DNA of 64,000 bases from Chloroflexota bacterium (GTDB lineage Bacteria > Chloroflexota > Dehalococcoidia > UBA2979). Both the position numbers and the translations under genes were made by a program. The notes under the pieces were generated by a model that saw only the letters and a list, made by a program, of their open reading frames with translations, was not told the origin of the DNA and searched no databases. The stretch lies in NCBI GenBank assembly GCA_045863195.1, contig BTUI01000001.1, positions 395,453 to 459,452 on the forward strand. The letters are read 5' to 3'. Positions 1 through 64,000 of this stretch are shown here, in pieces (the first letter of the stretch is position 1; the number at the start of each line of letters is the position of its first letter).

Positions 1-1
1 G

Positions 2-135
2 GTGCCCTCGACGGCCCCGCCCGACCCGGCCGCCGCGCCCGAGACCTCCCCGACCGCCGCGCCGGACGCCCGGCCCGGCGCGAGCGGGATGCCCTCCGGC
101 GAGCCGTCGACCTCGCCGCCGCGCTCCTCGCCCTG
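2..135 (+). CDS. Possible 3' end of an upstream CDS (Pro/Ser/Thr/Ala-rich low-complexity C-terminal tail), partial
   Basis: Frame 2 stays open from the window edge to TGA at 133-135 and encodes ...PSTAPPDPAAAPETSPTAAPD...SPPRSSP*. A lower-GC promoter-like spacer follows (136-275). Weak support. Confidence 0.2.
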
Positions 136-275
136 ACCTCGGCTCTCGCGGGCGGATTTCGGGCATTGTGGACACTTCCGGGAAAGAATTCGTCGCTGTT
201 CTCGCTGTGTTTTGTTGAAGCGAGTGAGCGACTCGTCGCATACTGTCATCCGGCGGGCGGCGCGAGAGGATTTCT

Positions 276-2375
276 GTGACGACGGCTGGCTCTCGGCGTG
301 CTCAGCCGTACGTAGCGGCGTTTGATGGTCTGCGCGCGATCGCCGTGATCGCGGTCGTCGCGTACCACGCGTCGCTCAGCCAGGCCCCCGGCGGCTTCTT
401 CGGCGTCGACGTCTTCTTCGTCATCTCCGGCTACCTCGTCACCTCCCTCCTGCTCGACCGCGCGGCCATGCCCGGCACGTCCGACCTGCTGGACTTCTGG
501 CGTCGACGTCTCGTCCGCCTCGTGCCCGCCGCCGCCACCGCCATCGCCGCGACGTTCGTGCTGTTCGCGCTGCTCGGCATCCGGAGCGTCGGCACGCTGA
601 CCGCCGAGGCAGCCGGCGCGCTGGGTTATGTCGCGAACTGGGTGTTCCTGCTGCGCGACCACTCCTACTTCGAGACCGCCGCGCGCCCCTCCCCGTTCCT
701 CCACTTCTGGTCGCTGGCGGTGGAGGCGCAGTTCTATCTCGTGTGGCCGCTGTTGGTCGCCGCGGCGCTCCGCGCCGGCGGACGGCTGACGCTCTTCCTG
801 CTCGCGATCTCCCTCGGCTCGATCGCCGTGGTGATCGGGTCCAGCCTGTACGACCCGTTCGGCGACCCCTCGCGCTCCTACTACGGCACGGACGCGCGCG
901 CCTCCGGCCTGCTCATCGGCGCCGCGCTCGGCATCGTCGCCCGCCCCGGGCTGCGCAGCGCGCGCCGCGTGCTCGGTGGGTCGCTCCGGCCGCTCGTCGA
1001 GGTCGCCGGGTGGGCAGGCCTCGCCGTCCTCGCCTGGCTGGTGACGCGCGGTAGCGAGTTCAGCCCGTTCACCTACCAGGGCGGCTTCCTCGTCGCCTCC
1101 GTCGCCACCGTGGGTGTGCTCGTCGCCGGCCTGCACGGCCGCAACAGCCTCTCGTGGGCGCTCTCGATCGCGCCGCTGCGCTGGATCGGCCTGCGGTCGT
1201 ACTCGATCTACCTCTGGCACTGGCCGGTGGTCGTCCTCACGCAGCCGCAGATGAGCAGCGCCCTGCAATCGTGGAACCTCGCCGTCGCGCGCTTCGCGGC
1301 CACGCTCATCCTCGCCGAGATCTCCTACCGCCTCGTGGAGCACCGCTTCCGCTCCACGCGCTCCGTCGCCGCAACCGACGCGTCCGAGGTCTGGTGGCGG
1401 CGCTACCGCCCCGTGCGCCGCGCCGTCCGACGCCTCCCGCCCCGCCTCGGCCTCGCCGTCCGCTCGCCGTGGGCCCCGCCGGCCTCGCTCGTGGTCGCCG
1501 GCCTCGTCGCGATCGTCGTCGCGGGTGGCCTCCCCGTCCGCACGGGCCCGGGCATGGCGCCCGTGACGGTCGCCGGCGTCGCCGGCTACGAGTTCGATGG
1601 CGAGCGCATCGCGCTGGAGTTCCGTGGCGCCGCCACCGCAGCGGCCTCGGCGACACCCGCCTCGGCCGCGACCGCCGAGCCGGTCCCGACGCTCGCCCCC
1701 GCGCTCCCGGCCGTGGGGCTCTCGCCGGCCTCCGCGCCGGTGGTGACGGTCGCACCGGCCTCGGAGAGCACGCTCAGCAGCAGCGGCGCGGCCTCCTCCG
1801 TCTCCGGGCTCACCGACCCCGCCTCCGCCGCCGGGTTCGTGCTGCCCGATCAGGGCGACCTCCCGGACGAGGCGGCCGCCCTCCCCGACACGATCTCCGT
1901 CACGGCGATCGGCGACTCCGTGATGGTCGCCGCCGTCCCCGCCCTCGCCGAGGCGCTTCCCGGCCTGTACGTGGACGCGGAGGTGGGCCGCCAGTTCTGG
2001 TCCGCCGCTGACCTGATCCACACCCTCCGCGAGGCGGGCGACCTCGGCGACGTCGTGGTCATCCACCTCGGCTCGAACGGGCCGTTCACGGACGACCAGT
2101 TCGATGCGCTGATGGAGGCGCTGGACGGCGTGCGCGGCGTAGTGTTCGTGAACGTCACGGTTCCACGTCGGTGGGAGTCGGACGTCAACGATGCGCTCGC
2201 GCGCCGCGTGCAGGGCCTGGCGAACGTCTCGCTGGCGGACTGGAACGCGATCAGCCGCGATGCGCCCGACTTCTTCGCGGCGGACGGCGTCCACCTCACC
2301 ACAGCCGGGCAGACCGCATACGCCGACCTGATCGGCCAGCACGTCCTCTCGGCGTTGGGGCTATCCTCCTCCTAG
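276..2375 (+). CDS. Acyltransferase family 3 membrane protein with C-terminal SGNH/GDSL hydrolase domain (OafA/OatA-like O-acetyltransferase)
   Basis: 699-aa ORF with GTG start. N-terminal multi-TM acyltransferase_3 motifs (FDGLRAIAVIAVVAYH, VDVFFVISGYL, SIYLWHWPV). C-terminal SGNH block (ITAIGDSVMV ... IHLGSNG ... AADGVHLT). Confidence 0.8.
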   Translation: MTTAGSRRAQPYVAAFDGLRAIAVIAVVAYHASLSQAPGGFFGVDVFFVISGYLVTSLLLDRAAMPGTSDLLDFWRRRLVRLVPAAATAIAATFVLFALLGIRSVGTLTAEAAGALGYVANWVFLLRDHSYFETAARPSPFLHFWSLAVEAQFYLVWPLLVAAALRAGGRLTLFLLAISLGSIAVVIGSSLYDPFGDPSRSYYGTDARASGLLIGAALGIVARPGLRSARRVLGGSLRPLVEVAGWAGLAVLAWLVTRGSEFSPFTYQGGFLVASVATVGVLVAGLHGRNSLSWALSIAPLRWIGLRSYSIYLWHWPVVVLTQPQMSSALQSWNLAVARFAATLILAEISYRLVEHRFRSTRSVAATDASEVWWRRYRPVRRAVRRLPPRLGLAVRSPWAPPASLVVAGLVAIVVAGGLPVRTGPGMAPVTVAGVAGYEFDGERIALEFRGAATAAASATPASAATAEPVPTLAPALPAVGLSPASAPVVTVAPASESTLSSSGAASSVSGLTDPASAAGFVLPDQGDLPDEAAALPDTISVTAIGDSVMVAAVPALAEALPGLYVDAEVGRQFWSAADLIHTLREAGDLGDVVVIHLGSNGPFTDDQFDALMEALDGVRGVVFVNVTVPRRWESDVNDALARRVQGLANVSLADWNAISRDAPDFFAADGVHLTTAGQTAYADLIGQHVLSALGLSSS

Positions 2376-2445
2376 CCTCCCATCCAGCCTGCCGGTTTGC
2401 GCCCGTGTGCTGTAATGCCGGGACGCACCGCGCCTGGAGGGCCCA

Positions 2446-3906
2446 TTGGTAAGCACCGGACCGGCACCCACGGACTCACGACCGCTGAAGCTCTGCCCGA
2501 ACTGCGGTCGGACCACCGAGGCTGCCGAGAACCGCTGCACCCACTGCCTTGCGGACGTGACCCAGGCGCGCATCCTCGGGACCGAGGACGCCGAGCGTCA
2601 CGCCGAGGCGGACCGCGTGGACGACGCGCGTCGTGAGAAGCGCCGCCGCCGCCTCACGCAGCGTGAACTGTGGATGCGCCGCATCCTCCTCGGCACCGTG
2701 GTCGCCCTCGTCGGGTGGTGGGTGTACCGCAACTTCATCTACGAGCCGCCCCCGATCCCGGCGGCGAGCGACCCCTCGATCACCCAGCCAGCGGCGGGCG
2801 AGGCGTGGGCCGGCGTGCACGGCGACCCCGCAGGCACCCGGCGCACCCAGGCGCCCTCCCACATCGACGGCGCCGAGGCGTGGCGCTTCGACCTCCGCGC
2901 AGGCGGGACGCCCTCCACGTCCGTGAAGACGGCGATGGTCTCGGACGGCGAGCGCCTGTACGTCACGACCACCGACAACCGCATCGTCGCGCTGGACGCG
3001 ACGACCGGCACGCTTGCGTGGGAGCGCCGCCTGCAGAACGCGCCCTACTCCGCACCGACCGTCGCCGGCGGACGCCTGTACGTGGCGCTGCTGCAGGGCG
3101 CGCTCGAAGCCCTCGATGCGGAGACTGGCGAGAGCCTGTGGCTCACGAACGCGACGAAGGGCACGTTCCAGTCCTCGCCCGTGGTGGCGGACGGCGTCGC
3201 CTACGTGTTCGGCACGCAGGGCGCCTTCGGGTTCGACGCGGTCACCGGCGAGCGGATCTGGGCGCTGGAGCATCGAAGTACCTGGGCAACGGTCACGGCG
3301 ATCGTCGAGGGGGATTACCTTGTGGGGGCCGGCGGACGCGACGCGAAGGTCTACCACCGCGAGCGCGGCGTGCAGACCTACTTCCTGGAGTTCGCCCGCT
3401 CCGAGCCGTATGCCGTCCTCGCGGACCGGGGCGAGGTGTTCGCGCTGTACCGCGGGGCATCCTCCGCATTCCGGACCGACGAGCAGCGGCCGTGGTGGGA
3501 GATCTGGCGCGCCGCCTGGTCGCAGGCGTGGATCATCGGCTGGGCGCCCGCACCCACGCCCCCGCCCACGCTCTGGGCCGTCGGCGCCACGCCGCGCGAG
3601 GTCGCCGGCGCCGCGATGGGCGACGACCGCGTGTTCGTCGCGGGGCGGGATGGTGAACTCGTCGCCATCGCTCGGGCCAGCGGGGCGGAGGTCTGGGCCA
3701 CGCGCACGCTGGTGAGCGTGAACGGCCCGGTCCTCGCCTCGGACGGCCTGTTCCTGACCCACCGCGAGGCGCTGACGCTGATCGACCCGGCCGATGGGCG
3801 CGAGATCCGCCGCCGCATGTTCGAGACGCCGGTGCTGCAGAGCACCGTCACGGCGGCCGGCACCTACCTCGCCCTGCTGGACGGCACCGTGGTGATGCTG
3901 CGCTAG
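2446..3906 (+). CDS. PQQ-like beta-propeller repeat protein with N-terminal zinc-ribbon and one transmembrane helix
   Basis: 486-aa ORF; the TTG start is uncertain. N-terminal CPNCG...CTHC zinc ribbon, then a TM segment (ILLGTVVALVGWWVY). Repeated beta-propeller units with ...LYV/AYVFG... WALE/WER strands typical of the PQQ/BamB-like fold. Confidence 0.65.
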   Translation: MVSTGPAPTDSRPLKLCPNCGRTTEAAENRCTHCLADVTQARILGTEDAERHAEADRVDDARREKRRRRLTQRELWMRRILLGTVVALVGWWVYRNFIYEPPPIPAASDPSITQPAAGEAWAGVHGDPAGTRRTQAPSHIDGAEAWRFDLRAGGTPSTSVKTAMVSDGERLYVTTTDNRIVALDATTGTLAWERRLQNAPYSAPTVAGGRLYVALLQGALEALDAETGESLWLTNATKGTFQSSPVVADGVAYVFGTQGAFGFDAVTGERIWALEHRSTWATVTAIVEGDYLVGAGGRDAKVYHRERGVQTYFLEFARSEPYAVLADRGEVFALYRGASSAFRTDEQRPWWEIWRAAWSQAWIIGWAPAPTPPPTLWAVGATPREVAGAAMGDDRVFVAGRDGELVAIARASGAEVWATRTLVSVNGPVLASDGLFLTHREALTLIDPADGREIRRRMFETPVLQSTVTAAGTYLALLDGTVVMLR

Positions 3907-5171
3907 CCGGCCGCCGGGACGCCCTCGCGCGGGGCCACGTTCGGCGGCCGCGCGGTGAGGATCGCGAGGAGCGACAGCACCGGGAGCGCGGCCATCACGG
4001 CAATGCCCGGGCGGAAGCCGTCGAAGGCGCCCTGCAGCGCCGCCAGCGGCAGCGGCCCGAGCGCGGAGGCGGTGATGTTCACCATCACCGCTGAGCCCTG
4101 TACGCGGCCCAGCCCGAAGCGGCCGTAGAAGTGCGCCCACACCACGTTGTTCACGACCTGGCTGATGCCCTGGCAGACGCCGAGCAGCGCCGCGTACGCC
4201 ACCGCGAGCGCAACCGAGTCAATCACGAGCGCGAGCATCATCGCGGCGATCATTGCGAGCATGCTCCCCGCGAAAACGACCTGCGGGCGGTAGCGGTCAA
4301 CGATGCCGCCGGTCGCGAGTGCTGAGAGCGCGGACACCGCCGCCATCGGCACGAACGTGGCTGCCGCGACCGTCGCGTCCAGCCCCTGCTCACGCATGAT
4401 CGCGTTCTGGTGGAACACCAGGCCGGTCACCCCCAGCGCCGGGGTGGAGAGCGGCAGCGCGAGCCACCAGAAACGGAGCGAGGTGAGCACGGGACGCCGG
4501 TCCGGCGTCGACGCCGCAATCGCAGCGCTCTCCACGGTCTCACCCGGCGGTGGGCCGTCCGCCCCGTCCGGGAACAGGCGCATTTCCTCGGGGCGCTCGC
4601 GCACCACAAACAGCGCCAGCGGAATGACCAGCACCCACACCATCACGCCCAGCACGACATACGCCTCGCGCCAGCCGATCGCATCGATGAGCAGCCGCGC
4701 CAGCAACGGGATCACGGCGAGCGACAGCGGGAAGCCGAGCCCCTGGATCGACATCGCCCGACCGCGGCGGCGGACGAACCACTGTGCCGTCAGCAACGTG
4801 CCGTTGATGGTCAGCGAGCCCTGCGCCAGCGCGCGCAGCGCGGAGAACGCGAGGAAGACGACGAACGCCCCCTGCGCGAGGGAGAGCGAGATGCACGCAA
4901 GGCCGACGCCGGTCGCCACCGCCGGCAGCGTCTTCCGCACCCCGTGGCGGTCGGCGAGACGGCTCACCACCATCACCATGACCGCGCTCACCCCGGTCCC
5001 GATCGCATACAGCGCGGACAGGGACGTCCGTTCGAGGCCCGTGTCCTCGATGATGCTGTCGATGAACGCGGAGAAGCCGTACGTCTGTCCGGGCCCGGAC
5101 GAAAACGCGATCACCGCGCCGGACGCGACGATCCACCAGCCGTAGAAGATGCGAGGGCGCTGCGCGGGCAC
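3903..5171 (-). CDS. MFS transporter (oxalate/formate antiporter-like)
   Basis: 422-aa ORF with 12 predicted TM helices. MFS signature loop (SRLADRHGVRKTL). Overlaps the upstream gene's stop by 4 nt. Confidence 0.8.
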   Translation of the reverse strand: MPAQRPRIFYGWWIVASGAVIAFSSGPGQTYGFSAFIDSIIEDTGLERTSLSALYAIGTGVSAVMVMVVSRLADRHGVRKTLPAVATGVGLACISLSLAQGAFVVFLAFSALRALAQGSLTINGTLLTAQWFVRRRGRAMSIQGLGFPLSLAVIPLLARLLIDAIGWREAYVVLGVMVWVLVIPLALFVVRERPEEMRLFPDGADGPPPGETVESAAIAASTPDRRPVLTSLRFWWLALPLSTPALGVTGLVFHQNAIMREQGLDATVAAATFVPMAAVSALSALATGGIVDRYRPQVVFAGSMLAMIAAMMLALVIDSVALAVAYAALLGVCQGISQVVNNVVWAHFYGRFGLGRVQGSAVMVNITASALGPLPLAALQGAFDGFRPGIAVMAALPVLSLLAILTARPPNVAPREGVPAAG

Positions 5172-5245
5172 CGGCGGCCGTCCCGTCTAGCCCGCAAGCC
5201 GAGGCGGGACGGACAGCATAGGCACCGCATCACTGCCACCGCCAC

Positions 5246-7675
5246 CTACGACTTGAGCGGCACCGTCGCGATCACGCCGGACGCCTCGAACGCGTCGATC
5301 TCAGTCTCCCCGTAGCCACCGAGGTCACGGAGCACCGCGCGGTTGTGCTCACCGAAGCACGGCGCGGGCTGGATCGCCGGCTGCGGGCGGTGCCGCCAGC
5401 GCCAGACGGGCCGCGTCACCACGTGTTCGCCGGCCTCAGGGTGCATCGTCGTCGGGAAGAAGCCACGCGCGGCGAGATGCGCGTCCCGCACCAGCATGAG
5501 CGGCGACATCACCGCGGAGGCCGCCACCCCGGCCGCCTGCAGGCGGGCCGCCTCCACGTGCGGATCACGCGACCGCGCCCACCCCTCGATCACCGCGTCA
5601 ATCGCCGCCTCGTGCGCCTTGCGCCCGGCGAGTGTCGCATACGCGGGGTCGTCCAGGCGGCGGTCGTCGATCACGTCGCGGAGCGCCCCCCACGCCGCGT
5701 CCGAGTCGACGGCGATCGCCAGCCACGTGTCGTGGAACTCGCCGATCACCCGACCCAGGATGTCGCCCTGCATCCGCCCGGAGTCATCCGCCGTGCGGTA
5801 GACCCCGTGCGGAGCGCAGTCGATGTCCCGGTTCCCCGGCCGCACCGGGTACGGGATCCCGGCGGACTCCGCGACCATGAACTCGCCGACCATGCCGAGG
5901 ATGTTGTCCCGCTGCGAGACCACCACGTGGACGCCTCGCCCGGTCGCCTCGCGCTGGAGGAGCGCCGCGGCGGTCGCCCCCGCGGCGGTGATGCCGCCGG
6001 TCGGATCGCCGTACGAGATGCCGCTCTTGTGCGGCGGGCCGCCCTCGTAGCCCTGCAGCGCGACGAGGCCGCCCATCTGCTCGATGGTCGGGCCGAAGCC
6101 CACGCGCTCCGCCTCCGGCCCCTGCTGGGAGAAGCCGGGCATCTGCACCAGGCTCACGCGCGGGTTGATCGCCTGCAGGTCGGCGAACCCGATCCCGAGG
6201 CGGTCAGCGACGCCCACGCTCCAGTTCTCGATCACCACGTCTGCGTGCGGTACCAGCCGCCGGAACGCCTCGATCCCCTCGGGGCGATGGAGGTCCAGCG
6301 CCAGGCCGCGCTTGTTGCGGTTGTACTCGTTGAAGTAGGGCGCCTTGTTGAAGGAGCGCGGGTCCGGTCCGCGCCCCACGCCACGCACCGCGTCCGGGAA
6401 GGCGGGGCCTTCGATGTGGATGACATCCGCCCCCATGTCGGCGAAGAAGCGGGCGGCGTACGGCCCGGCCCACACCTGCGTCAGGTCCAGCACGCGCACG
6501 CCCTCCAGCGGGCGCCGCCGCTGGATCGTCCCGCCGGCGGGGCGCGGCAGCGTCCCGGCGATCTCCGCCAGCACCTCCGCGGTGTGCTCGCCGAGGAGCG
6601 GCGCGCGACGAGGAGCCTCGAAGCGTCCATCCAGCGAGAACGGCAGTCGCGGCAGCGCGTGGCGACCGAGACCCGGGTGGTCGACCTCCGTCCAGAAGCC
6701 GGCCTCGCGCAGCGGCCCCCACTCCAGCAGGTCGCGCGGCGTGGGGATGAGCGAGAACGGAGCGCGGTGGCGCTGCGACTCCTCGAAGATCTCCTGCGCG
6801 GTACGGGCCGTCGTCCATTCCAGCACCAGGTTCGCGACGAACTCGTTCGCCTCCGGGTTCGCCGCGAGGTCCGCGAACACCGGGGTCTCGGTCAGTTCGG
6901 GGTGGCCGATGCACCGGTAGACAGAGCCGGTCTGCCGGGCCATGGAGGCGACGCCCACAAACCCGTCCGCGCACGGATAGATCCCCCACACCGCGCGCGC
7001 CTGGTTGCCCGTCCGCTCCGAATCCTGCCCGCGCACCATTGCCGTGGGCCCGAACCCCTCGAGGCTCGCGGCCTGCGCCTCCTGCATCGAGATGTCCAGC
7101 CAGTCACCGGCGCCGTCGCGGCGCGCGGCGAGGAGCGCCGTGAGCGAGGCGGCGAACCCGTGGAGGCCGGCCTGCATCGCCGCCTGGTGGCCGGCGGTCT
7201 TGAGCGGCGGAGCCTCCGGGTCGCCGCAGATCCCCAGCTGGCCCCCCGCCGCCGAGGCCGTGAGCGCGGTCGCCCGCCACGCGGCGAGCGGCCCGTCCTG
7301 GCCGTACGGGGTGATCGAGCAGACCACGAGCGGCCGCGCCTCCGTCAGCGCGGCGAAGTCCAGGCCGCGGGCAGCCCACCAGCCGGGCGTGGCATCCTCC
7401 ACCACGATATCCGCGCGCTCGACGAGCGACAGGATCGCGCCGCGTCCCTCGACCGTGTCCGGATCGAGCACGGCGGAGCGCTTGGACACGTTCAACGAGG
7501 CGAAGAGCGCGCTGCTCTCGCCGCCGTCATCCCGGCGCGGGCCGCGCCTGCGCGTGGGGTCGCCCTCGGGCGGCTCGACCTTCACGACGTCCGCGCCGAG
7601 GAGCGCGAGCATCCGGCACGCAAACGCGCCGGCGACATCCCGGCTCAGGTCGACCACGCGTGTCCCGTGGAGCAT
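5246..7675 (-). CDS. Tandem-fused CoA-transferase family III (CaiB/BaiF) protein, two complete domains
   Basis: 809-aa ORF. It has two copies of the family III N-terminal Rossmann motif (RVVDLSRDVAGAFACRMLALLGADVVKVEPP and RVLDLTQVWAGPYAARFFADMGADVIHIEGP), each followed by a conserved Asp-containing core. Confidence 0.75.
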   Translation of the reverse strand: MLHGTRVVDLSRDVAGAFACRMLALLGADVVKVEPPEGDPTRRRGPRRDDGGESSALFASLNVSKRSAVLDPDTVEGRGAILSLVERADIVVEDATPGWWAARGLDFAALTEARPLVVCSITPYGQDGPLAAWRATALTASAAGGQLGICGDPEAPPLKTAGHQAAMQAGLHGFAASLTALLAARRDGAGDWLDISMQEAQAASLEGFGPTAMVRGQDSERTGNQARAVWGIYPCADGFVGVASMARQTGSVYRCIGHPELTETPVFADLAANPEANEFVANLVLEWTTARTAQEIFEESQRHRAPFSLIPTPRDLLEWGPLREAGFWTEVDHPGLGRHALPRLPFSLDGRFEAPRRAPLLGEHTAEVLAEIAGTLPRPAGGTIQRRRPLEGVRVLDLTQVWAGPYAARFFADMGADVIHIEGPAFPDAVRGVGRGPDPRSFNKAPYFNEYNRNKRGLALDLHRPEGIEAFRRLVPHADVVIENWSVGVADRLGIGFADLQAINPRVSLVQMPGFSQQGPEAERVGFGPTIEQMGGLVALQGYEGGPPHKSGISYGDPTGGITAAGATAAALLQREATGRGVHVVVSQRDNILGMVGEFMVAESAGIPYPVRPGNRDIDCAPHGVYRTADDSGRMQGDILGRVIGEFHDTWLAIAVDSDAAWGALRDVIDDRRLDDPAYATLAGRKAHEAAIDAVIEGWARSRDPHVEAARLQAAGVAASAVMSPLMLVRDAHLAARGFFPTTMHPEAGEHVVTRPVWRWRHRPQPAIQPAPCFGEHNRAVLRDLGGYGETEIDAFEASGVIATVPLKS

Positions 7676-7753
7676 CCCGGCACCCTCCGCGCGTCAGGAA
7701 TGACGGGCGTGATGATACCCGGGGCGGTCGAGCCTCGTGCGGTGCGGGTTCGG

Positions 7754-9040
7754 CTACTCGTTGCCGGCGGGGCCGGGCGGCGTGCCGCTGCCCTGCGCCG
7801 GCGCGGGCGAGGTCCCCGTGCCGGGGGGCGGTGTGCTGGTGGTCGGCGTCGTGGGTGTCGTGGGCGTCGTCGGTGCTGGCGAGGCGGGGGTGCTCCCGCC
7901 GCACAGCACCACGAGCGCGGTGGTGCCGGTGATCGTGCCGCCGGGGAACCGCGACTCCCAGCCACGGTTCACGAAGGAGGGCGCGCCCGGCGTGTACCCA
8001 ACGAACTGGCCGTCCGCCGCGGACCAGACAGAGGAGACGTTGCACCCGCCCGACTGCGCGGCCGTGACCAGCGAGGTGGTGGGGCCGCCGCTCCAGACGA
8101 CGAGCCCGACCCCACGCGAGGGCACGCTGCCGACGATCTGGCCGCTGCCCGATCCCGTGGCGGGCGTGGACGTGGGGGGCTGCGTGGAGGCCGGCGGGCT
8201 CGTCGTCGTGGGCGTGGTCGGCGCGGTGGTGGCCGGCGGCGTCACGGGGCCGCTGCCCAGCGGCTGCAGGTACTGCTCCGCGACCCAGCCGACGCGCCCC
8301 AGCGCCGTGATCTGCCGCCACAGCAGGCCGTCCGCGCTCGTGCTGCCGTCCATCACCGTGACCACGGTCGAGTCCGGCAGGCAGGTCAGGACGACGCCCG
8401 CCACGCCCGCGGAGGAGCGGAGCCGCAGGCAGTCACCGTCCGCAGCGACGATCGCGGAGCCGCCCGCCACCAGCGAGGCGTTCGGGGTGACCTGCGGTTG
8501 CGTGTCGGCGGTGACGCCGGGGAAGCGGTAGGCCCGCGCGGTGATGTTCGGGTAGCGCGCGGCGAGCACGGCCGGGTTGTAGCCGGTGCGGATGCGGACC
8601 ACGCCGTCCCACTGGGAGTTGGAATCGATGACCGTGAGCACCCCGCCACCGTGGTTCGTCATGACGATCGCGGTGTGCAGCCCGGCGTAGGAGACGCTCG
8701 GCCCGGAGTTGGCGTCGTCCGCCATCTGGATGACGTCGCCCTCCTGCACCGCGTCCAGGGCCACCTCCACCGCGCCGGCCTGCAGGTAGCCCTGGCGGTA
8801 GTCCCAGCCGATCGTCCGCCCGGTCGCCGCCTGGATGACCCGGCGCACCCACGGGAAGCATTCGCCCTCCCACCGGTCGAGCGACTGCATGGCGATGCTG
8901 ATGACGTTGGTGAGCGCGGCGTCCGCACCCGGGGTGGTGGAGGCGCGCGCGGGGCTGGTCGCGACGAGCGTCAGGGCGACGGCGAACGTCGCGGCGGCGA
9001 ACAGACTGAGCACGCGACGGGCGCGCGACGGCTCCGGCAT
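7754..9040 (-). CDS. Secreted cell-wall hydrolase: CHAP (Cys-His amidase/peptidase) domain + SH3b-like domain + Pro/Thr-rich linkers
   Basis: 428-aa ORF. Sec signal peptide (LSLFAAATFAVALTLVATSPARAST). CHAP Cys (GECFPW) and His (GLHTAIV). SH3b-like segment (LRLRSSAGVAGVVLTCLPDSTVVTVM...WRQI). PT-rich linkers. Confidence 0.65.
   Translation of the reverse strand: MPEPSRARRVLSLFAAATFAVALTLVATSPARASTTPGADAALTNVISIAMQSLDRWEGECFPWVRRVIQAATGRTIGWDYRQGYLQAGAVEVALDAVQEGDVIQMADDANSGPSVSYAGLHTAIVMTNHGGGVLTVIDSNSQWDGVVRIRTGYNPAVLAARYPNITARAYRFPGVTADTQPQVTPNASLVAGGSAIVAADGDCLRLRSSAGVAGVVLTCLPDSTVVTVMDGSTSADGLLWRQITALGRVGWVAEQYLQPLGSGPVTPPATTAPTTPTTTSPPASTQPPTSTPATGSGSGQIVGSVPSRGVGLVVWSGGPTTSLVTAAQSGGCNVSSVWSAADGQFVGYTPGAPSFVNRGWESRFPGGTITGTTALVVLCGGSTPASPAPTTPTTPTTPTTSTPPPGTGTSPAPAQGSGTPPGPAGNE
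7838..7875. repeat. Short tandem 9-nt repeats (GGYGTCGTG-like) inside the CHAP gene encoding the (TTP)n linker
   Basis: ggcgtcgtgggtgtcgtgggcgtcgtcggtgct seen directly; corresponds to the TTPTTPTTPTT linker on the minus strand. Confidence 0.3.
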
Positions 9041-9130
9041 GACCGGTTCTCCCTCACCCCGCCCCCGAAGACGGTACCAGCCACCCTCCGCTGACGTCGA
9101 CCGCAGGGGATCGAGGCGGCCGCCCGCCCG

Positions 9131-9853
9131 TCAGGCCTCCACCCAGATCTTCCGGGCGACCTCCGTGGACATGGACACCCGGCGGCCGGACACCTCCACC
9201 GTGACGGTGCCGGCACCGCGGCTGACCTCCACCATCTCCACCGCCCCGCCGAGGCGGAAGCCGTGGTTGCCGAGGAAGCGCAGCAGGTCCGGCACCTCGT
9301 GCTCCGCGACCTCGGAGATGCGGCGCAGGGGGGCGCGCTCGCCCGGGGCGAGGGTGGCCAGCGCCCGCTCCGACTTCCCGTCCGAGGGCTGCCCGGGGAT
9401 CGGGTTCCCGTGCGGGCAGGTGCGTGGCTCGCCGATCATCTGGTGCAGGCGATCCGCCACGCGGAGCGAGAGGCCGTGCTCCAGCCGGCTCGCCTCCTCG
9501 TCCGCGGTCAGCCAGTCGAACCCGAGCGCGTCCACCAGCCAGCGCTCCGCGATCCGGTGCTTGCGGACGATCTCCGCGGCCGCGCGGCGGCCCTTCGCGG
9601 TGAGCGTCAGTTCTTTGTTCGGGGAGACCTGCACCAACCCGTCGCGGGTCATGCGCACCACCGCGGCCGCCACCGTGGGCTGCGACACGCTCAGCCACTC
9701 CGCCAGCCGCGCTGCGCGCACCACTTCGCCCTCGCCGTCGATGTAGAACATCGCCTCGAGGTAGCGCGCGATCGTCTCGGAAGGGCCCTCCTCGCGGCGG
9801 CCCTCCTCGGGCGGCACGGGCGGGTTCTGGGCTGATCGGGACGGTGGCGTCAT
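9131..9853 (-). CDS. DtxR/IdeR/MntR-family metal-dependent transcriptional repressor with C-terminal FeoA/SH3-like domain
   Basis: Internal ATG at 9853 yields a 240-aa protein. wHTH (LSVSQPTVAAAVVRMTRDGLV) and metal-site/dimerisation region (RKHRIAERWL ... CPHGNPIP) are present. The C-terminal FeoA-like domain is typical of DtxR. The 559-aa track ORF is a frame artefact that also spans ctaA. Confidence 0.8.
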   Translation of the reverse strand: MTPPSRSAQNPPVPPEEGRREEGPSETIARYLEAMFYIDGEGEVVRAARLAEWLSVSQPTVAAAVVRMTRDGLVQVSPNKELTLTAKGRRAAAEIVRKHRIAERWLVDALGFDWLTADEEASRLEHGLSLRVADRLHQMIGEPRTCPHGNPIPGQPSDGKSERALATLAPGERAPLRRISEVAEHEVPDLLRFLGNHGFRLGGAVEMVEVSRGAGTVTVEVSGRRVSMSTEVARKIWVEA

Positions 9854-9906
9854 GCGGCTCCCTGGCGTCGCGGCGCCGGATGGCGCCCGTGGCGTCGAGG
9901 TGCCGA

Positions 9907-10875
9907 CTATACCGCACGCCTCCCGGGCTCCGGTTCGAGGAGCGTGAGGGCGAAGAACACGAACGCCACCCACAACGTCTGCGCGATCAGCAGGTGCAGG
10001 AGCCCGGTCGCCAGCGGCGTGAGCAGCGCGATGTGCACCACGCCCAGCAGCGCCTGACCGGTGACCCCCATGATGATCAGGCGCGCCGGCCACGGCCGCC
10101 CGAGCAGCTCCACCTCGTCGAGGCGCTTCCACGCGAACCAGGCCAGCAGCACGCCGCCGGAGATCGCGAAGATTGGGTGCAGGATGCGGATGCGCACCAG
10201 GAACGCGGACTCCTCGTGGAAATCGGCGCGGATCCCCTCCGCCACCGACTCCGCCGCGAACAGCGTGTCGGCGAGCGAGGTCGTCGCACCGGTCGCCGCA
10301 ATGAGCATCAGGACCCCCGCCAGCGCCGCCAGCGGACGCAGGTAGCGCGCACCGCGGATCGCCGGCGCTGCGCCGCCGTGCACCGTCCACACGGTGTACG
10401 TGAGCGCGCCCATCAGCAGGAACGTGTTCACCAGGTGGAGCGGCACGGCCACCTGCCGCGCCGTTGAGTAGTCGTGCGCGACCCAGCCGTACAGCACGAT
10501 CGCGGCGCCGATACCCGCCTCGAACACCAGGAACGCCATCGTCCAGACCACGGCGCGGCGGGAGGGGTGCCCGGCGGTGAACGCCCGGAATACGAGCAGC
10601 ACGAACACCGCGACCACGACGAGGTTGATGCCGCTGATCATGCGGTGGGAGAACTCGATGAGGCGGGCCGTGTCGTCCGTGCCGGGGAAGACCAGGCGGC
10701 CCTCGCAGGCCGGCCAGGAGCGGCCGCAGCCGTCGCCGGAGTGCGTCGCCCGCACCACCGCGCCCATGACGATGGTGGCGAGGGTGATCCCCAGCGACCC
10801 CCACGACCACCAGCGGACGCCGGACGGGCCGTGGCCCGTCTGCACGCGACCGAGAGCGCCGGAATTCGTGCTCAT
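9907..10875 (-). CDS. ctaA: Heme A synthase (COX15/CtaA family)
   Basis: 322-aa multi-TM protein. Conserved CtaA Cys pair in loop 1 (HSGDGCGRSWPACEG) and His residues in the TM helices (FSHRMISGINL). Confidence 0.7.
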   Translation of the reverse strand: MSTNSGALGRVQTGHGPSGVRWWSWGSLGITLATIVMGAVVRATHSGDGCGRSWPACEGRLVFPGTDDTARLIEFSHRMISGINLVVVAVFVLLVFRAFTAGHPSRRAVVWTMAFLVFEAGIGAAIVLYGWVAHDYSTARQVAVPLHLVNTFLLMGALTYTVWTVHGGAAPAIRGARYLRPLAALAGVLMLIAATGATTSLADTLFAAESVAEGIRADFHEESAFLVRIRILHPIFAISGGVLLAWFAWKRLDEVELLGRPWPARLIIMGVTGQALLGVVHIALLTPLATGLLHLLIAQTLWVAFVFFALTLLEPEPGRRAV

Positions 10876-11015
10876 GCGGCCAGCATGCCCGCTCTCACAC
10901 GCTCACGCCAGTGGACGAACGGCCCGAGGCCGCCGTGACCTGACCGCCCGCGATTGCCGGGCGATACGCTGGAAGCCTCCCCACCCCGACGGACGGCACC
11001 CGGGACGGCATCGCC

Positions 11016-11981
11016 ATGGCCGACTACCACGCACCCTGGTGGCTCCGCGGCGGGCACCTGGAGACGATGGCGCCGGTCCTCCTCCGCCCACCGGGGCCGC
11101 GGCTCGCCTCGGAGCGCCGCACGGTGGAGGTCGAGCCCGGCTCCTCCGTCGAACTGCACCTCTCCACGCCGGAACGGCCGCGCGGCGGCACCGTGGTGGC
11201 GATCCACGGCCTGACCGGGTCGGTGGAGGGCCTCCACGTCCGCTCCGTGGCGGCGGAAGCGCTCGCCCGAGGGTGGCACGCGGCGCGGCTGAACCTGCGC
11301 ACCCACGGCGGCACCGCCGCGATCTCCGCCACGCTCTACCACGCCGCCCAGAGCGACGACATCGGCGCGGTCTGCGCGGCCCTCGAGGCGTGGGGGCTAC
11401 CTCGGCCGTTCGCGGTGGTGGGGCTGTCGATCTCCGGCAACCAGGTGCTGCGCTACGCCGCCACCAGCGGCGCGGGGGCCGCCGCGGACGCGGTGGTCGC
11501 GCTCAACCCGCCGGTGGACCTGTTCCGGGTGGAACGGGAGATCGACCGGCTCCCGAACCGCCTCTACCGGATGACCTACGTCCGAGGCCTCTGCCGGATG
11601 CTGGACGAGGTGCGCGCGGTGCGCCCGGTCCCCGGCCCACCTGCCGATGCGCGCCGGCTGCGCACGATCCGCGCGTTCGACGCGGCGTTCGTCGCCCCCG
11701 CCGGTGGGTACGCCTCCGTCGACGAGTACTACGCCGACGCGAGCGCGGGGCCGCTCCTGGACGGGATCCGCATCCCCTCGCTCGTGCTGAGCGCCAGTAA
11801 CGACCCCTTTGTCCCCGCGGAGATGCTGTTGCCCCACGACGGGGCCGGGGGACACCTGCAACTCCGGCTCACGGCACGCGGCGGCCACGTGGGCTACCTG
11901 GCCGGGCCGCGTCGGAGCGACCTCCGCTTCTGGGCCGCACAGCCGGTGATGGACTGGCTCGACGCACTCCGCAACGGCTAG
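11016..11981 (+). CDS. Alpha/beta-fold hydrolase (YheT/ABHD-like)
   Basis: 321 aa. HG oxyanion motif (VAIHGLTGS). Nucleophile elbow GLSISGN. C-terminal Asp/His region. Confidence 0.7.
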   Translation: MADYHAPWWLRGGHLETMAPVLLRPPGPRLASERRTVEVEPGSSVELHLSTPERPRGGTVVAIHGLTGSVEGLHVRSVAAEALARGWHAARLNLRTHGGTAAISATLYHAAQSDDIGAVCAALEAWGLPRPFAVVGLSISGNQVLRYAATSGAGAAADAVVALNPPVDLFRVEREIDRLPNRLYRMTYVRGLCRMLDEVRAVRPVPGPPADARRLRTIRAFDAAFVAPAGGYASVDEYYADASAGPLLDGIRIPSLVLSASNDPFVPAEMLLPHDGAGGHLQLRLTARGGHVGYLAGPRRSDLRFWAAQPVMDWLDALRNG

Positions 11982-12065
11982 TGCGTCTGACGAGAGCCTG
12001 TCAGCGCCCCCATCCCCCTGCGCGCGACGCCCGGCCCTGCCGACCCTTCATCGAGGGGCCTCGAC

Positions 12066-12380
12066 ATGCCCCCGGAGCGGGTGAGCATGGCCGTCGTCCG
12101 GTTCCTCTTCCTAGCATGCGTCGCCGCGACCGCGATGGGCGTGGCGCAGACGGTCGCGGCTGCGCGGGCATCGGTGCCGGTGAGCGCGCGCGTCGAGGCA
12201 GTCGTGGAGGGCTCGGTCCTCCTCGTGCTGGAGGGGCCGGCCCCGGGCCGCGTAAGCCTGCGCGCGGACGACGCCGCCTCGGCGTGGGCGGAGTGCGAGG
12301 CGGCTGGCGATGCCTGGCGCTGCCCGAGCCCGGCGGGAGCCGATCAGGCACGGCTCCTGGTGACGGCCTGGACCCGCTAG
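12066..12380 (+). CDS. Hypothetical small secreted protein
   Basis: 104-aa ORF. Sec-type signal peptide (MAVVRFLFLACVAATAMGVAQTVAAARA). No recognisable domain. Lies immediately upstream of the SipW-like module. Confidence 0.3.
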   Translation: MPPERVSMAVVRFLFLACVAATAMGVAQTVAAARASVPVSARVEAVVEGSVLLVLEGPAPGRVSLRADDAASAWAECEAAGDAWRCPSPAGADQARLLVTAWTR

Positions 12381-12449
12381 GGCTGTTTACTCGAACTTCA
12401 CCAAACCTCTCCCAACCTCGGCATCCTGCATCCCGGGACACCTCATAGC

Positions 12450-12932
12450 GTGATGTGTGTCGAAGTCACGCTCGTCCGGGGCTTGCCCGGACGGCGCCCA
12501 TGGGCTCCGAAGGGGTTCATCAAAGTGTTCCTGTTTCAACTGCTCGGGAAGTCGTTCTGGCTGAGCACCGCGGCCGGCGTGACCGCCGTCGCCGTCGGTG
12601 GCACCGCGCTGACCGCCGCGAACACCGTGCCGGGCACCGTGGCCGGTTCCGGTACCGGCACGATCTCCGGCTACACGATCACGGACATCTCCTACACGCT
12701 GAACGGCACCAACCCGCAGAACCTGGACGCCGTGGTCATCACCTACGACGATGCGCCGGGCGACCCCACGGTGGCGCGCGTCTCGCACAACAACGGGACG
12801 AACTGGTTCAACTGCAACGCCGGCATCAACGATGTCGCAAACACCGTGACCTGCAACGCGGGCTCCACACCGTCGTTCGCGGGGACCGGGGTCGCGGCCG
12901 CCACCAACCTGATCGTGGTCCTGACGCAGTAG
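12450..12932 (+). CDS. Secreted Gly/Thr/Asn-rich protein with long SipW-cognate-like signal peptide (TasA/camelysin-class substrate candidate)
   Basis: 160-aa ORF preceded by a low-GC promoter-like spacer. Basic n-region, then a long hydrophobic core (VFLFQLLGKSFWLSTAAGVTAVAVGGTALTAANTV). The overlapping alternative frame (12455..12967) is Arg-rich junk. It shares an LTA[AS]NTV segment with the product of 14541..15080. Confidence 0.55.
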   Translation: MMCVEVTLVRGLPGRRPWAPKGFIKVFLFQLLGKSFWLSTAAGVTAVAVGGTALTAANTVPGTVAGSGTGTISGYTITDISYTLNGTNPQNLDAVVITYDDAPGDPTVARVSHNNGTNWFNCNAGINDVANTVTCNAGSTPSFAGTGVAAATNLIVVLTQ

Positions 12933-12963
12933 CCCACCGGCGAACATCGGACCGAATCGCACC

Positions 12964-14541
12964 ATGACGAAGCCGGCCCCCGGGCGAGTTCGGCGCGGAC
13001 CCTTCCGCGCCGGCCTGCGCGCCGGGGCCACGCTCGTCCTCGTGCTCGCCGCCTGGATCCTGTTCGCCCCGGTCCAGGTGGGCGGCTCGTTCTCCTACTT
13101 CCGGGTCGTCGGCGACTCGATGGAGCCGAACCTCACCGCCGGCGACATGGTGCTCATGCGCACGGACGAGCGGTACGAGGTGGGCGACGTGGTCGCCTAC
13201 CGCGACCCGGACCTGGGCCCCGTCCTGCACCGCATCCGCGACCGCGCCGGCGAGCAGTTCATCCTCCGCGGCGACAACCGCGACGCGGACGACCCGTACC
13301 GGCCGCTGGAGGACGAGATCGTCGGACGCCTCTGGAAGGTCGTGCCGAGCGGCGGCGACGCCATGCTGCGACTGCAATCGCCGCAGATGTCCGCCCTCTT
13401 CGGCACCGGGGTCATCCTGTTCGGCGCGATCTCTCTGCGCGGGAAGGCGAAGCGTCCGGAGCGCCGTCGTGACGCCCGAGGCGGCTCGAACTGGTCCGGG
13501 CTGCTCACCGACCGCGCGCAGGTCGGCGCCAGCCTCATCTCCGCGGCCGGGCTCGCCTTCGCGGGCGCGGTCATCCTCGGCGGCGTCGTGCTCGCCAACC
13601 CGGCGGTCACGATGGTGACGCGGGACGTCGCGATCGAGCACGCCGGGACGTGGGAGTACTCGGGCGTCGCGGGGAGCGGCCTGTACGACGGGGACACGGT
13701 GCGCACCGGCGACCCCGTGTTCACCCGCCTCGGCGAGCGCGTCCCGGTCACCTTCGCCTACCAGGTCACCACGCTGACGAACGGCCGCACGCTGGAGTCG
13801 GTGCGCGGCTCCACGCGCCTGCAGATCGAGATCTCGCAGGACAACGGCTGGCGTCGCCGCATCCCCGTCCAGGAGTGGACGCCGTTTACCGGCAAGCAGG
13901 CCACGGCCAGCGGTGTGATGGACCTGGGCATCCTCGCCCGCCAGGCGGACGCGATGGAGGAGGCCACGGCGCTCATCTACCCGCAATACCGTGTCGACCT
14001 GATCGCGGAGGTGGAGGTCCAGGGCGACCTGCTGGGCGAGCCGTTCGTCGACCTGTACGAGGCACGGCTGCCGTTCATCCTCGGGGAACTCGTCCTGACC
14101 CCCGCGCCCGGCTTCCGCGCCGACCCCATGGCGGCGGTCTCGCTGCCACGCAGCACCCCCGGCCCGTGGACCTACATGCTGCCGGTCGTGGGGATCGAGG
14201 TCACGTACAGCCAGGTGCGCCTCGCGGCCATCGGCCTGGGCATCGCGGCGGTGGTGCTGCTGAGCGTCGTCGGCGCGGCCACCCGCCTCGCCGCGGAGCG
14301 TGGCGAGGCGTCCCTGATCGCGTCCCGGTACGGAGCATTCATCGTGAACGCGGACTCCACGGAGGTGACCTTCGCCGGACGCCGGGTGCTGGTGAAGGCG
14401 ATCGATGACCTCGTGAAGATGGCACGCCAGGACGGCCTGTTCATCGTCCACGAGGAGGTGGACGGCGAGCACCGCTATCACCTGGTGCTGCCGGACGTGA
14501 CGTACACCTACCTCACCGGGCAGCGGACGGTCGCGTTCTGA
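12964..14541 (+). CDS. Signal peptidase I, ER/archaeal type (SipW/Sec11-like, Ser-His dyad) with ~350-aa C-terminal extension containing an extra TM segment
   Basis: 525 aa. N-terminal TM, then VVGDSMEPNL (box B Ser), VVAYRD, and LHRIRDR (His general base), diagnostic of S26B/SipW-type peptidases. The C-terminal region (about 180-525) has no recognised domain and a third TM (AAIGLGIAAVVLLSVVGAA). Confidence 0.75.
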   Translation: MTKPAPGRVRRGPFRAGLRAGATLVLVLAAWILFAPVQVGGSFSYFRVVGDSMEPNLTAGDMVLMRTDERYEVGDVVAYRDPDLGPVLHRIRDRAGEQFILRGDNRDADDPYRPLEDEIVGRLWKVVPSGGDAMLRLQSPQMSALFGTGVILFGAISLRGKAKRPERRRDARGGSNWSGLLTDRAQVGASLISAAGLAFAGAVILGGVVLANPAVTMVTRDVAIEHAGTWEYSGVAGSGLYDGDTVRTGDPVFTRLGERVPVTFAYQVTTLTNGRTLESVRGSTRLQIEISQDNGWRRRIPVQEWTPFTGKQATASGVMDLGILARQADAMEEATALIYPQYRVDLIAEVEVQGDLLGEPFVDLYEARLPFILGELVLTPAPGFRADPMAAVSLPRSTPGPWTYMLPVVGIEVTYSQVRLAAIGLGIAAVVLLSVVGAATRLAAERGEASLIASRYGAFIVNADSTEVTFAGRRVLVKAIDDLVKMARQDGLFIVHEEVDGEHRYHLVLPDVTYTYLTGQRTVAF

Positions 14542-15080
14542 TGCAGCCCTCGCGGATGCTCCTCGCGGGGATCCTGCCGCTGTTTCTGCTGCTGGTCGTG
14601 ACCGCGGAGCCGCAGGTCCTGACCGCGAGCAACACCGTGGCGACGAGCGCCCTCAGCCGCACCGCCGGCGTCCCAACCGTCCGCCAGTTCGCCCCGGCCG
14701 AGTGCAAGGCGAACATGTCGGAGGCGTCGCTGAACGCGCTCACCCGTCGGCTGATGCCAGGCCAGAACGGGAACAACAGCGCCAACCTGATCCTCGGCAC
14801 TTCCGCGAATGACACGATCACCGCCTCCGGCGGTGACGATTGCGTGGTGGGCGGCGGCGGTGCGGACAACATCCAGGGCGGCAACAACGCGGACGTGATC
14901 CTCGGTGGGCTCGGGAACGACACCGTGCTGCGAGGCAACGGCGGCAACGACTTCGTGTTCGGCGGTGACGGCAACGACTCCGGCATCCGCGGCGACGCCG
15001 GCACCGACACCTGCGACGGTGGGCCGGGCACCGACTCCGTGGCGGACGGCACCTGCGAGACCGTCATCAGCATCCCGTAG
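14541..15080 (+). CDS. Secreted RTX-type (hemolysin-type) calcium-binding repeat protein
   Basis: 179 aa. Start ATG overlaps the SipW stop (TGATG). Signal peptide, then VLTASNTV. At least six GGxGxD nonapeptide repeats (GGDDCVVGGGGADNIQGGNNADVILGGLGNDTV...). Confidence 0.6.
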   Translation: MQPSRMLLAGILPLFLLLVVTAEPQVLTASNTVATSALSRTAGVPTVRQFAPAECKANMSEASLNALTRRLMPGQNGNNSANLILGTSANDTITASGGDDCVVGGGGADNIQGGNNADVILGGLGNDTVLRGNGGNDFVFGGDGNDSGIRGDAGTDTCDGGPGTDSVADGTCETVISIP

Positions 15081-15154
15081 CGCCCGAGCGGCGCTGCCAC
15101 TCCCGGCTCCGATTTCGCACGGCGTTCACCCATCCTCGGCGGCGGAGGCGAGGG

Positions 15155-15439
15155 ATGGACGCGACGTGGGAGGCGGCAATCGGGCTCGGCGTGGCGCCGG
15201 CGGTGCTGCCGGTGATCGTGGAGCACCTCAAGCGGGCGGTGCGGCGGGAGTCCGTCTGGCCGCTCGTCACGGACGCCCTCGCCATCGCCTGGGTGCTGGC
15301 GCTGCGGGACGCGGGGCTGCTCGGCGCGCTCGGACTCGGCGAGGTGCGCGTGACGACGGCGGTGCTGCTGGGACTCGCGACCGGCGTGGCCGCGTCCGCG
15401 GGCTACGACGGCTGGCGAGCGCGCGTGGGGAGCGCGTGA
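15155..15439 (+). CDS. Hypothetical small membrane protein
   Basis: 94-aa ORF with 2-3 predicted TM helices. It sits in an otherwise unexplained 412-nt gap. No domain recognised. Confidence 0.25.
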   Translation: MDATWEAAIGLGVAPAVLPVIVEHLKRAVRRESVWPLVTDALAIAWVLALRDAGLLGALGLGEVRVTTAVLLGLATGVAASAGYDGWRARVGSA

Positions 15440-15492
15440 CGGGCGCGCCCGCTAGCGCCGCGCCCGGTACCCTCGGACAGACGGAGGCGACG

Positions 15493-16251
15493 ATGGACTG
15501 GATGCGGCACGACCCGAAGCGCGGCCCCGGCCGCAACGGCGACCAGGAGCGTGTCTTCCTCTCCGGCCCGGATGACCGCGGCTCGGAGTTCATCCGCCTG
15601 CTGCGGATCGCCGGCGAGTTCATCCGTGGCTTCCGCCGGCTCCACTTCGTCGGGCCGTGCGTCACCGTCTTCGGATCCGCGCGCGTGTCGGAGGGCGACC
15701 CCCGCTACGAGCTCGCGCGGGCGGTCGGGAGCGAACTCGCCCGCTCCGGCTTCACCGTGATGACGGGCGGCGGGCCCGGGATCATGGAGGCGGCCAACCG
15801 CGGAGCGCAGGAGGCCGGCGGTTACTCGGTCGGCTGCAACATCCGCCTCCCGCACGAGCAACTGCCGAACCGCTACCTCGACCGGTTCATCGAGTTCCGG
15901 TACTTCTTCGTCCGCAAGGTCATGCTCGTGAAGTACTCCTACGCCTTCGTCCTGTTGCCGGGCGGGTTCGGCACGATGGACGAGGCGTTCGAGGTGATCA
16001 CGCTGGAGCAGACCGGCAAGATCCGCGACTTCCCCGTGGTGCTGATGGGGTCCGACTACTGGCGGAAGTTGATCGACTTCCTCCGCGACCCCGTGCTGTC
16101 GCACGGCATGATCGACGCCGCCGACCTGGACCGCTTCATCATCACCGACTCGCCGGAGGAGGCCGCCGCCGTGATCCGGGAGGCCGCGCTGAAGCGCTTC
16201 GGTCTCTCCTACCGCCGCTCCCCGCGCCGCCGTCGCCTGCTCTTCGAGTAG
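15493..16251 (+). CDS. LOG-family protein (TIGR00730; cytokinin riboside 5'-monophosphate phosphoribohydrolase / lysine-decarboxylase-like)
   Basis: The track ORF is extended upstream by an open frame. An internal ATG at 15493 (MDWMRHDPK...) gives 252 aa carrying the LOG motifs (VFGSARV, GGGPGIMEA, PGGFGTMDE). Confidence 0.75.
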   Translation: MDWMRHDPKRGPGRNGDQERVFLSGPDDRGSEFIRLLRIAGEFIRGFRRLHFVGPCVTVFGSARVSEGDPRYELARAVGSELARSGFTVMTGGGPGIMEAANRGAQEAGGYSVGCNIRLPHEQLPNRYLDRFIEFRYFFVRKVMLVKYSYAFVLLPGGFGTMDEAFEVITLEQTGKIRDFPVVLMGSDYWRKLIDFLRDPVLSHGMIDAADLDRFIITDSPEEAAAVIREAALKRFGLSYRRSPRRRRLLFE

Positions 16252-16255
16252 CGTG

Positions 16256-17215
16256 CTACCGCGCGACGAGCGCCTGCGCCCGCGCCACCGCCCGGAACGC
16301 CCGCGCGATCGACTGGTCGCGGTCGGCGCCATCGATCAGCGGCGCCGCCAGCACTTCCCCGCAGCCGTCCGCGATGTAACCGGCGAGCCGCTCCGCGACC
16401 TCCTCCTCCGTCCCGGAGACGACGAGGTCATCGAGCAGCACGTCCGAGTAGCCGTCCGCGCCGACCGGGTGCCCGGACGCCTCGAACATCGCGCGGTAGA
16501 ACGGCACCTGGCCGTAGTTGCCGAGTTGCCGCCGGGCGAGGTCGCGCGCCGCGTCGCGCTCGGTCGTGACGAAGATCGGCACGTGCGCGATGAGCGGCGG
16601 CGTCTCGCGCCCGGCGCGCTCCGCGCCACGCCGCAACGCCGGCAGCGCCTCCTCAATGAGGTAGGTCCGCGGGCACATCCACGAGATCGCGCCGTCCGCG
16701 AGTTCGCCGCACAGTTCGAACGACCTCGGCCGTAGCGCGGAGGCGAGCAGTTCCACCGGGACCGGCTCGCGCCACTTCGTGCGGGCCGTGACGTGCTTCC
16801 CCTCGTACGCCGCCTCGCCCGCGGTGAAGAGCGCGCGCAGCGTCTCCAGGTACTCGCGCAGGTGGGTGAGCGGCGTGTGCCAGCGCACACCGAAGGTGCG
16901 CGTCATGCCAGGCTCGTGCGACGGCCCGATGCCGAGGCGCAGCCGTCCCGGCCCCAGTTGCTCCAGCGCCATCGCCTGCTGGCCGATGACGATGGCGTGG
17001 CGCGGCCACGTGGGGATGATCGCGGTGCCGAGACGGATCGATTCGGTCTCCATCAACGCGGCGGCGAACACGGTGAGCGGGTCGCCGCCGCCCATACCGC
17101 CGATCGTCGTCCACGCGGTCGGGATGCCGGCGGCCTCCGCCTGGCGGATCTGCTGCACCGCCTCCCGCGCCGTGAACGCCTGGATCGAGACCCCCATCGA
17201 GGGCGTGTGTGCCAT
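16256..17215 (-). CDS. LLM-class (luciferase-like) F420/flavin-dependent oxidoreductase
   Basis: 319 aa. TIM-barrel luciferase-like monooxygenase family features (GVSIQAF..., LGIGPSHEPGM, C-terminal Gly-rich region). Confidence 0.75.
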   Translation of the reverse strand: MAHTPSMGVSIQAFTAREAVQQIRQAEAAGIPTAWTTIGGMGGGDPLTVFAAALMETESIRLGTAIIPTWPRHAIVIGQQAMALEQLGPGRLRLGIGPSHEPGMTRTFGVRWHTPLTHLREYLETLRALFTAGEAAYEGKHVTARTKWREPVPVELLASALRPRSFELCGELADGAISWMCPRTYLIEEALPALRRGAERAGRETPPLIAHVPIFVTTERDAARDLARRQLGNYGQVPFYRAMFEASGHPVGADGYSDVLLDDLVVSGTEEEVAERLAGYIADGCGEVLAAPLIDGADRDQSIARAFRAVARAQALVAR

Positions 17216-17277
17216 CCATCGCCTCCTGCTGCGCCATGCATGGTACCCGCTCGCCCGAGGCGTCCGTGGCGGCGATC

Positions 17278-18948
17278 ATGGCGGCGGAGGCGCCCGTGAC
17301 CCGCATCGCCGTCATCGCCCTCGCCGCGCTCGCGTGCTTCGCCCTCGCATGCGACCCGGCGCCGCCCCCGGCCGGCGTCGCGCCCCCGGACCTCACCGCA
17401 ACGCGCCCACCTGACGCACGGACACCGGTGGCCGTGGACCTCGTCGACACCGACGAGGCGGCGCGCGTGGGCGCGGCGCTGGAGGCGGCGGGCTTCGCGC
17501 TCGATGCGTCCGCGGGCGCGCGGGTGAGCGACCGGGCACTCGCCGGCGGCGCCGTGCATCCGGTCGCCGCCTGGGCACTCGTCGCCCACCCCCGCGTCGA
17601 ACGTCTCGACCTCACGCTCGACGAGGCGCACGCGGTCCTCCGCGGGGAGATCGACGCGTGGGAGGCGCTGGAGGCGGACGCGCGACCGCTGCCCCTCGCC
17701 CTGTACCTGTCCGCAGAGGCCGCCCCGTGGGCCGCGCGCGAGTTCCCCGGCCACCCGGGCACGGTGCTGCCGCTCGCGGAGGTGATCGCGCGCGTCGCCG
17801 CGGAGCCGGGCGCGGTCGGCCTCGTGCCGTACGAGGCGCCCGAACTCGGCGTGGTGGCGCTCACCGTGGACGGCCACGACCCGTACCGCGACCCGGCGGC
17901 GACCGCGCCGCTCGCCGACCGCCGCTGGGTGCTCGCCAGCGACGATGTGACGGCGACGCGGATCGCCTCGGCGGCCGGGTGGACAGCGGTGAGCACCTAC
18001 GACCCCGCCGGCATCCTCGCCACCGGCGAACTGATCCCGGCGCGCTGCGTGCACAGCACACTCACGAGCGACGGCCGCACGCACGACTCGATGTTCGACG
18101 CGACGCGCGACCTGATCGCCGCCGCCGACTATGCGATCGCGCCGTGGGAGCCCTCGGTCGTTGACGCGGAGCCGACGCCGTGCACGCTCACGTTCAACCT
18201 GCAGGCTGCCCCCGAGGCGGCCGAGGCGGTCGCCCGCGCCGGGTTCGACGTCGCGTTCACCGTCGGCAACCACCTCGGCGACTGCTGGACGGAGTGCGCC
18301 GCGACCGAGGCGATGCGCGAGACGGTACGCCTGCTCCGCAACGCCGGCCTCGCCACCACGGGCGCCGGCGACGACCTCGCGGAGGCCGCCGCCGCACACA
18401 CCGACGAGATCGACGGCGTGCGCTTCGCCTTCCTCGCCTACGACGAGGTGGCGCGCGAGTTCTATGGCGCTGGCGACGACCACGCGGGGACGAACCCGCT
18501 CGATGACCTCGACCGGCTCGTGGGGGACGTGCGGCTGGCGCTGGAGTCCGCCGACCACTTGATCGTGGGCTTTTCCTGGGGCGTGGAGTACGTCTCCGAT
18601 CCGAGCAGCGCGCAGATCGAAGCGGCTCGCGCCGTGATGGACGCGGGCGCCTCGCTCGTCGTCGGCAACCACCCGCACTGGGTGCAGGCGACGGAGCGGA
18701 TGGGCCGCGGCGTGGTGCTGTACGCGCTCGGCAACTTCGTCTTCGACCAGGACTGGTCGGTCGAGACGCAGCAGGGGCTGATCGTCGAGGCCGGGTTCAC
18801 CGCCGACCGGATGCTCGGCATCCGCTACCGCCCGGTCATGATCCGCGAACGGCACCGTCCGGAGCCGGTCTCCCCGGCCTCCGCCGAGGGCCGCGCCATC
18901 CTCGACCAGCTGTGGGCGGCGACGGACCGCCGCGGGACGCGGGACTAG
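17278..18948 (+). CDS. CapA/PgsA-family metallophosphatase, probable lipoprotein
   Basis: The track ORF starts at 17209, which overlaps the divergent LLM gene's start by 7 nt, so a later start is more likely. Met at 17278 gives a classic lipoprotein signal (MAAEAPVTRIAVIALAALACFALAC). C-terminal CapA metallophosphatase motifs (TVGNHLGD, VVGNHPHWVQ, LGNFVFDQ). Confidence 0.6.
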   Translation: MAAEAPVTRIAVIALAALACFALACDPAPPPAGVAPPDLTATRPPDARTPVAVDLVDTDEAARVGAALEAAGFALDASAGARVSDRALAGGAVHPVAAWALVAHPRVERLDLTLDEAHAVLRGEIDAWEALEADARPLPLALYLSAEAAPWAAREFPGHPGTVLPLAEVIARVAAEPGAVGLVPYEAPELGVVALTVDGHDPYRDPAATAPLADRRWVLASDDVTATRIASAAGWTAVSTYDPAGILATGELIPARCVHSTLTSDGRTHDSMFDATRDLIAAADYAIAPWEPSVVDAEPTPCTLTFNLQAAPEAAEAVARAGFDVAFTVGNHLGDCWTECAATEAMRETVRLLRNAGLATTGAGDDLAEAAAAHTDEIDGVRFAFLAYDEVAREFYGAGDDHAGTNPLDDLDRLVGDVRLALESADHLIVGFSWGVEYVSDPSSAQIEAARAVMDAGASLVVGNHPHWVQATERMGRGVVLYALGNFVFDQDWSVETQQGLIVEAGFTADRMLGIRYRPVMIRERHRPEPVSPASAEGRAILDQLWAATDRRGTRD

Positions 18949-20096
18949 GCGTCCGCGCCCCGCTCGTCGCCCTCAACACTCACGAGGCCGCTGCCGACGA
19001 GGATCGCCGCGAGCGCCGTGGTGACCGGCACCGCCGCCACGATCCCGATCGAGCCGGCAAGCGTGCGCACGATCTCCGTCGCCAGCTGGTCGAACGAGAC
19101 GAGAATGCCGAGGGGGTGCGGCTGCCCGGCATAGATCAGCAGCAGCGGGAGCGCGGCACCCGCATACGCCAGCACCAGCGTGTTCGTGGTCGCGGCGATG
19201 TGGTCGCGGCCCACGTTCATCGCCCGCGCGAAGAGCGCCGGCGTGCCGAGCGAGGGGTTCGCGCGGCGCAACTCGATCACCGTGGACGCCTGCGTCGTCG
19301 TCACGTCGTCGAGGACGCCGAGCGCGCCGATGATGATGCCGGCCAGCAGCAGGCCGCGCGCGTCGATCCCGCCCTGCGTCAGCACCTGCAGGATCGCGGC
19401 GCTCTCCTCGCCCACCCCGGAGAGCCGCGCGAAGCCCACCGCGAACGCCGCCAGCACGCCCGTCAGCAGGAGCGACGCGGCGGTGCCCGCGATCGCGATC
19501 CACGTCTTCGGGTTCGGGCCGTGGCTCAACACCATCGACGCGCCGAGGATCGCGAGCGCCCCCACGATCGTCGTCGGCAGGGGCGACCAGCCGTCCAGCG
19601 TGGCCGGGACGATGAACCGCACCAGCACGAGGAACGTGACGCCCAGGCCGAGCAGCGAGAGCGCACCGTGCCGGCCGCCGACAGCGACGACGGTCAGCGC
19701 GAAGGCGAGCGAGAGCACCCAGAGCGACACGCGCCGCGAGCGGTCCTTCAGCGTGTAGACGGTGCCCTCCGCAGTCTCCATCTCGGAGACGAGGACGCCA
19801 TCGCCCTCGGCGAGCGTGATCGCGTCCGCGCCACCCTCCACGTACACGTGGTCCAGTTCGGCCTCACGCTCGCCCACGCGGACGAGGAGCCGCGCGCGGT
19901 AGACATTGCCGGCGGGCGTCTCCTGCACGCGCTCGTCCAGCACGGCGACCACCGTCGCCTCGCGGATCGCGCCGGAGTCGATCGGCAGGAGCGGCGCCCG
20001 GAAGGCGCCCGCCGCTGGGAGGATCACCGTGAGCAGGAAGACCGCGCCCAGCACCACGGCGTAGGCGATCGCGGCGGTCAGCGTCGGCCGGGCCAT
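18945..20096 (-). CDS. YibE/F-family membrane protein
   Basis: Internal ATG at 20096 (MARPTLTAAIAYAVV...) gives 383 aa: an N-terminal TM, a periplasmic domain, and a polytopic C-terminal domain. The upstream 219 codons of the track ORF are an Arg/Gly-rich artefact overlapping the GDT1 gene. Confidence 0.7.
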   Translation of the reverse strand: MARPTLTAAIAYAVVLGAVFLLTVILPAAGAFRAPLLPIDSGAIREATVVAVLDERVQETPAGNVYRARLLVRVGEREAELDHVYVEGGADAITLAEGDGVLVSEMETAEGTVYTLKDRSRRVSLWVLSLAFALTVVAVGGRHGALSLLGLGVTFLVLVRFIVPATLDGWSPLPTTIVGALAILGASMVLSHGPNPKTWIAIAGTAASLLLTGVLAAFAVGFARLSGVGEESAAILQVLTQGGIDARGLLLAGIIIGALGVLDDVTTTQASTVIELRRANPSLGTPALFARAMNVGRDHIAATTNTLVLAYAGAALPLLLIYAGQPHPLGILVSFDQLATEIVRTLAGSIGIVAAVPVTTALAAILVGSGLVSVEGDERGADA

Positions 20097-20116
20097 CACG
20101 CCTCCTCGTGCCCGCC

Positions 20117-20683
20117 TCATGCGAACACCGAGCCCATCGTAAGCGCGCCGAAGATCACGAAGAGCACCGCTGCCGCCTGGCCGATGCGTCGCTGCGGCAG
20201 CCGCTCCCCCGCCTTGATGCCCGCGGCGATCGCGACGGCGTCCGCCGCCACCATCCCGAGCGTGGAGCCGAGCCACACTCCCACCGCGGAGGACTCTCGG
20301 CCCGCCAGCGACACCGTCGCCAGCTGGGTCTTGTCGCCGAGTTCGGAGACGAAGAACGCCATTGCGACCACCCCGAACGCACCGAGCAGCGGCAGCCGCC
20401 GCTCCCGCTCCTCGCCCTCGAAGGTGTCGCCGCGGATGCTCCACCACGCAAAGCCGAAGAAGGAGAGCCCGACGATCACCGTGAGCGGGTCCTCCGGAAT
20501 CGCGTCGTGCAACACCCGGCCGATACCGACGGAGGCGAGGTGGACGATGAGCGTCGCCACCGTCACGCCCGCGAGCACGATCCACCAGCGGTAGCGCGTG
20601 GCGAACCAGAGCGCGACGAGTTGCGACTTGTCGCCGAGTTCGGCCACGAAGATCAGCGCGGTCGAGAGCAGGAAGGAAGACAC
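20117..20683 (-). CDS. GDT1/UPF0016 (TMEM165) family cation (Mn2+/Ca2+) transporter
   Basis: 188 aa with GTG start. Two inverted E-x-G-D-(KR)-(TS) repeats (ELGDKSQL and ELGDKTQL), diagnostic of UPF0016. Confidence 0.75.
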   Translation of the reverse strand: MSSFLLSTALIFVAELGDKSQLVALWFATRYRWWIVLAGVTVATLIVHLASVGIGRVLHDAIPEDPLTVIVGLSFFGFAWWSIRGDTFEGEERERRLPLLGAFGVVAMAFFVSELGDKTQLATVSLAGRESSAVGVWLGSTLGMVAADAVAIAAGIKAGERLPQRRIGQAAAVLFVIFGALTMGSVFA

Positions 20684-20689
20684 CGGTCA

Positions 20690-20895
20690 GTCCCGTCCAC
20701 TGGGCGGCGCGGTGTCGGTGAGGGGGTCGCTGGGACGCCTCGGCCCGACGCACGCACGCAGGCGTGTATCCGGCCGAGAGTCTCGTCCGCCCCTCCGGAG
20801 AGGGGCCGCGCCGCCGCCCTGAGCGCAGGGAGTGTGTCGACGGACGCGCCGGGGACTACTCCCCCTCGGTCTGATGAGGATCGTAAGGCGTGCGG
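20690..20895 (-). promoter_or_regulatory. Candidate yybP-ykoY-type Mn2+ riboswitch in the 5' leader of the GDT1/UPF0016 gene
   Basis: About 200-nt GC-rich structured leader. On the minus strand it contains GGGGGAGUAGUCCCC (matching the conserved GGGGAGUAG element of yybP-ykoY) and a downstream GGACGAGACUCUCGGCC segment. UPF0016 genes are a known target class of this riboswitch. Not verified against a covariance model. Confidence 0.35.
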
Positions 20896-20910
20896 CGTGG
20901 GCCGCAAGCA

Positions 20911-20940
20911 AGACGCCCGGGAGAGGTCTCCCGGGCGTCT
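20911..20940 (-). terminator. Perfect 13-bp hairpin (AGACGCCCGGGAG-AGGU-CUCCCGGGCGUCU), probable intrinsic terminator with a weak U-tract
   Basis: Seen directly. Lies 36 nt downstream of the small ORF ending at 20977 and immediately upstream of the putative riboswitch leader. Confidence 0.35.
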
Positions 20941-20976
20941 ACTCGCCTGCTCGCCGGTGATCCGGTCGCTGCCGCA

Positions 20977-21105
20977 CTAGCGGAGCGGACGGATGCCGAG
21001 CTGAGCCTCCAGGCTGCGGCGGTAGTCCGCGCGCGCCTCCTGGATCGTCGGACGGCCCTTCTGGCCGTCGCGGACGATGCGGCTGTAATACTCGTTCAAG
21101 CGCAT
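20977..21105 (-). CDS. Hypothetical 42-aa basic protein (MRLNEYYSRIVRDGQKGRPTIQEARADYRRSLEAQLGIRPLR)
   Basis: ATG at 21105 with a GGAAGGGG Shine-Dalgarno 7 nt upstream. Followed by a strong hairpin. The longer 99-aa track ORF has an implausible Arg/Pro-rich N-terminal extension. Confidence 0.3.
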   Translation of the reverse strand: MRLNEYYSRIVRDGQKGRPTIQEARADYRRSLEAQLGIRPLR

Positions 21106-21295
21106 CGCAATGCCCCTTCCACTCCGGCCGGGGCCTCGCCCTCGGACGGGTGCTGTTGGACTAGACGCTGGGTGGGTGTGCACTCGTAGGCGTGCTCGTG
21201 AAGAAACGCACGAGCCTGCGGAAGGTAAACGTCGCCCTCGCCAGATCGGTTCCCGATCTGGCGCACCCCTCAGCACCGAGGGCTGCGAAGCGCGG

Positions 21296-22099
21296 TCAGC
21301 CGAGCAGGCGGCCCCACAGCAGGACGCGCGGGAACGCGTAGAAGTACGGGGATCGGTCGCCCAGACGCTCCACCAGCACCGCCTCGTACCGCTCGAGGAA
21401 CGGCGCGACGAGGTCCTGCGGCAGGCGCGAGGTGTAGGCGGTCAACAGCGACCCCTTCACCCACTCCACGATGCCGCGGGTGGACTCCAGCGTGTGCCCG
21501 TAGATCTCCAGCCGCACGCGCTGCTCGACGAGCCCGGCGCGGTGGAGGAGTTCCGCGTACCAGTCCGCGGAGCGCACCGGGTCCTCCCGGATCCACCCAT
21601 CGAGCGCGGTGCGGAACGGCTCCTCGGAGGCAACCTCCGCGGCCAGGCGGTGGCTGGTGTGGTTCGTGTTCGCGGGCATTTGGATGGCGATCTGCCCGCC
21701 GGGCCGCGCCAGTTCCATCACCTTCGGCAGGATCGTCTCGTGCCCGGTCACCCACTGGAGCGCCGCGTTCGAGAACACCAGGTCGAACTGCCCGCGGTGC
21801 TTGCCGACGAAGTCGAGGATGTCCGCCTTCTCGAAGGCGACCCCGTTGCCGGCGAAGGCGGCGGACTCCGCGAGCATCGCGTCCGCGTGGTCGACGCCGA
21901 GCGTCTCTCGCGCGCCGAGGTGCCCGTGCAGCCAGGCGGTGAGTTCACCGGTGCCGCAGCCCAGGTCGACCACCCGCATCCCGGGCTCCGGCTTCACCAG
22001 CCCGGCGAGGTCGTAGAACGGCTGGCGGCGCTCGTCCCGGAAGCGGTCGTACTGCCTCGGGTTCCAGCCTCGACCGGTGCTCTGCGCCTGCTCCGCCAT
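21296..22099 (-). CDS. Class I SAM-dependent methyltransferase, trans-aconitate 2-methyltransferase (Tam)-like
   Basis: Internal ATG at 22099 (MAEQAQSTGRGWNPRQYDRF...) gives 267 aa. SAM motif I VVDLGCGTGELT. Tam-like N-terminal WNPxxYxxF motif. Confidence 0.7.
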   Translation of the reverse strand: MAEQAQSTGRGWNPRQYDRFRDERRQPFYDLAGLVKPEPGMRVVDLGCGTGELTAWLHGHLGARETLGVDHADAMLAESAAFAGNGVAFEKADILDFVGKHRGQFDLVFSNAALQWVTGHETILPKVMELARPGGQIAIQMPANTNHTSHRLAAEVASEEPFRTALDGWIREDPVRSADWYAELLHRAGLVEQRVRLEIYGHTLESTRGIVEWVKGSLLTAYTSRLPQDLVAPFLERYEAVLVERLGDRSPYFYAFPRVLLWGRLLG

Positions 22100-22212
22100 G
22101 GTGCCCCTCCTGGAAGGCGCCCAGCATAACGAAGCGTCATCAGGACGACACGCCGGAAGGAGTACCATCCGCCGGACGCGCAGGACGCGCGCCGTCCGAG
22201 GGGAGACGAGCG

Positions 22213-23439
22213 ATGGTCGACGGGGACCGCTGGGCACAGATGCGGGCGATGATGCCGGTGATGCGGCGCTACGCCTACATGAACTGCGGATGGTCCGGGC
22301 CGCTCTCCGATGACGTGGTGGACGCGATGCGCCGCCGCATCGAACTCGAGACGTGGGAGGGCCCCGTCGCCCGCACCGCGATGGACGACAAGGCCGCGAC
22401 CACCGCCCGCCTGCGCGAACTCACGGCGCGGATGCTGAACGCGGAGGTGGACGAGATCGCCCTCACCGGGAACACCACCGAGGGCGTCAACATCGCCGTG
22501 AACGGTGTCGACCTGCAGCCCGGCGACCGCGTGGTGACCACCACCGCCGAGCACGGCGGCGGCCTCATCCCTGCCTACTGGGCGCGCGAGCGTCGAGGCG
22601 CGGAGGTCGCGCTCGTCACCGTCGACCCGGAGGACGGGCACGGCGCGATCCTCGAGCGGTTCGACCAGGCGCTGGACGACCGCGCGCGCATGGTGGTGCT
22701 CTCCGAGATCACCTACTCCACCGGACAACTGCTGCCGCTGCGCCAGATCACGGAGATGGCGCACCGTCGCGGCGCCACCGTGATCGTGGACGGCGCCCAG
22801 ACCGCCGGCCACGTGCCGATCGACGTGCGCGCGCTGGGCATCGACGCCTACGCGATCCCCTCGCACAAGTGGCTCTGCGGCCCGGACGGGATCGGCATGC
22901 TGTACGTCCGGCGCGACCGCATCGCGGACCTCGACCCGGTGAAGGTGAGCATGCGCGCCGCCGCGCTGTACGACTTCGACGGCCACTTCGAGCCGGAGCG
23001 GAACAAGGTCACGAAGTTCGAGGTCTCCACCATGTCCACGCCGACCATGGCGGGCACCGTGGCGGCACTGGAGCAGTACCTGACGACCGGCATCGAGGAG
23101 ACGTGGGCGCGCGCCCGCGCGCTCTGCCGGTACGCGGAGGCGCGGTTCGACCGCATCCCCGGCATCACCGTCGCCTCGCCGCGGTCGGAGGAGTCACGGA
23201 CGGGGCTGTTCCTCTTCCGCGCGGGCAACCTGGACCCGGCGGTCCTCACCTCCTACCTGTACGGGGACGGCGCGATCGTCGTCCGCTCCGTGCGGGAGCG
23301 CTCGGCGGTGCGGCTGTCGCTGCACACCTACAACAACGAGGCGGACATCGACCGCACGGCGGAACTCGTGGAACGCGCGCTCGTGGAGGGCATCCCGGCG
23401 CGGTACATCGAGGCAGCCGCGCACGGCCCGCGGGAGTAG
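22213..23439 (+). CDS. Aminotransferase class V-fold PLP-dependent enzyme (cysteine desulfurase / isopenicillin-N epimerase-like)
   Basis: 408 aa. PLP-lysine motif SHKWLCGPDGIGMLYV. Fold-type I features. Confidence 0.75.
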   Translation: MVDGDRWAQMRAMMPVMRRYAYMNCGWSGPLSDDVVDAMRRRIELETWEGPVARTAMDDKAATTARLRELTARMLNAEVDEIALTGNTTEGVNIAVNGVDLQPGDRVVTTTAEHGGGLIPAYWARERRGAEVALVTVDPEDGHGAILERFDQALDDRARMVVLSEITYSTGQLLPLRQITEMAHRRGATVIVDGAQTAGHVPIDVRALGIDAYAIPSHKWLCGPDGIGMLYVRRDRIADLDPVKVSMRAAALYDFDGHFEPERNKVTKFEVSTMSTPTMAGTVAALEQYLTTGIEETWARARALCRYAEARFDRIPGITVASPRSEESRTGLFLFRAGNLDPAVLTSYLYGDGAIVVRSVRERSAVRLSLHTYNNEADIDRTAELVERALVEGIPARYIEAAAHGPRE

Positions 23440-23558
23440 CCGGCGGGCGTCCCGACGGCGATTGTGCGAGCGATCACGAACCCGCCTCGGGCCGGTACAA
23501 TGCGGCCTCCCTGCCCGTGACCGGCGGCGAGCCGGCACGCAGCCGAAAGTGACCGCGC

Positions 23559-25025
23559 ATGTCCGAACACCCGCTTGAGCCGATCTTCCACCCGCGCGGC
23601 ACCGCCCTGGTGGGCGTGCCCTCCGAGCCGACCACGGGTGGCGGCGGGGGCGGCTTCCTGACCTCGATCATGGAGCAGGGCTACCACGAGCGGTACGGCC
23701 TCTACCCGGTCAACCCGAAGGCGACCGAGATCGCCGGCCTGAAGTGCTACCCGACGATCCTGGACATCGACGCACCGGTCGACCACGTGATCTCGCTCGT
23801 CCCCGCCCGGGTGGTGCCGACGCTCGTCGAGCAGTGCATCCAGAAGGGGATCCGGTCGATCCACTTCTTCACCGCCGGCTTCTCGGAGACGGGCGACGCG
23901 GAGATGGCGCAGATGGAGCACACGATGGTGCAGCGGCTGACGGCCGCCGGCATCCGCGTGATCGGCCCCAACTGCATGGGGCTCTACGTCCCGGGCGTGG
24001 GCCTGGCGTTCATGGGCGGGTTCCCGAAGGAGCCCGGCAACGTGATGCTGATCTCCCAGTCCGGCGCGAACGCCGGCGACGTGGTGCACAACCTCGGCCG
24101 CCGCGGCGTGCGCTTCTCCAAGGTGATCTCCTTCGGCAACGGCTCCGACCTGCGCGCCCACCACTTCCTGGACTACGCGATCGCGGACGAGCAGACCGAG
24201 GTGGTGACCGCGTACATCGAGGGCGTGCAGGACGGCCGCCGCTTCTTCGAGAACGTGAAGCGGCTCGCGGCCGTGAAGCCCACGATCCTCCTGAAGGGCG
24301 GCCTCACCGGCGCCGGCGCGCGCGCCGCGCACTCCCACACCGGATCGCTCGCCGGCTCCACCCAGGTCTTCGACGCGATGTGCCGCCAGACCGGCGCCTA
24401 CCGCGCCGAGACGATGGAGGACCTCCACGACCTCACCATCGCGATCACGACCGGCCTCCGCCGCGTGACCGGGCGCGACATGGCGCTGGTGGGCGGCGGC
24501 GGCGGCTTCGCGGTGCTCTCGTCGGACTCGCTCGCGCGCGAGGGGCTGGACCTGCCGCCCGCACCACAGGCGATCAAGGATGCGCTCCACGAGTTCATGC
24601 CGACCGCCGGCACCAGTGCCAACAACCCGTTCGACACGAACATGCAGTCGCCGGAACTCTCCGAGCGCGCCCTCCGCATCGTCGCGCGCGGCCCGTTCGA
24701 CGCCGTGATCGCCACGCCCTCCTTCGACCGCCCGCCGCGCGGCGGCGCGGACGAGGAACTGGACTCCGAGGCGAAGCGGCAGCAGGCGCTGGACGCGGCG
24801 GTGAAGGCCGCCGAGCAGTTCGGCCGCCTGCAGGCGGAGACCGGCGTGCCCTTCGTGGCGCTGATGCGCGACCGCTCCTCGAGCCCGGAGGTCGCAGACC
24901 GCTTCGCGCAGGAGGCGTACCGGCGCGGCGTGGCCGTCTACCCCACGATCCACCGTGCCGCGCGCGCGATCTCCGGCCTGCTCCAGTGGCGCGAGCGCCG
25001 CGCCGGCCTGCCCGAGATCGTCTAG
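23559..25025 (+). CDS. CoA-binding domain protein / NDP-forming acyl-CoA synthetase alpha-subunit-like (succinyl-CoA synthetase flavodoxin-like domain)
   Basis: 488 aa. CoA-binding Rossmann motif (YPVNPK ... VPA), catalytic His-loop-like region (SQSGANAG), and ligase-CoA domain. Confidence 0.7.
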   Translation: MSEHPLEPIFHPRGTALVGVPSEPTTGGGGGGFLTSIMEQGYHERYGLYPVNPKATEIAGLKCYPTILDIDAPVDHVISLVPARVVPTLVEQCIQKGIRSIHFFTAGFSETGDAEMAQMEHTMVQRLTAAGIRVIGPNCMGLYVPGVGLAFMGGFPKEPGNVMLISQSGANAGDVVHNLGRRGVRFSKVISFGNGSDLRAHHFLDYAIADEQTEVVTAYIEGVQDGRRFFENVKRLAAVKPTILLKGGLTGAGARAAHSHTGSLAGSTQVFDAMCRQTGAYRAETMEDLHDLTIAITTGLRRVTGRDMALVGGGGGFAVLSSDSLAREGLDLPPAPQAIKDALHEFMPTAGTSANNPFDTNMQSPELSERALRIVARGPFDAVIATPSFDRPPRGGADEELDSEAKRQQALDAAVKAAEQFGRLQAETGVPFVALMRDRSSSPEVADRFAQEAYRRGVAVYPTIHRAARAISGLLQWRERRAGLPEIV

Positions 25026-25029
25026 CCCC

Positions 25030-25929
25030 GTGCTGCTCGTCGGGCAGTCGCTCCTGCTCTGGCGGGGGCGGCTGGCCCGCGCGCTCGCCGCCGCCGAGGC
25101 TGCACCGCTCCTCGACCGCGCGGCGCGGCAGGTGGAGGCCGGCGCGGCCGCCCTGGACCTGAACGCGGGGACCGAGGGCACCACGGCGACGCTGGTGGCC
25201 ACCGTGCGCGCGCTCCGTCCCGCGCACCCGGGCCTCCCGCTCTGGCTCGACGCCGCCGCCGCCGGCGTCCTCGCGACGACCCTCGACGCCTGCGCCGCCG
25301 CGGGCCTGCGCGGCCCGTTCGTCGCGAACGCGGCCGGGGCGGGCGGGACGCCGGACGCAGGGAGCACGCGGCTGCTGGAGGCGTGCGCCCGGCACCGCGC
25401 CGGCGTGGTGGTGTCACCTCGCGCCGTGGATGCGGGCTCCCGCCCAGCCACCGCCGAGGCCGTCGCCGCCGCCGCGCTCGAGGGCCTGGAGACGGCGCGC
25501 GCCATCGGGCTGACCGGCCCCGTCTACCTCGACGCCCTCGCGTGGCCGGCAGCCAGCGACCCACCCCGCGCGGAGCGCTCGCTGGCGGTGCTCAGGCGGC
25601 TGCGCGACGTGCCGGGCGCGGTGCCGCTGGTCGCCGTGGGAAACGTCGCGCACGGCCTCGGCTGGCCGCTCACGGTGGCGATGCGGGGCCTCTACGCCGC
25701 CGCGGCCACGGCGGCCGGCGCCGGCGCGCTGATCATGCCGGTCGAGGAGACGGCGACCGTCCGCGCCGTCCAGCTCGCCTGCGGCGAGGCGTTCCCCGCC
25801 GACGTGGCGGAGTCCTACCTCGCGACGTTCGGGGAGGCGATCCGCGCCGGGGAACACCCGCACCCGCCGCCCCGGATCGCCGGGGAGACGCTGCGCGAGG
25901 CGTGGCGGCTGCTGTTCGACGCCGACTAG
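25030..25929 (+). CDS. Pterin-binding-domain-like (DHPS/MeTr/MtrH TIM-barrel fold) protein, apparently degenerate
   Basis: A GTG at 25030 immediately follows the upstream stop. Segments align to corrinoid methyltransferase/DHPS pterin-binding domains (AGAAALDLNAG ~ GGARALDLNVG; LWLDAAA ~ LCLDSTN; VANAAGA ~ INSTNAE), but the pterin-contacting Asn/Asp positions are Ala. Confidence 0.45.
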   Translation: MLLVGQSLLLWRGRLARALAAAEAAPLLDRAARQVEAGAAALDLNAGTEGTTATLVATVRALRPAHPGLPLWLDAAAAGVLATTLDACAAAGLRGPFVANAAGAGGTPDAGSTRLLEACARHRAGVVVSPRAVDAGSRPATAEAVAAAALEGLETARAIGLTGPVYLDALAWPAASDPPRAERSLAVLRRLRDVPGAVPLVAVGNVAHGLGWPLTVAMRGLYAAAATAAGAGALIMPVEETATVRAVQLACGEAFPADVAESYLATFGEAIRAGEHPHPPPRIAGETLREAWRLLFDAD

Positions 25930-25942
25930 CGAGCCGGGGGCC

Positions 25943-27757
25943 TCAGCGGCGCCCGAAGGAGCGCTCCAGCGCCGCCCGGCTGAGGTGCAGCATGGTCGGG
26001 CGGCCATGCGGGCAGGTGTGCGGCGTGTCGCACGCCTCCAGCGCCCGCAGGAGGGCGCGCTGCTGCTCCTGATCCAGCCGGTCGCCCGCCATCACCGCCG
26101 CCCGGCAGGCGAGCGTCGCGGCGACGCGGTCGGGACCCGTCAGCCGCTCCTCCGCGGCGAGGCGGTCGAGGAACGCGTTCAGCGCACGGGCTGGGTCGCG
26201 CGCGGGCAGCCCGGGCGGCACCGCCCGCACGATCACCGCCGTGCCGTCCGCCGGGGCGATGCTCCAGCCCACCGCCGCCAGCGCCTCGGCGGCCTCCTCG
26301 ACGAGCGACACCTGGGAGGCCGAGAGCGTCACCACCGCCGCGTCGAGCAGCGGCTGGCTCGCGACCTCGCCCGTCGCGCGGCGTGCCAGCGCCTGCTCGT
26401 ACAGGACGCGCTCGTGCGCCGCGTGCTGGTCGACCAGGTACATGCCGTCCGGCGCCTCCGCGACGATGTAGGTCAGTTCCACCTGCCCGAGCGGGCGCAG
26501 CACCGGCACCGCTGCCGTCAGCGGCAGCCCGGCTTCCGAGGGCGCCCGTTCCGGCACGAACGAGACCCCCTGCGCCGACGCGACCACGGAGCGCCCGCTG
26601 GGGGCGTCCGCGGGCACCTCCGGCCGCGTGTCGGGCGCGTCCCCGGGCGGCGTCCACGCAAACACCGGCCGCTCGCCCGGGGGCATCGAGGGCGGCGGGA
26701 GCAACGGCACGGCGTCGAGCGCGGGCGCCTCCGGCGTGAGCGCGCCACCGAGGGCGGCACGCACCGCCGCGCCGACCGCCGCATAGACGAGCCGTTCGTG
26801 GCGGAAGCGCACCTCCGCCTTCGTCGGGTGCACATTCACATCGATCTGGTCGGGCGGCACCGTGATCCGCACGAGCGCGACCGGGTGCCGCCCGGCCGGG
26901 ATCAGCCCCTCGTACGCCTGCTCCACGGCGTGCGTGAGCGAGCGCGACACGATCGTGCGGCCGTTCGCGACGAAGTGGAGCGCGCCGCGGCTCCCCCGGT
27001 GCAGCGAGGGCGCGCCCGCCAGCCCGGCGACCTCCACGGACGCCCCGTCCGCCTCGGCGCGGGCGTGGCGCACCGGCAGCAGCGCGCCGGCAACGTCCAC
27101 GCCATGCACCGCCGCCACGGCGTCGCGCGGGTCGCCGCTGCCGGGCGTGTTGAGCGCGGTGCGCCCTTCCGTGACGAGGCGAAACGCCACCTCCGGGTAG
27201 GCGAGCGCGTAGTCGGAGACCACCTGCACCACCGCACGCGCCTCGGCGCGGGGGGCGCGCAGGAACCGCCGACGCGCCGGCAGCGCCGCGAACAGGTCAC
27301 GCACGTCGATCACCGTCCCCGCGGCGGCGGCGGCGCTCCCCTGCCGCTCGATGCGCCCGTTACGCACGCGCACGGTCGCCGCGCCCTCCTGCTCCACGGG
27401 ACGCGTCGTGAGGTCGACCGAGGCGGCGGCGGCGATCGCCGCCAGCGCCTCGCCGCGGAAGCCGAGCGTGCGCACCGCGAACAGGTCGTGCTCGCTCCGG
27501 AGCTTGCTCGTGGCGTGCCGCTCGAAGGCGTCCGCGACCTGGTCTGGCGGGATGCCGCAGCCGTTGTCGCGCAGCCGGATGCGGTCGATGCCGCCGCCCT
27601 CGATCTCGACCTCGATCAGCGTCGCCCCGGCGTCCAGCGCGTTCTCCAGCAACTCCTTCACCACGCTCGCCGGGCGCTCGATCACCTCGCCCGCGGCAAT
27701 GCGGGCGGCGATCTCCGGCGGGAGGATGGCGATGCGCGGCCGGGGGGTGGCGACCAT
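25943..27757 (-). CDS. mutL: DNA mismatch repair protein MutL
   Basis: ATG at 27757 (MVATPRPRIAILPPEIAARIAAGEVIERPASVVKELLENALDAG...) gives 604 aa. GHKL ATPase motifs and a C-terminal dimerisation domain are present. The upstream part of the track ORF is an artefact. Confidence 0.85.
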   Translation of the reverse strand: MVATPRPRIAILPPEIAARIAAGEVIERPASVVKELLENALDAGATLIEVEIEGGGIDRIRLRDNGCGIPPDQVADAFERHATSKLRSEHDLFAVRTLGFRGEALAAIAAAASVDLTTRPVEQEGAATVRVRNGRIERQGSAAAAAGTVIDVRDLFAALPARRRFLRAPRAEARAVVQVVSDYALAYPEVAFRLVTEGRTALNTPGSGDPRDAVAAVHGVDVAGALLPVRHARAEADGASVEVAGLAGAPSLHRGSRGALHFVANGRTIVSRSLTHAVEQAYEGLIPAGRHPVALVRITVPPDQIDVNVHPTKAEVRFRHERLVYAAVGAAVRAALGGALTPEAPALDAVPLLPPPSMPPGERPVFAWTPPGDAPDTRPEVPADAPSGRSVVASAQGVSFVPERAPSEAGLPLTAAVPVLRPLGQVELTYIVAEAPDGMYLVDQHAAHERVLYEQALARRATGEVASQPLLDAAVVTLSASQVSLVEEAAEALAAVGWSIAPADGTAVIVRAVPPGLPARDPARALNAFLDRLAAEERLTGPDRVAATLACRAAVMAGDRLDQEQQRALLRALEACDTPHTCPHGRPTMLHLSRAALERSFGRR

Positions 27758-27882
27758 CAGGCCGCCCCCGCCGCGTTGCCGGGCGATCCGCCGCTCACTA
27801 CGATTTCTGTCGGGGTCACCGCAGGAGGAGAAGGACACTGCTCCACCGCCGGCCATGGACCGCTGGGCGGGTTGCCGTCCTC

Positions 27883-29250
27883 GTGCTCTTCGCCACCCTG
27901 GCGGCCAGCGCCGGGCTGCCGCGTGCCACCCCGCCCGCCGAGGTCGGCGCCACCCCACCGGAAACCGACCTGCTCTACCTCCAGCCGGCCTCGGGCGTCT
28001 CCGCCGAGGGGCTCGCGGAGGCGCTCCGCGTGCTCGGCGTGGAGGTGGTGACGGCGGGCGTGGACGGCGCGCGTGTCGCCGTGCCCCCGGGCGCGGAGCC
28101 GGCGGCCCTCGCCGCCCGCCTCGCCGCCAGCGGCCTCGCCCGCAGCGTGGAGGGCGACGGCATCGTCCGCGCCGCGCGCGAGCCGGACGATCCGCGTTAT
28201 GTCGAACAGTCGCACTACCTCGACGCGATCGGCGCGCCGCAGGCGTGGGCGCGCGCCACCGGCGGGGGCGTGGTGATCGCCGTGATCGACACCGGCATCG
28301 ACCTCGCCCACCCGGATCTCGCGTCGCGGCTGTTCGTGAACCGCGGCGAACTGGCGAACGGCCGCGACGACGACGCCAACGGCTGCGTGGACGACGTCAG
28401 CGGCTGCTCCTTCGTCTCGCCGGTCACGGCGGACCCCTCCTGCGGCTACACCACCGCCCCACCCCACGCCGGCGTGCAGGACGACGAGGGGCACGGCACG
28501 TTCGTCGCCGGCATCGCCGCCGCCGCCGGGGACAACGGCCGCGGCATCGCCGGGGTCGCCTGGGACGCCCGCCTGCTGCCGGTGAAGGTGCTGGACTGCA
28601 CGGCGACCGGCCGCATTTCGGACGCGGCGGGCGGCATCCGCTACGCCGCGCGCCTCGGCGCGGACGTCATCAACATCTCCTTCGGCACGCTCACCGACTC
28701 GCCCGTGCTGCGCGACGCCGTCCGCGAGGCGCAGGCGCTCGGCGCCGTGGTCGTCGCCTCCGCCGGCAACGACGGCCGCCGCGGGGTCACCTACCCGGCC
28801 CGCTACGACGACGTGCTCTCGGTCGCCGCCAGCGGTCTGCAGCGCGCCACCGGGCTGGACTACCGCGCGACCGCCACCTTCGCGAACTTCGGCGGCGGCG
28901 TGGACTTCCTCGCCCCTGGCGTGCGCGTGCTCAGCACGGTGCCGGCCGGCCTCTGCGGCCGCCGCGGCTGGGTGTGCGGAGAGGACGGCCCCTACGCCGT
29001 GGCCAGCGGCTCCTCGTTCGCCACGCCGGTCGTGGCGGGCGCGGTGGCGGTCATGCTCGCGCGTCACCCCGGCCGCTCCCCGGACCTCGCCGTGCGCCTC
29101 CTGCTCGGCGCGCGCGGCCCCGGCGCCACCGTCGCCGACGCGCGCGTCCTCGACCTCGGCGCGGCGGTGGAACGCGAGGTGTTCACGCTCGGCGCGCCCG
29201 GCACCAGCCGCGCCGGCGGCGGCGCCGTGCCGGGCCCGCGGGACGACTGA
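27883..29250 (+). CDS. S8-family (subtilisin-like) serine peptidase, secreted
   Basis: 455 aa. Catalytic triad motifs VIAVIDTGID, HGTFVAGIAAA and GSSFATPVVAG. The GTG start is uncertain, since a signal-peptide-like stretch (RVAVLVLFATLAASA) is encoded just upstream in frame without a canonical start. Confidence 0.75.
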   Translation: MLFATLAASAGLPRATPPAEVGATPPETDLLYLQPASGVSAEGLAEALRVLGVEVVTAGVDGARVAVPPGAEPAALAARLAASGLARSVEGDGIVRAAREPDDPRYVEQSHYLDAIGAPQAWARATGGGVVIAVIDTGIDLAHPDLASRLFVNRGELANGRDDDANGCVDDVSGCSFVSPVTADPSCGYTTAPPHAGVQDDEGHGTFVAGIAAAAGDNGRGIAGVAWDARLLPVKVLDCTATGRISDAAGGIRYAARLGADVINISFGTLTDSPVLRDAVREAQALGAVVVASAGNDGRRGVTYPARYDDVLSVAASGLQRATGLDYRATATFANFGGGVDFLAPGVRVLSTVPAGLCGRRGWVCGEDGPYAVASGSSFATPVVAGAVAVMLARHPGRSPDLAVRLLLGARGPGATVADARVLDLGAAVEREVFTLGAPGTSRAGGGAVPGPRDD

Positions 29251-29258
29251 GCGGCGCA

Positions 29259-31862
29259 CTACCCCTCCACCCCGAGGCGGCGGCGCGCCTCCGCGCGGAG
29301 GTCGTACAGCGCCTGGAGCGCCTCCAGCGGGGTGTGCTGGTCCGGCTCCAGCACGGCGAGCCGCCGCAGCAGCGCGTCCGGCTCCGCCGCCAGCAGCGAC
29401 AGCTGACGGCCGTCCCCGGCGGGCGGCGCGGGCGCCGGGCGTCCCGCCTCCAGCCCCCCGAGGAGTTCGCGCGCCCGCGCCACCACCGCGCGGGGCAGCC
29501 CGGCGAGCGCGGCGACGTGGACGCCGTACGACCGGTCCGCCCCGCCGTCCACGATCCGGTGGAGGAAGACCACCTCGTTCCCCTCCTCGCGCACGGCGAC
29601 GGAGCGGTTGGCGATGCGCGGCAGCGTCTGCGCCAGCGCCGTGAGTTCGTGGTAGTGCGTGGCGAAGAGGGTGCGCGGCGTCCCCTGCGGTCGGTGGTGG
29701 AGGTACTCGATCACCGCCTGCGCGATCGCGAGGCCGTCCCACGTCGACGTGCCCCGGCCGACCTCGTCCAGGATCACCAGCGACCGCTCCGTCGCGTGGT
29801 GCAGGATCGTCGCCGTCTCCAGCATCTCCACCATGAACGTCGACTGCCCGGCGGCGATGTCGTCCTGCGCGCCCACCCGCGAGAAGATCCGGTCCACCAT
29901 CGCGACCCGCGCGCGCTCCGCCGGGACGAACGCGCCGCACTGCGCGAGGAGCACGATCAGCGCGCTCTGCCGCAGGTAGGTCGACTTGCCGGCCATGTTC
30001 GGCCCGGTCAGCACCACGAGGTCGGCGTGCGCGCCGCCGAGGTGGGTGTCGTTCGGCACGAACGCCCCGCGCGGGAGCAGCGTCTCGACGACCGGGTGCC
30101 GCCCGCCCTCGATCTCGATCGCGCCGCCCTCGTGCAGTTCGGGCCGGACGTAGCGCCCGTCCACCGCCAGCACGGCGAGCGCCGCCGCCACGTCCACGCG
30201 CGCCACCGCCCCCGCCGCCCGCTCGATCGCCACGCCCGCCGCCGCCACCTGCGCGCGCAGCCGGTCGACGATCGCGCGCTCCGCCTCTGCCAGCGCGTCC
30301 TTCGCGCCGAGGATCTCCCCCTCCAGCGTCGCGAGCGGCGCGTAGAAGAAGCGCTGGGTGTTTGCCAGCGTCTGCCGCGGCTCGTACTCCGGCGGCGCCT
30401 TCTCCGCCTGCGAGCGCGGGCACTCCAGGAAGTAGCCGAAGACGCGGTGGTAGCCGACCTTCAGCGAGGCGATCCCGGTGCGCTCCCGCTCCCGCCGTTC
30501 GAGGTCCGCGAGCGCGCTGCGCGCGTCCGTGGTCAACCCGCGCAGCCGGTCGACCTCCGCGTCGAAGCCCGACCGCACCGTCGGCGCGTCGCCCACCTCG
30601 GCGGGGGGATCCTCCGCGAGCGTCGCCAGCACCGCCGCCACCGTCTCCTCGACCCCACCGAGGCCGTCCGCGGCCCGTGCCGCCGCCTCTCCCGCACCCG
30701 CCGCGGCCGCACGGACCGCGGGCAGCCGGGCGAGGCCCTGTGCGAGTTGCCACAGGTGGCGCGCATGCGCCGTCCCGGCGCGGACGCGGCCGAGCAGCCG
30801 CTCCACGTCCGGCATCCCGCGCAGTTCGCGCCGCACCGCCTCACGCGCCAGCGTGGAGGCGACGAAGGCCGCGACCTCATCCAGCCGCGCCTCCGCCTCG
30901 GCGGCACGGCGCAGCGGGCGGCCGAGCCGCAGCCGCAGCAGTCGTGCGCCCATCGGCGTGAGGGTGCGGTCGAGGGTGTCGACGAGCGAGGCCTCGCCGG
31001 AGCGGCCGCCGGTGAACAGCTCCAGGTTGCGGCGCGTCTGCGGGTCCAGGTAGACGACCTCGGCGGCGCGCACCGGGCGAGGGACGCGCAGATGCGCCAG
31101 CGCCTGCGGCCACATCGACTCCAGGTAGGCGACGACCGCGCCGGCGGCGCCCACGGCCGCCTCCAGCCCCTCGAGGCCAAAGCCGTCCAGCGTGGCGACG
31201 CCGTACCGCTCGCGCAGTCGCTCCGCCGCGCGCTCCGGGCGGAACTCCCGCGCCGGCCGCCCCGTCACCAGCACGTCGCCCGGCAGCCCGGCCGAGGCGG
31301 CCGCGACGCCATCCGGCAGCAGCACCTCGCGCGGGCGCAGCCGCGCCCATTCGCCGGCGAGCGCGTCCGCCTCCAGCACCTGCACCTCGACCTCGCCGGT
31401 CGTGACGTCGCACGCCGCGAGCCCCCACCGCTCCGGGTCGCCCGGCGCGGTCGCCGTGTCGCGCACCGCCGCCGCGAGCCAGTTGTGGCCCGGCCCCGCG
31501 AGTAGTTCGCCGCCGTCCACGGTGCCGGGCGTGACCACGCGCGTGATGCGCCGCTCGACGAGGCCGGGCGCGCCCCCCCGCGACGGTGGCAGGCTCACCT
31601 GGTCGGCGATCGCGACGCGGTGCCCGGCGGCGACGAGCGTGTCCAGGTAGCGGTCCAGCTGGTGGTAGGGGATGCCGGCGAGCGGGATGCGCGTGCCGTC
31701 CCCGCCCATCGGGCGGGAGGTCAGCGCGATCCCGAGGACGCGCGCGGCGACCTCGGCGTCCTCGTCGAACGTCTCGTAGAAGTCGCCCATCCGGAACAGC
31801 AGCAGGGCGTCCGGGTGCTGGGCCTTCAGGTCGAGGAACTGCTGGCGGGCCGGGGTGGCCAG
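29259..31862 (-). CDS. mutS: DNA mismatch repair protein MutS (N-terminus apparently initiated at CTG 31862; first in-frame ATG at 31790)
   Basis: The 843-aa track ORF starts MGDFYETF, which is internal to the universal MutS N-terminal motif. The in-frame upstream sequence encodes (L/M)ATPARQQFLDLKAQHPDALLLFR MGDFYE, matching the MutS mismatch-binding N-terminus. No ATG, GTG or TTG lies between the in-frame stop at 31998-32000 and 31790. The only candidate start is CTG at 31862, with GAGAGG upstream. Confidence 0.8.
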   Translation of the reverse strand: MATPARQQFLDLKAQHPDALLLFRMGDFYETFDEDAEVAARVLGIALTSRPMGGDGTRIPLAGIPYHQLDRYLDTLVAAGHRVAIADQVSLPPSRGGAPGLVERRITRVVTPGTVDGGELLAGPGHNWLAAAVRDTATAPGDPERWGLAACDVTTGEVEVQVLEADALAGEWARLRPREVLLPDGVAAASAGLPGDVLVTGRPAREFRPERAAERLRERYGVATLDGFGLEGLEAAVGAAGAVVAYLESMWPQALAHLRVPRPVRAAEVVYLDPQTRRNLELFTGGRSGEASLVDTLDRTLTPMGARLLRLRLGRPLRRAAEAEARLDEVAAFVASTLAREAVRRELRGMPDVERLLGRVRAGTAHARHLWQLAQGLARLPAVRAAAAGAGEAAARAADGLGGVEETVAAVLATLAEDPPAEVGDAPTVRSGFDAEVDRLRGLTTDARSALADLERRERERTGIASLKVGYHRVFGYFLECPRSQAEKAPPEYEPRQTLANTQRFFYAPLATLEGEILGAKDALAEAERAIVDRLRAQVAAAGVAIERAAGAVARVDVAAALAVLAVDGRYVRPELHEGGAIEIEGGRHPVVETLLPRGAFVPNDTHLGGAHADLVVLTGPNMAGKSTYLRQSALIVLLAQCGAFVPAERARVAMVDRIFSRVGAQDDIAAGQSTFMVEMLETATILHHATERSLVILDEVGRGTSTWDGLAIAQAVIEYLHHRPQGTPRTLFATHYHELTALAQTLPRIANRSVAVREEGNEVVFLHRIVDGGADRSYGVHVAALAGLPRAVVARARELLGGLEAGRPAPAPPAGDGRQLSLLAAEPDALLRRLAVLEPDQHTPLEALQALYDLRAEARRRLGVEG

Positions 31863-31932
31863 GGGACGGAGGCCTCTCGCGGGGAGTCGCGAACGTCGGC
31901 CCGCACAGTCTACGGGCCGCCGCGGCCCGCCC

Positions 31933-32346
31933 TCAAGGCGCGGACGGCCCGATCCGCCGCAGCACGATCCGCTCGCCCGGGAAGCGGTGGTCCGCCGTCA
32001 CTACCTCCGCGTCACCCCGGGACACGGCGCGCGCCCAGATCAGCGCATCCCCGAACGAGACCCGCCCGGACGGCCGGCACATCAGCAACGCCTCGGTCAT
32101 GGTCTCGGCCTCGATCTGGTCGAGCACGATCGCCTCATGCTGGATGAGGGCGAGCAGCACGTCCACGATCTCCTCGCGGGAGCGCCGGTACTGGCTCCGG
32201 AGTACGAAGGCGGTCTCCAGGATGACGGCGTCGGTCAGCACGAAGGCCTCGCCAGCGTCGAGGAGCCGCGCCACGGCGGCGGCGGAGGTGGCCGGCTCGC
32301 CCGTGAGGTAGCGCATCACCACCGAGGTATCGAGCAGCGCGGTCAC
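31933..32346 (-). CDS. vapC: Type II toxin VapC (PIN-domain ribonuclease)
   Basis: 137 aa with PIN acidic residues (LLDTSVV ... LTDAVILE ... TAD). Overlaps the upstream antitoxin gene by 4 nt. Confidence 0.8.
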   Translation of the reverse strand: MTALLDTSVVMRYLTGEPATSAAAVARLLDAGEAFVLTDAVILETAFVLRSQYRRSREEIVDVLLALIQHEAIVLDQIEAETMTEALLMCRPSGRVSFGDALIWARAVSRGDAEVVTADHRFPGERIVLRRIGPSAP

Positions 32347-32657
32347 GGGCGCTCAGATGCCGTGAGGTCGCGGAGCGCCGTCTGCTTGGCCTCCCACTCC
32401 TCCGCGATCGCGCGCTCGATGCTGCGGTCGAGCATCTCGTTGTACTCCTCCTCGCTGAGGTGGGCGTACGAGACGTCCGAGGACGGGCGAAGGATGCCGA
32501 ACAGCGAGCGGTTGTGCTTCGGCGGGACGAAGTGGATCTCGACGTGGTCGTCGACCACGCGCTCGATCGCGAGCCAGCCGGGGCCGATGCCCAGGCGGTC
32601 GCGGATCTCCTTGCTGATGACGATCTGGCCCTTCGGCCCCATGACCGGCATGGTCAC
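32343..32657 (-). CDS. vapB: Type II antitoxin VapB (AbrB/MazE/SpoVT swapped-hairpin family)
   Basis: 104 aa. N-terminal SpoVT/AbrB-like beta-barrel (KGQIVISKEIRDRLGIGPG) and acidic C-terminal tail. ATGA overlap with vapC. Confidence 0.7.
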   Translation of the reverse strand: MTMPVMGPKGQIVISKEIRDRLGIGPGWLAIERVVDDHVEIHFVPPKHNRSLFGILRPSSDVSYAHLSEEEYNEMLDRSIERAIAEEWEAKQTALRDLTASERP

Positions 32658-32712
32658 ACCTCCAGCGCCGGGTCAGACCCGACACCCTCAGTATAACCAG
32701 CGCCAGCGAGTC

Positions 32713-32907
32713 CTACCCGGTGCGACGCCCGCCGACCGGGTCGAGGAAGGAGAAAGCGGCGGCGCCGAGCGCGGCGGCGAGGCCGACCGGCTTGCCGGCC
32801 GAGCAGTCGACCGCGCCGGTCACGCAGCCGGCGAACGCCAGCACCGCCACCGCCGCCAGCAGCACCCACAACCGCTGCACGAGCGGGTTCGAGGTCATCG
32901 AGGCCAT
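32713..32907 (-). CDS. Hypothetical small membrane protein (64 aa)
   Basis: ORF with one or two hydrophobic helices, lying between the NuoF-like gene and vapB. No other support. Confidence 0.2.
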   Translation of the reverse strand: MASMTSNPLVQRLWVLLAAVAVLAFAGCVTGAVDCSAGKPVGLAAALGAAAFSFLDPVGGRRTG

Positions 32908-32923
32908 CGGATGCTCCCTCCGG

Positions 32924-34810
32924 CTAGGTCAGCGCCACCACGCGGCCCGTCGCCTGCTTGGCGACGGCCTTCGGCGCGACATCGATGCAGGCGCCGCAGC
33001 GGATGCACGCGGCGTCGTCCACGCTGCGGTGGCCGGCGTTGCCGCGGAACGCGGCGACCGGGCAGATCGCGACCGCCTCGGCGAGGGCGGGGTCGTACTG
33101 GTTGGTCACGACGACCCGGTACAGCCCCTTCATCGTCAGCGAGGGGTCCTCGCCGCGCAGCGCCGCCTCATAGTCGGCGTGGAAGTGCTGGAGCATGTTG
33201 CGGGTGATCTTGGGGCTGAACTGGCCGTGCACGCAGTTGGAGAACTGCAGCGTGCGGTCGATCAGCTTCAGGTTCGGCTCGTCCTCGCGGCGCCCGCGTC
33301 CGTCGATGATGCGGCGGAGGATCTCCGTCTGCCGCTGGTTGCCGCCGTGGCACGTGGTGCAGCGGCCGCAGGACTCCTCCTCCACGAACGCGGAGAACAT
33401 CTCCGCGAGGACGAGGACGCTGGTCTTGTCGTTGCAGAAGACGATGCCGCCGCCGCCCATGATCGCGTCCCACGGCGTGAAGGAGTCGCCCTGGAGGATC
33501 AACTTCGGCAGCGCGTGCGCCGGCAGCAGCGAGCCGAGCGGGCCGCCGGACTGGATCGCCTTCAGTTCGCCGCCCACCATGCCGCCGCAGACCTCCAGCA
33601 CCTTCGCCAGCGGCGTCGCGAACGGGAGCTCCATGAAGCCGACCCGCGCGATGTCGCCCGAGAAGGAGAAGATCTTGGTGCCGGTGGCACGCTCCGAACC
33701 GTACTGCCGGTACCACTCGGAGCCGTGCAGCAGGATGAGCGGGGCGTTGGCGTACGACTCCACGTTGTTCACGTTGGACGGCTTGTCGAACACGCCGCGC
33801 TGCGCCGGGAACGGCGGCTTGACGCGCGGCATGCCACGGTCGTCCTGGATCGAGGAGAGCAGCCCCGTCTCCTCGCCACAGACGTACGCGCCAGCGCCGC
33901 GGATCACCCGCAGGTGGAACGTGAGGCCGGTGCCGAGGATGTCCTCGCCGAGGAGCCCAGCCGTCTCCGCGTCGCGGATCGCCTGCTCCATGCGCGCGAT
34001 CGCCAGCGGGTACTCGTCACGCAGGTAGATGAACCCCTGCTTCGACTTCGTGCCGTACGCGCCGATCAGCATGCCCTCGATCAGGAGGTGCGGGTCGCCC
34101 TCCATCACCACGCGGTTCACCCACGCACCCGGGTCGCCCTCGTCCGCGTTGCAGACCAGGTAGTGCTCGTCCCCGGCGGCGCCGAAGAGGAAGTTCCACT
34201 TCACGCCGGTCGGGAAGTTCGCGCCGCCGCGCCCCGTGAGGCCGGCGTCGTTCATCGTGTTCCGCACCTGCTCCTCGGAGGCGTGCCGCCCGAGCATGCG
34301 CGCCGAGGCGCGGTAGCCGTCCCGCGCGATGTAGTGGTCCAGCGACTCCGGGTCGGTGAGGCCCAGGTTCCGCAGCAGGCGCCGCTCGCGCGGCTCCAGC
34401 GCGAAGAACGGGTGGTCGCGCAGCGACGGGACGCCCTCGCGCGTGCCGGCGACGAGGCCGATGCGCAGCGTCTCCGCGGCGCCCCAGTGGCCGGTCGCCT
34501 CGTCCACGATCAGGCTGGCGTTCTCCGCGGTGACCGGGCCGTAGAGGACCGTCGCGCCGTCCGGGAAGGTGATCTGCACCGTCGGGTGCAGCCACTGGAT
34601 GCCGTAGCCGTGCACCTGCCCGAGGTCGACGGCCGCGTTCCGCTCGGCGGCGATCCGCTCGATCGCGGCGCGCGTCCGGCGCGCGCCGTTCGAGATGGAG
34701 GACTGGTCGATGGCAACGTCGATGCGCGGGCGCTCCGGCGTCCGCCAGGCGGCGTAGGCCGCGTCCGCGGCGGCGCGCAGGACCTCGTAGCGCTCCAGCG
34801 CGTCAGGCAT
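32924..34810 (-). CDS. NADH dehydrogenase 51-kDa (NuoF-like) flavoprotein with N-terminal thioredoxin-like and C-terminal 2x[4Fe-4S] ferredoxin domains (HndC/HoxF/FdhB-like diaphorase subunit)
   Basis: ATG at 34810 (MPDALERYEVL...) gives 628 aa. Motifs: FMN/NADH site GRGGANFPTGVKW, NADEGDPGA, RGAGAYVCGEETGLL. N5 Fe-S site ESCGRCTTC. C-terminal CxxCxxC...CP ferredoxin motifs. 8-nt overlap with the upstream NuoE-like gene. Confidence 0.8.
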   Translation of the reverse strand: MPDALERYEVLRAAADAAYAAWRTPERPRIDVAIDQSSISNGARRTRAAIERIAAERNAAVDLGQVHGYGIQWLHPTVQITFPDGATVLYGPVTAENASLIVDEATGHWGAAETLRIGLVAGTREGVPSLRDHPFFALEPRERRLLRNLGLTDPESLDHYIARDGYRASARMLGRHASEEQVRNTMNDAGLTGRGGANFPTGVKWNFLFGAAGDEHYLVCNADEGDPGAWVNRVVMEGDPHLLIEGMLIGAYGTKSKQGFIYLRDEYPLAIARMEQAIRDAETAGLLGEDILGTGLTFHLRVIRGAGAYVCGEETGLLSSIQDDRGMPRVKPPFPAQRGVFDKPSNVNNVESYANAPLILLHGSEWYRQYGSERATGTKIFSFSGDIARVGFMELPFATPLAKVLEVCGGMVGGELKAIQSGGPLGSLLPAHALPKLILQGDSFTPWDAIMGGGGIVFCNDKTSVLVLAEMFSAFVEEESCGRCTTCHGGNQRQTEILRRIIDGRGRREDEPNLKLIDRTLQFSNCVHGQFSPKITRNMLQHFHADYEAALRGEDPSLTMKGLYRVVVTNQYDPALAEAVAICPVAAFRGNAGHRSVDDAACIRCGACIDVAPKAVAKQATGRVVALT

Positions 34811-35324
34811 TGATCGCCTCCTCGATGCTGCCGCCCGCCTGCAGGGTGCGCGCCATGCGCACCGCGCGCGCGGCGGACATGCCGCCGACCGGCTCGATCG
34901 TGTGGGTCTCGTGCTGCTCCAGCCACACCATCGGCGCGACCTCGCAGGCACCGTTGCACTGGCCCAGGATGACGCCCACGCGGCCGTCCTCCGTCTGCCC
35001 GTTCATGTGCGAGATGCCGAGGCTGGCGAGGAGCGCGTCGCGGATGCCGTTCCCGTTGCGCAGCCGGCAGGCCGGCCCGGAGCACCAGCGGATGTTCGTG
35101 TGCGCCTGCGGCTGGAAGCGGAACTCCTCGTAGTAGGAGGCGGCGCCGTACACGTGCGCGGGGAAGAGGCCCAGCTGCTCGCCGATGACCTCCATCGCCT
35201 CGGAGGAGAGGTAGCCGAACTCGTGCTGGACGCGGTGGAGGGCGGCCAGCAGGTCGCCGTTGTTCGGTCGGAATTCCGCCACCAGCGCGCGGAGGCGCGC
35301 CCGGCTTTCGGTCTCCAGCGGCAT
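34803..35324 (-). CDS. NADH dehydrogenase 24-kDa (NuoE-like) [2Fe-2S] thioredoxin-like subunit
   Basis: 173 aa. [2Fe-2S] ligands C-x4-C ... C-x3-C (RWCSGPACR ... GQCNGACEVAP). Confidence 0.8.
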   Translation of the reverse strand: MPLETESRARLRALVAEFRPNNGDLLAALHRVQHEFGYLSSEAMEVIGEQLGLFPAHVYGAASYYEEFRFQPQAHTNIRWCSGPACRLRNGNGIRDALLASLGISHMNGQTEDGRVGVILGQCNGACEVAPMVWLEQHETHTIEPVGGMSAARAVRMARTLQAGGSIEEAINA

Positions 35325-35440
35325 CAGCGACCCCTCACCCGGTCCGAGGCGTGCTCGTGCGCGGCGTCACACGCCGGGCACTACGGCTGCACTCTACCAA
35401 CGGGCGACCTACGGGCCAAGACGAGGCGGCCCCGGCCCGG

Positions 35441-36808
35441 TTACGCCCCCGGCGCGCGCGGCGGCGCGGCGTCATCCTCGATCAGGCGTGCGACGCGCCG
35501 GCCCATGCGGATCGAGTAGTTCTGACCCCGGTCCTCCGGGTAGATCTGGGTCGTGTTCGCCAGGTAGAGCCCCGGCACGGGCGTCCGGTGCGGCGGGATC
35601 GTTTCGTGGTAGCGGGCGTGCACCACCGGCTGGCCGGCGCGGTCCTTGAAGAGCCACGACTGCCGCACCCACGACCGCTCGAATGCCGGGTTGATCCGCC
35701 GGATCCACGGCTCGTACCGGTCGAGGAGTTCGTCCGCGCTCAGGTCGACCATCGGGTCGCCCGGGCTCATGTAGTCGGAGAGGTAGAGGACGTGGTTGCC
35801 GCCGTACGTCTCCGGCGGCAGGAAGTTGGATTGCTCCACCGCCACCACGAACGGCGCATCCTCGTCCGTCATCGTGAGCCAGTAGATGCCGGAGAGCGGC
35901 CGGTCCAGCGCGAGCACCAGCACGGTGGCCCACTGGTACTGCACCGCGCCCAGCATCCGCGCATACGCCTCCCCCGCCGGGTACGGCGTCAGGTCGGGCG
36001 CGATCCGCTGGAACAGCGGCGAGGGCGTCGTCGCCAGCACGGCGTCGGCGCGCACCTCCTCGCCGGCGCGCGCGCCGCCGAGCACCACGCCGGCCGCCCG
36101 GCCGTCCTCCACGATCACGCGCTCGACGGGCGTGCCCGCCTCCAGCGTGCCGCCCCGCTCGCGGCAGGCGGCGACCATCGCGTCGATCAGCCGTCCGAAG
36201 GAGCCGCGCAGGTAGCCGAGTTGCTCCTTCGCGAGCAGCCCGCGCAGCCCGCCGCCCTGTCGGGAGGCGAAGCGGAGGTGGATCTTCCCCCAGAACCAGA
36301 CGAGCGAGACGTCCTCCGCGTGCTCGCCGAACTTGGCGCGGAGCAGCGGCCCCCACACCCGGTCGTAGCCCTCGCGGCCCACGCGCGAGCGGATCCACGC
36401 GCTGGCGCGCTTCCCCTCGTACTGCTTCCAGTCGGCGAAGCGGCGCAGCCACAGCGCGGTGAGGCCGAGGCGCAGGCGGCTCAGGAGCGAGACCCGGTCG
36501 AAGCGGAGCAGGTCCACGGCACCGATGAACGGGTAGTTCTTCCCGCCCGCGTGCAGGCCCACGTTCGAGTCGATCCACGCGAGGTCGTCGCCAAGGCCCA
36601 GCGCCTCGATCATCGCGACGGCGTCCGTGTCGGAGCGGAAGAGGTGGTGGTAGAAGATCTCCAGGCGGCCGCCGCCCACCTCGAAGGTGCGCACCTGGCC
36701 GCCGAACTCTGGCGACGCCTCGAACAGCGCGACCTCGTGGCCACGGCCGAGCAGTTCGTACGCCGCCGCGAGGCCCGCGACGCCGCCGCCCACGATCACG
36801 ACCTTCAT
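35441..36808 (-). CDS. NAD(P)/FAD-dependent oxidoreductase (amine oxidase / phytoene desaturase / protoporphyrinogen oxidase superfamily)
   Basis: ATG at 36808 (MKVVIVGGGVAGLAAAYELLGRGHEVALFEASPEFGGQ...) is a classic dinucleotide-binding GxGxxG-x17-E motif. 455 aa. The upstream part of the track ORF is an artefact. Confidence 0.7.
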   Translation of the reverse strand: MKVVIVGGGVAGLAAAYELLGRGHEVALFEASPEFGGQVRTFEVGGGRLEIFYHHLFRSDTDAVAMIEALGLGDDLAWIDSNVGLHAGGKNYPFIGAVDLLRFDRVSLLSRLRLGLTALWLRRFADWKQYEGKRASAWIRSRVGREGYDRVWGPLLRAKFGEHAEDVSLVWFWGKIHLRFASRQGGGLRGLLAKEQLGYLRGSFGRLIDAMVAACRERGGTLEAGTPVERVIVEDGRAAGVVLGGARAGEEVRADAVLATTPSPLFQRIAPDLTPYPAGEAYARMLGAVQYQWATVLVLALDRPLSGIYWLTMTDEDAPFVVAVEQSNFLPPETYGGNHVLYLSDYMSPGDPMVDLSADELLDRYEPWIRRINPAFERSWVRQSWLFKDRAGQPVVHARYHETIPPHRTPVPGLYLANTTQIYPEDRGQNYSIRMGRRVARLIEDDAAPPRAPGA

Positions 36809-37812
36809 GCGCGCCCCCCTGCCCCCGCGACCTCGCCCTTCGCCGCCTCGCGCGTCAGCGTCCGCACGCGCACGCCCTGCACCCACGCCAGCGCGAACCC
36901 GGCCACCGCGATCGGCAGCAGGACGAACACGTGGAGCACGAGGGCGAACGCCGTCCCCGCCGCCGCCGTCGCGCCGAAGCGCACCACGACCTCGCGCGCG
37001 AAGAATTCGTACGGGCCGATGCCGCCAGAGGTGCTCGGCGCGGCGATCGCCAGGTTCGCCGCGCCGCAGACGCCGAGGTACAGCGCCGGCGAGAGGTCGA
37101 GGCCAAACGACCGTCCGACCATCCAGTAGGAGGCCGCTTCGAGCAGCCAGGTGAGCAGCGTGAGCGAGAGCACCCGCGCCCACGCCCCGCCCCCGCGGAG
37201 AAGCACGAGCCCCTCCAGGAAGCGCCCGAGGACCGCCTCGACGCGCACCCGAAGCGCCCCCGGCGCGAAGCGGAGCAGGACGGCGAGCAGCGCGCGGCCG
37301 CGCGCCGGCCAGAGGCCCAGGCCCAGCACCACCAGCGTGCCGGCGCCGAAGCCGGCGGCCGCGATTGCGGCGAACACGCGCAGCGCCGGCGTGCTCCCCG
37401 CGAGCGCGACCGTGCCGGCGAGGAACAGCGCGAGGACCAGGCCGTCCAGGATGCGCTCCACGACGATCGTGCCGATCGCGGTGGCGGAGGAACCGCCGTG
37501 CCGGCGCCGGATCAGCACCGCCCGCACGACCTCGCCGGCGCGGGCGGGGAAGACGTTGTTTGCGGCGAGCCCGATCGTGACGAGCGTGGCCGCCTCGCGC
37601 GTGGTCAGCGGCACGACGGGACGGAGGATCACGGCCCAGCGCTCCGAGCGGACGACGACCGAGGCAGCGAGCAGCGCGAGCGCCGGTGCGAACCACCGCG
37701 CGTCCATCCCGCGCAGCGCGTCCAGCGTCTCCTGGCGGTCGACCTGCGCGAGCAGCAGCACGAGGAACGCCACGCTGACGGCGAGGCCGATGAGCGTGCG
37801 GGCGTGGCGCAT
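36805..37812 (-). CDS. UPF0104 / lysylphosphatidylglycerol-synthase-TM-domain-like (flippase-like) membrane protein
   Basis: 335 aa and polytopic. Family signature region (RWAVILRP ... AANNVFPARAGEVVR). ATGA overlap with the downstream FAD oxidoreductase. Confidence 0.65.
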   Translation of the reverse strand: MRHARTLIGLAVSVAFLVLLLAQVDRQETLDALRGMDARWFAPALALLAASVVVRSERWAVILRPVVPLTTREAATLVTIGLAANNVFPARAGEVVRAVLIRRRHGGSSATAIGTIVVERILDGLVLALFLAGTVALAGSTPALRVFAAIAAAGFGAGTLVVLGLGLWPARGRALLAVLLRFAPGALRVRVEAVLGRFLEGLVLLRGGGAWARVLSLTLLTWLLEAASYWMVGRSFGLDLSPALYLGVCGAANLAIAAPSTSGGIGPYEFFAREVVVRFGATAAAGTAFALVLHVFVLLPIAVAGFALAWVQGVRVRTLTREAAKGEVAGAGGRA

Positions 37813-37872
37813 GCGCGATCCTGACGGTGTGCGGGGTGGGCCCGTCCAGTCTCCGCGATCAGCCGCGCGGCG

Positions 37873-39822
37873 TCACGGCCCCGTCACCCCCACCGTCCCC
37901 CGCGGGTACAGCACCTCCGCGTCCATCGTCCCGATGCCCTCGGGCGAGCCGCGCTCGACCAGGAACTGCGCCCAGCGCCGCAGCAGCGAGCCGTCCCGCA
38001 GCCCTTCGCCGAAGGAGGCCCAGGTCGTCGCCCGGTAGCCATCCTCGCGGAACCAGTGCCGGTGGACGAAGGGGACGCCGGGCTCGTAGTCCAGGCGCAT
38101 CGGCTGGACGCGGGTGATCGTGCCCTGCACCGCCAGGAGGATGTCGTCCGGTTCGATCCCCCACTTGTTCCGCATCGAGTTCCCATCGAGGTACGTCACG
38201 TTCGTCCCGCGCAGGTACCACGCCCACGGCCAGGTGAGCGACGCGGTGGTGTCGATCACCACGCGCTGCTCCGGATCCGCCGCCAGCCGCTCCCGCAACG
38301 TGCGCGCCAGCGGCGGGACGTGGGGCGAGGTCTGCACGTAGATCATCGGCTCCACGGGCGTGTCCGGGTGCCGCACGTTCAGCCCCACGTTCGCGTGCAC
38401 CGCGAGGGCGAACGCCCCGACCACGAACGTGGCTCCCACGCCACCGAGCGCCCAGCGCCACGGCGCGCCTCGCCGCTCCCGGACCGCCGGCAGCGCTGCG
38501 CTGACCGCGCCGCCGAGCGCGTACGCCGCGAGGAAGGAGAGCGGGATCGCGAGGTGGACGGTGAGCCACGGCATCTTCTCGCCAGCGACAGAGAGCGCCA
38601 GCATCGTGCCGGCGAACCAGATCACGAGCAATGCCGCCAGCGGGTCGCGCCGCCTCGCCACCAGCCACGGCCCCGCGGCGAGCGCCGGCCAGAGGACCAG
38701 CGATTCGTAGAGCGGCAGCAGCATCACGTAGTAGAACCACGGCTGCTTCCCGCGCTCCACGTCGTGCTGCTCGATCCAGTAATCGAGCGAGGTCCAGAAC
38801 GGGCCGGCGATGCCGTCCGGGTTCGTGCCGAAGGTCGTGTACAGCAGGATCGTCACCATCATGAAGACGGCGATCGCCATCGACCACCGCGCCGCGTCCC
38901 ACAGCAACCCCACGACGGTCGCGCCGGCCCACAGCACCAGCACGGTGGTCAGCCCCACCACGAAGAGCGCATCGCCTTCCAGCGGCCCGCCGAAGCGCTC
39001 CCACGGGACACGCACCGCCGCCGCCAGCATCGGCAGCACCAGCGTGCCGAGGAGCACGAGCAGGTCGGCCTCCCTCGGCCGTTCGCGGAGGCCGAGGCGT
39101 TCACGCAGCGGGCGCAGCGGCCGCCACAGCGCCGCGAAGATCCACGCCGTGGGGATGAGCCACGCGCCGCCGAGCGCCTGGCGCCAGAGCGGCACCCGCT
39201 CGCCCTCGCGCGCGTCCCAGAACAGGCGGTGCGCTACTGCCAGGTCGAGGTAGACGAGCAGCACCGCGGCGGTGAGGTAGGCGCTCTCCTTCGTCGCGAA
39301 CGCGAACGCGGTCATCGCCGCGAACAGCAGCAGCCAGCGCTCGCGACCGTCGTCCCGGTAGCGCCAGAGCGCGATCACCTGCAGCACCGTGAACAGCGCG
39401 ATGAACGCATCCTCGCGCGCGAAGCGGGTGTAGTAGAGGACGGACGGCGAGACGCAGAGGAAGAGCGCGGCCAGCACCGTCCCCGGCCCGCCGAGCCAGC
39501 GCCGCAGCAGCAGCGGCGTCGTCACGAGCGCGGTGCCGAAGATCGCGTGCGGCCACCGCGCCATCGCGTCGCCGTCGCCGAAGAGCCAGAAGAAGGCGGC
39601 CATGATGTGGAACTGGAACGGGCCGTGCATCAGCGGGTTGTGGCGGTAACCGTCCCCCTGCGCGAAGTAGTACGAGTACGTCGCGTGCAGCGACTCGTCG
39701 TGGTGCAGTGCGCGCACCTCGAGGCCCACGATGCGCATGACGAACGCCGTCGCGGCGATCGCGATCACCGCCCAGCCCACGCGGTCGGGACGGAGCGAGG
39801 CCCACGGGACGCGCTGGATCAC
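37873..39822 (-). CDS. TIGR03663-family polytopic membrane protein (GT-C fold, ArnT/PMT-like glycosyltransferase candidate)
   Basis: GTG at 39822 overlaps the stop of the upstream DUF2298 gene (GTGA). About 650 aa. N-terminal TM bundle with a DE/HHDE motif (LHHDESLHATYSYYF) as in GT-C glycosyltransferases. Large C-terminal domain. Confidence 0.65.
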   Translation of the reverse strand: MIQRVPWASLRPDRVGWAVIAIAATAFVMRIVGLEVRALHHDESLHATYSYYFAQGDGYRHNPLMHGPFQFHIMAAFFWLFGDGDAMARWPHAIFGTALVTTPLLLRRWLGGPGTVLAALFLCVSPSVLYYTRFAREDAFIALFTVLQVIALWRYRDDGRERWLLLFAAMTAFAFATKESAYLTAAVLLVYLDLAVAHRLFWDAREGERVPLWRQALGGAWLIPTAWIFAALWRPLRPLRERLGLRERPREADLLVLLGTLVLPMLAAAVRVPWERFGGPLEGDALFVVGLTTVLVLWAGATVVGLLWDAARWSMAIAVFMMVTILLYTTFGTNPDGIAGPFWTSLDYWIEQHDVERGKQPWFYYVMLLPLYESLVLWPALAAGPWLVARRRDPLAALLVIWFAGTMLALSVAGEKMPWLTVHLAIPLSFLAAYALGGAVSAALPAVRERRGAPWRWALGGVGATFVVGAFALAVHANVGLNVRHPDTPVEPMIYVQTSPHVPPLARTLRERLAADPEQRVVIDTTASLTWPWAWYLRGTNVTYLDGNSMRNKWGIEPDDILLAVQGTITRVQPMRLDYEPGVPFVHRHWFREDGYRATTWASFGEGLRDGSLLRRWAQFLVERGSPEGIGTMDAEVLYPRGTVGVTGP

Positions 39823-42086
39823 GGCGCGACCTCCGCCGGCACCTCGTAGATGCGGGTCGCGCCGGAGGCGAACACCTGCGGCCAACCGGCGAGGCGGCCG
39901 AGGACGTCGTAGGTGTAGGTCGTGAGTTCATGGAAGCCCACGTAGACGTGGGTCACCCCGTAGCGCCGAGCCGCGGCGAGCCCCTCGGGCGTCGCGCCGT
40001 GCGTGTAGATGGCGTCCACCGCCTCGCGTCGCGCGGCCTCGTCGACCGCGCCGCGCCACTGGCGCTGGTGGCCGGGCCAGCCGAGGACCGTGGGGACGCC
40101 GGTGCTGGCGGCGAGCATGTTCCCGGTCGTGTACGACTCGCCGACCGCCTGCACCACCACCGCCCCTTCCGGATCGAGGTTCGCGCGCACCCACCGACCC
40201 GCCTCCGCGAGGCCGGGGTCCGTGCGATCAAGGTAGGCGATCGCATCGATACCGAATGCCTGCGCCTCCCGATGGCGGCTCACCAGCATCGCGGGCACCG
40301 TCAGCGCGCACGCGACGAACACGACCGCGCCGGCTCCGACGAGCGACGCCGTGAGACGCCTCGACGCCCACGCTGGCCGCTCGGCGCGCTCCACGGCGAT
40401 CCCGGCGAGCGCGCCCGCGGCGACGGCGACGATCGCCCACGCGTGGAACCAGAACTTGAACACGGTGTTGAGGCGCCCCTCGAACGCATCGTCGATGTGC
40501 ACGACCTCCGTCAGCAGCAGGACGAGCAGCGCGGCCGCGCCGAGCGCGAGCGACGCCGCGAGGCCGCGATCCCGGCGGGCGTCGGCGGCGTACGCCGCGC
40601 CCCCGAGCCACGCGACGAGCAGCGGGAGCACCAGCAGCGTCGCCCAGCCCCCGCCACGCACGGCGAACTCGCCCGGACGGCCCTGCAGGAGCATCGCCAC
40701 TGCCCACGTGAGAACGGGCAGGGCCGCGAGCAGCAGCGGGCGTCGCCAGCGCAGCGGGACGCCTCCCGCCCACGCCGCGGCGAGGACGAGCGGGAGCCCC
40801 GGCGCCAGCCAGACCGCCAGCCACGGCGCGAGGTCGGAGCGCTCGCCCGTCACGGGGGCGATCCCGACCGGCGGCGGGTCGAGGCCCTCGAGGAACGGGA
40901 ACGCCAGCAGCAGGGCGAGCCCGGCGGGGGCGGCGGCCCAGCGCACCGCGATGAAGAGCGCCTGCGCGTATGCCCAGCCCACGCGCCGCACCGCGATCAC
41001 GGCGGCAAGCCCCCACACCCCCCCGAAGGTGACCACGTCCCACAGGTTCGTCATGGCGAGCGCGGCGAAGAGCGCCCCGGTCAGCGCGAGGTCGTGCGGC
41101 CGCCGCAGCCAGCGCCGCCACGTCAGCGGGGTGTTGCCCTCGAACGTCACGAGGGCGAGCGCGACGACGGTCAGCCCGATCGGCAGCGCCATCAGGTGCG
41201 CGTGCGGGTCGCCGAGGATCAGCGTGAACGCGGGGTACTCCGAGATCGTCCCCGGCACGACGCGGGTGGTGTTCCACCACCACCAGAAGCGCTCCGGCAC
41301 GCCCGTCCGCGCACCCTCGGCGGCGGGCAGGCCCTCGATCCCCGTCCACGCCCAGTCGCGGCCGACCCCGTTCGCCGCGAGCAGGTCGATGAACCCGACG
41401 GCCGGTGCGGCGAAGAGCAGCACCGCCACCGCCACCCCGCCCGCGACCAGGCGCGCGCGACGCCTCGCCGCCCCGGCCATGCCGAGCAGGTCGAGCGCCA
41501 GGCCGGCGGCGGCGACGGCCGCGGCCGCGCCGGCGGTCGCGGTCGCGAGGTTGAAGGTGGTCGCGGGGCCGTTCCCGGAGAGCCGGCCGACCACATCCAT
41601 CGTCGTGTGGCCCAGGTGGTAGTAGGAGAGCGACGCCCCGGCGAACCACGGGTCGGGCGGCGGGAGCGTCTCCGAGCGGTGCACCGCCGTGAGGATCGCG
41701 AGGTCCATCGGCTTCTCGGTCGCCCACGCGTCCGGCGCCAGCGCCCGCACCAGCGCCAGCGCCGCGAAGAGCAGCGCCGTCGCCGCAGCGGTGAGCGCGA
41801 CCGCGCGCCAGCGAGCCCGGAGGGCGACGAGGAGCGCCGGGCGACGCCACGCGATCAGCGCCGACCACGCCCACCACGCCGCGAGCGACGCGGCGGCGAC
41901 CGGCGTGCCGTACGGCAGTACCAGCGCCCCGGCGAGCCAGGCGATGAGGCCGACCACGGCGAGGCCGAGCGGCAGCGCGTACGGGACGCCTCGGGAGGGC
42001 AGACGTTCGAAGAGCAGCGCGGACGGCAGCAGGCCGCCTCCAGCGACCAGCAGCAGCACCAGCAGCCAGGCCAGGGACTCGGTCAC
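39819..42086 (-). CDS. DUF2298 (Chlor_Arch_YYY domain, TIGR03662-like) large polytopic membrane protein
   Basis: 755 aa with more than 12 TM helices. Central conserved block (YYHLGHT ... EYPAFTLILGDPHAHLMALP). This family is typically adjacent to TIGR03663 genes in Chloroflexi and Archaea. Confidence 0.65.
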   Translation of the reverse strand: MTESLAWLLVLLLVAGGGLLPSALLFERLPSRGVPYALPLGLAVVGLIAWLAGALVLPYGTPVAAASLAAWWAWSALIAWRRPALLVALRARWRAVALTAAATALLFAALALVRALAPDAWATEKPMDLAILTAVHRSETLPPPDPWFAGASLSYYHLGHTTMDVVGRLSGNGPATTFNLATATAGAAAAVAAAGLALDLLGMAGAARRRARLVAGGVAVAVLLFAAPAVGFIDLLAANGVGRDWAWTGIEGLPAAEGARTGVPERFWWWWNTTRVVPGTISEYPAFTLILGDPHAHLMALPIGLTVVALALVTFEGNTPLTWRRWLRRPHDLALTGALFAALAMTNLWDVVTFGGVWGLAAVIAVRRVGWAYAQALFIAVRWAAAPAGLALLLAFPFLEGLDPPPVGIAPVTGERSDLAPWLAVWLAPGLPLVLAAAWAGGVPLRWRRPLLLAALPVLTWAVAMLLQGRPGEFAVRGGGWATLLVLPLLVAWLGGAAYAADARRDRGLAASLALGAAALLVLLLTEVVHIDDAFEGRLNTVFKFWFHAWAIVAVAAGALAGIAVERAERPAWASRRLTASLVGAGAVVFVACALTVPAMLVSRHREAQAFGIDAIAYLDRTDPGLAEAGRWVRANLDPEGAVVVQAVGESYTTGNMLAASTGVPTVLGWPGHQRQWRGAVDEAARREAVDAIYTHGATPEGLAAARRYGVTHVYVGFHELTTYTYDVLGRLAGWPQVFASGATRIYEVPAEVAP

Positions 42087-42116
42087 GCGCGCCTCGGTCG
42101 GTGGGTCGCGGTCAGT

Positions 42117-42518
42117 CTACGCGCTCGCCCCCGGCTGGAACGGCGGCTCGTCCTCGCGCAGCGGGCGGAAGCGGAGCGCCGACCAGGTCTCGTCCACGGC
42201 GACCTGCGTGATCGGCCGCATCCCGTGCTCCGCGACGATCGGCCAGAGCGAGTCGCGGTTGACGTCCGCGCGTCCGCCCTTCGGGTAGACGAACCACACG
42301 AGCGGCGTCGCCAGCAGCGCCTTCGCGAGGCGCTTCACCGCGGCGCGCGCGGCCGCCTGCGAGTCGACGAACACGACCGCGGCGGTCGCGCTCGCGAGCC
42401 GCGAGGTGACTGTGACTCCCTCCGGCAGGTCACCGAGGAGCGGGATGCGCGCGGCGTCCGAGCACCAGAGCGCCGCCCCCGGCTTCAGCAGCAACTTCTC
42501 GGCCGTGCTCTTCGCCAT
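42117..42518 (-). CDS. Hypothetical protein (DUF3052-like)
   Basis: 133-aa ORF in a clean 400-nt slot between ftsY and the membrane cluster. No motif recognised with confidence. Confidence 0.4.
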   Translation of the reverse strand: MAKSTAEKLLLKPGAALWCSDAARIPLLGDLPEGVTVTSRLASATAAVVFVDSQAAARAAVKRLAKALLATPLVWFVYPKGGRADVNRDSLWPIVAEHGMRPITQVAVDETWSALRFRPLREDEPPFQPGASA

Positions 42519-42533
42519 CGTGCCCTCCCCGCG

Positions 42534-43493
42534 CTACGAGGCCTCGTCGCCGAGCAGCGACGCGACGAACGCGCGCGGGTCGAACGGCGCCAGGTCGCCC
42601 TCGCGCTGGCCGACGCCGACGAAGCGGACCGGCAGGCCGAACTCGCGCGCAATCGCGAAGACGATGCCGCCCTTCGCCGTGCCGTCAAGTTTCGTGAGCA
42701 TCACGCTCGTCACCTGCACCGCCTCGGTGAAATGGCGCGCCTGAGAGAGGCCGTTCTGGCCGGTGGAGGCGTCCAGCACCAGCAGCACCTCGTCCGGGCC
42801 ACGCTCGACGTGGCGCTCGATCACCCGGCGCGTCTTCGCGAGTTCGGCCATCAGGTTCTGCTTGTTCTGTAGACGACCGGCGGTGTCGATCAGCACCACG
42901 TCATGCCCGCGCGCCTGCGCCGCGGAGATCGCGTCGAACGCGACCGCCGCCGGGTCGGCCCCCTGGCCCTGCGCGACGACATCGAAGCGCCGCCGCTCGC
43001 CCCAGGTCTGCAGTTGCTCGATCGCGGCGGCGCGGAAGGTGTCGCCGGCGGCCGCCATCACGGTGCGGCCCTCCTCCTGGTAGGCGTGCGCCAACCGCCC
43101 GATCGCGGTGGTCTTGCCGGACCCGTTCACGCCAACCACCAGCACCACCCACGGCTTCGAGGGCATCGTGGTGCCCTCAGGCAGCCCCCAGAGACGGCCG
43201 CGGGGCGCCTCCGCGCTTTCGAGGATGGCGACGAGTTCCTCTGCGAGGTAGCGGCGCACCTCGTCGGACCGGCGCGGGTTGCGGGCGCGGACGCGGCCGA
43301 GCACCTCGAACGTGGTCTCCACGCCAGCGTCGGCGCCGATCAGCACCTCCTCCAGCGTCTCCCACAGCTCTTCGGTGACGTCGGAGCCGCCGAACAGGCC
43401 GGCGACGCGGCCGAAGATCGAGGTGCGCGTGCGCTCCAGCGCTTGCTCGGTCGCCTGGTCGCTCTCCTTGCTCCGCCCGCCGAAGAGCCTCAC
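42534..43493 (-). CDS. ftsY: Signal recognition particle receptor FtsY
   Basis: 319 aa. SRP GTPase motifs (VGVNGSGKTT, DTAGR, TKLDG). N-terminal helical bundle. Confidence 0.85.
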   Translation of the reverse strand: MRLFGGRSKESDQATEQALERTRTSIFGRVAGLFGGSDVTEELWETLEEVLIGADAGVETTFEVLGRVRARNPRRSDEVRRYLAEELVAILESAEAPRGRLWGLPEGTTMPSKPWVVLVVGVNGSGKTTAIGRLAHAYQEEGRTVMAAAGDTFRAAAIEQLQTWGERRRFDVVAQGQGADPAAVAFDAISAAQARGHDVVLIDTAGRLQNKQNLMAELAKTRRVIERHVERGPDEVLLVLDASTGQNGLSQARHFTEAVQVTSVMLTKLDGTAKGGIVFAIAREFGLPVRFVGVGQREGDLAPFDPRAFVASLLGDEAS

Positions 43494-43613
43494 GCGCGAT
43501 CCTCCTGCCGGTGTCCCCGGCGTCTTCTCTGGATACGAGACGGCCCTCCGATGGTACCGGAGGGCCGTCCTGACTTCGTCCCGCGTTGGGTCGCTGTGAG
43601 GCGCGACGAGGCG

Positions 43614-46600
43614 CTATGAGGCCTTCGGGAGGGCCGCCAGCTTGAGCGACAGCACCTGGCTGGTGGAGTCGTCACCCATCGAGACGCCGTAGATCGCGTC
43701 CGCCGCCTCGATCGTGCGGCGGTTGTGCGAGATCACGACGAACTGGGAGCGCTCCCGCAGTTCCAGCAGCGTGTCGACGAAGCGGCCCACGTTCGCCTCG
43801 TCCAGCGCGGCGTCCACCTCGTCCAGCACCACCACGGGCGCCGGGTTCACGGAGAGCAGCGCGAACAGCAGCGCGACCGAGGTCATGGAGCGCTCGCCAC
43901 CGGAGAGCACCGCCATGTTGCTGATCCGCTTCCCGGGCGGCTGGGCAAAGATGTCCACGCCCGGCTCCGAGTCCGGGTCGTCCGGGTCGGACTGCACCAG
44001 CCGCAACTCCGCCTGGCCGCCGCCGAAGAAGCGCGTGAAGTAGGTGCCGAACCGCTCGTTCACCACATGGAAGGTCTCCACGAAGCGGCTGCGGATCAAC
44101 TTCTTCAGTTCACGGATCGCCTCGCGCAGTTCGACCTCGGCGGCCTCCAGGTCGGCGATCTGTGTCGTGAGGAACTCGAAGCGCTCCTGCTCCGCCGTCA
44201 GGTCCTCGAGCGCGTCGATGTTCACCGGGCCGAGCGCCTTGATCTCGGCTCGCAGTTCGGTGATGCGGCCGCGGAGCGCCTCCACGTCCACCTCCGCGCC
44301 GCCGCGGATCGGCACCGGGAGCGCGAGTTCGGACTCGGCGTCCTCAGCGTCCTCCCCGAGGTCCCCGGTGGCGGCCGGCCCCTCACCGGCCGCCTTCGGG
44401 AGCGCGCGCACGGAGCCGTCGTCCAGCACCTCCATGCCTTCCTCCGCGATCTCCCGGAGGATCCGCTGGACGCGCTCGGCGGACTGGCGCAGGCGGTTCT
44501 CGCTCTCGAGCATCTCCCGCTCGGCGGCCAGCAGGAGCCGCTGCGCGTCGCCACGGGCGGCGGCGAGCTCGCGCTCCTCCGCCGTCACCTCGGCCGCCTC
44601 GGCGTGTGCCGGGCCGATGAGCGCCTGCACCTCCTGGCGTTCCGTGCGGTTGTTCGCCTGGCGCTCGCGCCGGTCGCGGAGCGTCAGCTCGAGGTCCTCG
44701 AGTTCCTTCGCCACCGCCGCCAGCGACTCTCGCCGCTGCCGCAGTTCGTCCACGGCGACGCGACGCGCGGCCACACGCTCCTCGCGCTGGGCGATGAGCG
44801 CGCGGCGGTCCGCCTCCACCGCGGCGAGCGCCTGCGTGGCGAGCGTGACGCGCTCCGCGACGGCGTCGCGCTCGGCGCCCACGGCGGTCGAGCGGTCGCG
44901 CAGCCCCTCGAGGCGGGTCACGACCTCCGCGATGTTCGCGACGGCCGTCTCCAGGCGCTGCTCGATCTCCGGGACGCGGGTCGCCTCGTTCGGGTCGACC
45001 TGCAGCCGGCGCTCCACGCCCGTGATCTCCGACTCGATCGTCGCCTGCCGGCGTTCGAGGGCGGTACGGCGCTGGTCGTGCTGGCGGCGCGCCTCCTCCG
45101 CCTCGTCCACCGCCCTGCGGGCGGCGGCCACGGCGTCACGGGCGTCCGCGACGATCGCCTCGGCGCGCGCGACGCGGTCGCGGGCCGGGGTCACCGCCGC
45201 CTGCGCGGCGGCGATGCGCTCCGGCAGCGCCTCCAGTTCACGGTGGAGCGTGAACTGCTCCGCCGCCGCACCGGAGCGGCCGCCGTACACGGAGCCACCC
45301 GGCCGCAGCAGCACGCCGTCGCGCGTGACGACGGAGCCGAGGCCGCGCTTGATCATCGCCTCCGCGGTGCGGAGATCCTCCACCACGATCACGCGCCCGA
45401 GCAGCGTGTCGACGAGCGGCCGGTATTTCTGCTCGCACCGCACGAGGCGGGCCGCGATGCCCACGACGCCGCGCTCGTTGAACAGGTTGAGCGGGTAGCG
45501 GTGCTCCATGTCCTGCAGCGGGTAGACGGTCGCCGTGCCCTGCCCGGACTCGCGCAGGTACTCCAGCGCCTTCACCGCGTCCGCATACCGCTCCACCACC
45601 ACGGCGGTGAGGTGCTCCGCGAGCGCCGCCTCCACGGCGACCTCCAGGCCGTCCGGGACGCGGATCACCCGCGCCACGGCGTCCAGCACGCCCGCCAGCG
45701 GGTGCTCGTCCGTGCCCTCCGGCGCCGGCTCGCGGGACGCCTCCAGCAGCGCCTGCGCGCCGCCGCTCGCCGAGGGGATCGACTCCTGCAGCGCGATGAT
45801 CAGCGACTGGCGCTCTTCCAGCGCCTTCACCGCCGCCTGCGCCTCGCGCACCGCGTCCTGCGCCGCGCGCACGTCCTTCTGCGTCTCCTCCAGCCGGCGC
45901 TCTGCCGACTCGCGCCGCTCGCGCGCAGCGCGGGCCGCATCGGCCAGGCCGGCCGCCTCGCGCTGGTGCGCCTCCAGCGCCGCGATCTGCTCCGTCGCCT
46001 GGATGCGCAGCGCCTCCAGCTGCGCCGCCGCCTCCACGCGCTGCTGCTCGCGGCGCGCGGCACGCTGCCGCTCCTCCTCGATGCGGCGGCGGAGGTCGTC
46101 CCGCTCCGCTTCGAGGCGGGCGCGGCGCGTCTCCGCCTCGGACAGGTCGCGCAACACGCTCCGCGTCGCCTCGTCGGCGGAGGAGAGCGCCTCGCGCTCC
46201 CGGGCCAGGCGCGTCTGCTCTTCCGTCACGCGGCGGTCGAAGTCCGCGATCAGCGCGTCGATCGACCCGGCGTCGTCGTCCGGGATCGCGGTCGACTCGA
46301 TCGCGCGGTCGAGTTCCTCGCGGCGCTCGGCGAGCATCTGCAGCCGCTGCTGGGCGAGCGCGACGGCCTGCTCCAGCCGCAGCCCCTCCTCCGCGAGTTC
46401 ACGCTCGCGGCGCTGGAGCGCCTCCAGCCGGCCGCGTCGCTCGCCGACGACCGACTGCAACTCCCCGAGTCGCGACTCGATGCGCTGCATCTCGTCGCGC
46501 GCGACGGCGAACGCCTGCGCGTGCTGGTCGTGCGCGGAACGGGACGCGGTCTGCGCCTCCTGCGCCTGGCGCAGGTCCGCCTCGAACGTCACCTGCAGCA

Positions 46601-47273
46601 CCTCGGCGAGTTCGCCGGCGAGTTCCTGGTAGCGGGCGGCGCGCTTCGACTGGCGCTGGAGGGCGCGGAGGCGCGGCTCCACCTCGCGGATCAGCATGCG
46701 CACGTGGCCCAGGTTGTCGCGCGTCTCCACCATGCGGCGCTCGGAGAGCGTCAGCTGGTGGCGGTGGCGGCGGAGGTCCGCGGCTTCCTCGATCAGTTCG
46801 CGCCGGTCCTGCGGCTTCAGCCCGAGGACTTCATCGACGAGGCCCTGCGTCATGTGGGCGTAGGAGTTCTGGCCGACCTGCGCGCGGCGGAAGAGGTCCA
46901 CCACGTCCGTCAGGCGCACCTGCTGGCCGTTGATCAGGTACTCGTTCTCGCCCGTGCGGTGCGCGCGGCGCGTCACGGACACCTCCGAGAACTCGATGGG
47001 CATCCAGCCCTCCGAGTTGTCGAGGATGATCGTGACCTCCGCCATGCCCATGGCGCGGCGCTTGTCGGAGCCGGAGAAGATCACGTCCTCCGTCTTGCGC
47101 GCGCGGATCTGCTTCGCCGACTGCTCGCCGAGCGCCCACCGCAGCGCGTCCGCCACGTTCGACTTGCCGGACCCGTTCGGCCCGGCGATGACGGTCAGGC
47201 CCGGGCCGAACTCGAACCGTTGCCGGTCCGCGAAGGCCTTGAAGCCGTGGACTTCCATCCGTCGGAGGTACAC
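43614..47273 (-). CDS. smc: Chromosome segregation protein SMC
   Basis: 1219 aa. Walker A (GPNGSGKSN), long coiled coils, hinge, and C-terminal signature/Walker B (LSGGERSMTSVALLFAL ... VLDEVDAALD). Confidence 0.9.
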   Translation of the reverse strand: MYLRRMEVHGFKAFADRQRFEFGPGLTVIAGPNGSGKSNVADALRWALGEQSAKQIRARKTEDVIFSGSDKRRAMGMAEVTIILDNSEGWMPIEFSEVSVTRRAHRTGENEYLINGQQVRLTDVVDLFRRAQVGQNSYAHMTQGLVDEVLGLKPQDRRELIEEAADLRRHRHQLTLSERRMVETRDNLGHVRMLIREVEPRLRALQRQSKRAARYQELAGELAEVLQVTFEADLRQAQEAQTASRSAHDQHAQAFAVARDEMQRIESRLGELQSVVGERRGRLEALQRRERELAEEGLRLEQAVALAQQRLQMLAERREELDRAIESTAIPDDDAGSIDALIADFDRRVTEEQTRLAREREALSSADEATRSVLRDLSEAETRRARLEAERDDLRRRIEEERQRAARREQQRVEAAAQLEALRIQATEQIAALEAHQREAAGLADAARAARERRESAERRLEETQKDVRAAQDAVREAQAAVKALEERQSLIIALQESIPSASGGAQALLEASREPAPEGTDEHPLAGVLDAVARVIRVPDGLEVAVEAALAEHLTAVVVERYADAVKALEYLRESGQGTATVYPLQDMEHRYPLNLFNERGVVGIAARLVRCEQKYRPLVDTLLGRVIVVEDLRTAEAMIKRGLGSVVTRDGVLLRPGGSVYGGRSGAAAEQFTLHRELEALPERIAAAQAAVTPARDRVARAEAIVADARDAVAAARRAVDEAEEARRQHDQRRTALERRQATIESEITGVERRLQVDPNEATRVPEIEQRLETAVANIAEVVTRLEGLRDRSTAVGAERDAVAERVTLATQALAAVEADRRALIAQREERVAARRVAVDELRQRRESLAAVAKELEDLELTLRDRRERQANNRTERQEVQALIGPAHAEAAEVTAEERELAAARGDAQRLLLAAEREMLESENRLRQSAERVQRILREIAEEGMEVLDDGSVRALPKAAGEGPAATGDLGEDAEDAESELALPVPIRGGAEVDVEALRGRITELRAEIKALGPVNIDALEDLTAEQERFEFLTTQIADLEAAEVELREAIRELKKLIRSRFVETFHVVNERFGTYFTRFFGGGQAELRLVQSDPDDPDSEPGVDIFAQPPGKRISNMAVLSGGERSMTSVALLFALLSVNPAPVVVLDEVDAALDEANVGRFVDTLLELRERSQFVVISHNRRTIEAADAIYGVSMGDDSTSQVLSLKLAALPKAS

Positions 47274-47342
47274 CTGCGCCTCATCCCCTGGGGCCGGCCT
47301 GTCCTGCCGTCCCCGTCTGCCCCCGCCCGCGGTGAATCGTCC

Positions 47343-48101
47343 CTAGCGCCGGCCCAGACGGACGCGGATCGCGGCGAGCGCCTGACGCGCCGCCTCTTTC
47401 TCCGCCTCCTGCTTGGATCCGGCCCGCCCGACGCCAAGCGTCTCCCCGAGGAGGCGGACCTCCACCGTGAAGCGCCGGTCGTGTTCCGGGCCTTCCTGTG
47501 CCGTCAGCACGTAATCCGGCCGCCCGAACTCGTCCTGCGCCAGTTGCTGCAACGTCCCCTTCGGGTTCATGACCCCGGGGTCACGCTCCAGCGCATCGAA
47601 CTCGTCGCCCAAGGTGCGGGCGACGAACGCGCGCGCCGCCTCCAGACCCTGGTCCAGGTAGGTCGCGCCCACGATCGCCTCGTACGCGCGTTCCAGGTTG
47701 CCCTCGCGCTCACGTCCGCCGGTCTGTTCTTCGCCGCGCCCAAGGCGCAGCCACCGGCCGAGGTCGAGCAACCCCGTCGCCACGCGGGAGAGCGTGGGCC
47801 CGCAGACCAGGGCGGAGCGCCACTCCGTCAGGCGGCCTTCCTGCACGTGCGGGAAGCGCTCGTACAGCCGCTCCGCCACCACCATGCCGAGGACGGCGTC
47901 ACCGAGGAACTCCAGCCGCTCGTTGGTGGGCGACTCGTCCTCGGGGTGTTCGTTGCTGTAGGAGGGGTGGGTGAGCGCCGTGCGGAGCAGCGCCGGGTCG
48001 CGGAACTCCACCTGCAACACGGCGGCGAGCGCGCGCAACGAGGTGAGGTCGTCCGCGGGGGTGCCGGTGGCGCGCTCTTCCGTCACGGGGGTCACGCCCA
48101 C
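47343..48101 (-). CDS. rnc: Ribonuclease III
   Basis: 252 aa. RNase III signature ERLEFLGDAVLG. C-terminal dsRBD (GSKQEAEKEAARQAL). Confidence 0.85.
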   Translation of the reverse strand: MGVTPVTEERATGTPADDLTSLRALAAVLQVEFRDPALLRTALTHPSYSNEHPEDESPTNERLEFLGDAVLGMVVAERLYERFPHVQEGRLTEWRSALVCGPTLSRVATGLLDLGRWLRLGRGEEQTGGREREGNLERAYEAIVGATYLDQGLEAARAFVARTLGDEFDALERDPGVMNPKGTLQQLAQDEFGRPDYVLTAQEGPEHDRRFTVEVRLLGETLGVGRAGSKQEAEKEAARQALAAIRVRLGRR

Positions 48102-48213
48102 GCCTCTCCGGTCGCACGCGCGGGTACGGCGCGTACGATGTCAGCCCGGAAGAAGGCTGGAGATTCTGGGGAGAATCTCCCGGGTCGAGGCATCGTAGGA
48201 AGCCCCCGAATCA

Positions 48214-49455
48214 GTGTCAATATCTGATCACCTGCTTACTCGCCCTACCCTGAAAGCGCTCCGCGACGCCCTCGACCCCGCTGCGCGACGCCTCCTGCGC
48301 GCCGTCGAGGCGGCCTCGGAGGCCCTCGGCGTGGAGGCGTACGCGGTGGGCGGCGTCGTCCGCGATGTCGCCATCGGCCGGCCGGTGCACGACCTGGACG
48401 TGGCGATCGCCGCCGGCCCCGGTCCGTTCGTGCAGGCGGTCGCGGCGGCGCTCCACGACCCCACCGCATCCATCGAGGTGACGGACCGCTTCGGCACCGC
48501 CTCCGTGACCGGCGGCGGGATGCGGCTGGACCTCGCCCGGCTGCGCACCGAGCATTATGTCTCACCAGGCGCCCTGCCGGTGGTGCGCGCCACCGCGCGC
48601 ATCGAGGTGGACCTGGAGCGGCGCGACTTCTCCGTGAACGCGATCGCGCTCGGCCTCGGTGGCCCCCGGCGCGGCGAGGTGGTCGACCCGCACGGCGGCC
48701 TGGCCGACCTCGCGACGCGCACGCTGCGCGTGCTCCACGATCGCTCCTTCGAGGACGACGCGACCCGCCTCTACCGCGGTGCGCGCACCGCCGCCCTCTT
48801 CGACCTCCGACCGGACGCAGAGACGGCCGCGCTGATCGCCGAGGGTGGGCGGTGGCTCACGCCGGTCTCCGGCGAGCGGCTGCGCGCCGAGTGGGCCACC
48901 ACCGCCCGACGCGGACGCGCCGGCCGCACGCTGGCGCTGCTCGACGCGTGGGGCGTGCTGAGGGCCACCCACCCCTCGCTCTACCTCCACCCCCACGCGC
49001 GGCGCGCCCTGGCGCGCCGGCGGGGTGCGATCGCCCCGGAGGTGCTCGCCGGCGTGGTCCTCGCCCCCCTCCTTGGCCGCGCCGCCGTCCTCGACCGCCT
49101 CGCGGCGCCTCGGGAGTGGCGGCTCGCCGCGGACGGCGCGGCGGCGCTGCTCGACGCGACGGACCCCACGCCCGAGGCGCTCGAGCGCCTCGCCGGCACG
49201 AGCGCGGCTGCCCGCACGGCGGCGGCCTGGCTCGACCCGGAGCGCCAGCGTGCCCTGCAGCGCGACCTGCGCCGGTGGGAGCGGACGCGGCCGCCGCTCA
49301 CGGCGGAGGCGCTGCTCCGCCTCGGTGTCGCGCGCGGCCCGGCGCTGGGCGCGGCGCTCGCGGAGTTGCGCCGTGCGCGCTTCCTCGGCACGCTGGGGAG
49401 CGCTGCGGAGGCGCGTGCCGAGATCCGGCGGCGCATCGCGCGCGAGGGAGGCTGA
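48214..49455 (+). CDS. tRNA nucleotidyltransferase (CCA-adding enzyme) / poly(A) polymerase head-domain family
   Basis: 413 aa. Pol-beta nucleotidyltransferase motif (GGVVRDVAIGRPVHDLDVA). RRDFSVNAIA motif typical of class II CCA enzymes. Confidence 0.7.
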   Translation: MSISDHLLTRPTLKALRDALDPAARRLLRAVEAASEALGVEAYAVGGVVRDVAIGRPVHDLDVAIAAGPGPFVQAVAAALHDPTASIEVTDRFGTASVTGGGMRLDLARLRTEHYVSPGALPVVRATARIEVDLERRDFSVNAIALGLGGPRRGEVVDPHGGLADLATRTLRVLHDRSFEDDATRLYRGARTAALFDLRPDAETAALIAEGGRWLTPVSGERLRAEWATTARRGRAGRTLALLDAWGVLRATHPSLYLHPHARRALARRRGAIAPEVLAGVVLAPLLGRAAVLDRLAAPREWRLAADGAAALLDATDPTPEALERLAGTSAAARTAAAWLDPERQRALQRDLRRWERTRPPLTAEALLRLGVARGPALGAALAELRRARFLGTLGSAAEARAEIRRRIAREGG

Positions 49456-49458
49456 CCG

Positions 49459-49809
49459 ATGGCGTTCGAGACGAACTGCTACGTCTGCGGCGGGGCGGTC
49501 GATGACCCGGGCCTGCTCTCCGAGTGCTTCGGGTGCAACCGCTGGTTCCACCTCCGTCGCCGCATGGACCAGCCCGGCACCGACTGCGGCGACGCCGTGA
49601 TCGGGGAGTCGCTGGGCGCGGAGACCTACTGCAACCCCTGCCTGGAGAAGGCGGAGCGCGACGCCGCCGCCTCGATGACGCGAGAGGACCGCGCGCTGGC
49701 GATGGCGCGCTTCATGGCCGGCGACCAGGCGCCGCGTCCCGCGGTGGACGTGCCGCCGCCGCCCCCGGCCGGGCCTCGCCGCTTCCGCCGCGTGGAGGAC
49801 GCCGGGTGA
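49459..49809 (+). CDS. Small Cys-rich zinc-finger protein (C4HC3, PHD/RING-like spacing)
   Basis: 116 aa. Spacing: Cx2C-x12-Cx2C-x4-H-x10-C-x15-Cx2C. Starts 4 nt after the CCA-enzyme stop. Confidence 0.45.
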   Translation: MAFETNCYVCGGAVDDPGLLSECFGCNRWFHLRRRMDQPGTDCGDAVIGESLGAETYCNPCLEKAERDAAASMTREDRALAMARFMAGDQAPRPAVDVPPPPPAGPRRFRRVEDAG

Positions 49810-50162
49810 GCCGTGACCGCGCCGCGCGACGCGAACGCGCACGCCGCCCCGCAGCGGCCAGCGCGAAGCCGGTCGCACCTGTTGCACGCGCCGCGGGCGG
49901 GCCGCCCCAGCAGCCCGCGCCGGTCCGGCGGTACCTGTTCCTGTTCTTCTCCGGCCTGCTGATCGGCCGGGTCGCCTCCGAGTCATTCCCGACCGGGGTC
50001 GTCGACACGATCGACCTGATGATGGTGGCCGGGCTCGCCCTCACCGCGGCGCTGTCCTGGCGCGCGTGGGCACGCCGGGCCGTGGAGGCACGCCGGCGCG
50101 AGCAACTGGTGCGCCGCCGCGCGCAGCAGGCCGCGGCTGCCGAGGACACCGAAGAGTCCTAG
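49806..50162 (+). CDS. Hypothetical small membrane protein, translationally coupled (GTGA) to the Cys-rich protein
   Basis: GTG at 49806 overlaps the TGA of the upstream gene. Basic N-terminus, then a TM helix (YLFLFFSGLLIGRVA ... LMMVAGLALTAALSW). The longer track ORF (49524..) is in the same frame but begins inside the upstream gene. Confidence 0.3.
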   Translation: MSRDRAARRERARRPAAASAKPVAPVARAAGGPPQQPAPVRRYLFLFFSGLLIGRVASESFPTGVVDTIDLMMVAGLALTAALSWRAWARRAVEARRREQLVRRRAQQAAAAEDTEES

Positions 50163-50650
50163 CGCACCCGGATGCGACCGAACCAGGTCGCATCGCCCGA
50201 GTCGTCCGGCCGCTCGTCCTCGGGCAGCGGCACGAAGCCGGTGCGCAGCATGAAGTAGAGGCCGCGACCGTTCGTGCGCGGCACCCGCGCGAGCAGCGGC
50301 GACTGCCCCTCCGCCGCGAGTTTCCGCTCGGCCACCAGGATCGCCTTCGTCGCCGTCGCCCGGCCTCGGCGCGCGGGGGCGATGGCGACGGCGAGGAGCG
50401 CCGCCGTCCCGCGCCGCGGGCAGTCGCGACGGACCACCGCGACGCCCATCGTCGTGCCGCCCTCGCGCACCAGGTACCACTCCGCCTCCGCGGGAAACGG
50501 TGGGAGGTCGACCGGCGCGCCGCGTTCGATGCCGTCCTGCAGCGCGCGCGCCAGCCCGGCATCGGCGAGCGCCTCCGCCGCCTCGACGCGCGCGAGCGTG
50601 AGGCCGAGGCCACGCGCCCACGCGCCGGCGCGAGCCGTCATCGCAGCCAT
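50159..50650 (-). CDS. GNAT-family N-acetyltransferase
   Basis: 163 aa with an acetyl-CoA binding A-motif region (VAIAPARRGRATATKAI). Overlaps the dinG start region. Confidence 0.65.
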   Translation of the reverse strand: MAAMTARAGAWARGLGLTLARVEAAEALADAGLARALQDGIERGAPVDLPPFPAEAEWYLVREGGTTMGVAVVRRDCPRRGTAALLAVAIAPARRGRATATKAILVAERKLAAEGQSPLLARVPRTNGRGLYFMLRTGFVPLPEDERPDDSGDATWFGRIRVR

Positions 50651-53445
50651 GCGGCCACCGCCGCCGGGATGTCATCGGCGCGCATCGGGCGCACCTCGCA
50701 GTCCGGCAGGCCGTCGAGGAAGAGCGAGCCGTACTGCCGCCGCACGATGCGGCTGTCGAGCACGACGAAGGCGCCGCGGTCGGTGGTGCTACGGATCAGC
50801 CGCCCGAAGCCCTGGCGGAAGCGCAGGACGGACTGCGGCAGCGCGAACTCCTGGAACGGGTCGTCGTACTGCTCGGCACGGCCCTCGTACACCGGGTCGT
50901 TCGGCACGGGGAACGGCAGCCGCGCGATCACGATCTGCGAGAGCGCGTCCCCGCGCACGTCCACACCCTCCCAGAACGCAGCGGTGCCGAGGATCACCGA
51001 GCGGGGCCGCTCCATCAGCAGCCGCAGCAGGCGCGAGGGCGATCCGTCCACGCCCTGCGCCAGCACCAGCACGTCGTCCTCCGCGAGGCGGTCCCGCAGC
51101 GCGAGATTGGCGGCGCGCACCGCGGCGTGCGAGGTGAAGAGCACGAGCGTCCGCCCGCCGGCCGCGCGGATCACCTCGGCGAGCGTGTCGTGGAGCGAGG
51201 AGTCGTAGGCCGGCATCCCGGGCTCCGGCAGGTCGTTCGCCAGCAGCGCCGTGACGGCGCGCCGGTAGTCGAACGGCGACGGCAGCATCACCGTCTCCGG
51301 CTCCACGAGGCCGAGGCGCGCCGCGGCGAAGTCGAACGACCCGGCGGCCTGCAGCGTGGCGCTCGTCGCCAGCACGGACTCGCGTCCCGCGTAGAGGTCC
51401 TGGCCCAGCCGCCCTGCCACGTCGCGCGGGGCCCGGCTGAGGCGGAGTTCGCCCTCGGTGCGGGTGACCCAGGCGATCTCGGAGCGGTCGGGGCGCAGAA
51501 TCACGCGGCGCAGCGTCTCGCGCGCGGCGGTCAGCGCCTCCAGGTGGCGGTACGTCTCCGCGCGCAGCCCCTCGACGTCCACGCCCGCGTCCTCGGGCAT
51601 CGCGTCGACGGTCTCGCGCAGCCCGGTGACGCGCTCGCCGAGGACGTGCAGGCCGAGGTCGAGGTTGAGCGCGGCCTGCTCCACTTCCTCCCATGACCCC
51701 TGCGACCGCCGCCCCGCCGTCAGCGAGAGGTCCACGCGGCCGCCCGGCCCCTCGTGCACCTCGTCGATGAAGAGGCGCAGGGCGTCCTGCAGGTGGCGGA
51801 CGTGGTCGCGCGTTGCCTGCACGCCGGTCTCCAGCGCCCTCGCAATCGGCGCGAGGCCGGCCGCCGGGGAGAGCGCAGCGCCCCCCATCCCCACCGCCGC
51901 GAGGCGTCGCGCAAGGCCGGGCACGCCATGGCGCTCGCCCGTCCCCAGCGCCTCCACCAGGTCGCGCGCCTCCCGCATCGAGAGGCTCGCGCCGTAGTGC
52001 TGCGTCGCCACGTCCTCCAGCCGGTGCGCCTCGTCGATCACGAGGTGGCGGAACGGCGGCAGCACCTGGTCGCCCCGCGCGGCATTCGCGAGCAGGAGCG
52101 AGTGGTTCACGATGACGAGGTGCGCAGCGGCGGCGCGCTGGCGCGCGCGCAGCAGGAAGCACGACCCGTCACGCACGTATGCGCAGCGGCGGGCAAGACA
52201 GTCCGTGTCCTCCGCCGAGATCTGCGGCCACCACGGCTGCTCCTGCGACGTCATGTACAACTCGGCCAGGTCGCCCGTCTCTGTGGCCGGCAGCCAGGCA
52301 GCCACGCGCGCGAACAGCCGCGCCTCCGCCTCGCTGCGCGAAGACGGGTCGAGGCGTACCTGCGCCCACCGCTCCAGGCAGAGGTAGTTGCCACGACCCT
52401 TCACCACCGCCACGCGGAGCGCACCGGGCGCGGCCTCCGCGGCCTCCACCAGCGCGACGGCCGCCGGGGCGTCCTTGCCTGCCAGCTGGTCCTGCAGGTT
52501 CAGGGTGTGCGTACTCACCACCACGCGGTCATCGTTCCGCAGCGCATGCATCAGCGACGGCACGAGGTACGCGAGCGACTTCCCGGTGCCTGTCCCCGCC
52601 TCAACCAGCAGGTGGCCGCCGCGCCCGAGGTGCGCGGCCACGCGGCGCGCCATCTCCTCCTGCGCCGCTCGACGCTCGTACCCCTCGAACAGGTCGGGAC
52701 GCGCTGCGGCCAGGGCGAAGACGTCGGATACCTCCTCCGGCGCGACCGGCGTGCGCTGCTCCTTCGGCACCAGCGGCACGAACGCGCGGCGCACCGGCGG
52801 CAGCGGAAGCGCGGCGATGATCGCGGCCGCCTCCGCGGCATCGATCGTGCCGCCGCCGGAGCGCGCGAGGGCATCCTCGATCAGCGTGCCGACACCCCAG
52901 CGGGCACGCTGCGCGAAGGTGTGCAGTTCCACCAGCAGCGAGCGCGGCATCGCCTCCATGCGTCCGAGGAGCGCGAGGAAGATGTCCCGGGTCGCCTCCG
53001 CGTCCGCCAGGGCGCGGTGACTCACGGGCATGTGCACGCCGAGCAGCCCGGCGATCGCGCCGAGGTTCAGGCGGCCGGCCGTAGGCAGCAGCACGGAGGC
53101 GAGTTCCCACGTGTCGTAGGACGGCCCGGGCGGCGTGACCTGCTCCGCCTGCAGGAACGCGAGGTCGAACGCGATGTTCTGGCCGACGATCGCGCGGTCG
53201 CCGATGAAGTCGACCAGCGCGTCGCGTACCTCGATGAATCGGGGTGCGCCGACCAGGTCGCTGTCCGCGATCCCGGTGAGGTCCTGTACCTCCCGCGGGA
53301 TGGAGCGGCCGGGGTCGACGAAGGTGCGGAAGTTCTCGAACGTGCCGGAACGGTCGAAGCGGGTCGCCCCGATCTCGATGATCCGGTCAGCCTCCGACGA
53401 GAGTCCGGTGGTCTCGAGGTCGAGGGCGACGAACCGATCGGGCAT
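50638..53445 (-). CDS. dinG: Bifunctional DnaQ-like 3'-5' exonuclease / DinG-family ATP-dependent DNA helicase
   Basis: 935 aa. N-terminal DEDDh exonuclease (ALDLETTGL ... H-x4-D). Then helicase motifs (EAGTGTGKSLAYL, DEAH, C-terminal motif VI). Confidence 0.85.
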   Translation of the reverse strand: MPDRFVALDLETTGLSSEADRIIEIGATRFDRSGTFENFRTFVDPGRSIPREVQDLTGIADSDLVGAPRFIEVRDALVDFIGDRAIVGQNIAFDLAFLQAEQVTPPGPSYDTWELASVLLPTAGRLNLGAIAGLLGVHMPVSHRALADAEATRDIFLALLGRMEAMPRSLLVELHTFAQRARWGVGTLIEDALARSGGGTIDAAEAAAIIAALPLPPVRRAFVPLVPKEQRTPVAPEEVSDVFALAAARPDLFEGYERRAAQEEMARRVAAHLGRGGHLLVEAGTGTGKSLAYLVPSLMHALRNDDRVVVSTHTLNLQDQLAGKDAPAAVALVEAAEAAPGALRVAVVKGRGNYLCLERWAQVRLDPSSRSEAEARLFARVAAWLPATETGDLAELYMTSQEQPWWPQISAEDTDCLARRCAYVRDGSCFLLRARQRAAAAHLVIVNHSLLLANAARGDQVLPPFRHLVIDEAHRLEDVATQHYGASLSMREARDLVEALGTGERHGVPGLARRLAAVGMGGAALSPAAGLAPIARALETGVQATRDHVRHLQDALRLFIDEVHEGPGGRVDLSLTAGRRSQGSWEEVEQAALNLDLGLHVLGERVTGLRETVDAMPEDAGVDVEGLRAETYRHLEALTAARETLRRVILRPDRSEIAWVTRTEGELRLSRAPRDVAGRLGQDLYAGRESVLATSATLQAAGSFDFAAARLGLVEPETVMLPSPFDYRRAVTALLANDLPEPGMPAYDSSLHDTLAEVIRAAGGRTLVLFTSHAAVRAANLALRDRLAEDDVLVLAQGVDGSPSRLLRLLMERPRSVILGTAAFWEGVDVRGDALSQIVIARLPFPVPNDPVYEGRAEQYDDPFQEFALPQSVLRFRQGFGRLIRSTTDRGAFVVLDSRIVRRQYGSLFLDGLPDCEVRPMRADDIPAAVAAWLR

Positions 53446-53478
53446 GTCGCCCGCCTTCAGGCGCGGCCGGCCGCCGCG

Positions 53479-54177
53479 CTAGTCCTCGCCGCGTTGCGCG
53501 GGGTCGAGCGAGTCCGGGGTGAAGGCGACCCAGCGGCCCTCGCGGGTCTTGTGCACCGCCTCGAAGCGTCCCGCGTGGAGTTCCTCCAGGAACTGCTCCG
53601 GTGACGTCACCTCGTTCGCGAAGCCGGTGGCGAAGGCGCCGATCCCGCTCGTGGAGTGCCCGTCCGAACCGCCGGTGCCGGGGAGCCCCAGGATGCGCGC
53701 GACCTCCAGCGCGAAGTCGTTCTCCTTCGGCGTGTTGGAGCCGTTGCCGACCTCGATCGCGTGGACGAACTTGAAGACCGGCATCCGCTCCGCGGCTTCC
53801 TCCGGCGTGAGTTCGAACTTCTGGCCGGTGCGCATCGCCGTCACCGGGTCGAAGAGCCGGCGGAACGGGTGGGCGACGATCAGGAAGCCGCCGATCTTGT
53901 CCAGTTCCTCGCGCAGTTTCGCGACGCGGCGGATGCCGGGGAGGTAGGTCGTCAGGCCCACGGCGAGCATGTGGCCCATGTCCGTGGAGACTTCCATGCC
54001 GAAGTTGATGAACTGGCCCGGGTACTGGTCACGGATCGCGCGCTGCTGGTGCGACTCCAGCACCTTGTCGTGCTCGGTCAGGTTCACACCCGTGAGCCCG
54101 GTCTCCTTCGCGATCTTCATCAGATCGGGGATCTCAAGCATCGAGTCGGACGAGGTGGGGTTGGTGTGGATGTGCAT
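53479..54177 (-). CDS. PHP (polymerase/histidinol phosphatase) domain metal-dependent phosphoesterase
   Basis: ATG at 54177 gives MHIHTNPTSSDS..., a typical PHP N-terminus, and 232 aa. Later His/Asp metal ligands (TEHD, VAHPFR, GSDGHS). The 45-codon upstream extension in the track ORF is unlikely. Confidence 0.6.
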   Translation of the reverse strand: MHIHTNPTSSDSMLEIPDLMKIAKETGLTGVNLTEHDKVLESHQQRAIRDQYPGQFINFGMEVSTDMGHMLAVGLTTYLPGIRRVAKLREELDKIGGFLIVAHPFRRLFDPVTAMRTGQKFELTPEEAAERMPVFKFVHAIEVGNGSNTPKENDFALEVARILGLPGTGGSDGHSTSGIGAFATGFANEVTSPEQFLEELHAGRFEAVHKTREGRWVAFTPDSLDPAQRGED

Positions 54178-54337
54178 CTCGATCAACGAGCGCTGCAGAC
54201 CGTCGCGGATGTCCAGGGGGCCCTCCACTCCCGGCGAGTGCTGGATCGAGCGTGCACCCCTCCGGCGCACGGTCAGGCCGGTAGGATACGTGCCGATCGC
54301 GCATCCGGCCACCCCACCGACGCCCGTCGCGCGAGGC

Positions 54338-54742
54338 CTATCGGCGCTCCGCCAGCACCGGCAGTAGCCCGCCGAGGCAGGCGGCGAGGATCGCGAGGCT
54401 GATGAGCACGGCCGGCGCCTCCCCCGTCCGCACCCGGCCGCGAACGATGACGTACGCCGCCGCGAGTACCGCCAGGCTCCCGAGCATGCCGATGACGAAC
54501 GGCCGCCCGCCGGAGGCGTGGTAGATCGCCCCGAGCACCAGTCCGATCAGCGTGAGCGAGATGCTGAGGCCGTTCAGGAACAGGATGACCAGGACCGGCA
54601 GCCGCGAGCGCCCCTGGAAGCGCGCTGCGGGGCCCGGGCGCGCGGCCCAGATCACGAGCACGGGCGTGATGAACATGGCGGCGGCCGCGCCGGAGATCCA
54701 CCCCGCCACCAGCGGACGCAGCAGTTCCTCGTCCGGGATCAC
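54338..54742 (-). CDS. Hypothetical membrane protein (4 TM)
   Basis: 134-aa ORF. Its start overlaps the ispE stop by 4 nt. Hydrophobic helices throughout. Confidence 0.4.
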   Translation of the reverse strand: MIPDEELLRPLVAGWISGAAAAMFITPVLVIWAARPGPAARFQGRSRLPVLVILFLNGLSISLTLIGLVLGAIYHASGGRPFVIGMLGSLAVLAAAYVIVRGRVRTGEAPAVLISLAILAACLGGLLPVLAERR

Positions 54743-55665
54743 GGGCCCGTGATCTCCTCGACCGCGGTCGCCGCCGCGCGGCCGAGCGTGCGGGCCTCGA
54801 AGACGGCCGCGCCCTGCGCGCGGAAGTCACGGCGCAGTTCGGACACCTTCGCGTCCTTCAGGATGAGCATGAACACGGACGGCCCCGCCCCGCAGAGGTG
54901 CATGCGGGGTGCGCCAGCCGCGGTGTAGCGCGCGTAGTGCGCCACCAGTTCCGGCTCCGTGCGCTCCACGACCGCCTCGAACACGTTCGCCAGGTCGGAG
55001 GTGGGCGGCGGCGCCTTCCGTGCGATGCGTGCGGCGAGGCGGCGCGCGCGCAGGCCGTCCGTGAACTCGTGCGGGTGGAGGGCGGCGTAACGTCGCGCGG
55101 TCTTGCCGGGCGCCGAGGGCACCGGTGGCGTGAGGATGAGCATGCGCAGCGGCGTCACGTCGCGGAGCGGCTCCACGCGCTCGCCTCGGCCGGTGCAGAA
55201 GGCGGTACCGCCGTGCAGGAAGAACGGCACGTCCGAGCCGAGCGTCGCGGCGACCGCCTCGAGCCGCTCGACCGGCCAGTCGAGCCGCCACAGCCGCTGC
55301 AGCCCTCGGATCACCGCCGCGGCGTCCGAGGAGCCGCCGCCGAGGCCACCGGGCGAGGGGATGCGCTTCTCGACGCGGATCGCCAGGTCGGGGTCACGGC
55401 CGGCGGCCTCCGCCACGCGGATCGCGGCACGGCGCGCGAGGTCGGATTCGGGATCGATCCCGGCGGCGTAGTCGCCGGTCAGCGTGACGCTGAGGCTGCT
55501 CCCGGCCGGGCGCGCCTCGATCTCCACGCGGTCGGCCAGGTCCACCGTGGTCATCACCGTGGCGACTTCGTGGTAGCCGTCCTGGCGCTTCCGCAGCACC
55601 TCCAGCGCGAGGTTGATCTTCGCCGGTGCGATGAGCCGGACGGCCCGCGGCGCGTCAGCGGACAT
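54739..55665 (-). CDS. ispE: 4-diphosphocytidyl-2-C-methyl-D-erythritol kinase
   Basis: ATG at 55665 (MSADAPRAVRLIAPAKINLALEVL...) gives 308 aa. GHMP kinase motif PSPGGLGGGSSDAAA. The upstream Ser/Arg-rich part of the track ORF is an artefact. Confidence 0.8.
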   Translation of the reverse strand: MSADAPRAVRLIAPAKINLALEVLRKRQDGYHEVATVMTTVDLADRVEIEARPAGSSLSVTLTGDYAAGIDPESDLARRAAIRVAEAAGRDPDLAIRVEKRIPSPGGLGGGSSDAAAVIRGLQRLWRLDWPVERLEAVAATLGSDVPFFLHGGTAFCTGRGERVEPLRDVTPLRMLILTPPVPSAPGKTARRYAALHPHEFTDGLRARRLAARIARKAPPPTSDLANVFEAVVERTEPELVAHYARYTAAGAPRMHLCGAGPSVFMLILKDAKVSELRRDFRAQGAAVFEARTLGRAAATAVEEITGP

Positions 55666-56605
55666 CGAGCGCGTCCGGGAAGGCGGCGATAAAGGCGCGG
55701 AAGAGCCGCCCCCAGTCCTCCAGCGAGAGATGCTGCGGGCGCGCCGCCGGGTCGATGCCGGAGGCGGCGAGGAGATCGAGGATCGCCCCGCGCTCGTATC
55801 CGCTCTCCTCGACGAGGATGTTGTGGAGTTGCTTGCGCGGCTGCGCGAAACCCGCGCGCACGAGGTGGAAGAACGGCTCGATGGTCTCGGGCGTGAGACC
55901 GATCGCCGGCTCCGCCAGCCGGTCGATGGCGACGACCGCGGACTGCACCTTCGGCGGCGGCCAGAAGGCAATGGCGGGGACATCGAACAGGTAGCGGGGT
56001 TCGCCGTAGACCTTGATCGAGATCGAGAGCAACGACTCCTTGCCGGGGCCGCCGACCATGCGCTGCGCGACCTCGCGCTGCACGAGGACGACGATGTGCT
56101 CCGGCGCGGGGTCGCTCTCCAGCAGTTTCCGGACGATCGGCTGGGTGATGTAGTACGGCAGGTTGCCGACGGCGATGAACGGCGGCTGCGCGCCGCCCTC
56201 GGCGAGGAGTTCGACCGGCTCGAAGTCGAGCACGTCCGCGTTCACCACGGTCAGGCCGGGATACTCGGGCGACAGCCGCGCGCGGGTGAGCGCCGAGAGA
56301 TCCTCGTCGATCTCGACGGCGACGACGGTGTCGGCGCGCGCGACGAGTTCCTGCGTCAGCACGCCCGGCCCCGCGCCGATCTCCAGGACGGGGACGGCGC
56401 GGTCACGCACCGCCGCGGCGGCGATGTCCGCGAGCAGCATCTCGTCCACGAGGAAATGCTGGCCCAGCGACTTGCGCGGGCGGAGCCCCAGTTTCCGGAG
56501 GAACACCGGCGCCTCGCCCGGCCCGGCGTCCCGGGCGGGCCTCGACGCCTTCGAGGACTTCGAGGACTTCGACGAGGAGCGTCGCTGCGGCTGGCCGGGG
56601 CTCAT
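55655..56605 (-). CDS. rsmA: 16S rRNA (adenine1518-N6/adenine1519-N6)-dimethyltransferase RsmA/KsgA
   Basis: ATG at 56605. N-terminal Ser/Lys-rich tail, then KSLGQHFL and SAM motif VLEIGAGPGVLT. Classic ksgA-ispE adjacency. Confidence 0.8.
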   Translation of the reverse strand: MSPGQPQRRSSSKSSKSSKASRPARDAGPGEAPVFLRKLGLRPRKSLGQHFLVDEMLLADIAAAAVRDRAVPVLEIGAGPGVLTQELVARADTVVAVEIDEDLSALTRARLSPEYPGLTVVNADVLDFEPVELLAEGGAQPPFIAVGNLPYYITQPIVRKLLESDPAPEHIVVLVQREVAQRMVGGPGKESLLSISIKVYGEPRYLFDVPAIAFWPPPKVQSAVVAIDRLAEPAIGLTPETIEPFFHLVRAGFAQPRKQLHNILVEESGYERGAILDLLAASGIDPAARPQHLSLEDWGRLFRAFIAAFPDALDVR

Positions 56606-56971
56606 GGGTGTCCCCCGGTGTGATGGCGTCGTGAGACGCCGGATAGCGGTAGAGGTGGGGTGGCCGTGCCCCGCCGTCGTTCGGCCCTGCCGGCTTACTC
56701 GCGCTGGCCTGCTCAAACCCGGCGACCCCGTGGCACCCAGCACGTTCGGCTTACCGTTGCTGCCTTCCGGCCCTGGCGGGGTTCACCGGGTGCTGCCGCA
56801 CAGGACCAGGCTCTCAACGCCGCCTGGCGTCCGCAGTCCCTTCAGTGTCGATCTCGGACGGGCATTCAGCCCCGCTCAAGCGGATTGCGGGTACAGGGCA
56901 CCGCTAACTCCCCGCCTAGCACGACCACGTCGATCGTAGCAGCGGCCCTCGGGAGGCGCGAACCGCTCGGC

Positions 56972-58162
56972 TCAATTGATCGGGCGGTCGACCTCGGTCG
57001 GCGCGGAGTAGTCGACGCCGGCGACGCCGAAGCCGAAGAGGCGCTGGAAGTCCGCCTTGTAGCCAGCGTAGTCCGTGGTCTCCGCCAGGTTCGCCGTCGT
57101 GATCGTCGGCCAGATCCGCCCGACCGCCTCCTGCACCGCCTCCGACATCTCGAGGTCGTCGAGGCGGATGCGGCGCTCCGCATCCAGCACCGGCGTCTGC
57201 CCGGGGCCAAGGTGGTCGCGGAAGAGCCGGATGATCTGCTCGGTCGTGCCCTCGTGGACGCCCTGCTCCTTCATCACCTTGTAGGCGACGGAGAGGTACA
57301 GCGGCACCGCCGGGATCGCGCTGGAAGCCTGGGTGACCACGCTCTTGTTCACGCTCACCCACGCACCGCCGCCGTTGCCGGCCTGCGCCAGCGTCTCGTT
57401 CAGCTGGATGCCGGTGCGCTCCAGGTGCTCCTTCGCCGCGCCGATGGTGCCGCGCCGGTAGATGGGCGCGGTGACCTCCGGGCCGATGTAGGAGTAGGCC
57501 ACGGTGCGGGCGCCCGGCGCGAGCAGGCCCTCCGCGCGCAGCATCTGCACCCAGTACCGCCAGTCCTCGCCGCCCATCACCTTGATCGTCGCCTCGATCT
57601 CTTCGTCCGTCGCCGGGTCGAGCGAGGTCTCCACGACCTCCTCCGAGCGGAGGTCGAACGCGCGGCCGTGGTACGGCGCACCGATCGGCTTGAGCGTGGA
57701 GGTCCAGACGGTACCGTCCGGCTCGCGGCGGCGAGGCGCGGCCAGCGAGTAGATCAGGAGGTCGACCGGGCCGAGGCGTCGAAGCGCCTCGACGACCTCC
57801 GCCTTTGCCTCGTCGGAGAAGGCGTCGCCGTTGATCGTCTCGTAGGTGAGCCCCTCGGCGGCGGCGAGGCGGTGCGCCTCCGCGACGTTGTACCAGCCGG
57901 CCGTGCCGGTCTTGTCGCCGGACGGCTCCTTCTCGAAGCAGACGCCCAGCGTCTTCGCGCCGTAGCCAAAGGCGGCGACGAGCGCGCTCGAGAGGCCGTA
58001 GCCGGTGCTGGAGCCGACGACGAGCGCGGTCCCGATGCTGCCGGTGAGGCCGGCGGCGCGGATCGCGGCGACCTGCTCGCGGACGTTCGCGGCGCAGCCG
58101 TCCGGGTGGGCGGTGAGGGAGATGAAGCCGCGGATCCGCGGCTGGACGACCTGCAGGGACAT
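56972..58162 (-). CDS. fabV: Trans-2-enoyl-CoA/ACP reductase (NADH), FabV family
   Basis: 396 aa. FabV N-terminal motif (RGFISLTAHPDGC). Rossmann motif GSSTGYGLS. Catalytic Tyr/Lys region. Confidence 0.85.
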   Translation of the reverse strand: MSLQVVQPRIRGFISLTAHPDGCAANVREQVAAIRAAGLTGSIGTALVVGSSTGYGLSSALVAAFGYGAKTLGVCFEKEPSGDKTGTAGWYNVAEAHRLAAAEGLTYETINGDAFSDEAKAEVVEALRRLGPVDLLIYSLAAPRRREPDGTVWTSTLKPIGAPYHGRAFDLRSEEVVETSLDPATDEEIEATIKVMGGEDWRYWVQMLRAEGLLAPGARTVAYSYIGPEVTAPIYRRGTIGAAKEHLERTGIQLNETLAQAGNGGGAWVSVNKSVVTQASSAIPAVPLYLSVAYKVMKEQGVHEGTTEQIIRLFRDHLGPGQTPVLDAERRIRLDDLEMSEAVQEAVGRIWPTITTANLAETTDYAGYKADFQRLFGFGVAGVDYSAPTEVDRPIN

Positions 58163-58187
58163 GCGACCCTCCCGGGGAGCCGCCCGG

Positions 58188-60005
58188 CTAGTCGTGCATC
58201 TTCAGGACGGCCATGAACGCCTCCTGCGGTACCTCGACCTGGCCGAGCATCTTCATGCGCTTCTTGCCGGCCTTCTGCTTCTCCAGCAACTTCCGCTTGC
58301 GCGTGATGTCGCCGCCGTAGCACTTCGCCAGCACGTTCTTCCGCATCGCCTTCACGGTTTCGCGGGCGACGATCTTCCCGCCGATGGTGGCCTGCACCGG
58401 CACATCGAACAACTGCCGGGGGATCAGGTCCTTCAGCGCCGCGACGAGCTTCCGGCCCTGTTGCGGCGCCTGCTCCGTGGGCACGATCACCGAGAGCGCG
58501 TCCACCGGGTCGCCGTTCACGAGGATGTCCAGGCGCGACACGCGCGCCGCGCGGTACCCGATCAACTGGTAGTCCATCGCCGCGTAGCCGGAGGTGCGCG
58601 ACTTCAACTGGTCGTAGAACTCCACGAGGATCTCGGCGAGCGGCACCTCGAACGTCATCAACACGCGCGAGTCGCCCTCGTCCTCAGAGTGGTCGAGGTA
58701 CTCGGTGCGCTGGAAGAGGCCGCGGCGCTCCGAGACGAGGCGCATGATCTGGCCGATGAAGCGCGCCGGCACGGTGATGGAGACGCCCACCCACGGCTCG
58801 CGGATCTCCGCGATCTCGTTGGAGGTCGGCAGGTCCGCCGGGGAGTCGATCACCTCCTCGCGGCCGTTCGTGCGGGTGATCTCGTACTGCACGGACGGCG
58901 CGGTGGCGATGAGATCCAGGTCGAACTCGCGCTCCAGGCGCTCCTGCACGATCTCCATGTGGAGCAGCCCGAGGAAACCGCAGCGGAACCCGAAGCCCAG
59001 CGCCACGCTGGTCTCCGGCTCCCACTGGAGCGCGGCATCGTTCAGCGTGAGGCGCTCGAGCGCCTCGCGCAGGCCCGTGTAGTCGTCCGGGTCGGTCGGG
59101 TAGATGCCGGCGAACACCATCGCCTTCGCCGGCTGGTACCCGCCGACGGCCTCGGTCGCCGGATGCATGTCCGTCGTGACCGTGTCACCGACGCGGCTCT
59201 CCGACACGCCCTTCAGGCCGGTCGCGATGTAGCCGACCTCGCCGGCCTCCAGGATGTCGGTGCGCGTGGGCGCGGGATGGAAGTAGCCGATCTCCACCGG
59301 CTCGAAGCGCGCGTTGCTCTGCATCATCCGCAACCGCTGGCGGCCGTCCACGCGGCCTTCCACGACGCGGACGTAGGCGACGACGCCCTTGAAGGCGTCG
59401 TACTTCGCGTCGAACACCATCGCCCGCAGGGGGGCGTCCTGGGAGCCGGTCGGCGGGGGCACGCGCTCGACGACGGCCTGGAGCATCTCCTTCACGCCGA
59501 TGCCGCTCTTGCCGGAGCCGAACAGCACCTCATCCGCGTCGAACCCGATGATGTCGACGAGTTCCTTCGCGACGCGCTCGGGCTCCGCGGAGGGCAGGTC
59601 GACCTTGTTGACGACGGGGATGAGGCGCAGGTTCTGGTTCATCGCCATGTAGACGTTGGCGAGCGTCTGCGCCTGGATGCCCTGGGTGGCGTCCACCACG
59701 AGGATCGCGCCCTCGCACGCTGCGAGGGCACGGGAGACCTCGTACGCGAAGTCCACGTGGCCGGGGGTGTCGATCAGGTTGAGCTGGTAGCGCTCGCCGT
59801 CCGCGGCGGTGAAGTCCATCCGCACGGCCTGCGCCTTGATCGTGATCCCCTTCTCGCGCTCCAGGTCCATGGAGTCGAGCATCTGCTCGCGCATGTCGCG
59901 CGGGTCGACGGCGCCGGTGACCTCCAGCATGCGGTCGGCCAGCGTCGACTTGCCGTGGTCGATGTGGGCAATGATGCAGAAGTTCCGGATGCGTGAGGGT
60001 TCCAC
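58188..60005 (-). CDS. lepA: Translation elongation factor 4 (LepA)
   Basis: 605 aa. GTPase motifs ([18 protein letters not shown]). LepA-specific C-terminal domain. Confidence 0.9.
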
Positions 60006-60100
60006 CGCATCATCCTAACGGGCGGCGAGGCTAGGCGCGCCGACATGAGACAGGCCCGCCTTGCGGCGGGCCTGTCAGTCGATCGGTGAGTCCGGACGGA

Positions 60101-61126
60101 CTAGACGCGGTGGCAGGCCACGTAGTGGCCGGGCGCGGCCTCACGCCACTCCGGCACGCGCTCGCGGCACTCGTCCACCGCGATGGGGCAGCGCGTGTTG
60201 AACACGCAGCCCGGGGGCGGGCGGAGCGGGGACGGCACGTCACCGGTCAGGATGATGCGTTCGCGCTTGCGCTCCAGCTCCGGGTCCGTGATCGGCACGG
60301 CGGAGAGGAGGGCCTTCGTGTACGGGTGCAGCGGGTTCTGGTAGAGCTCGTTGGACTCCGCCAGCTCCATCATCTTGCCCAGGTACATCACCGCCACGCG
60401 GTCGGAAATGTGCCGGACAACCGCGAGGTCGTGGGCGATGAAGAGGTAGGTGAGGCCGAACTGCTCCTGGAGGTCCTCCAGCAGGTTGATGACCTGGGCC
60501 TGGATGGACACGTCCAGCGCGGAGACCGGCTCGTCACAGACCAGGAACTCCGGCTCCGCCGCGAGCGCACGGCCGATGCCGATGCGCTGGCGCTGGCCGC
60601 CGGAGAACTCGTGCGGGTAGCGGCGGGCGAAGGCGGGGTTCAGGCCGACCGCCTGCAGGATGTACTGCACGCGCTCCTTGCGCTCCGCACCCTTGTACAG
60701 GCCGTGGATCGCCAGCGGCTCGCCCACGATCTGTTCCACGCTCATGCGCGGGTTCAGCGAGGAGAACGGGTCCTGGAAGATCATCTGCATCCGGCGCCGG
60801 AACCGGCGCAGGTCGTTCGGCTTGAGCTCGGTCAGCTCGGTGCCGCCGAAGTTTACGGAACCGCCGGTCGGCTTGTAGAGCTGCAGCACCGCGCGGCCGG
60901 TCGTGGACTTGCCACAGCCGGACTCGCCCACCAGGCCGAGCGTCTCGCCCTTCGTCACGAAGAAGCTGAGGTCGTCCACGGCGCGGACGTCCGCGACCTT
61001 CTTCTGGATGAACGTCCCGGCGGTCACCGGGAAGTACATCTTCAGGTTCTGGACGTTCACCAGCGTCTCACCGTGCTTGACGGTGCTCTCGTAAATGTTC
61101 TTGGACTGCGTCTGCATCGTCGCCAT
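60101..61126 (-). CDS. Oligopeptide/dipeptide ABC transporter ATP-binding protein (OppF/DppF-type)
   Basis: 341 aa. Walker A (GESGCGKST). Signature ([10 protein letters not shown]). Walker B (VCDEP). C-terminal oligopeptide-ABC extension with Cys cluster. Confidence 0.85.
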
Positions 61127-61147
61127 TGAGGTCGCCCTTCCTGCGGA

Positions 61148-62164
<1,017 letters not shown>

Positions 62165-62239
62165 GGATGACCTCCGCGCTTCTGCGCGACCCCTCTCGGC
62201 TCCGTGGTTTCCGCGCCCAACCGGTCAAGGTCAGGCTTC

Positions 62240-62324
62240 TGGTGGGGAAGAGGAGACTCGAACTCCTACGCCTTGCGGCACGTGATCCTAAGTCACGCTC
62301 GTCTGCCAGTTCCGACACTTCCCC
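62240..62324 (-). tRNA. tRNA-Leu (anticodon UAG), type II with long variable arm, CCA encoded
   Basis: Minus-strand sequence GGGGAAGUGUCGGAACUGGCAGACGAGCGUGACUUAGGAUCACGUGCCGCAAGGCGUAGGAGUUCGAGUCUCCUCUUCCCCACCA. Cloverleaf folds by hand. Anticodon loop CUUAGGA. Confidence 0.85.
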
Positions 62325-62385
62325 GTCGTCGTCGCTGGCATCGGCCTGACCGCGTTACCCCGCGCGGCCGGGCCAGTGAGTGTGA

Positions 62386-62460
62386 TGGTGAGCCCCGAGG
62401 GATTCGAACCCTCAACCGGCTGATTAAGAGTCAGCTGCTCTGCCATTGAGCTAGAGGCCC
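62386..62460 (-). tRNA. tRNA-Lys (anticodon CUU), CCA encoded
   Basis: Minus-strand sequence GGGCCUCUAGCUCAAUGGCAGAGCAGCUGACUCUUAAUCAGCCGGUUGAGGGUUCGAAUCCCUCGGGGCUCACCA. Anticodon loop CUCUUAA. Confidence 0.85.
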
Positions 62461-62625
62461 GGCAGGAAACTACCAATGGCCCGGAGCGGGTGTCAACGAA
62501 CACCGCGCCCAAACCCCTGGTCCGACCTGCCGGGTGACCGTCCTCTCGTGCTCAACGGCTCGCCGTTGACCCTGTCGGGGCGGTACCATAGCGTCATTGA
62601 GCGCTCTTGTGTGGGCGTTGCCTCC

Positions 62626-62702
62626 GGGCGGTTAGCTCAGTTGGTTAGAGCGCAGCGTTGACATCGCTGAGGTCACTGGTTCGAATCCAGTACCGCCCAC
62701 CA
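62626..62702 (+). tRNA. tRNA-Val (anticodon GAC), CCA encoded
   Basis: GGGCGGUUAGCUCAGUUGGUUAGAGCGCAGCGUUGACAUCGCUGAGGUCACUGGUUCGAAUCCAGUACCGCCCACCA. Anticodon loop UUGACAU. Confidence 0.85.
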
Positions 62703-62819
62703 CACCTCCTCCTCCCGTCCCTGCCCGCCCGCCACCGCCGGTAACGTCTACCGGCCGGGCGCGTTATCATCCCCGGACGCACAGCCGCGCAGCGATGCGC
62801 GGGATGACGAGCGCTGATG

Positions 62820-63064
62820 GGGACACGTCCCCGCGGTGCGCCTCCCCCAGAGAACGGGACCCGCCCCCGGGCGGTGCTGCAAGTCCCGCGGGCGGCGTCG
62901 CGGCGATACCACCCCGGAGCCCGCGGGCGAACCCGCGGCGCCTTGCCCCCGTTAGCGGGCCACAACGAGCCCTGGTGCCGCCGTGCGCCCGGGGAACGTC
63001 GGGTGGAACCACGCGAGCGCGCCTCACGTCCCGTCAGGACATGAGGCGCGCTTGTTGTTTGTGT
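62820..63064 (+). promoter_or_regulatory. T-box riboswitch leader (Thr specifier) controlling thrS
   Basis: AGAGA K-turn/GA motif at 62849-53. Candidate specifier AUACCA (ACC Thr codon + A) at about 62906-11. T-box sequence GGGUGGAACCACGCG at 63001-15, with a UGGA bulge to pair the tRNA NCCA end. It overlaps the 5' arm of a terminator hairpin. Aminoacyl-tRNA synthetase gene immediately downstream. Confidence 0.55.
63017..63064 (+). terminator. Intrinsic terminator of the T-box leader (GCGCGCCUCA-loop-UGAGGCGCGC followed by UUGUUGUUUGUGU)
   Basis: 10-bp GC-rich stem plus U-rich tract, seen directly. Located 36 nt upstream of the thrS ATG, with AGGAGG RBS at 63086-91. Confidence 0.55.
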
Positions 63065-63100
63065 GCCGGCGCCACCACGCCGGCCAGGAGGTCAGACGCG

Positions 63101-64000
63101 ATGAGCGATGGACACGACGCCCCGTTCGCCGGACTGCCGCCGGAGGAGCGCCTGTTCCGCATGCGCCACTCCGCGGCACACGTGCTCGCGGAGGCGGTGC
63201 TGGAGATGTTCCCGGAGGCGAAGTACGCCATTGGCCCCCCGGTGGACAACGGCTTCTACTACGACTTCGACCTCCCCCGTCCGCTCACCCCGGACGACCT
63301 GGTCGCGCTGGAGGCGCGCATGCGCGTCACCGTGCAGCGCGACCTGCCGATCACGGGCGAGCAGATCCCGAAGGACCGCGCCCGCGCGATCTTTGCGGAC
63401 CAGCCGTACAAACTCGAACTGATCGAGGGCATCGAGGACGCCACGGTCGGGCACTTCCGCCACGGCGAGTTCCAGGACCTCTGTCGCGGCGGCCATACCG
63501 AGACGACCGGCCAGATCGGCGCGTTCATCCTCGACCGTGTCGCCGGCGCCTACTGGCGGGGCGACGAGAAGAACCCAATGCTCCAGCGCGTGTACGGCCT
63601 GCTCTTTGCGACGCAGGCCGAACTGGACGCCTACCTGGAGCAGCGCGCGGAGGCGGAGAAGCGCGACCACCGACGGCTCGGCCGCGAGCTGGACCTCTTC
63701 CACATCGACCCGATCGCGCCGGGCTCGCCGTTCTGGCACCCGAAGGGCGCGGTCCTCTACAACGGCCTCGTCGACTACATGCGCGACCTGTACGAGGAGT
63801 ACGGCTACCAGGAGGTGATCACGCCGCAGATCTTCGGCGTGGACCTCTGGAAGACCTCCGGGCACTACCAGAACTTCTCGGACGACATGTTCCTGTTCCA
63901 CTCCGCGGACGAGGAACTGGGCGTGAAGCCGATGAACTGCCCCGGCCACTGTCACTACTTCGCCGGGGGACACCACTCCTACCGCGAGTTGCCGCTGCGC
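63101..64000 (+). CDS. thrS: Threonine--tRNA ligase (ThrRS), 5' part; runs off the window end; lacks the N-terminal TGS domain
   Basis: Not in the ORF track (no stop within the window). Manual translation from ATG 63101: MSDGHDAPFAGLPPEERLFRMRHSAAHVLAEAV... (tRNA_SAD HxxxH motif), ...DEKNPMLQRVYG..., RDHRRLGRELDLFH, KPMNCPGH (class II motif 2 region). Strong AGGAGG RBS. Confidence 0.85.
   Translation, partial: MSDGHDAPFAGLPPEERLFRMRHSAAHVLAEAVLEMFPEAKYAIGPPVDNGFYYDFDLPRPLTPDDLVALEARMRVTVQRDLPITGEQIPKDRARAIFADQPYKLELIEGIEDATVGHFRHGEFQDLCRGGHTETTGQIGAFILDRVAGAYWRGDEKNPMLQRVYGLLFATQAELDAYLEQRAEAEKRDHRRLGRELDLFHIDPIAPGSPFWHPKGAVLYNGLVDYMRDLYEEYGYQEVITPQIFGVDLWKTSGHYQNFSDDMFLFHSADEELGVKPMNCPGHCHYFAGGHHSYRELPLR

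What the first reader, a model, noticed from the sequence alone, without database searches (positions are those of the whole stretch)
32924..42086. Translationally coupled DUF2298(YYY)-TIGR03663-UPF0104-FAD oxidoreductase membrane cluster followed by an orphan NuoE/NuoF-like diaphorase pair
Four consecutive minus-strand genes are joined by overlapping stop and start codons: GTGA at 39819-39822, a short gap at 37812/37873, and ATGA at 36805-36808. They are a >12-TM DUF2298 protein, a GT-C-like TIGR03663 protein with an HHDE motif, a UPF0104 flippase-like protein, and a GxGxxG FAD oxidoreductase. After a 116-nt gap on the same strand comes a NuoE-like [2Fe-2S] subunit and a NuoF-like flavoprotein with thioredoxin and 2x[4Fe-4S] extensions (HndC/HoxF type). 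No hydrogenase, formate dehydrogenase or Nuo partner is present. The arrangement suggests an uncharacterised envelope glycan or lipid modification system that may draw reducing power from NADH via the diaphorase pair. None of the DUF families has an assigned function.
Basis: partly seen in the sequence, partly recalled or inferred. Interest (0 to 1): 0.65.

Follow-up and report, generated by a model that had tools for sequence, protein, structure and literature searches.

The report
Envelope glycosylation genes beside separate NuoEF operon
Four tightly packed membrane-protein genes in this Chloroflexota genome look like a lipid-carrier-dependent machine for adding sugars outside the cell, and the neighbouring NADH-oxidising gene pair has its own conserved promoter and shows no sign of belonging to it.

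Summary
The gene calls, coordinates and junctions are confirmed. The four membrane genes split into two translationally coupled pairs.

- **DUF2298/TIGR03662 with TIGR03663.** TIGR03663 is now named "flippase activity-associated protein Agl23". AlphaFold models of both proteins match only GT-C glycosyltransferases in the PDB.
- **UPF0104 with an FAD enzyme.** UPF0104 is the MprF flippase domain family. The FAD enzyme belongs to NCBIfam PRK07233.

In 80 related Dehalococcoidia loci both pairs follow ftsY nearly always. One genome has moved the first pair 2.3 Mb away. Elsewhere, PRK07233 homologues sit in other polyprenyl-phosphate-sugar contexts (GtrA, GT2, DprE1/DprE2-like, WecG/Wzy).

The best reading is an outward-facing, polyprenyl-phosphate-sugar glycosylation system of the "three-component" kind. 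It lacks a linked sugar-carrier synthase.

The proposed link to NuoEF is not supported:
- FADox and nuoE never overlap.
- Unrelated genes separate them in 24 of 73 informative loci, the pair is inverted in 4 and absent in 7.
- A conserved TTGAnC-N17-TATAGT promoter lies upstream of nuoE in 40 of 67 loci.

The NuoF-like protein is of the Bfu/NfnB type. It has lost the N-terminal [2Fe-2S] cluster and one C-terminal [4Fe-4S] cluster. No redox partner lies nearby in the window or in the related loci.

The claim that no family has an assigned function is out of date. Interest is moderate.

The parts
42534..43493 (-). ftsY (SRP receptor). This is context: the glycosylation genes follow it directly.
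   Evidence: SRP54 domain, E 1e-73. In related loci DUF2298 starts a median of 12 nt after ftsY, and within 40 nt in 43 of 47 loci. No promoter-like site is enriched upstream of DUF2298.
42117..42518 (-). 133-aa hypothetical gene inserted between ftsY and DUF2298. It is specific to this genome.
   Evidence: No Pfam hit. No tblastn match in any of 80 related loci.
39819..42086 (-). DUF2298 / TIGR03662 (Chlor_Arch_YYY) membrane protein of 755 aa, predicted to have a GT-C glycosyltransferase fold.
   Evidence: PF10060 at 300 bits and TIGR03662 at 403 bits against a cut-off of 300. AlphaFold2 model: pLDDT 94.4, pTM 0.95. The 14 best Foldseek PDB matches are all GT-C enzymes: DPY19, AglB, STT3 and AftA, with E from 1.5e-5 to 7e-3. 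Invariant residues include E124, D145, Y155, Y156, E283, D293, H295, E527, R538 and K544.
37873..39822 (-). TIGR03663 / Agl23-family protein of 649 aa with a GT-C fold. Its GTG start overlaps the DUF2298 stop codon.
   Evidence: TIGR03663 at 269 bits against 126; PMT_2 E 3.6e-12. Model: pLDDT 87.3, pTM 0.90. Best PDB matches are ArnT 5f15 (E 2.5e-6), STT3, ALG9, Pmt4, DPY19 and PglB. H40, H41, D42, E43 and H66-G67-P68 are invariant.
36805..37812 (-). UPF0104 / LPG_synthase_TM (MprF flippase-domain family) membrane protein of 335 aa.
   Evidence: PF03706 E 1.3e-46; TIGR00374 at 69 bits against 43. It lies immediately upstream of FADox in 64 of 68 informative loci.
35441..36808 (-). FAD-dependent oxidoreductase of 455 aa, NCBIfam NF005560 (PRK07233), with the amine-oxidase / phytoene-desaturase fold. 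Its ATG overlaps the UPF0104 stop codon.
   Evidence: NF005560 at 450 bits against 252; Amino_oxidase E 3.5e-36. 65-87% identical across Dehalococcoidia. UPF0104 and FADox overlap in 49 of 64 loci. The closest solved relatives by sequence are 3ka7, plant phytoene desaturase 5mog and protoporphyrinogen oxidase.
35391..35419 (-). Sigma-70-type promoter-like site upstream of the nuoE-like gene: TTGGCC-N17-TAGAGT.
   Evidence: Read. The homologous TTGAnC-N17-TATAGT site is within 200 nt upstream of nuoE in 40 of 67 related loci, against a shuffle mean of 0.6.
35357..35370 (-). Conserved leader motif GTGACGCCGCGCAC, which partly resembles a Rex operator.
   Evidence: GTGA-N6-[GT]CAC occurs in 11 of 71 nuoE leaders, against a shuffle mean of 0.2. 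The resemblance to the Rex box comes from my own knowledge and was not tested.
34803..35324 (-). NuoE-like [2Fe-2S] protein of 173 aa.
   Evidence: PF01257 E 8.7e-29. It scores below the NCBIfam NuoE, HoxE and FdsG cut-offs. Cys 81, 86, 123 and 127 are invariant.
32924..34810 (-). NuoF-like FMN / [4Fe-4S] flavoprotein of 628 aa, Bfu/NfnB type. It has a Cys-less N-terminal thioredoxin-like domain and one extra C-terminal [4Fe-4S] site.
   Evidence: Complex1_51K and NADH_4Fe-4S domains; TIGR01959 at 391 bits, below its cut-off of 559. Best solved relatives are NfnB 9n5u_B (444 bits) and the NiFe-Bfu subunit 7t2r_B. Cys pattern.
31933..32657 (-). 104-aa gene followed by a PIN-domain gene, probably a VapBC toxin-antitoxin pair. 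This is context between NuoF and MutS.
   Evidence: PIN domain E 6.7e-14. No match in the 80 related loci.

Best explanation
The region holds two separate things.

**(A) A glycosylation block.** It is probably read through from ftsY and consists of two translationally coupled pairs.
- Pair 1 is DUF2298 plus the Agl23-family protein. Both have the GT-C fold. GT-C enzymes take a sugar from a polyprenyl-phosphate carrier and transfer it at the outer face of the membrane. Haloarcula Agl23 also moves lipid-linked glycans across bilayers in vitro.
- Pair 2 is the UPF0104 protein, a homologue of the MprF lipid-flippase domain, plus a PRK07233 flavoenzyme.

Inferred mechanism:
1. A sugar is loaded onto polyprenyl phosphate by a synthase encoded elsewhere.
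2. The flavoenzyme modifies the lipid-linked sugar, or its carrier, at the cytoplasmic face.
3. UPF0104 and/or Agl23 translocate it.
4. The GT-C proteins transfer it to a surface protein, glycan or lipid.

**(B) An independently transcribed nuoE/nuoF-like operon.** It encodes an NADH-oxidising FMN/Fe-S module of the Bfu/NfnB lineage. The module has lost two of that lineage's extra clusters, and its partner is encoded elsewhere. It is a syntenic neighbour of the glycosylation genes, not a component of them.

Shown here: the folds, family memberships, gene coupling, synteny and promoter conservation. Inferred: substrates, the order of steps, and the absence of any NuoEF-FADox electron transfer.
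For: **Fold and family**
- Family scores exceed the curated cut-offs.
- Both large membrane proteins model confidently and match only GT-C enzymes in the PDB.

**Pair 1 is a unit**
- The stop and start codons overlap in 30 of 51 loci.
- A 1464-aa PMT_2+DUF2298 fusion exists in L091.
- Distant DUF2298 genes sit next to PMT_2 and small GT2 genes in L085, L088 and L092.
- In genome OZ241365.1 the pair moved together to another site, while UPF0104-FADox stayed after ftsY.

**Pair 2 is a unit**
- The codons overlap in 49 of 64 loci.
- UPF0104 is immediately upstream of FADox in 64 of 68 loci.

**PRK07233 recurs in polyprenyl-phosphate-sugar contexts**
- Proteobacterial plasmids carry DPPR-synthase-like, DprE1-like, DprE2-like, epimerase, PRK07233 (510 bits) and an overlapping GtrA gene.
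- Embleya has DegT, GT2 and an overlapping FADox homologue.
- An alternative Dehalococcoidia locus has Wzy_C, WecG and FADox.

**Literature**
- Purified Agl23 translocates M5GN2-PP-Dol (PMC11182771).
- UPF0104 is predicted to be a glycosylation flippase and neighbours PMT/STT3-like genes in Archaea (PMC5898192).
- The three-component scheme is described in PMC11127046.

**NuoEF is separate**
- Gap statistics, inserted genes, inversions and absences.
- The promoter is enriched only upstream of nuoE and mutS.
Against: - No polyprenyl-phosphate sugar synthase (GT2 or UbiA type) lies in the 64-kb window or is conserved in the related loci. The donor is therefore unknown.
- No acceptor is identified.
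- Agl23 has been described as a flippase, not a transferase. The roles of the two GT-C-fold proteins cannot be separated here.
- The flavoenzyme's closest solved relatives act on isoprenoids and tetrapyrroles, so a lipid substrate is equally possible.
- NuoEF lies within 10 kb downstream of FADox in 66 of 73 informative loci, and within 300 nt in 32. A lineage-specific functional link cannot be excluded by genomics alone.
- Promoter calls are pattern matches, not mapped transcript starts.
Confidence: 0.6

Rival explanations
1. All six genes form one system, and the NuoEF pair oxidises NADH and passes electrons to the FAD oxidoreductase. That enzyme would then reduce a lipid or a lipid-linked glycan, for example by saturating a polyprenol carrier.
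For: - NuoEF is on the same strand within 300 nt of FADox in 32 of 73 informative loci, and within 10 kb in 66.
- No other redox partner is nearby in the window or in relatives.
- The flavoenzyme belongs to a fold that includes isoprenoid desaturases and reductases.
Against: - FADox and nuoE never overlap, and nuoE has its own conserved promoter.
- Unrelated transporter, dehydrogenase and regulator genes are inserted in 24 loci. The pair is inverted in 4 and absent in 7, including the two most divergent cluster-bearing loci.
- smc, ftsY and mutS are equally syntenic.
- PRK07233 homologues in three other contexts lack NuoEF.
- The flavoenzyme has no Fe-S motif that would receive electrons.
Confidence: 0.08
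2. UPF0104 and the flavoenzyme form a membrane-lipid system unrelated to glycosylation. The flavoenzyme would desaturate or saturate an isoprenoid or other membrane lipid and UPF0104 would flip the product. The pair merely sits beside the DUF2298-Agl23 pair.
For: - The two pairs are separable: OZ241365.1 keeps UPF0104-FADox after ftsY with DUF2298-PMT_2 elsewhere.
- Distant DUF2298 clusters lack UPF0104 and FADox.
- The second-best NCBIfam match is HpnE at 105 bits, and plant phytoene desaturase aligns over 300 residues.
- Characterised UPF0104 proteins such as MprF and GpgF act on phospholipids (PMC12713373).
Against: - Every other context found for PRK07233 involves polyprenyl-phosphate-sugar or surface-glycan genes: GtrA, GT2, DprE1/E2-like and WecG/Wzy.
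- No isoprenoid or carotenoid pathway genes are in the window.
- The pairs are adjacent in 60 of 64 loci.
- Archaeal UPF0104 genes neighbour PMT/STT3-like genes (PMC5898192).
Confidence: 0.2
3. The arrangement has no functional meaning beyond gene packing. This is a compact genome, and unrelated housekeeping genes (rnc, smc, ftsY, the membrane genes, nuoEF, mutS, mutL) have simply stayed syntenic within one bacterial class.
For: - The whole run from smc to mutS is conserved.
- Overlapping stop and start codons are common in compact high-GC genomes.
- All 80 loci come from one class.
Against: - The within-pair links extend beyond this class: the PMT_2+DUF2298 fusion and the DUF2298/PMT_2/GT2 clusters in distant lineages.
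- In other phyla PRK07233 overlaps a GtrA gene in Proteobacteria and a GT2 gene in Embleya.
- The DUF2298-PMT_2 pair relocated together in OZ241365.1.
Confidence: 0.1

Closest known systems
Three-component extracytoplasmic glycosylation systems, such as GtrABC and CsbB/GtcA/YfhO. They comprise a polyprenyl-phosphate sugar synthase, a small flippase and a GT-C transferase (PMC11127046, PMC11194591).
   Same: - GT-C-fold proteins are encoded next to a putative lipid-linked-sugar flippase.
- Relatives of the flavoenzyme sit in DprE1/DprE2/GtrA-type clusters.
   Different: - No linked synthase gene.
- The flippase candidate is UPF0104 rather than GtrA.
- Two GT-C-fold proteins from uncharacterised or atypical families.
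- An added PRK07233 flavoenzyme.
- The acceptor and the sugar are unknown.
Haloarcula hispanica Agl22/Agl23 (Lu et al. 2020, Mol Microbiol 114:762, cited in PMC11182771).
   Same: The window protein passes the TIGR03663 (Agl23) model. It shares the invariant DE and HGP motifs.
   Different: - It is bacterial.
- No Agl22-type dolichol-phosphate hexose synthase is adjacent.
- It is paired with DUF2298.
- Identity to a haloarchaeal Agl23 is about 34% over the first 170 residues only.
Archaeal UPF0104 (arCOG00899) neighbourhoods with PMT/STT3-like proteins and AglD-like glycosyltransferases (PMC5898192).
   Same: UPF0104 lies next to a PMT-like GT-C protein. It is predicted to flip lipid-linked sugars.
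   Different: - Here UPF0104 is translationally coupled to a flavoenzyme, not to a GT2 domain.
- The host is a bacterium.
Bfu-family NADH modules: NfnBC, HydBC, and the HoxF-like subunit of Stn (PDB 9n5u, 7t2r, 8oh5).
   Same: The NuoF-like protein is closest to NfnB and to the NiFe-Bfu subunit B (444 and 440 bits). It has the same three-domain layout and is paired with a NuoE-like [2Fe-2S] subunit.
   Different: - The N-terminal [2Fe-2S] Cys are replaced.
- The first CxxCxxC of the C-terminal ferredoxin domain is replaced.
- No BfuA-type catalytic subunit is nearby.

Membership tests
TIGR03663 / Agl23 family | Score above the curated NCBIfam cut-off | tested here: met
   269 bits against 126.
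TIGR03663 / Agl23 family | Conserved N-terminal DE dipeptide, HGP tripeptide and Arg residues. These are the family hallmarks as I recall them from the TIGRFAMs description. | tested here: met
   D42, E43, H66, G67, P68, R89, R133 and R136 are invariant in 42 homologues.
TIGR03663 / Agl23 family | Translocation of lipid-linked glycans | not testable with these tools
   Shown only for purified H. hispanica Agl23 (PMC11182771).
GT-C glycosyltransferase fold | Multi-span membrane fold matching solved GT-C enzymes (Agl23-like protein) | tested here: met
   Model pLDDT 87.3. The top 27 Foldseek PDB matches are all GT-C, led by ArnT at E 2.5e-6. PMT_2 E 3.6e-12.
GT-C glycosyltransferase fold | Multi-span membrane fold matching solved GT-C enzymes (DUF2298 protein) | tested here: met
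   Model pLDDT 94.4. The top 14 Foldseek PDB matches are all GT-C: DPY19, AglB, STT3 and AftA. TM-scores are only 0.3-0.56. There is no profile similarity to the Agl23 family.
GT-C glycosyltransferase fold | Transferase activity with a polyprenyl-phosphate sugar donor | not testable with these tools
   Conserved acidic residues are present: D42/E43 in the Agl23-like protein, and E124, D145 and D293 in DUF2298. Their position relative to an active site was not analysed.
TIGR03662 / DUF2298 (Chlor_Arch_YYY) | Score above the cut-off, and the Tyr-rich motif | tested here: met
   403 bits against 300. Y155 and Y156 are invariant, within SYYHLG.
UPF0104 / MprF flippase domain (PF03706, TIGR00374) | Scores above the curated cut-offs | tested here: met
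   160 bits against 33, and 69 bits against 43.
NCBIfam NF005560 (PRK07233) flavoenzyme | Score above the curated cut-off, and an N-terminal GxGxxG motif | tested here: met
   450 bits against 252. G7, G9 and G12 are invariant.
Three-component glycosylation system | A linked polyprenyl-phosphate sugar synthase (GT2 or UbiA type) | tested here: not met
   None was found among the window's called ORFs. None is conserved in the 80 related loci. It is present in distant DUF2298 clusters.
Respiratory complex I subunits NuoE and NuoF | Scores above the NCBIfam equivalog cut-offs, and a nuo operon context | tested here: not met
   NuoF TIGR01959 scores 391 against 559. NuoE TIGR01958 scores 83 against 142. 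No nuo genes are nearby.
Electron-bifurcating Bfu enzymes | A NuoF-like subunit with an N-terminal [2Fe-2S] and two C-terminal [4Fe-4S] clusters, plus a BfuA catalytic subunit | tested here: not met
   The N-terminal Cys and the first C-terminal CxxCxxC are replaced. No BfuA-like gene lies in the window or the related loci.

The most novel reading that the evidence does not exclude
In Dehalococcoidia the PRK07233 flavoenzyme is a reductase that modifies the polyprenyl carrier or its sugar. It is fed electrons from NADH by the neighbouring partner-less NuoEF module. This would be a dedicated NADH-driven redox step in an archaeal-type surface glycosylation pathway. Under this reading the separate promoter would only allow independent regulation.
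Probability: 0.07. Interest if true: 0.7.

Novelty: new variant of a known kind. Interest (0 to 1): 0.4.

Why it matters
- **DUF2298 is almost unstudied.** Only two papers in the searched library mention it. Here it gets a confident GT-C fold and a fixed partner, the Agl23 family, supported by a natural fusion protein and by joint relocation of the two genes.
- **This bears on what Agl23 does.** It has been described as a flippase, yet it has a transferase fold and a PMT-like DE motif.
- **The PRK07233 flavoenzyme gains a testable context.** It repeatedly overlaps a flippase-like or polyprenyl-phosphate glycosyltransferase gene in four different genomic settings.
- **Possible significance for Dehalococcoidia.** Their envelopes are unusual, and archaeal-type glycosylation machinery would be worth testing experimentally.
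- **The NuoEF result prevents a misleading annotation.** Without it, an NADH-driven glycan system might have been recorded.

Tried and rejected
- **Profile-profile comparison of DUF2298 with the Agl23 and UPF0104 alignments.** No similarity was found: probability 1.3%, 0.1% and 1.6%. The shared GT-C fold therefore rests on the structure models only.
- **Sequence searches of the PDB.** DUF2298, the Agl23-like protein (single sequence and 42-sequence profile) and UPF0104 gave nothing.
- **Built-in promoter and terminator scan.** It found no promoter in 31.5-43.7 kb. The window copy matches only 8 of 12 consensus bases. The site emerged only after aligning the spacers from related loci.
- **Longest-ORF calling in the inserted segments.** It produced several antisense artefacts in these high-GC genomes. 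Only ORFs with recognisable sequence character were used.
- **Redox partner downstream of NuoF.** Clustering of ORFs from the loci that carry NuoF found only MutS, MutL, proteases, GlnE-like, Nudix and SDR genes.
- **UDP-galactopyranose-mutase-like role for the flavoenzyme.** I considered this but did not pursue it. Sequence relatives with long alignments are phytoene desaturase, protoporphyrinogen oxidase and 3ka7.
- **Lu et al. 2020.** The paper could not be read.

Full report
**Source and gene calls**

The window is high-GC DNA (67-77% G+C) from a Chloroflexota metagenome-assembled genome. The flavoenzyme, DUF2298 and TIGR03663 proteins are each 100% identical to proteins named AMXMBFR23_04240, _04270 and _04260.

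Third-position GC separates real genes from the many spurious ORFs. It gives one uninterrupted minus-strand run:

| Gene | Coordinates |
|---|---|
| rnc | 47343-48101 |
| smc | 43614-47273 |
| ftsY | 42534-43493 |
| 133-aa hypothetical | 42117-42518 |
| DUF2298 | 39819-42086 |
| TIGR03663 | 37873-39822 |
| UPF0104 | 36805-37812 |
| FAD oxidoreductase | 35441-36808 |
| NuoE-like | 34803-35324 |
| NuoF-like | 32924-34810 |
| 104-aa gene plus PIN gene | 31933-32657 |
| mutS | 29259-31790 |

- GTGA at 39822-39819.
- A 60-nt gap between TIGR03663 and UPF0104.
- ATGA at 36808-36805.
- A 116-nt gap before nuoE.
- nuoE and nuoF also overlap by 8 nt.

**Family assignments**

All four membrane-cluster proteins exceed curated cut-offs:

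| Protein | Model | Score | Cut-off |
|---|---|---|---|
| DUF2298 | TIGR03662 | 403 bits | 300 |
| TIGR03663 protein | TIGR03663 | 269 bits | 126 |
| TIGR03663 protein | PMT_2 | E 3.6e-12 | – |
| UPF0104 | PF03706 | 160 bits | 33 |
| Flavoenzyme | NF005560 (PRK07233) | 450 bits | 252 |

NCBIfam now names TIGR03663 "flippase activity-associated protein Agl23". What the literature says:
- Agl23 of Haloarcula hispanica was proposed as a flippase for hexose-phosphodolichol.
- The purified protein translocates Man5GlcNAc2-PP-dolichol in liposomes and rescues yeast rft1 deletion (PMC11182771, citing Lu et al. 2020).
- UPF0104 is the flippase domain of MprF. It was predicted in 2015 to be a glycosylation flippase that neighbours PMT/STT3-like genes in Archaea (PMC5898192).

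The statement that none of the families has a function is therefore out of date. It remains true only for DUF2298, which just two papers in the library mention, and for PRK07233.

**Folds**

| Protein | pLDDT | pTM | Foldseek result against the PDB |
|---|---|---|---|
| DUF2298 (40-sequence alignment) | 94.4 | 0.95 | Best 14 matches all GT-C: DPY19 C-mannosyltransferase, archaeal AglB, STT3, AftA. ALG12, ArnT and PglB follow among lower-ranked matches |
| Agl23-like (42-sequence alignment) | 87.3 | 0.90 | Top 27 matches all GT-C, led by ArnT (E 2.5e-6), then STT3, ALG9, Pmt4, DPY19, PglB |

It also shows that DUF2298 belongs to the same fold class. TM-scores are modest (0.3-0.56). The two families show no profile-level similarity to each other. 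They are therefore distant members of the fold, not paralogues.

H40-H41-D42-E43 follows the first transmembrane helix and is invariant. From my own knowledge, it is positioned like the catalytic DE motif of protein O-mannosyltransferases. I did not test this.

**Synteny**

A scan of species-representative genomes with a flavoenzyme alignment found 483 loci. The best 80 were kept, and all are Dehalococcoidia or Chloroflexota assemblies.

tblastn with 13 window proteins gave these counts among loci with enough flank:

| Relationship | Loci |
|---|---|
| UPF0104 immediately upstream of the flavoenzyme | 64 of 68 |
| Agl23-like present upstream | 60 of 64 |
| DUF2298 present upstream | 51 of 55 |
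| ftsY present upstream | 47 of 50 |

Median intergenic distances:

| Junction | Median gap (nt) |
|---|---|
| ftsY to DUF2298 | 12 |
| DUF2298 to Agl23 | -4 |
| Agl23 to UPF0104 | 83 |
| UPF0104 to flavoenzyme | -1 |
| Flavoenzyme to nuoE | 369 (never overlapping) |
| nuoE to nuoF | -8 |

**Two separable pairs**

Several observations show that DUF2298 and the Agl23/PMT_2-type protein form one unit, independent of the second pair:
- In genome OZ241365.1 the UPF0104-flavoenzyme pair follows ftsY directly (L064). An overlapping DUF2298-PMT_2 pair lies 2.3 Mb away (L095).
- Distant DUF2298 homologues of about 30% identity sit beside PMT_2 proteins (L085, L088, L092), with small GT2 glycosyltransferases in L085 and L092. 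None has UPF0104, the flavoenzyme or NuoEF nearby.
- One contig encodes a 1464-aa fusion of PMT/PMT_2 and DUF2298 (L091).
- On a Halogeometricum plasmid, Agl23 overlaps a GtrA-family gene.

**The flavoenzyme**

It is highly conserved, at 65-87% identity over the 120 best clusters. By sequence, its closest solved relatives with long alignments are an uncharacterised Methanosarcina oxidoreductase (3ka7), plant phytoene desaturase and protoporphyrinogen oxidase.

Its genomic contexts elsewhere are informative:
- **Proteobacterial plasmids (Agrobacterium, Burkholderia, Rhodobacteraceae).** A homologue, which in Agrobacterium scores 510 bits on the same NF005560 model, is the penultimate gene of a conserved cluster. 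The cluster runs: UbiA/decaprenyl-phosphate phosphoribosyltransferase-like, DprE1-like (373 bits), DprE2-like (161 bits), epimerase, flavoenzyme, then an overlapping GtrA gene. This is the gene set of the polyprenyl-phosphate pentofuranose pathway that feeds three-component glycosylation systems (PMC11127046). A commentary notes Bacillus versions with several GT-C enzymes and FAD-dependent oxidoreductases (PMC11194591).
- **Embleya.** The homologue overlaps a GT2 gene that follows a DegT aminotransferase.
- **Five Dehalococcoidia loci with a 66-67% identical flavoenzyme and no UPF0104.** The one examined in detail lies after Wzy_C and WecG/TagA-type genes.

The common theme is lipid-carrier-linked sugar metabolism. 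The flavoenzyme is coupled to whichever flippase-like or polyprenyl-phosphate glycosyltransferase gene is present.

I infer that it modifies a polyprenyl-phosphate-linked sugar, by analogy to the DprE1 oxidation step, or modifies the carrier. The chemistry is not established.

**NuoEF**

*What the proteins are*
- Both proteins fall below the NCBIfam cut-offs for complex I, Hox and Fds subunits.
- The NuoF-like protein is closest to NfnB (9n5u_B, 444 bits), to subunit B of the NiFe-Bfu hydrogenase (7t2r_B), and to the HoxF-like subunit of Stn.
- Residue-level alignment to NfnB shows what has been lost:
  - The N-terminal [2Fe-2S] cysteines are replaced: SCG becomes SS, and GCVGMC becomes HGYGIQ.
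  - The first CxxCxxC of the C-terminal ferredoxin domain is replaced.
  - The CP cysteine and the second CxxCxxC remain and are conserved in 60 sequences.
- The protein therefore carries FMN, the N3 [4Fe-4S] cluster and one extra [4Fe-4S] cluster, not two.

*Where the pair sits*

| Position of NuoEF relative to the flavoenzyme | Loci (of 73 informative) |
|---|---|
| Same strand, within 300 nt | 32 |
| Same strand, 300-1000 nt | 6 |
| Separated by 1-6.4 kb of unrelated genes | 24 |
| Inverted | 4 |
| Absent | 7 |

The inserted genes include Na/Pi and MFS transporters, an ABC transporter, an alcohol dehydrogenase and a LuxR-RCC1 protein.

*Its own promoter*
- Aligning the short spacers revealed a conserved TTGAnC-N17-TATAGT element.
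- With the first base of its -35 box allowed to fall within the flavoenzyme's 3' end, it occurs within 200 nt upstream of nuoE in 40 of 67 loci. Shuffles give 0.6.
- The same pattern occurs upstream of mutS in 18 of 34 loci.
- It stays at background level upstream of ftsY, DUF2298, Agl23, UPF0104, the flavoenzyme and nuoF.
- The window copy is TTGGCC (35419-35414) and TAGAGT (35396-35391).

*No partner nearby*
- Downstream of nuoF, relatives carry mutS, mutL, proteases and other unrelated genes. No hydrogenase, formate dehydrogenase, NuoG or GltD-like partner appears.

The pair is indeed "orphan" in its neighbourhood. It is also its own transcription unit, and its adjacency is no stronger than that of smc, ftsY or mutS.

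**Conclusion**

- It is out of date about the families having no known function.
- It is wrong on the NuoF cluster count.
- The NADH-diaphorase link is unsupported.

The four genes are best seen as a Dehalococcoidia variant of lipid-carrier-dependent extracytoplasmic glycosylation. The variant is built from two modules, and its synthase, sugar and acceptor are unknown.

Noticed in passing
window 35357-35370 (minus strand), and nuoE leaders in L003, L006, L007, L008, L010, L019, L024, L031, L039, L077, L078: A conserved leader motif, GTGA-N6-[GT]CAC (for example TGTGAATTCGCGCACG), lies just downstream of the nuoE promoter. It occurs in 11 of 71 loci against 0.2 in shuffles. Its left half matches the Rex redox-repressor operator as I recall it. 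If it is a Rex site, that would fit an NADH-linked role for NuoEF.
   Followed up: partly
window 42117-42518 (minus strand): A 133-aa gene with no Pfam match sits between ftsY and DUF2298. It has no counterpart in any of the 80 related loci, where DUF2298 follows ftsY by about 12 nt.
   Followed up: partly
window 31933-32657 (minus strand): A 104-aa gene overlaps a PIN-domain gene, which looks like a VapBC toxin-antitoxin pair. It is inserted between nuoF and mutS and is absent from all related loci.
   Followed up: no
L091 5610-10004: A single 1464-aa protein fuses PMT/PMT_2 and DUF2298 domains. A second DUF2298 gene follows it.
   Followed up: partly
L081, L082, L083 (proteobacterial plasmids), about 2400-8700 in each: A conserved cluster runs: DPPR-synthase-like UbiA, DprE1-like, DprE2-like, epimerase, PRK07233 flavoenzyme, GtrA. 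It has two candidate oxidase/reductase pairs, which might carry out two successive epimerisations of a lipid-linked pentofuranose.
   Followed up: partly
L021 and L023: Two contigs of the same assembly (DASCQM01, Fu_MAG_70) each carry the FADox-nuoEF-mutS region; L023 has the full cluster, while L021 starts within UPF0104. Identities to the window are near-identical. This suggests strain heterogeneity or a duplicated region in that bin.
   Followed up: no
upstream of mutS in related loci: The same TTGAnC-N17-TAnnnT promoter pattern is enriched upstream of mutS, in 18 of 34 loci against 0.2 in shuffles. This served as an internal positive control.
   Followed up: partly
window 56664-56924 (minus strand) and 62240-62702: A bacterial large SRP RNA scores 146 bits. 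Three tRNA genes (Leu-tag, Lys-ctt, Val-gac) are also present.
   Followed up: no
window 25943-29250: A MutL-like ORF (minus strand, 25943-28396) and a subtilase ORF (plus strand, 27412-29250) overlap as called. Their true starts were not resolved in this very high-GC stretch.
   Followed up: no
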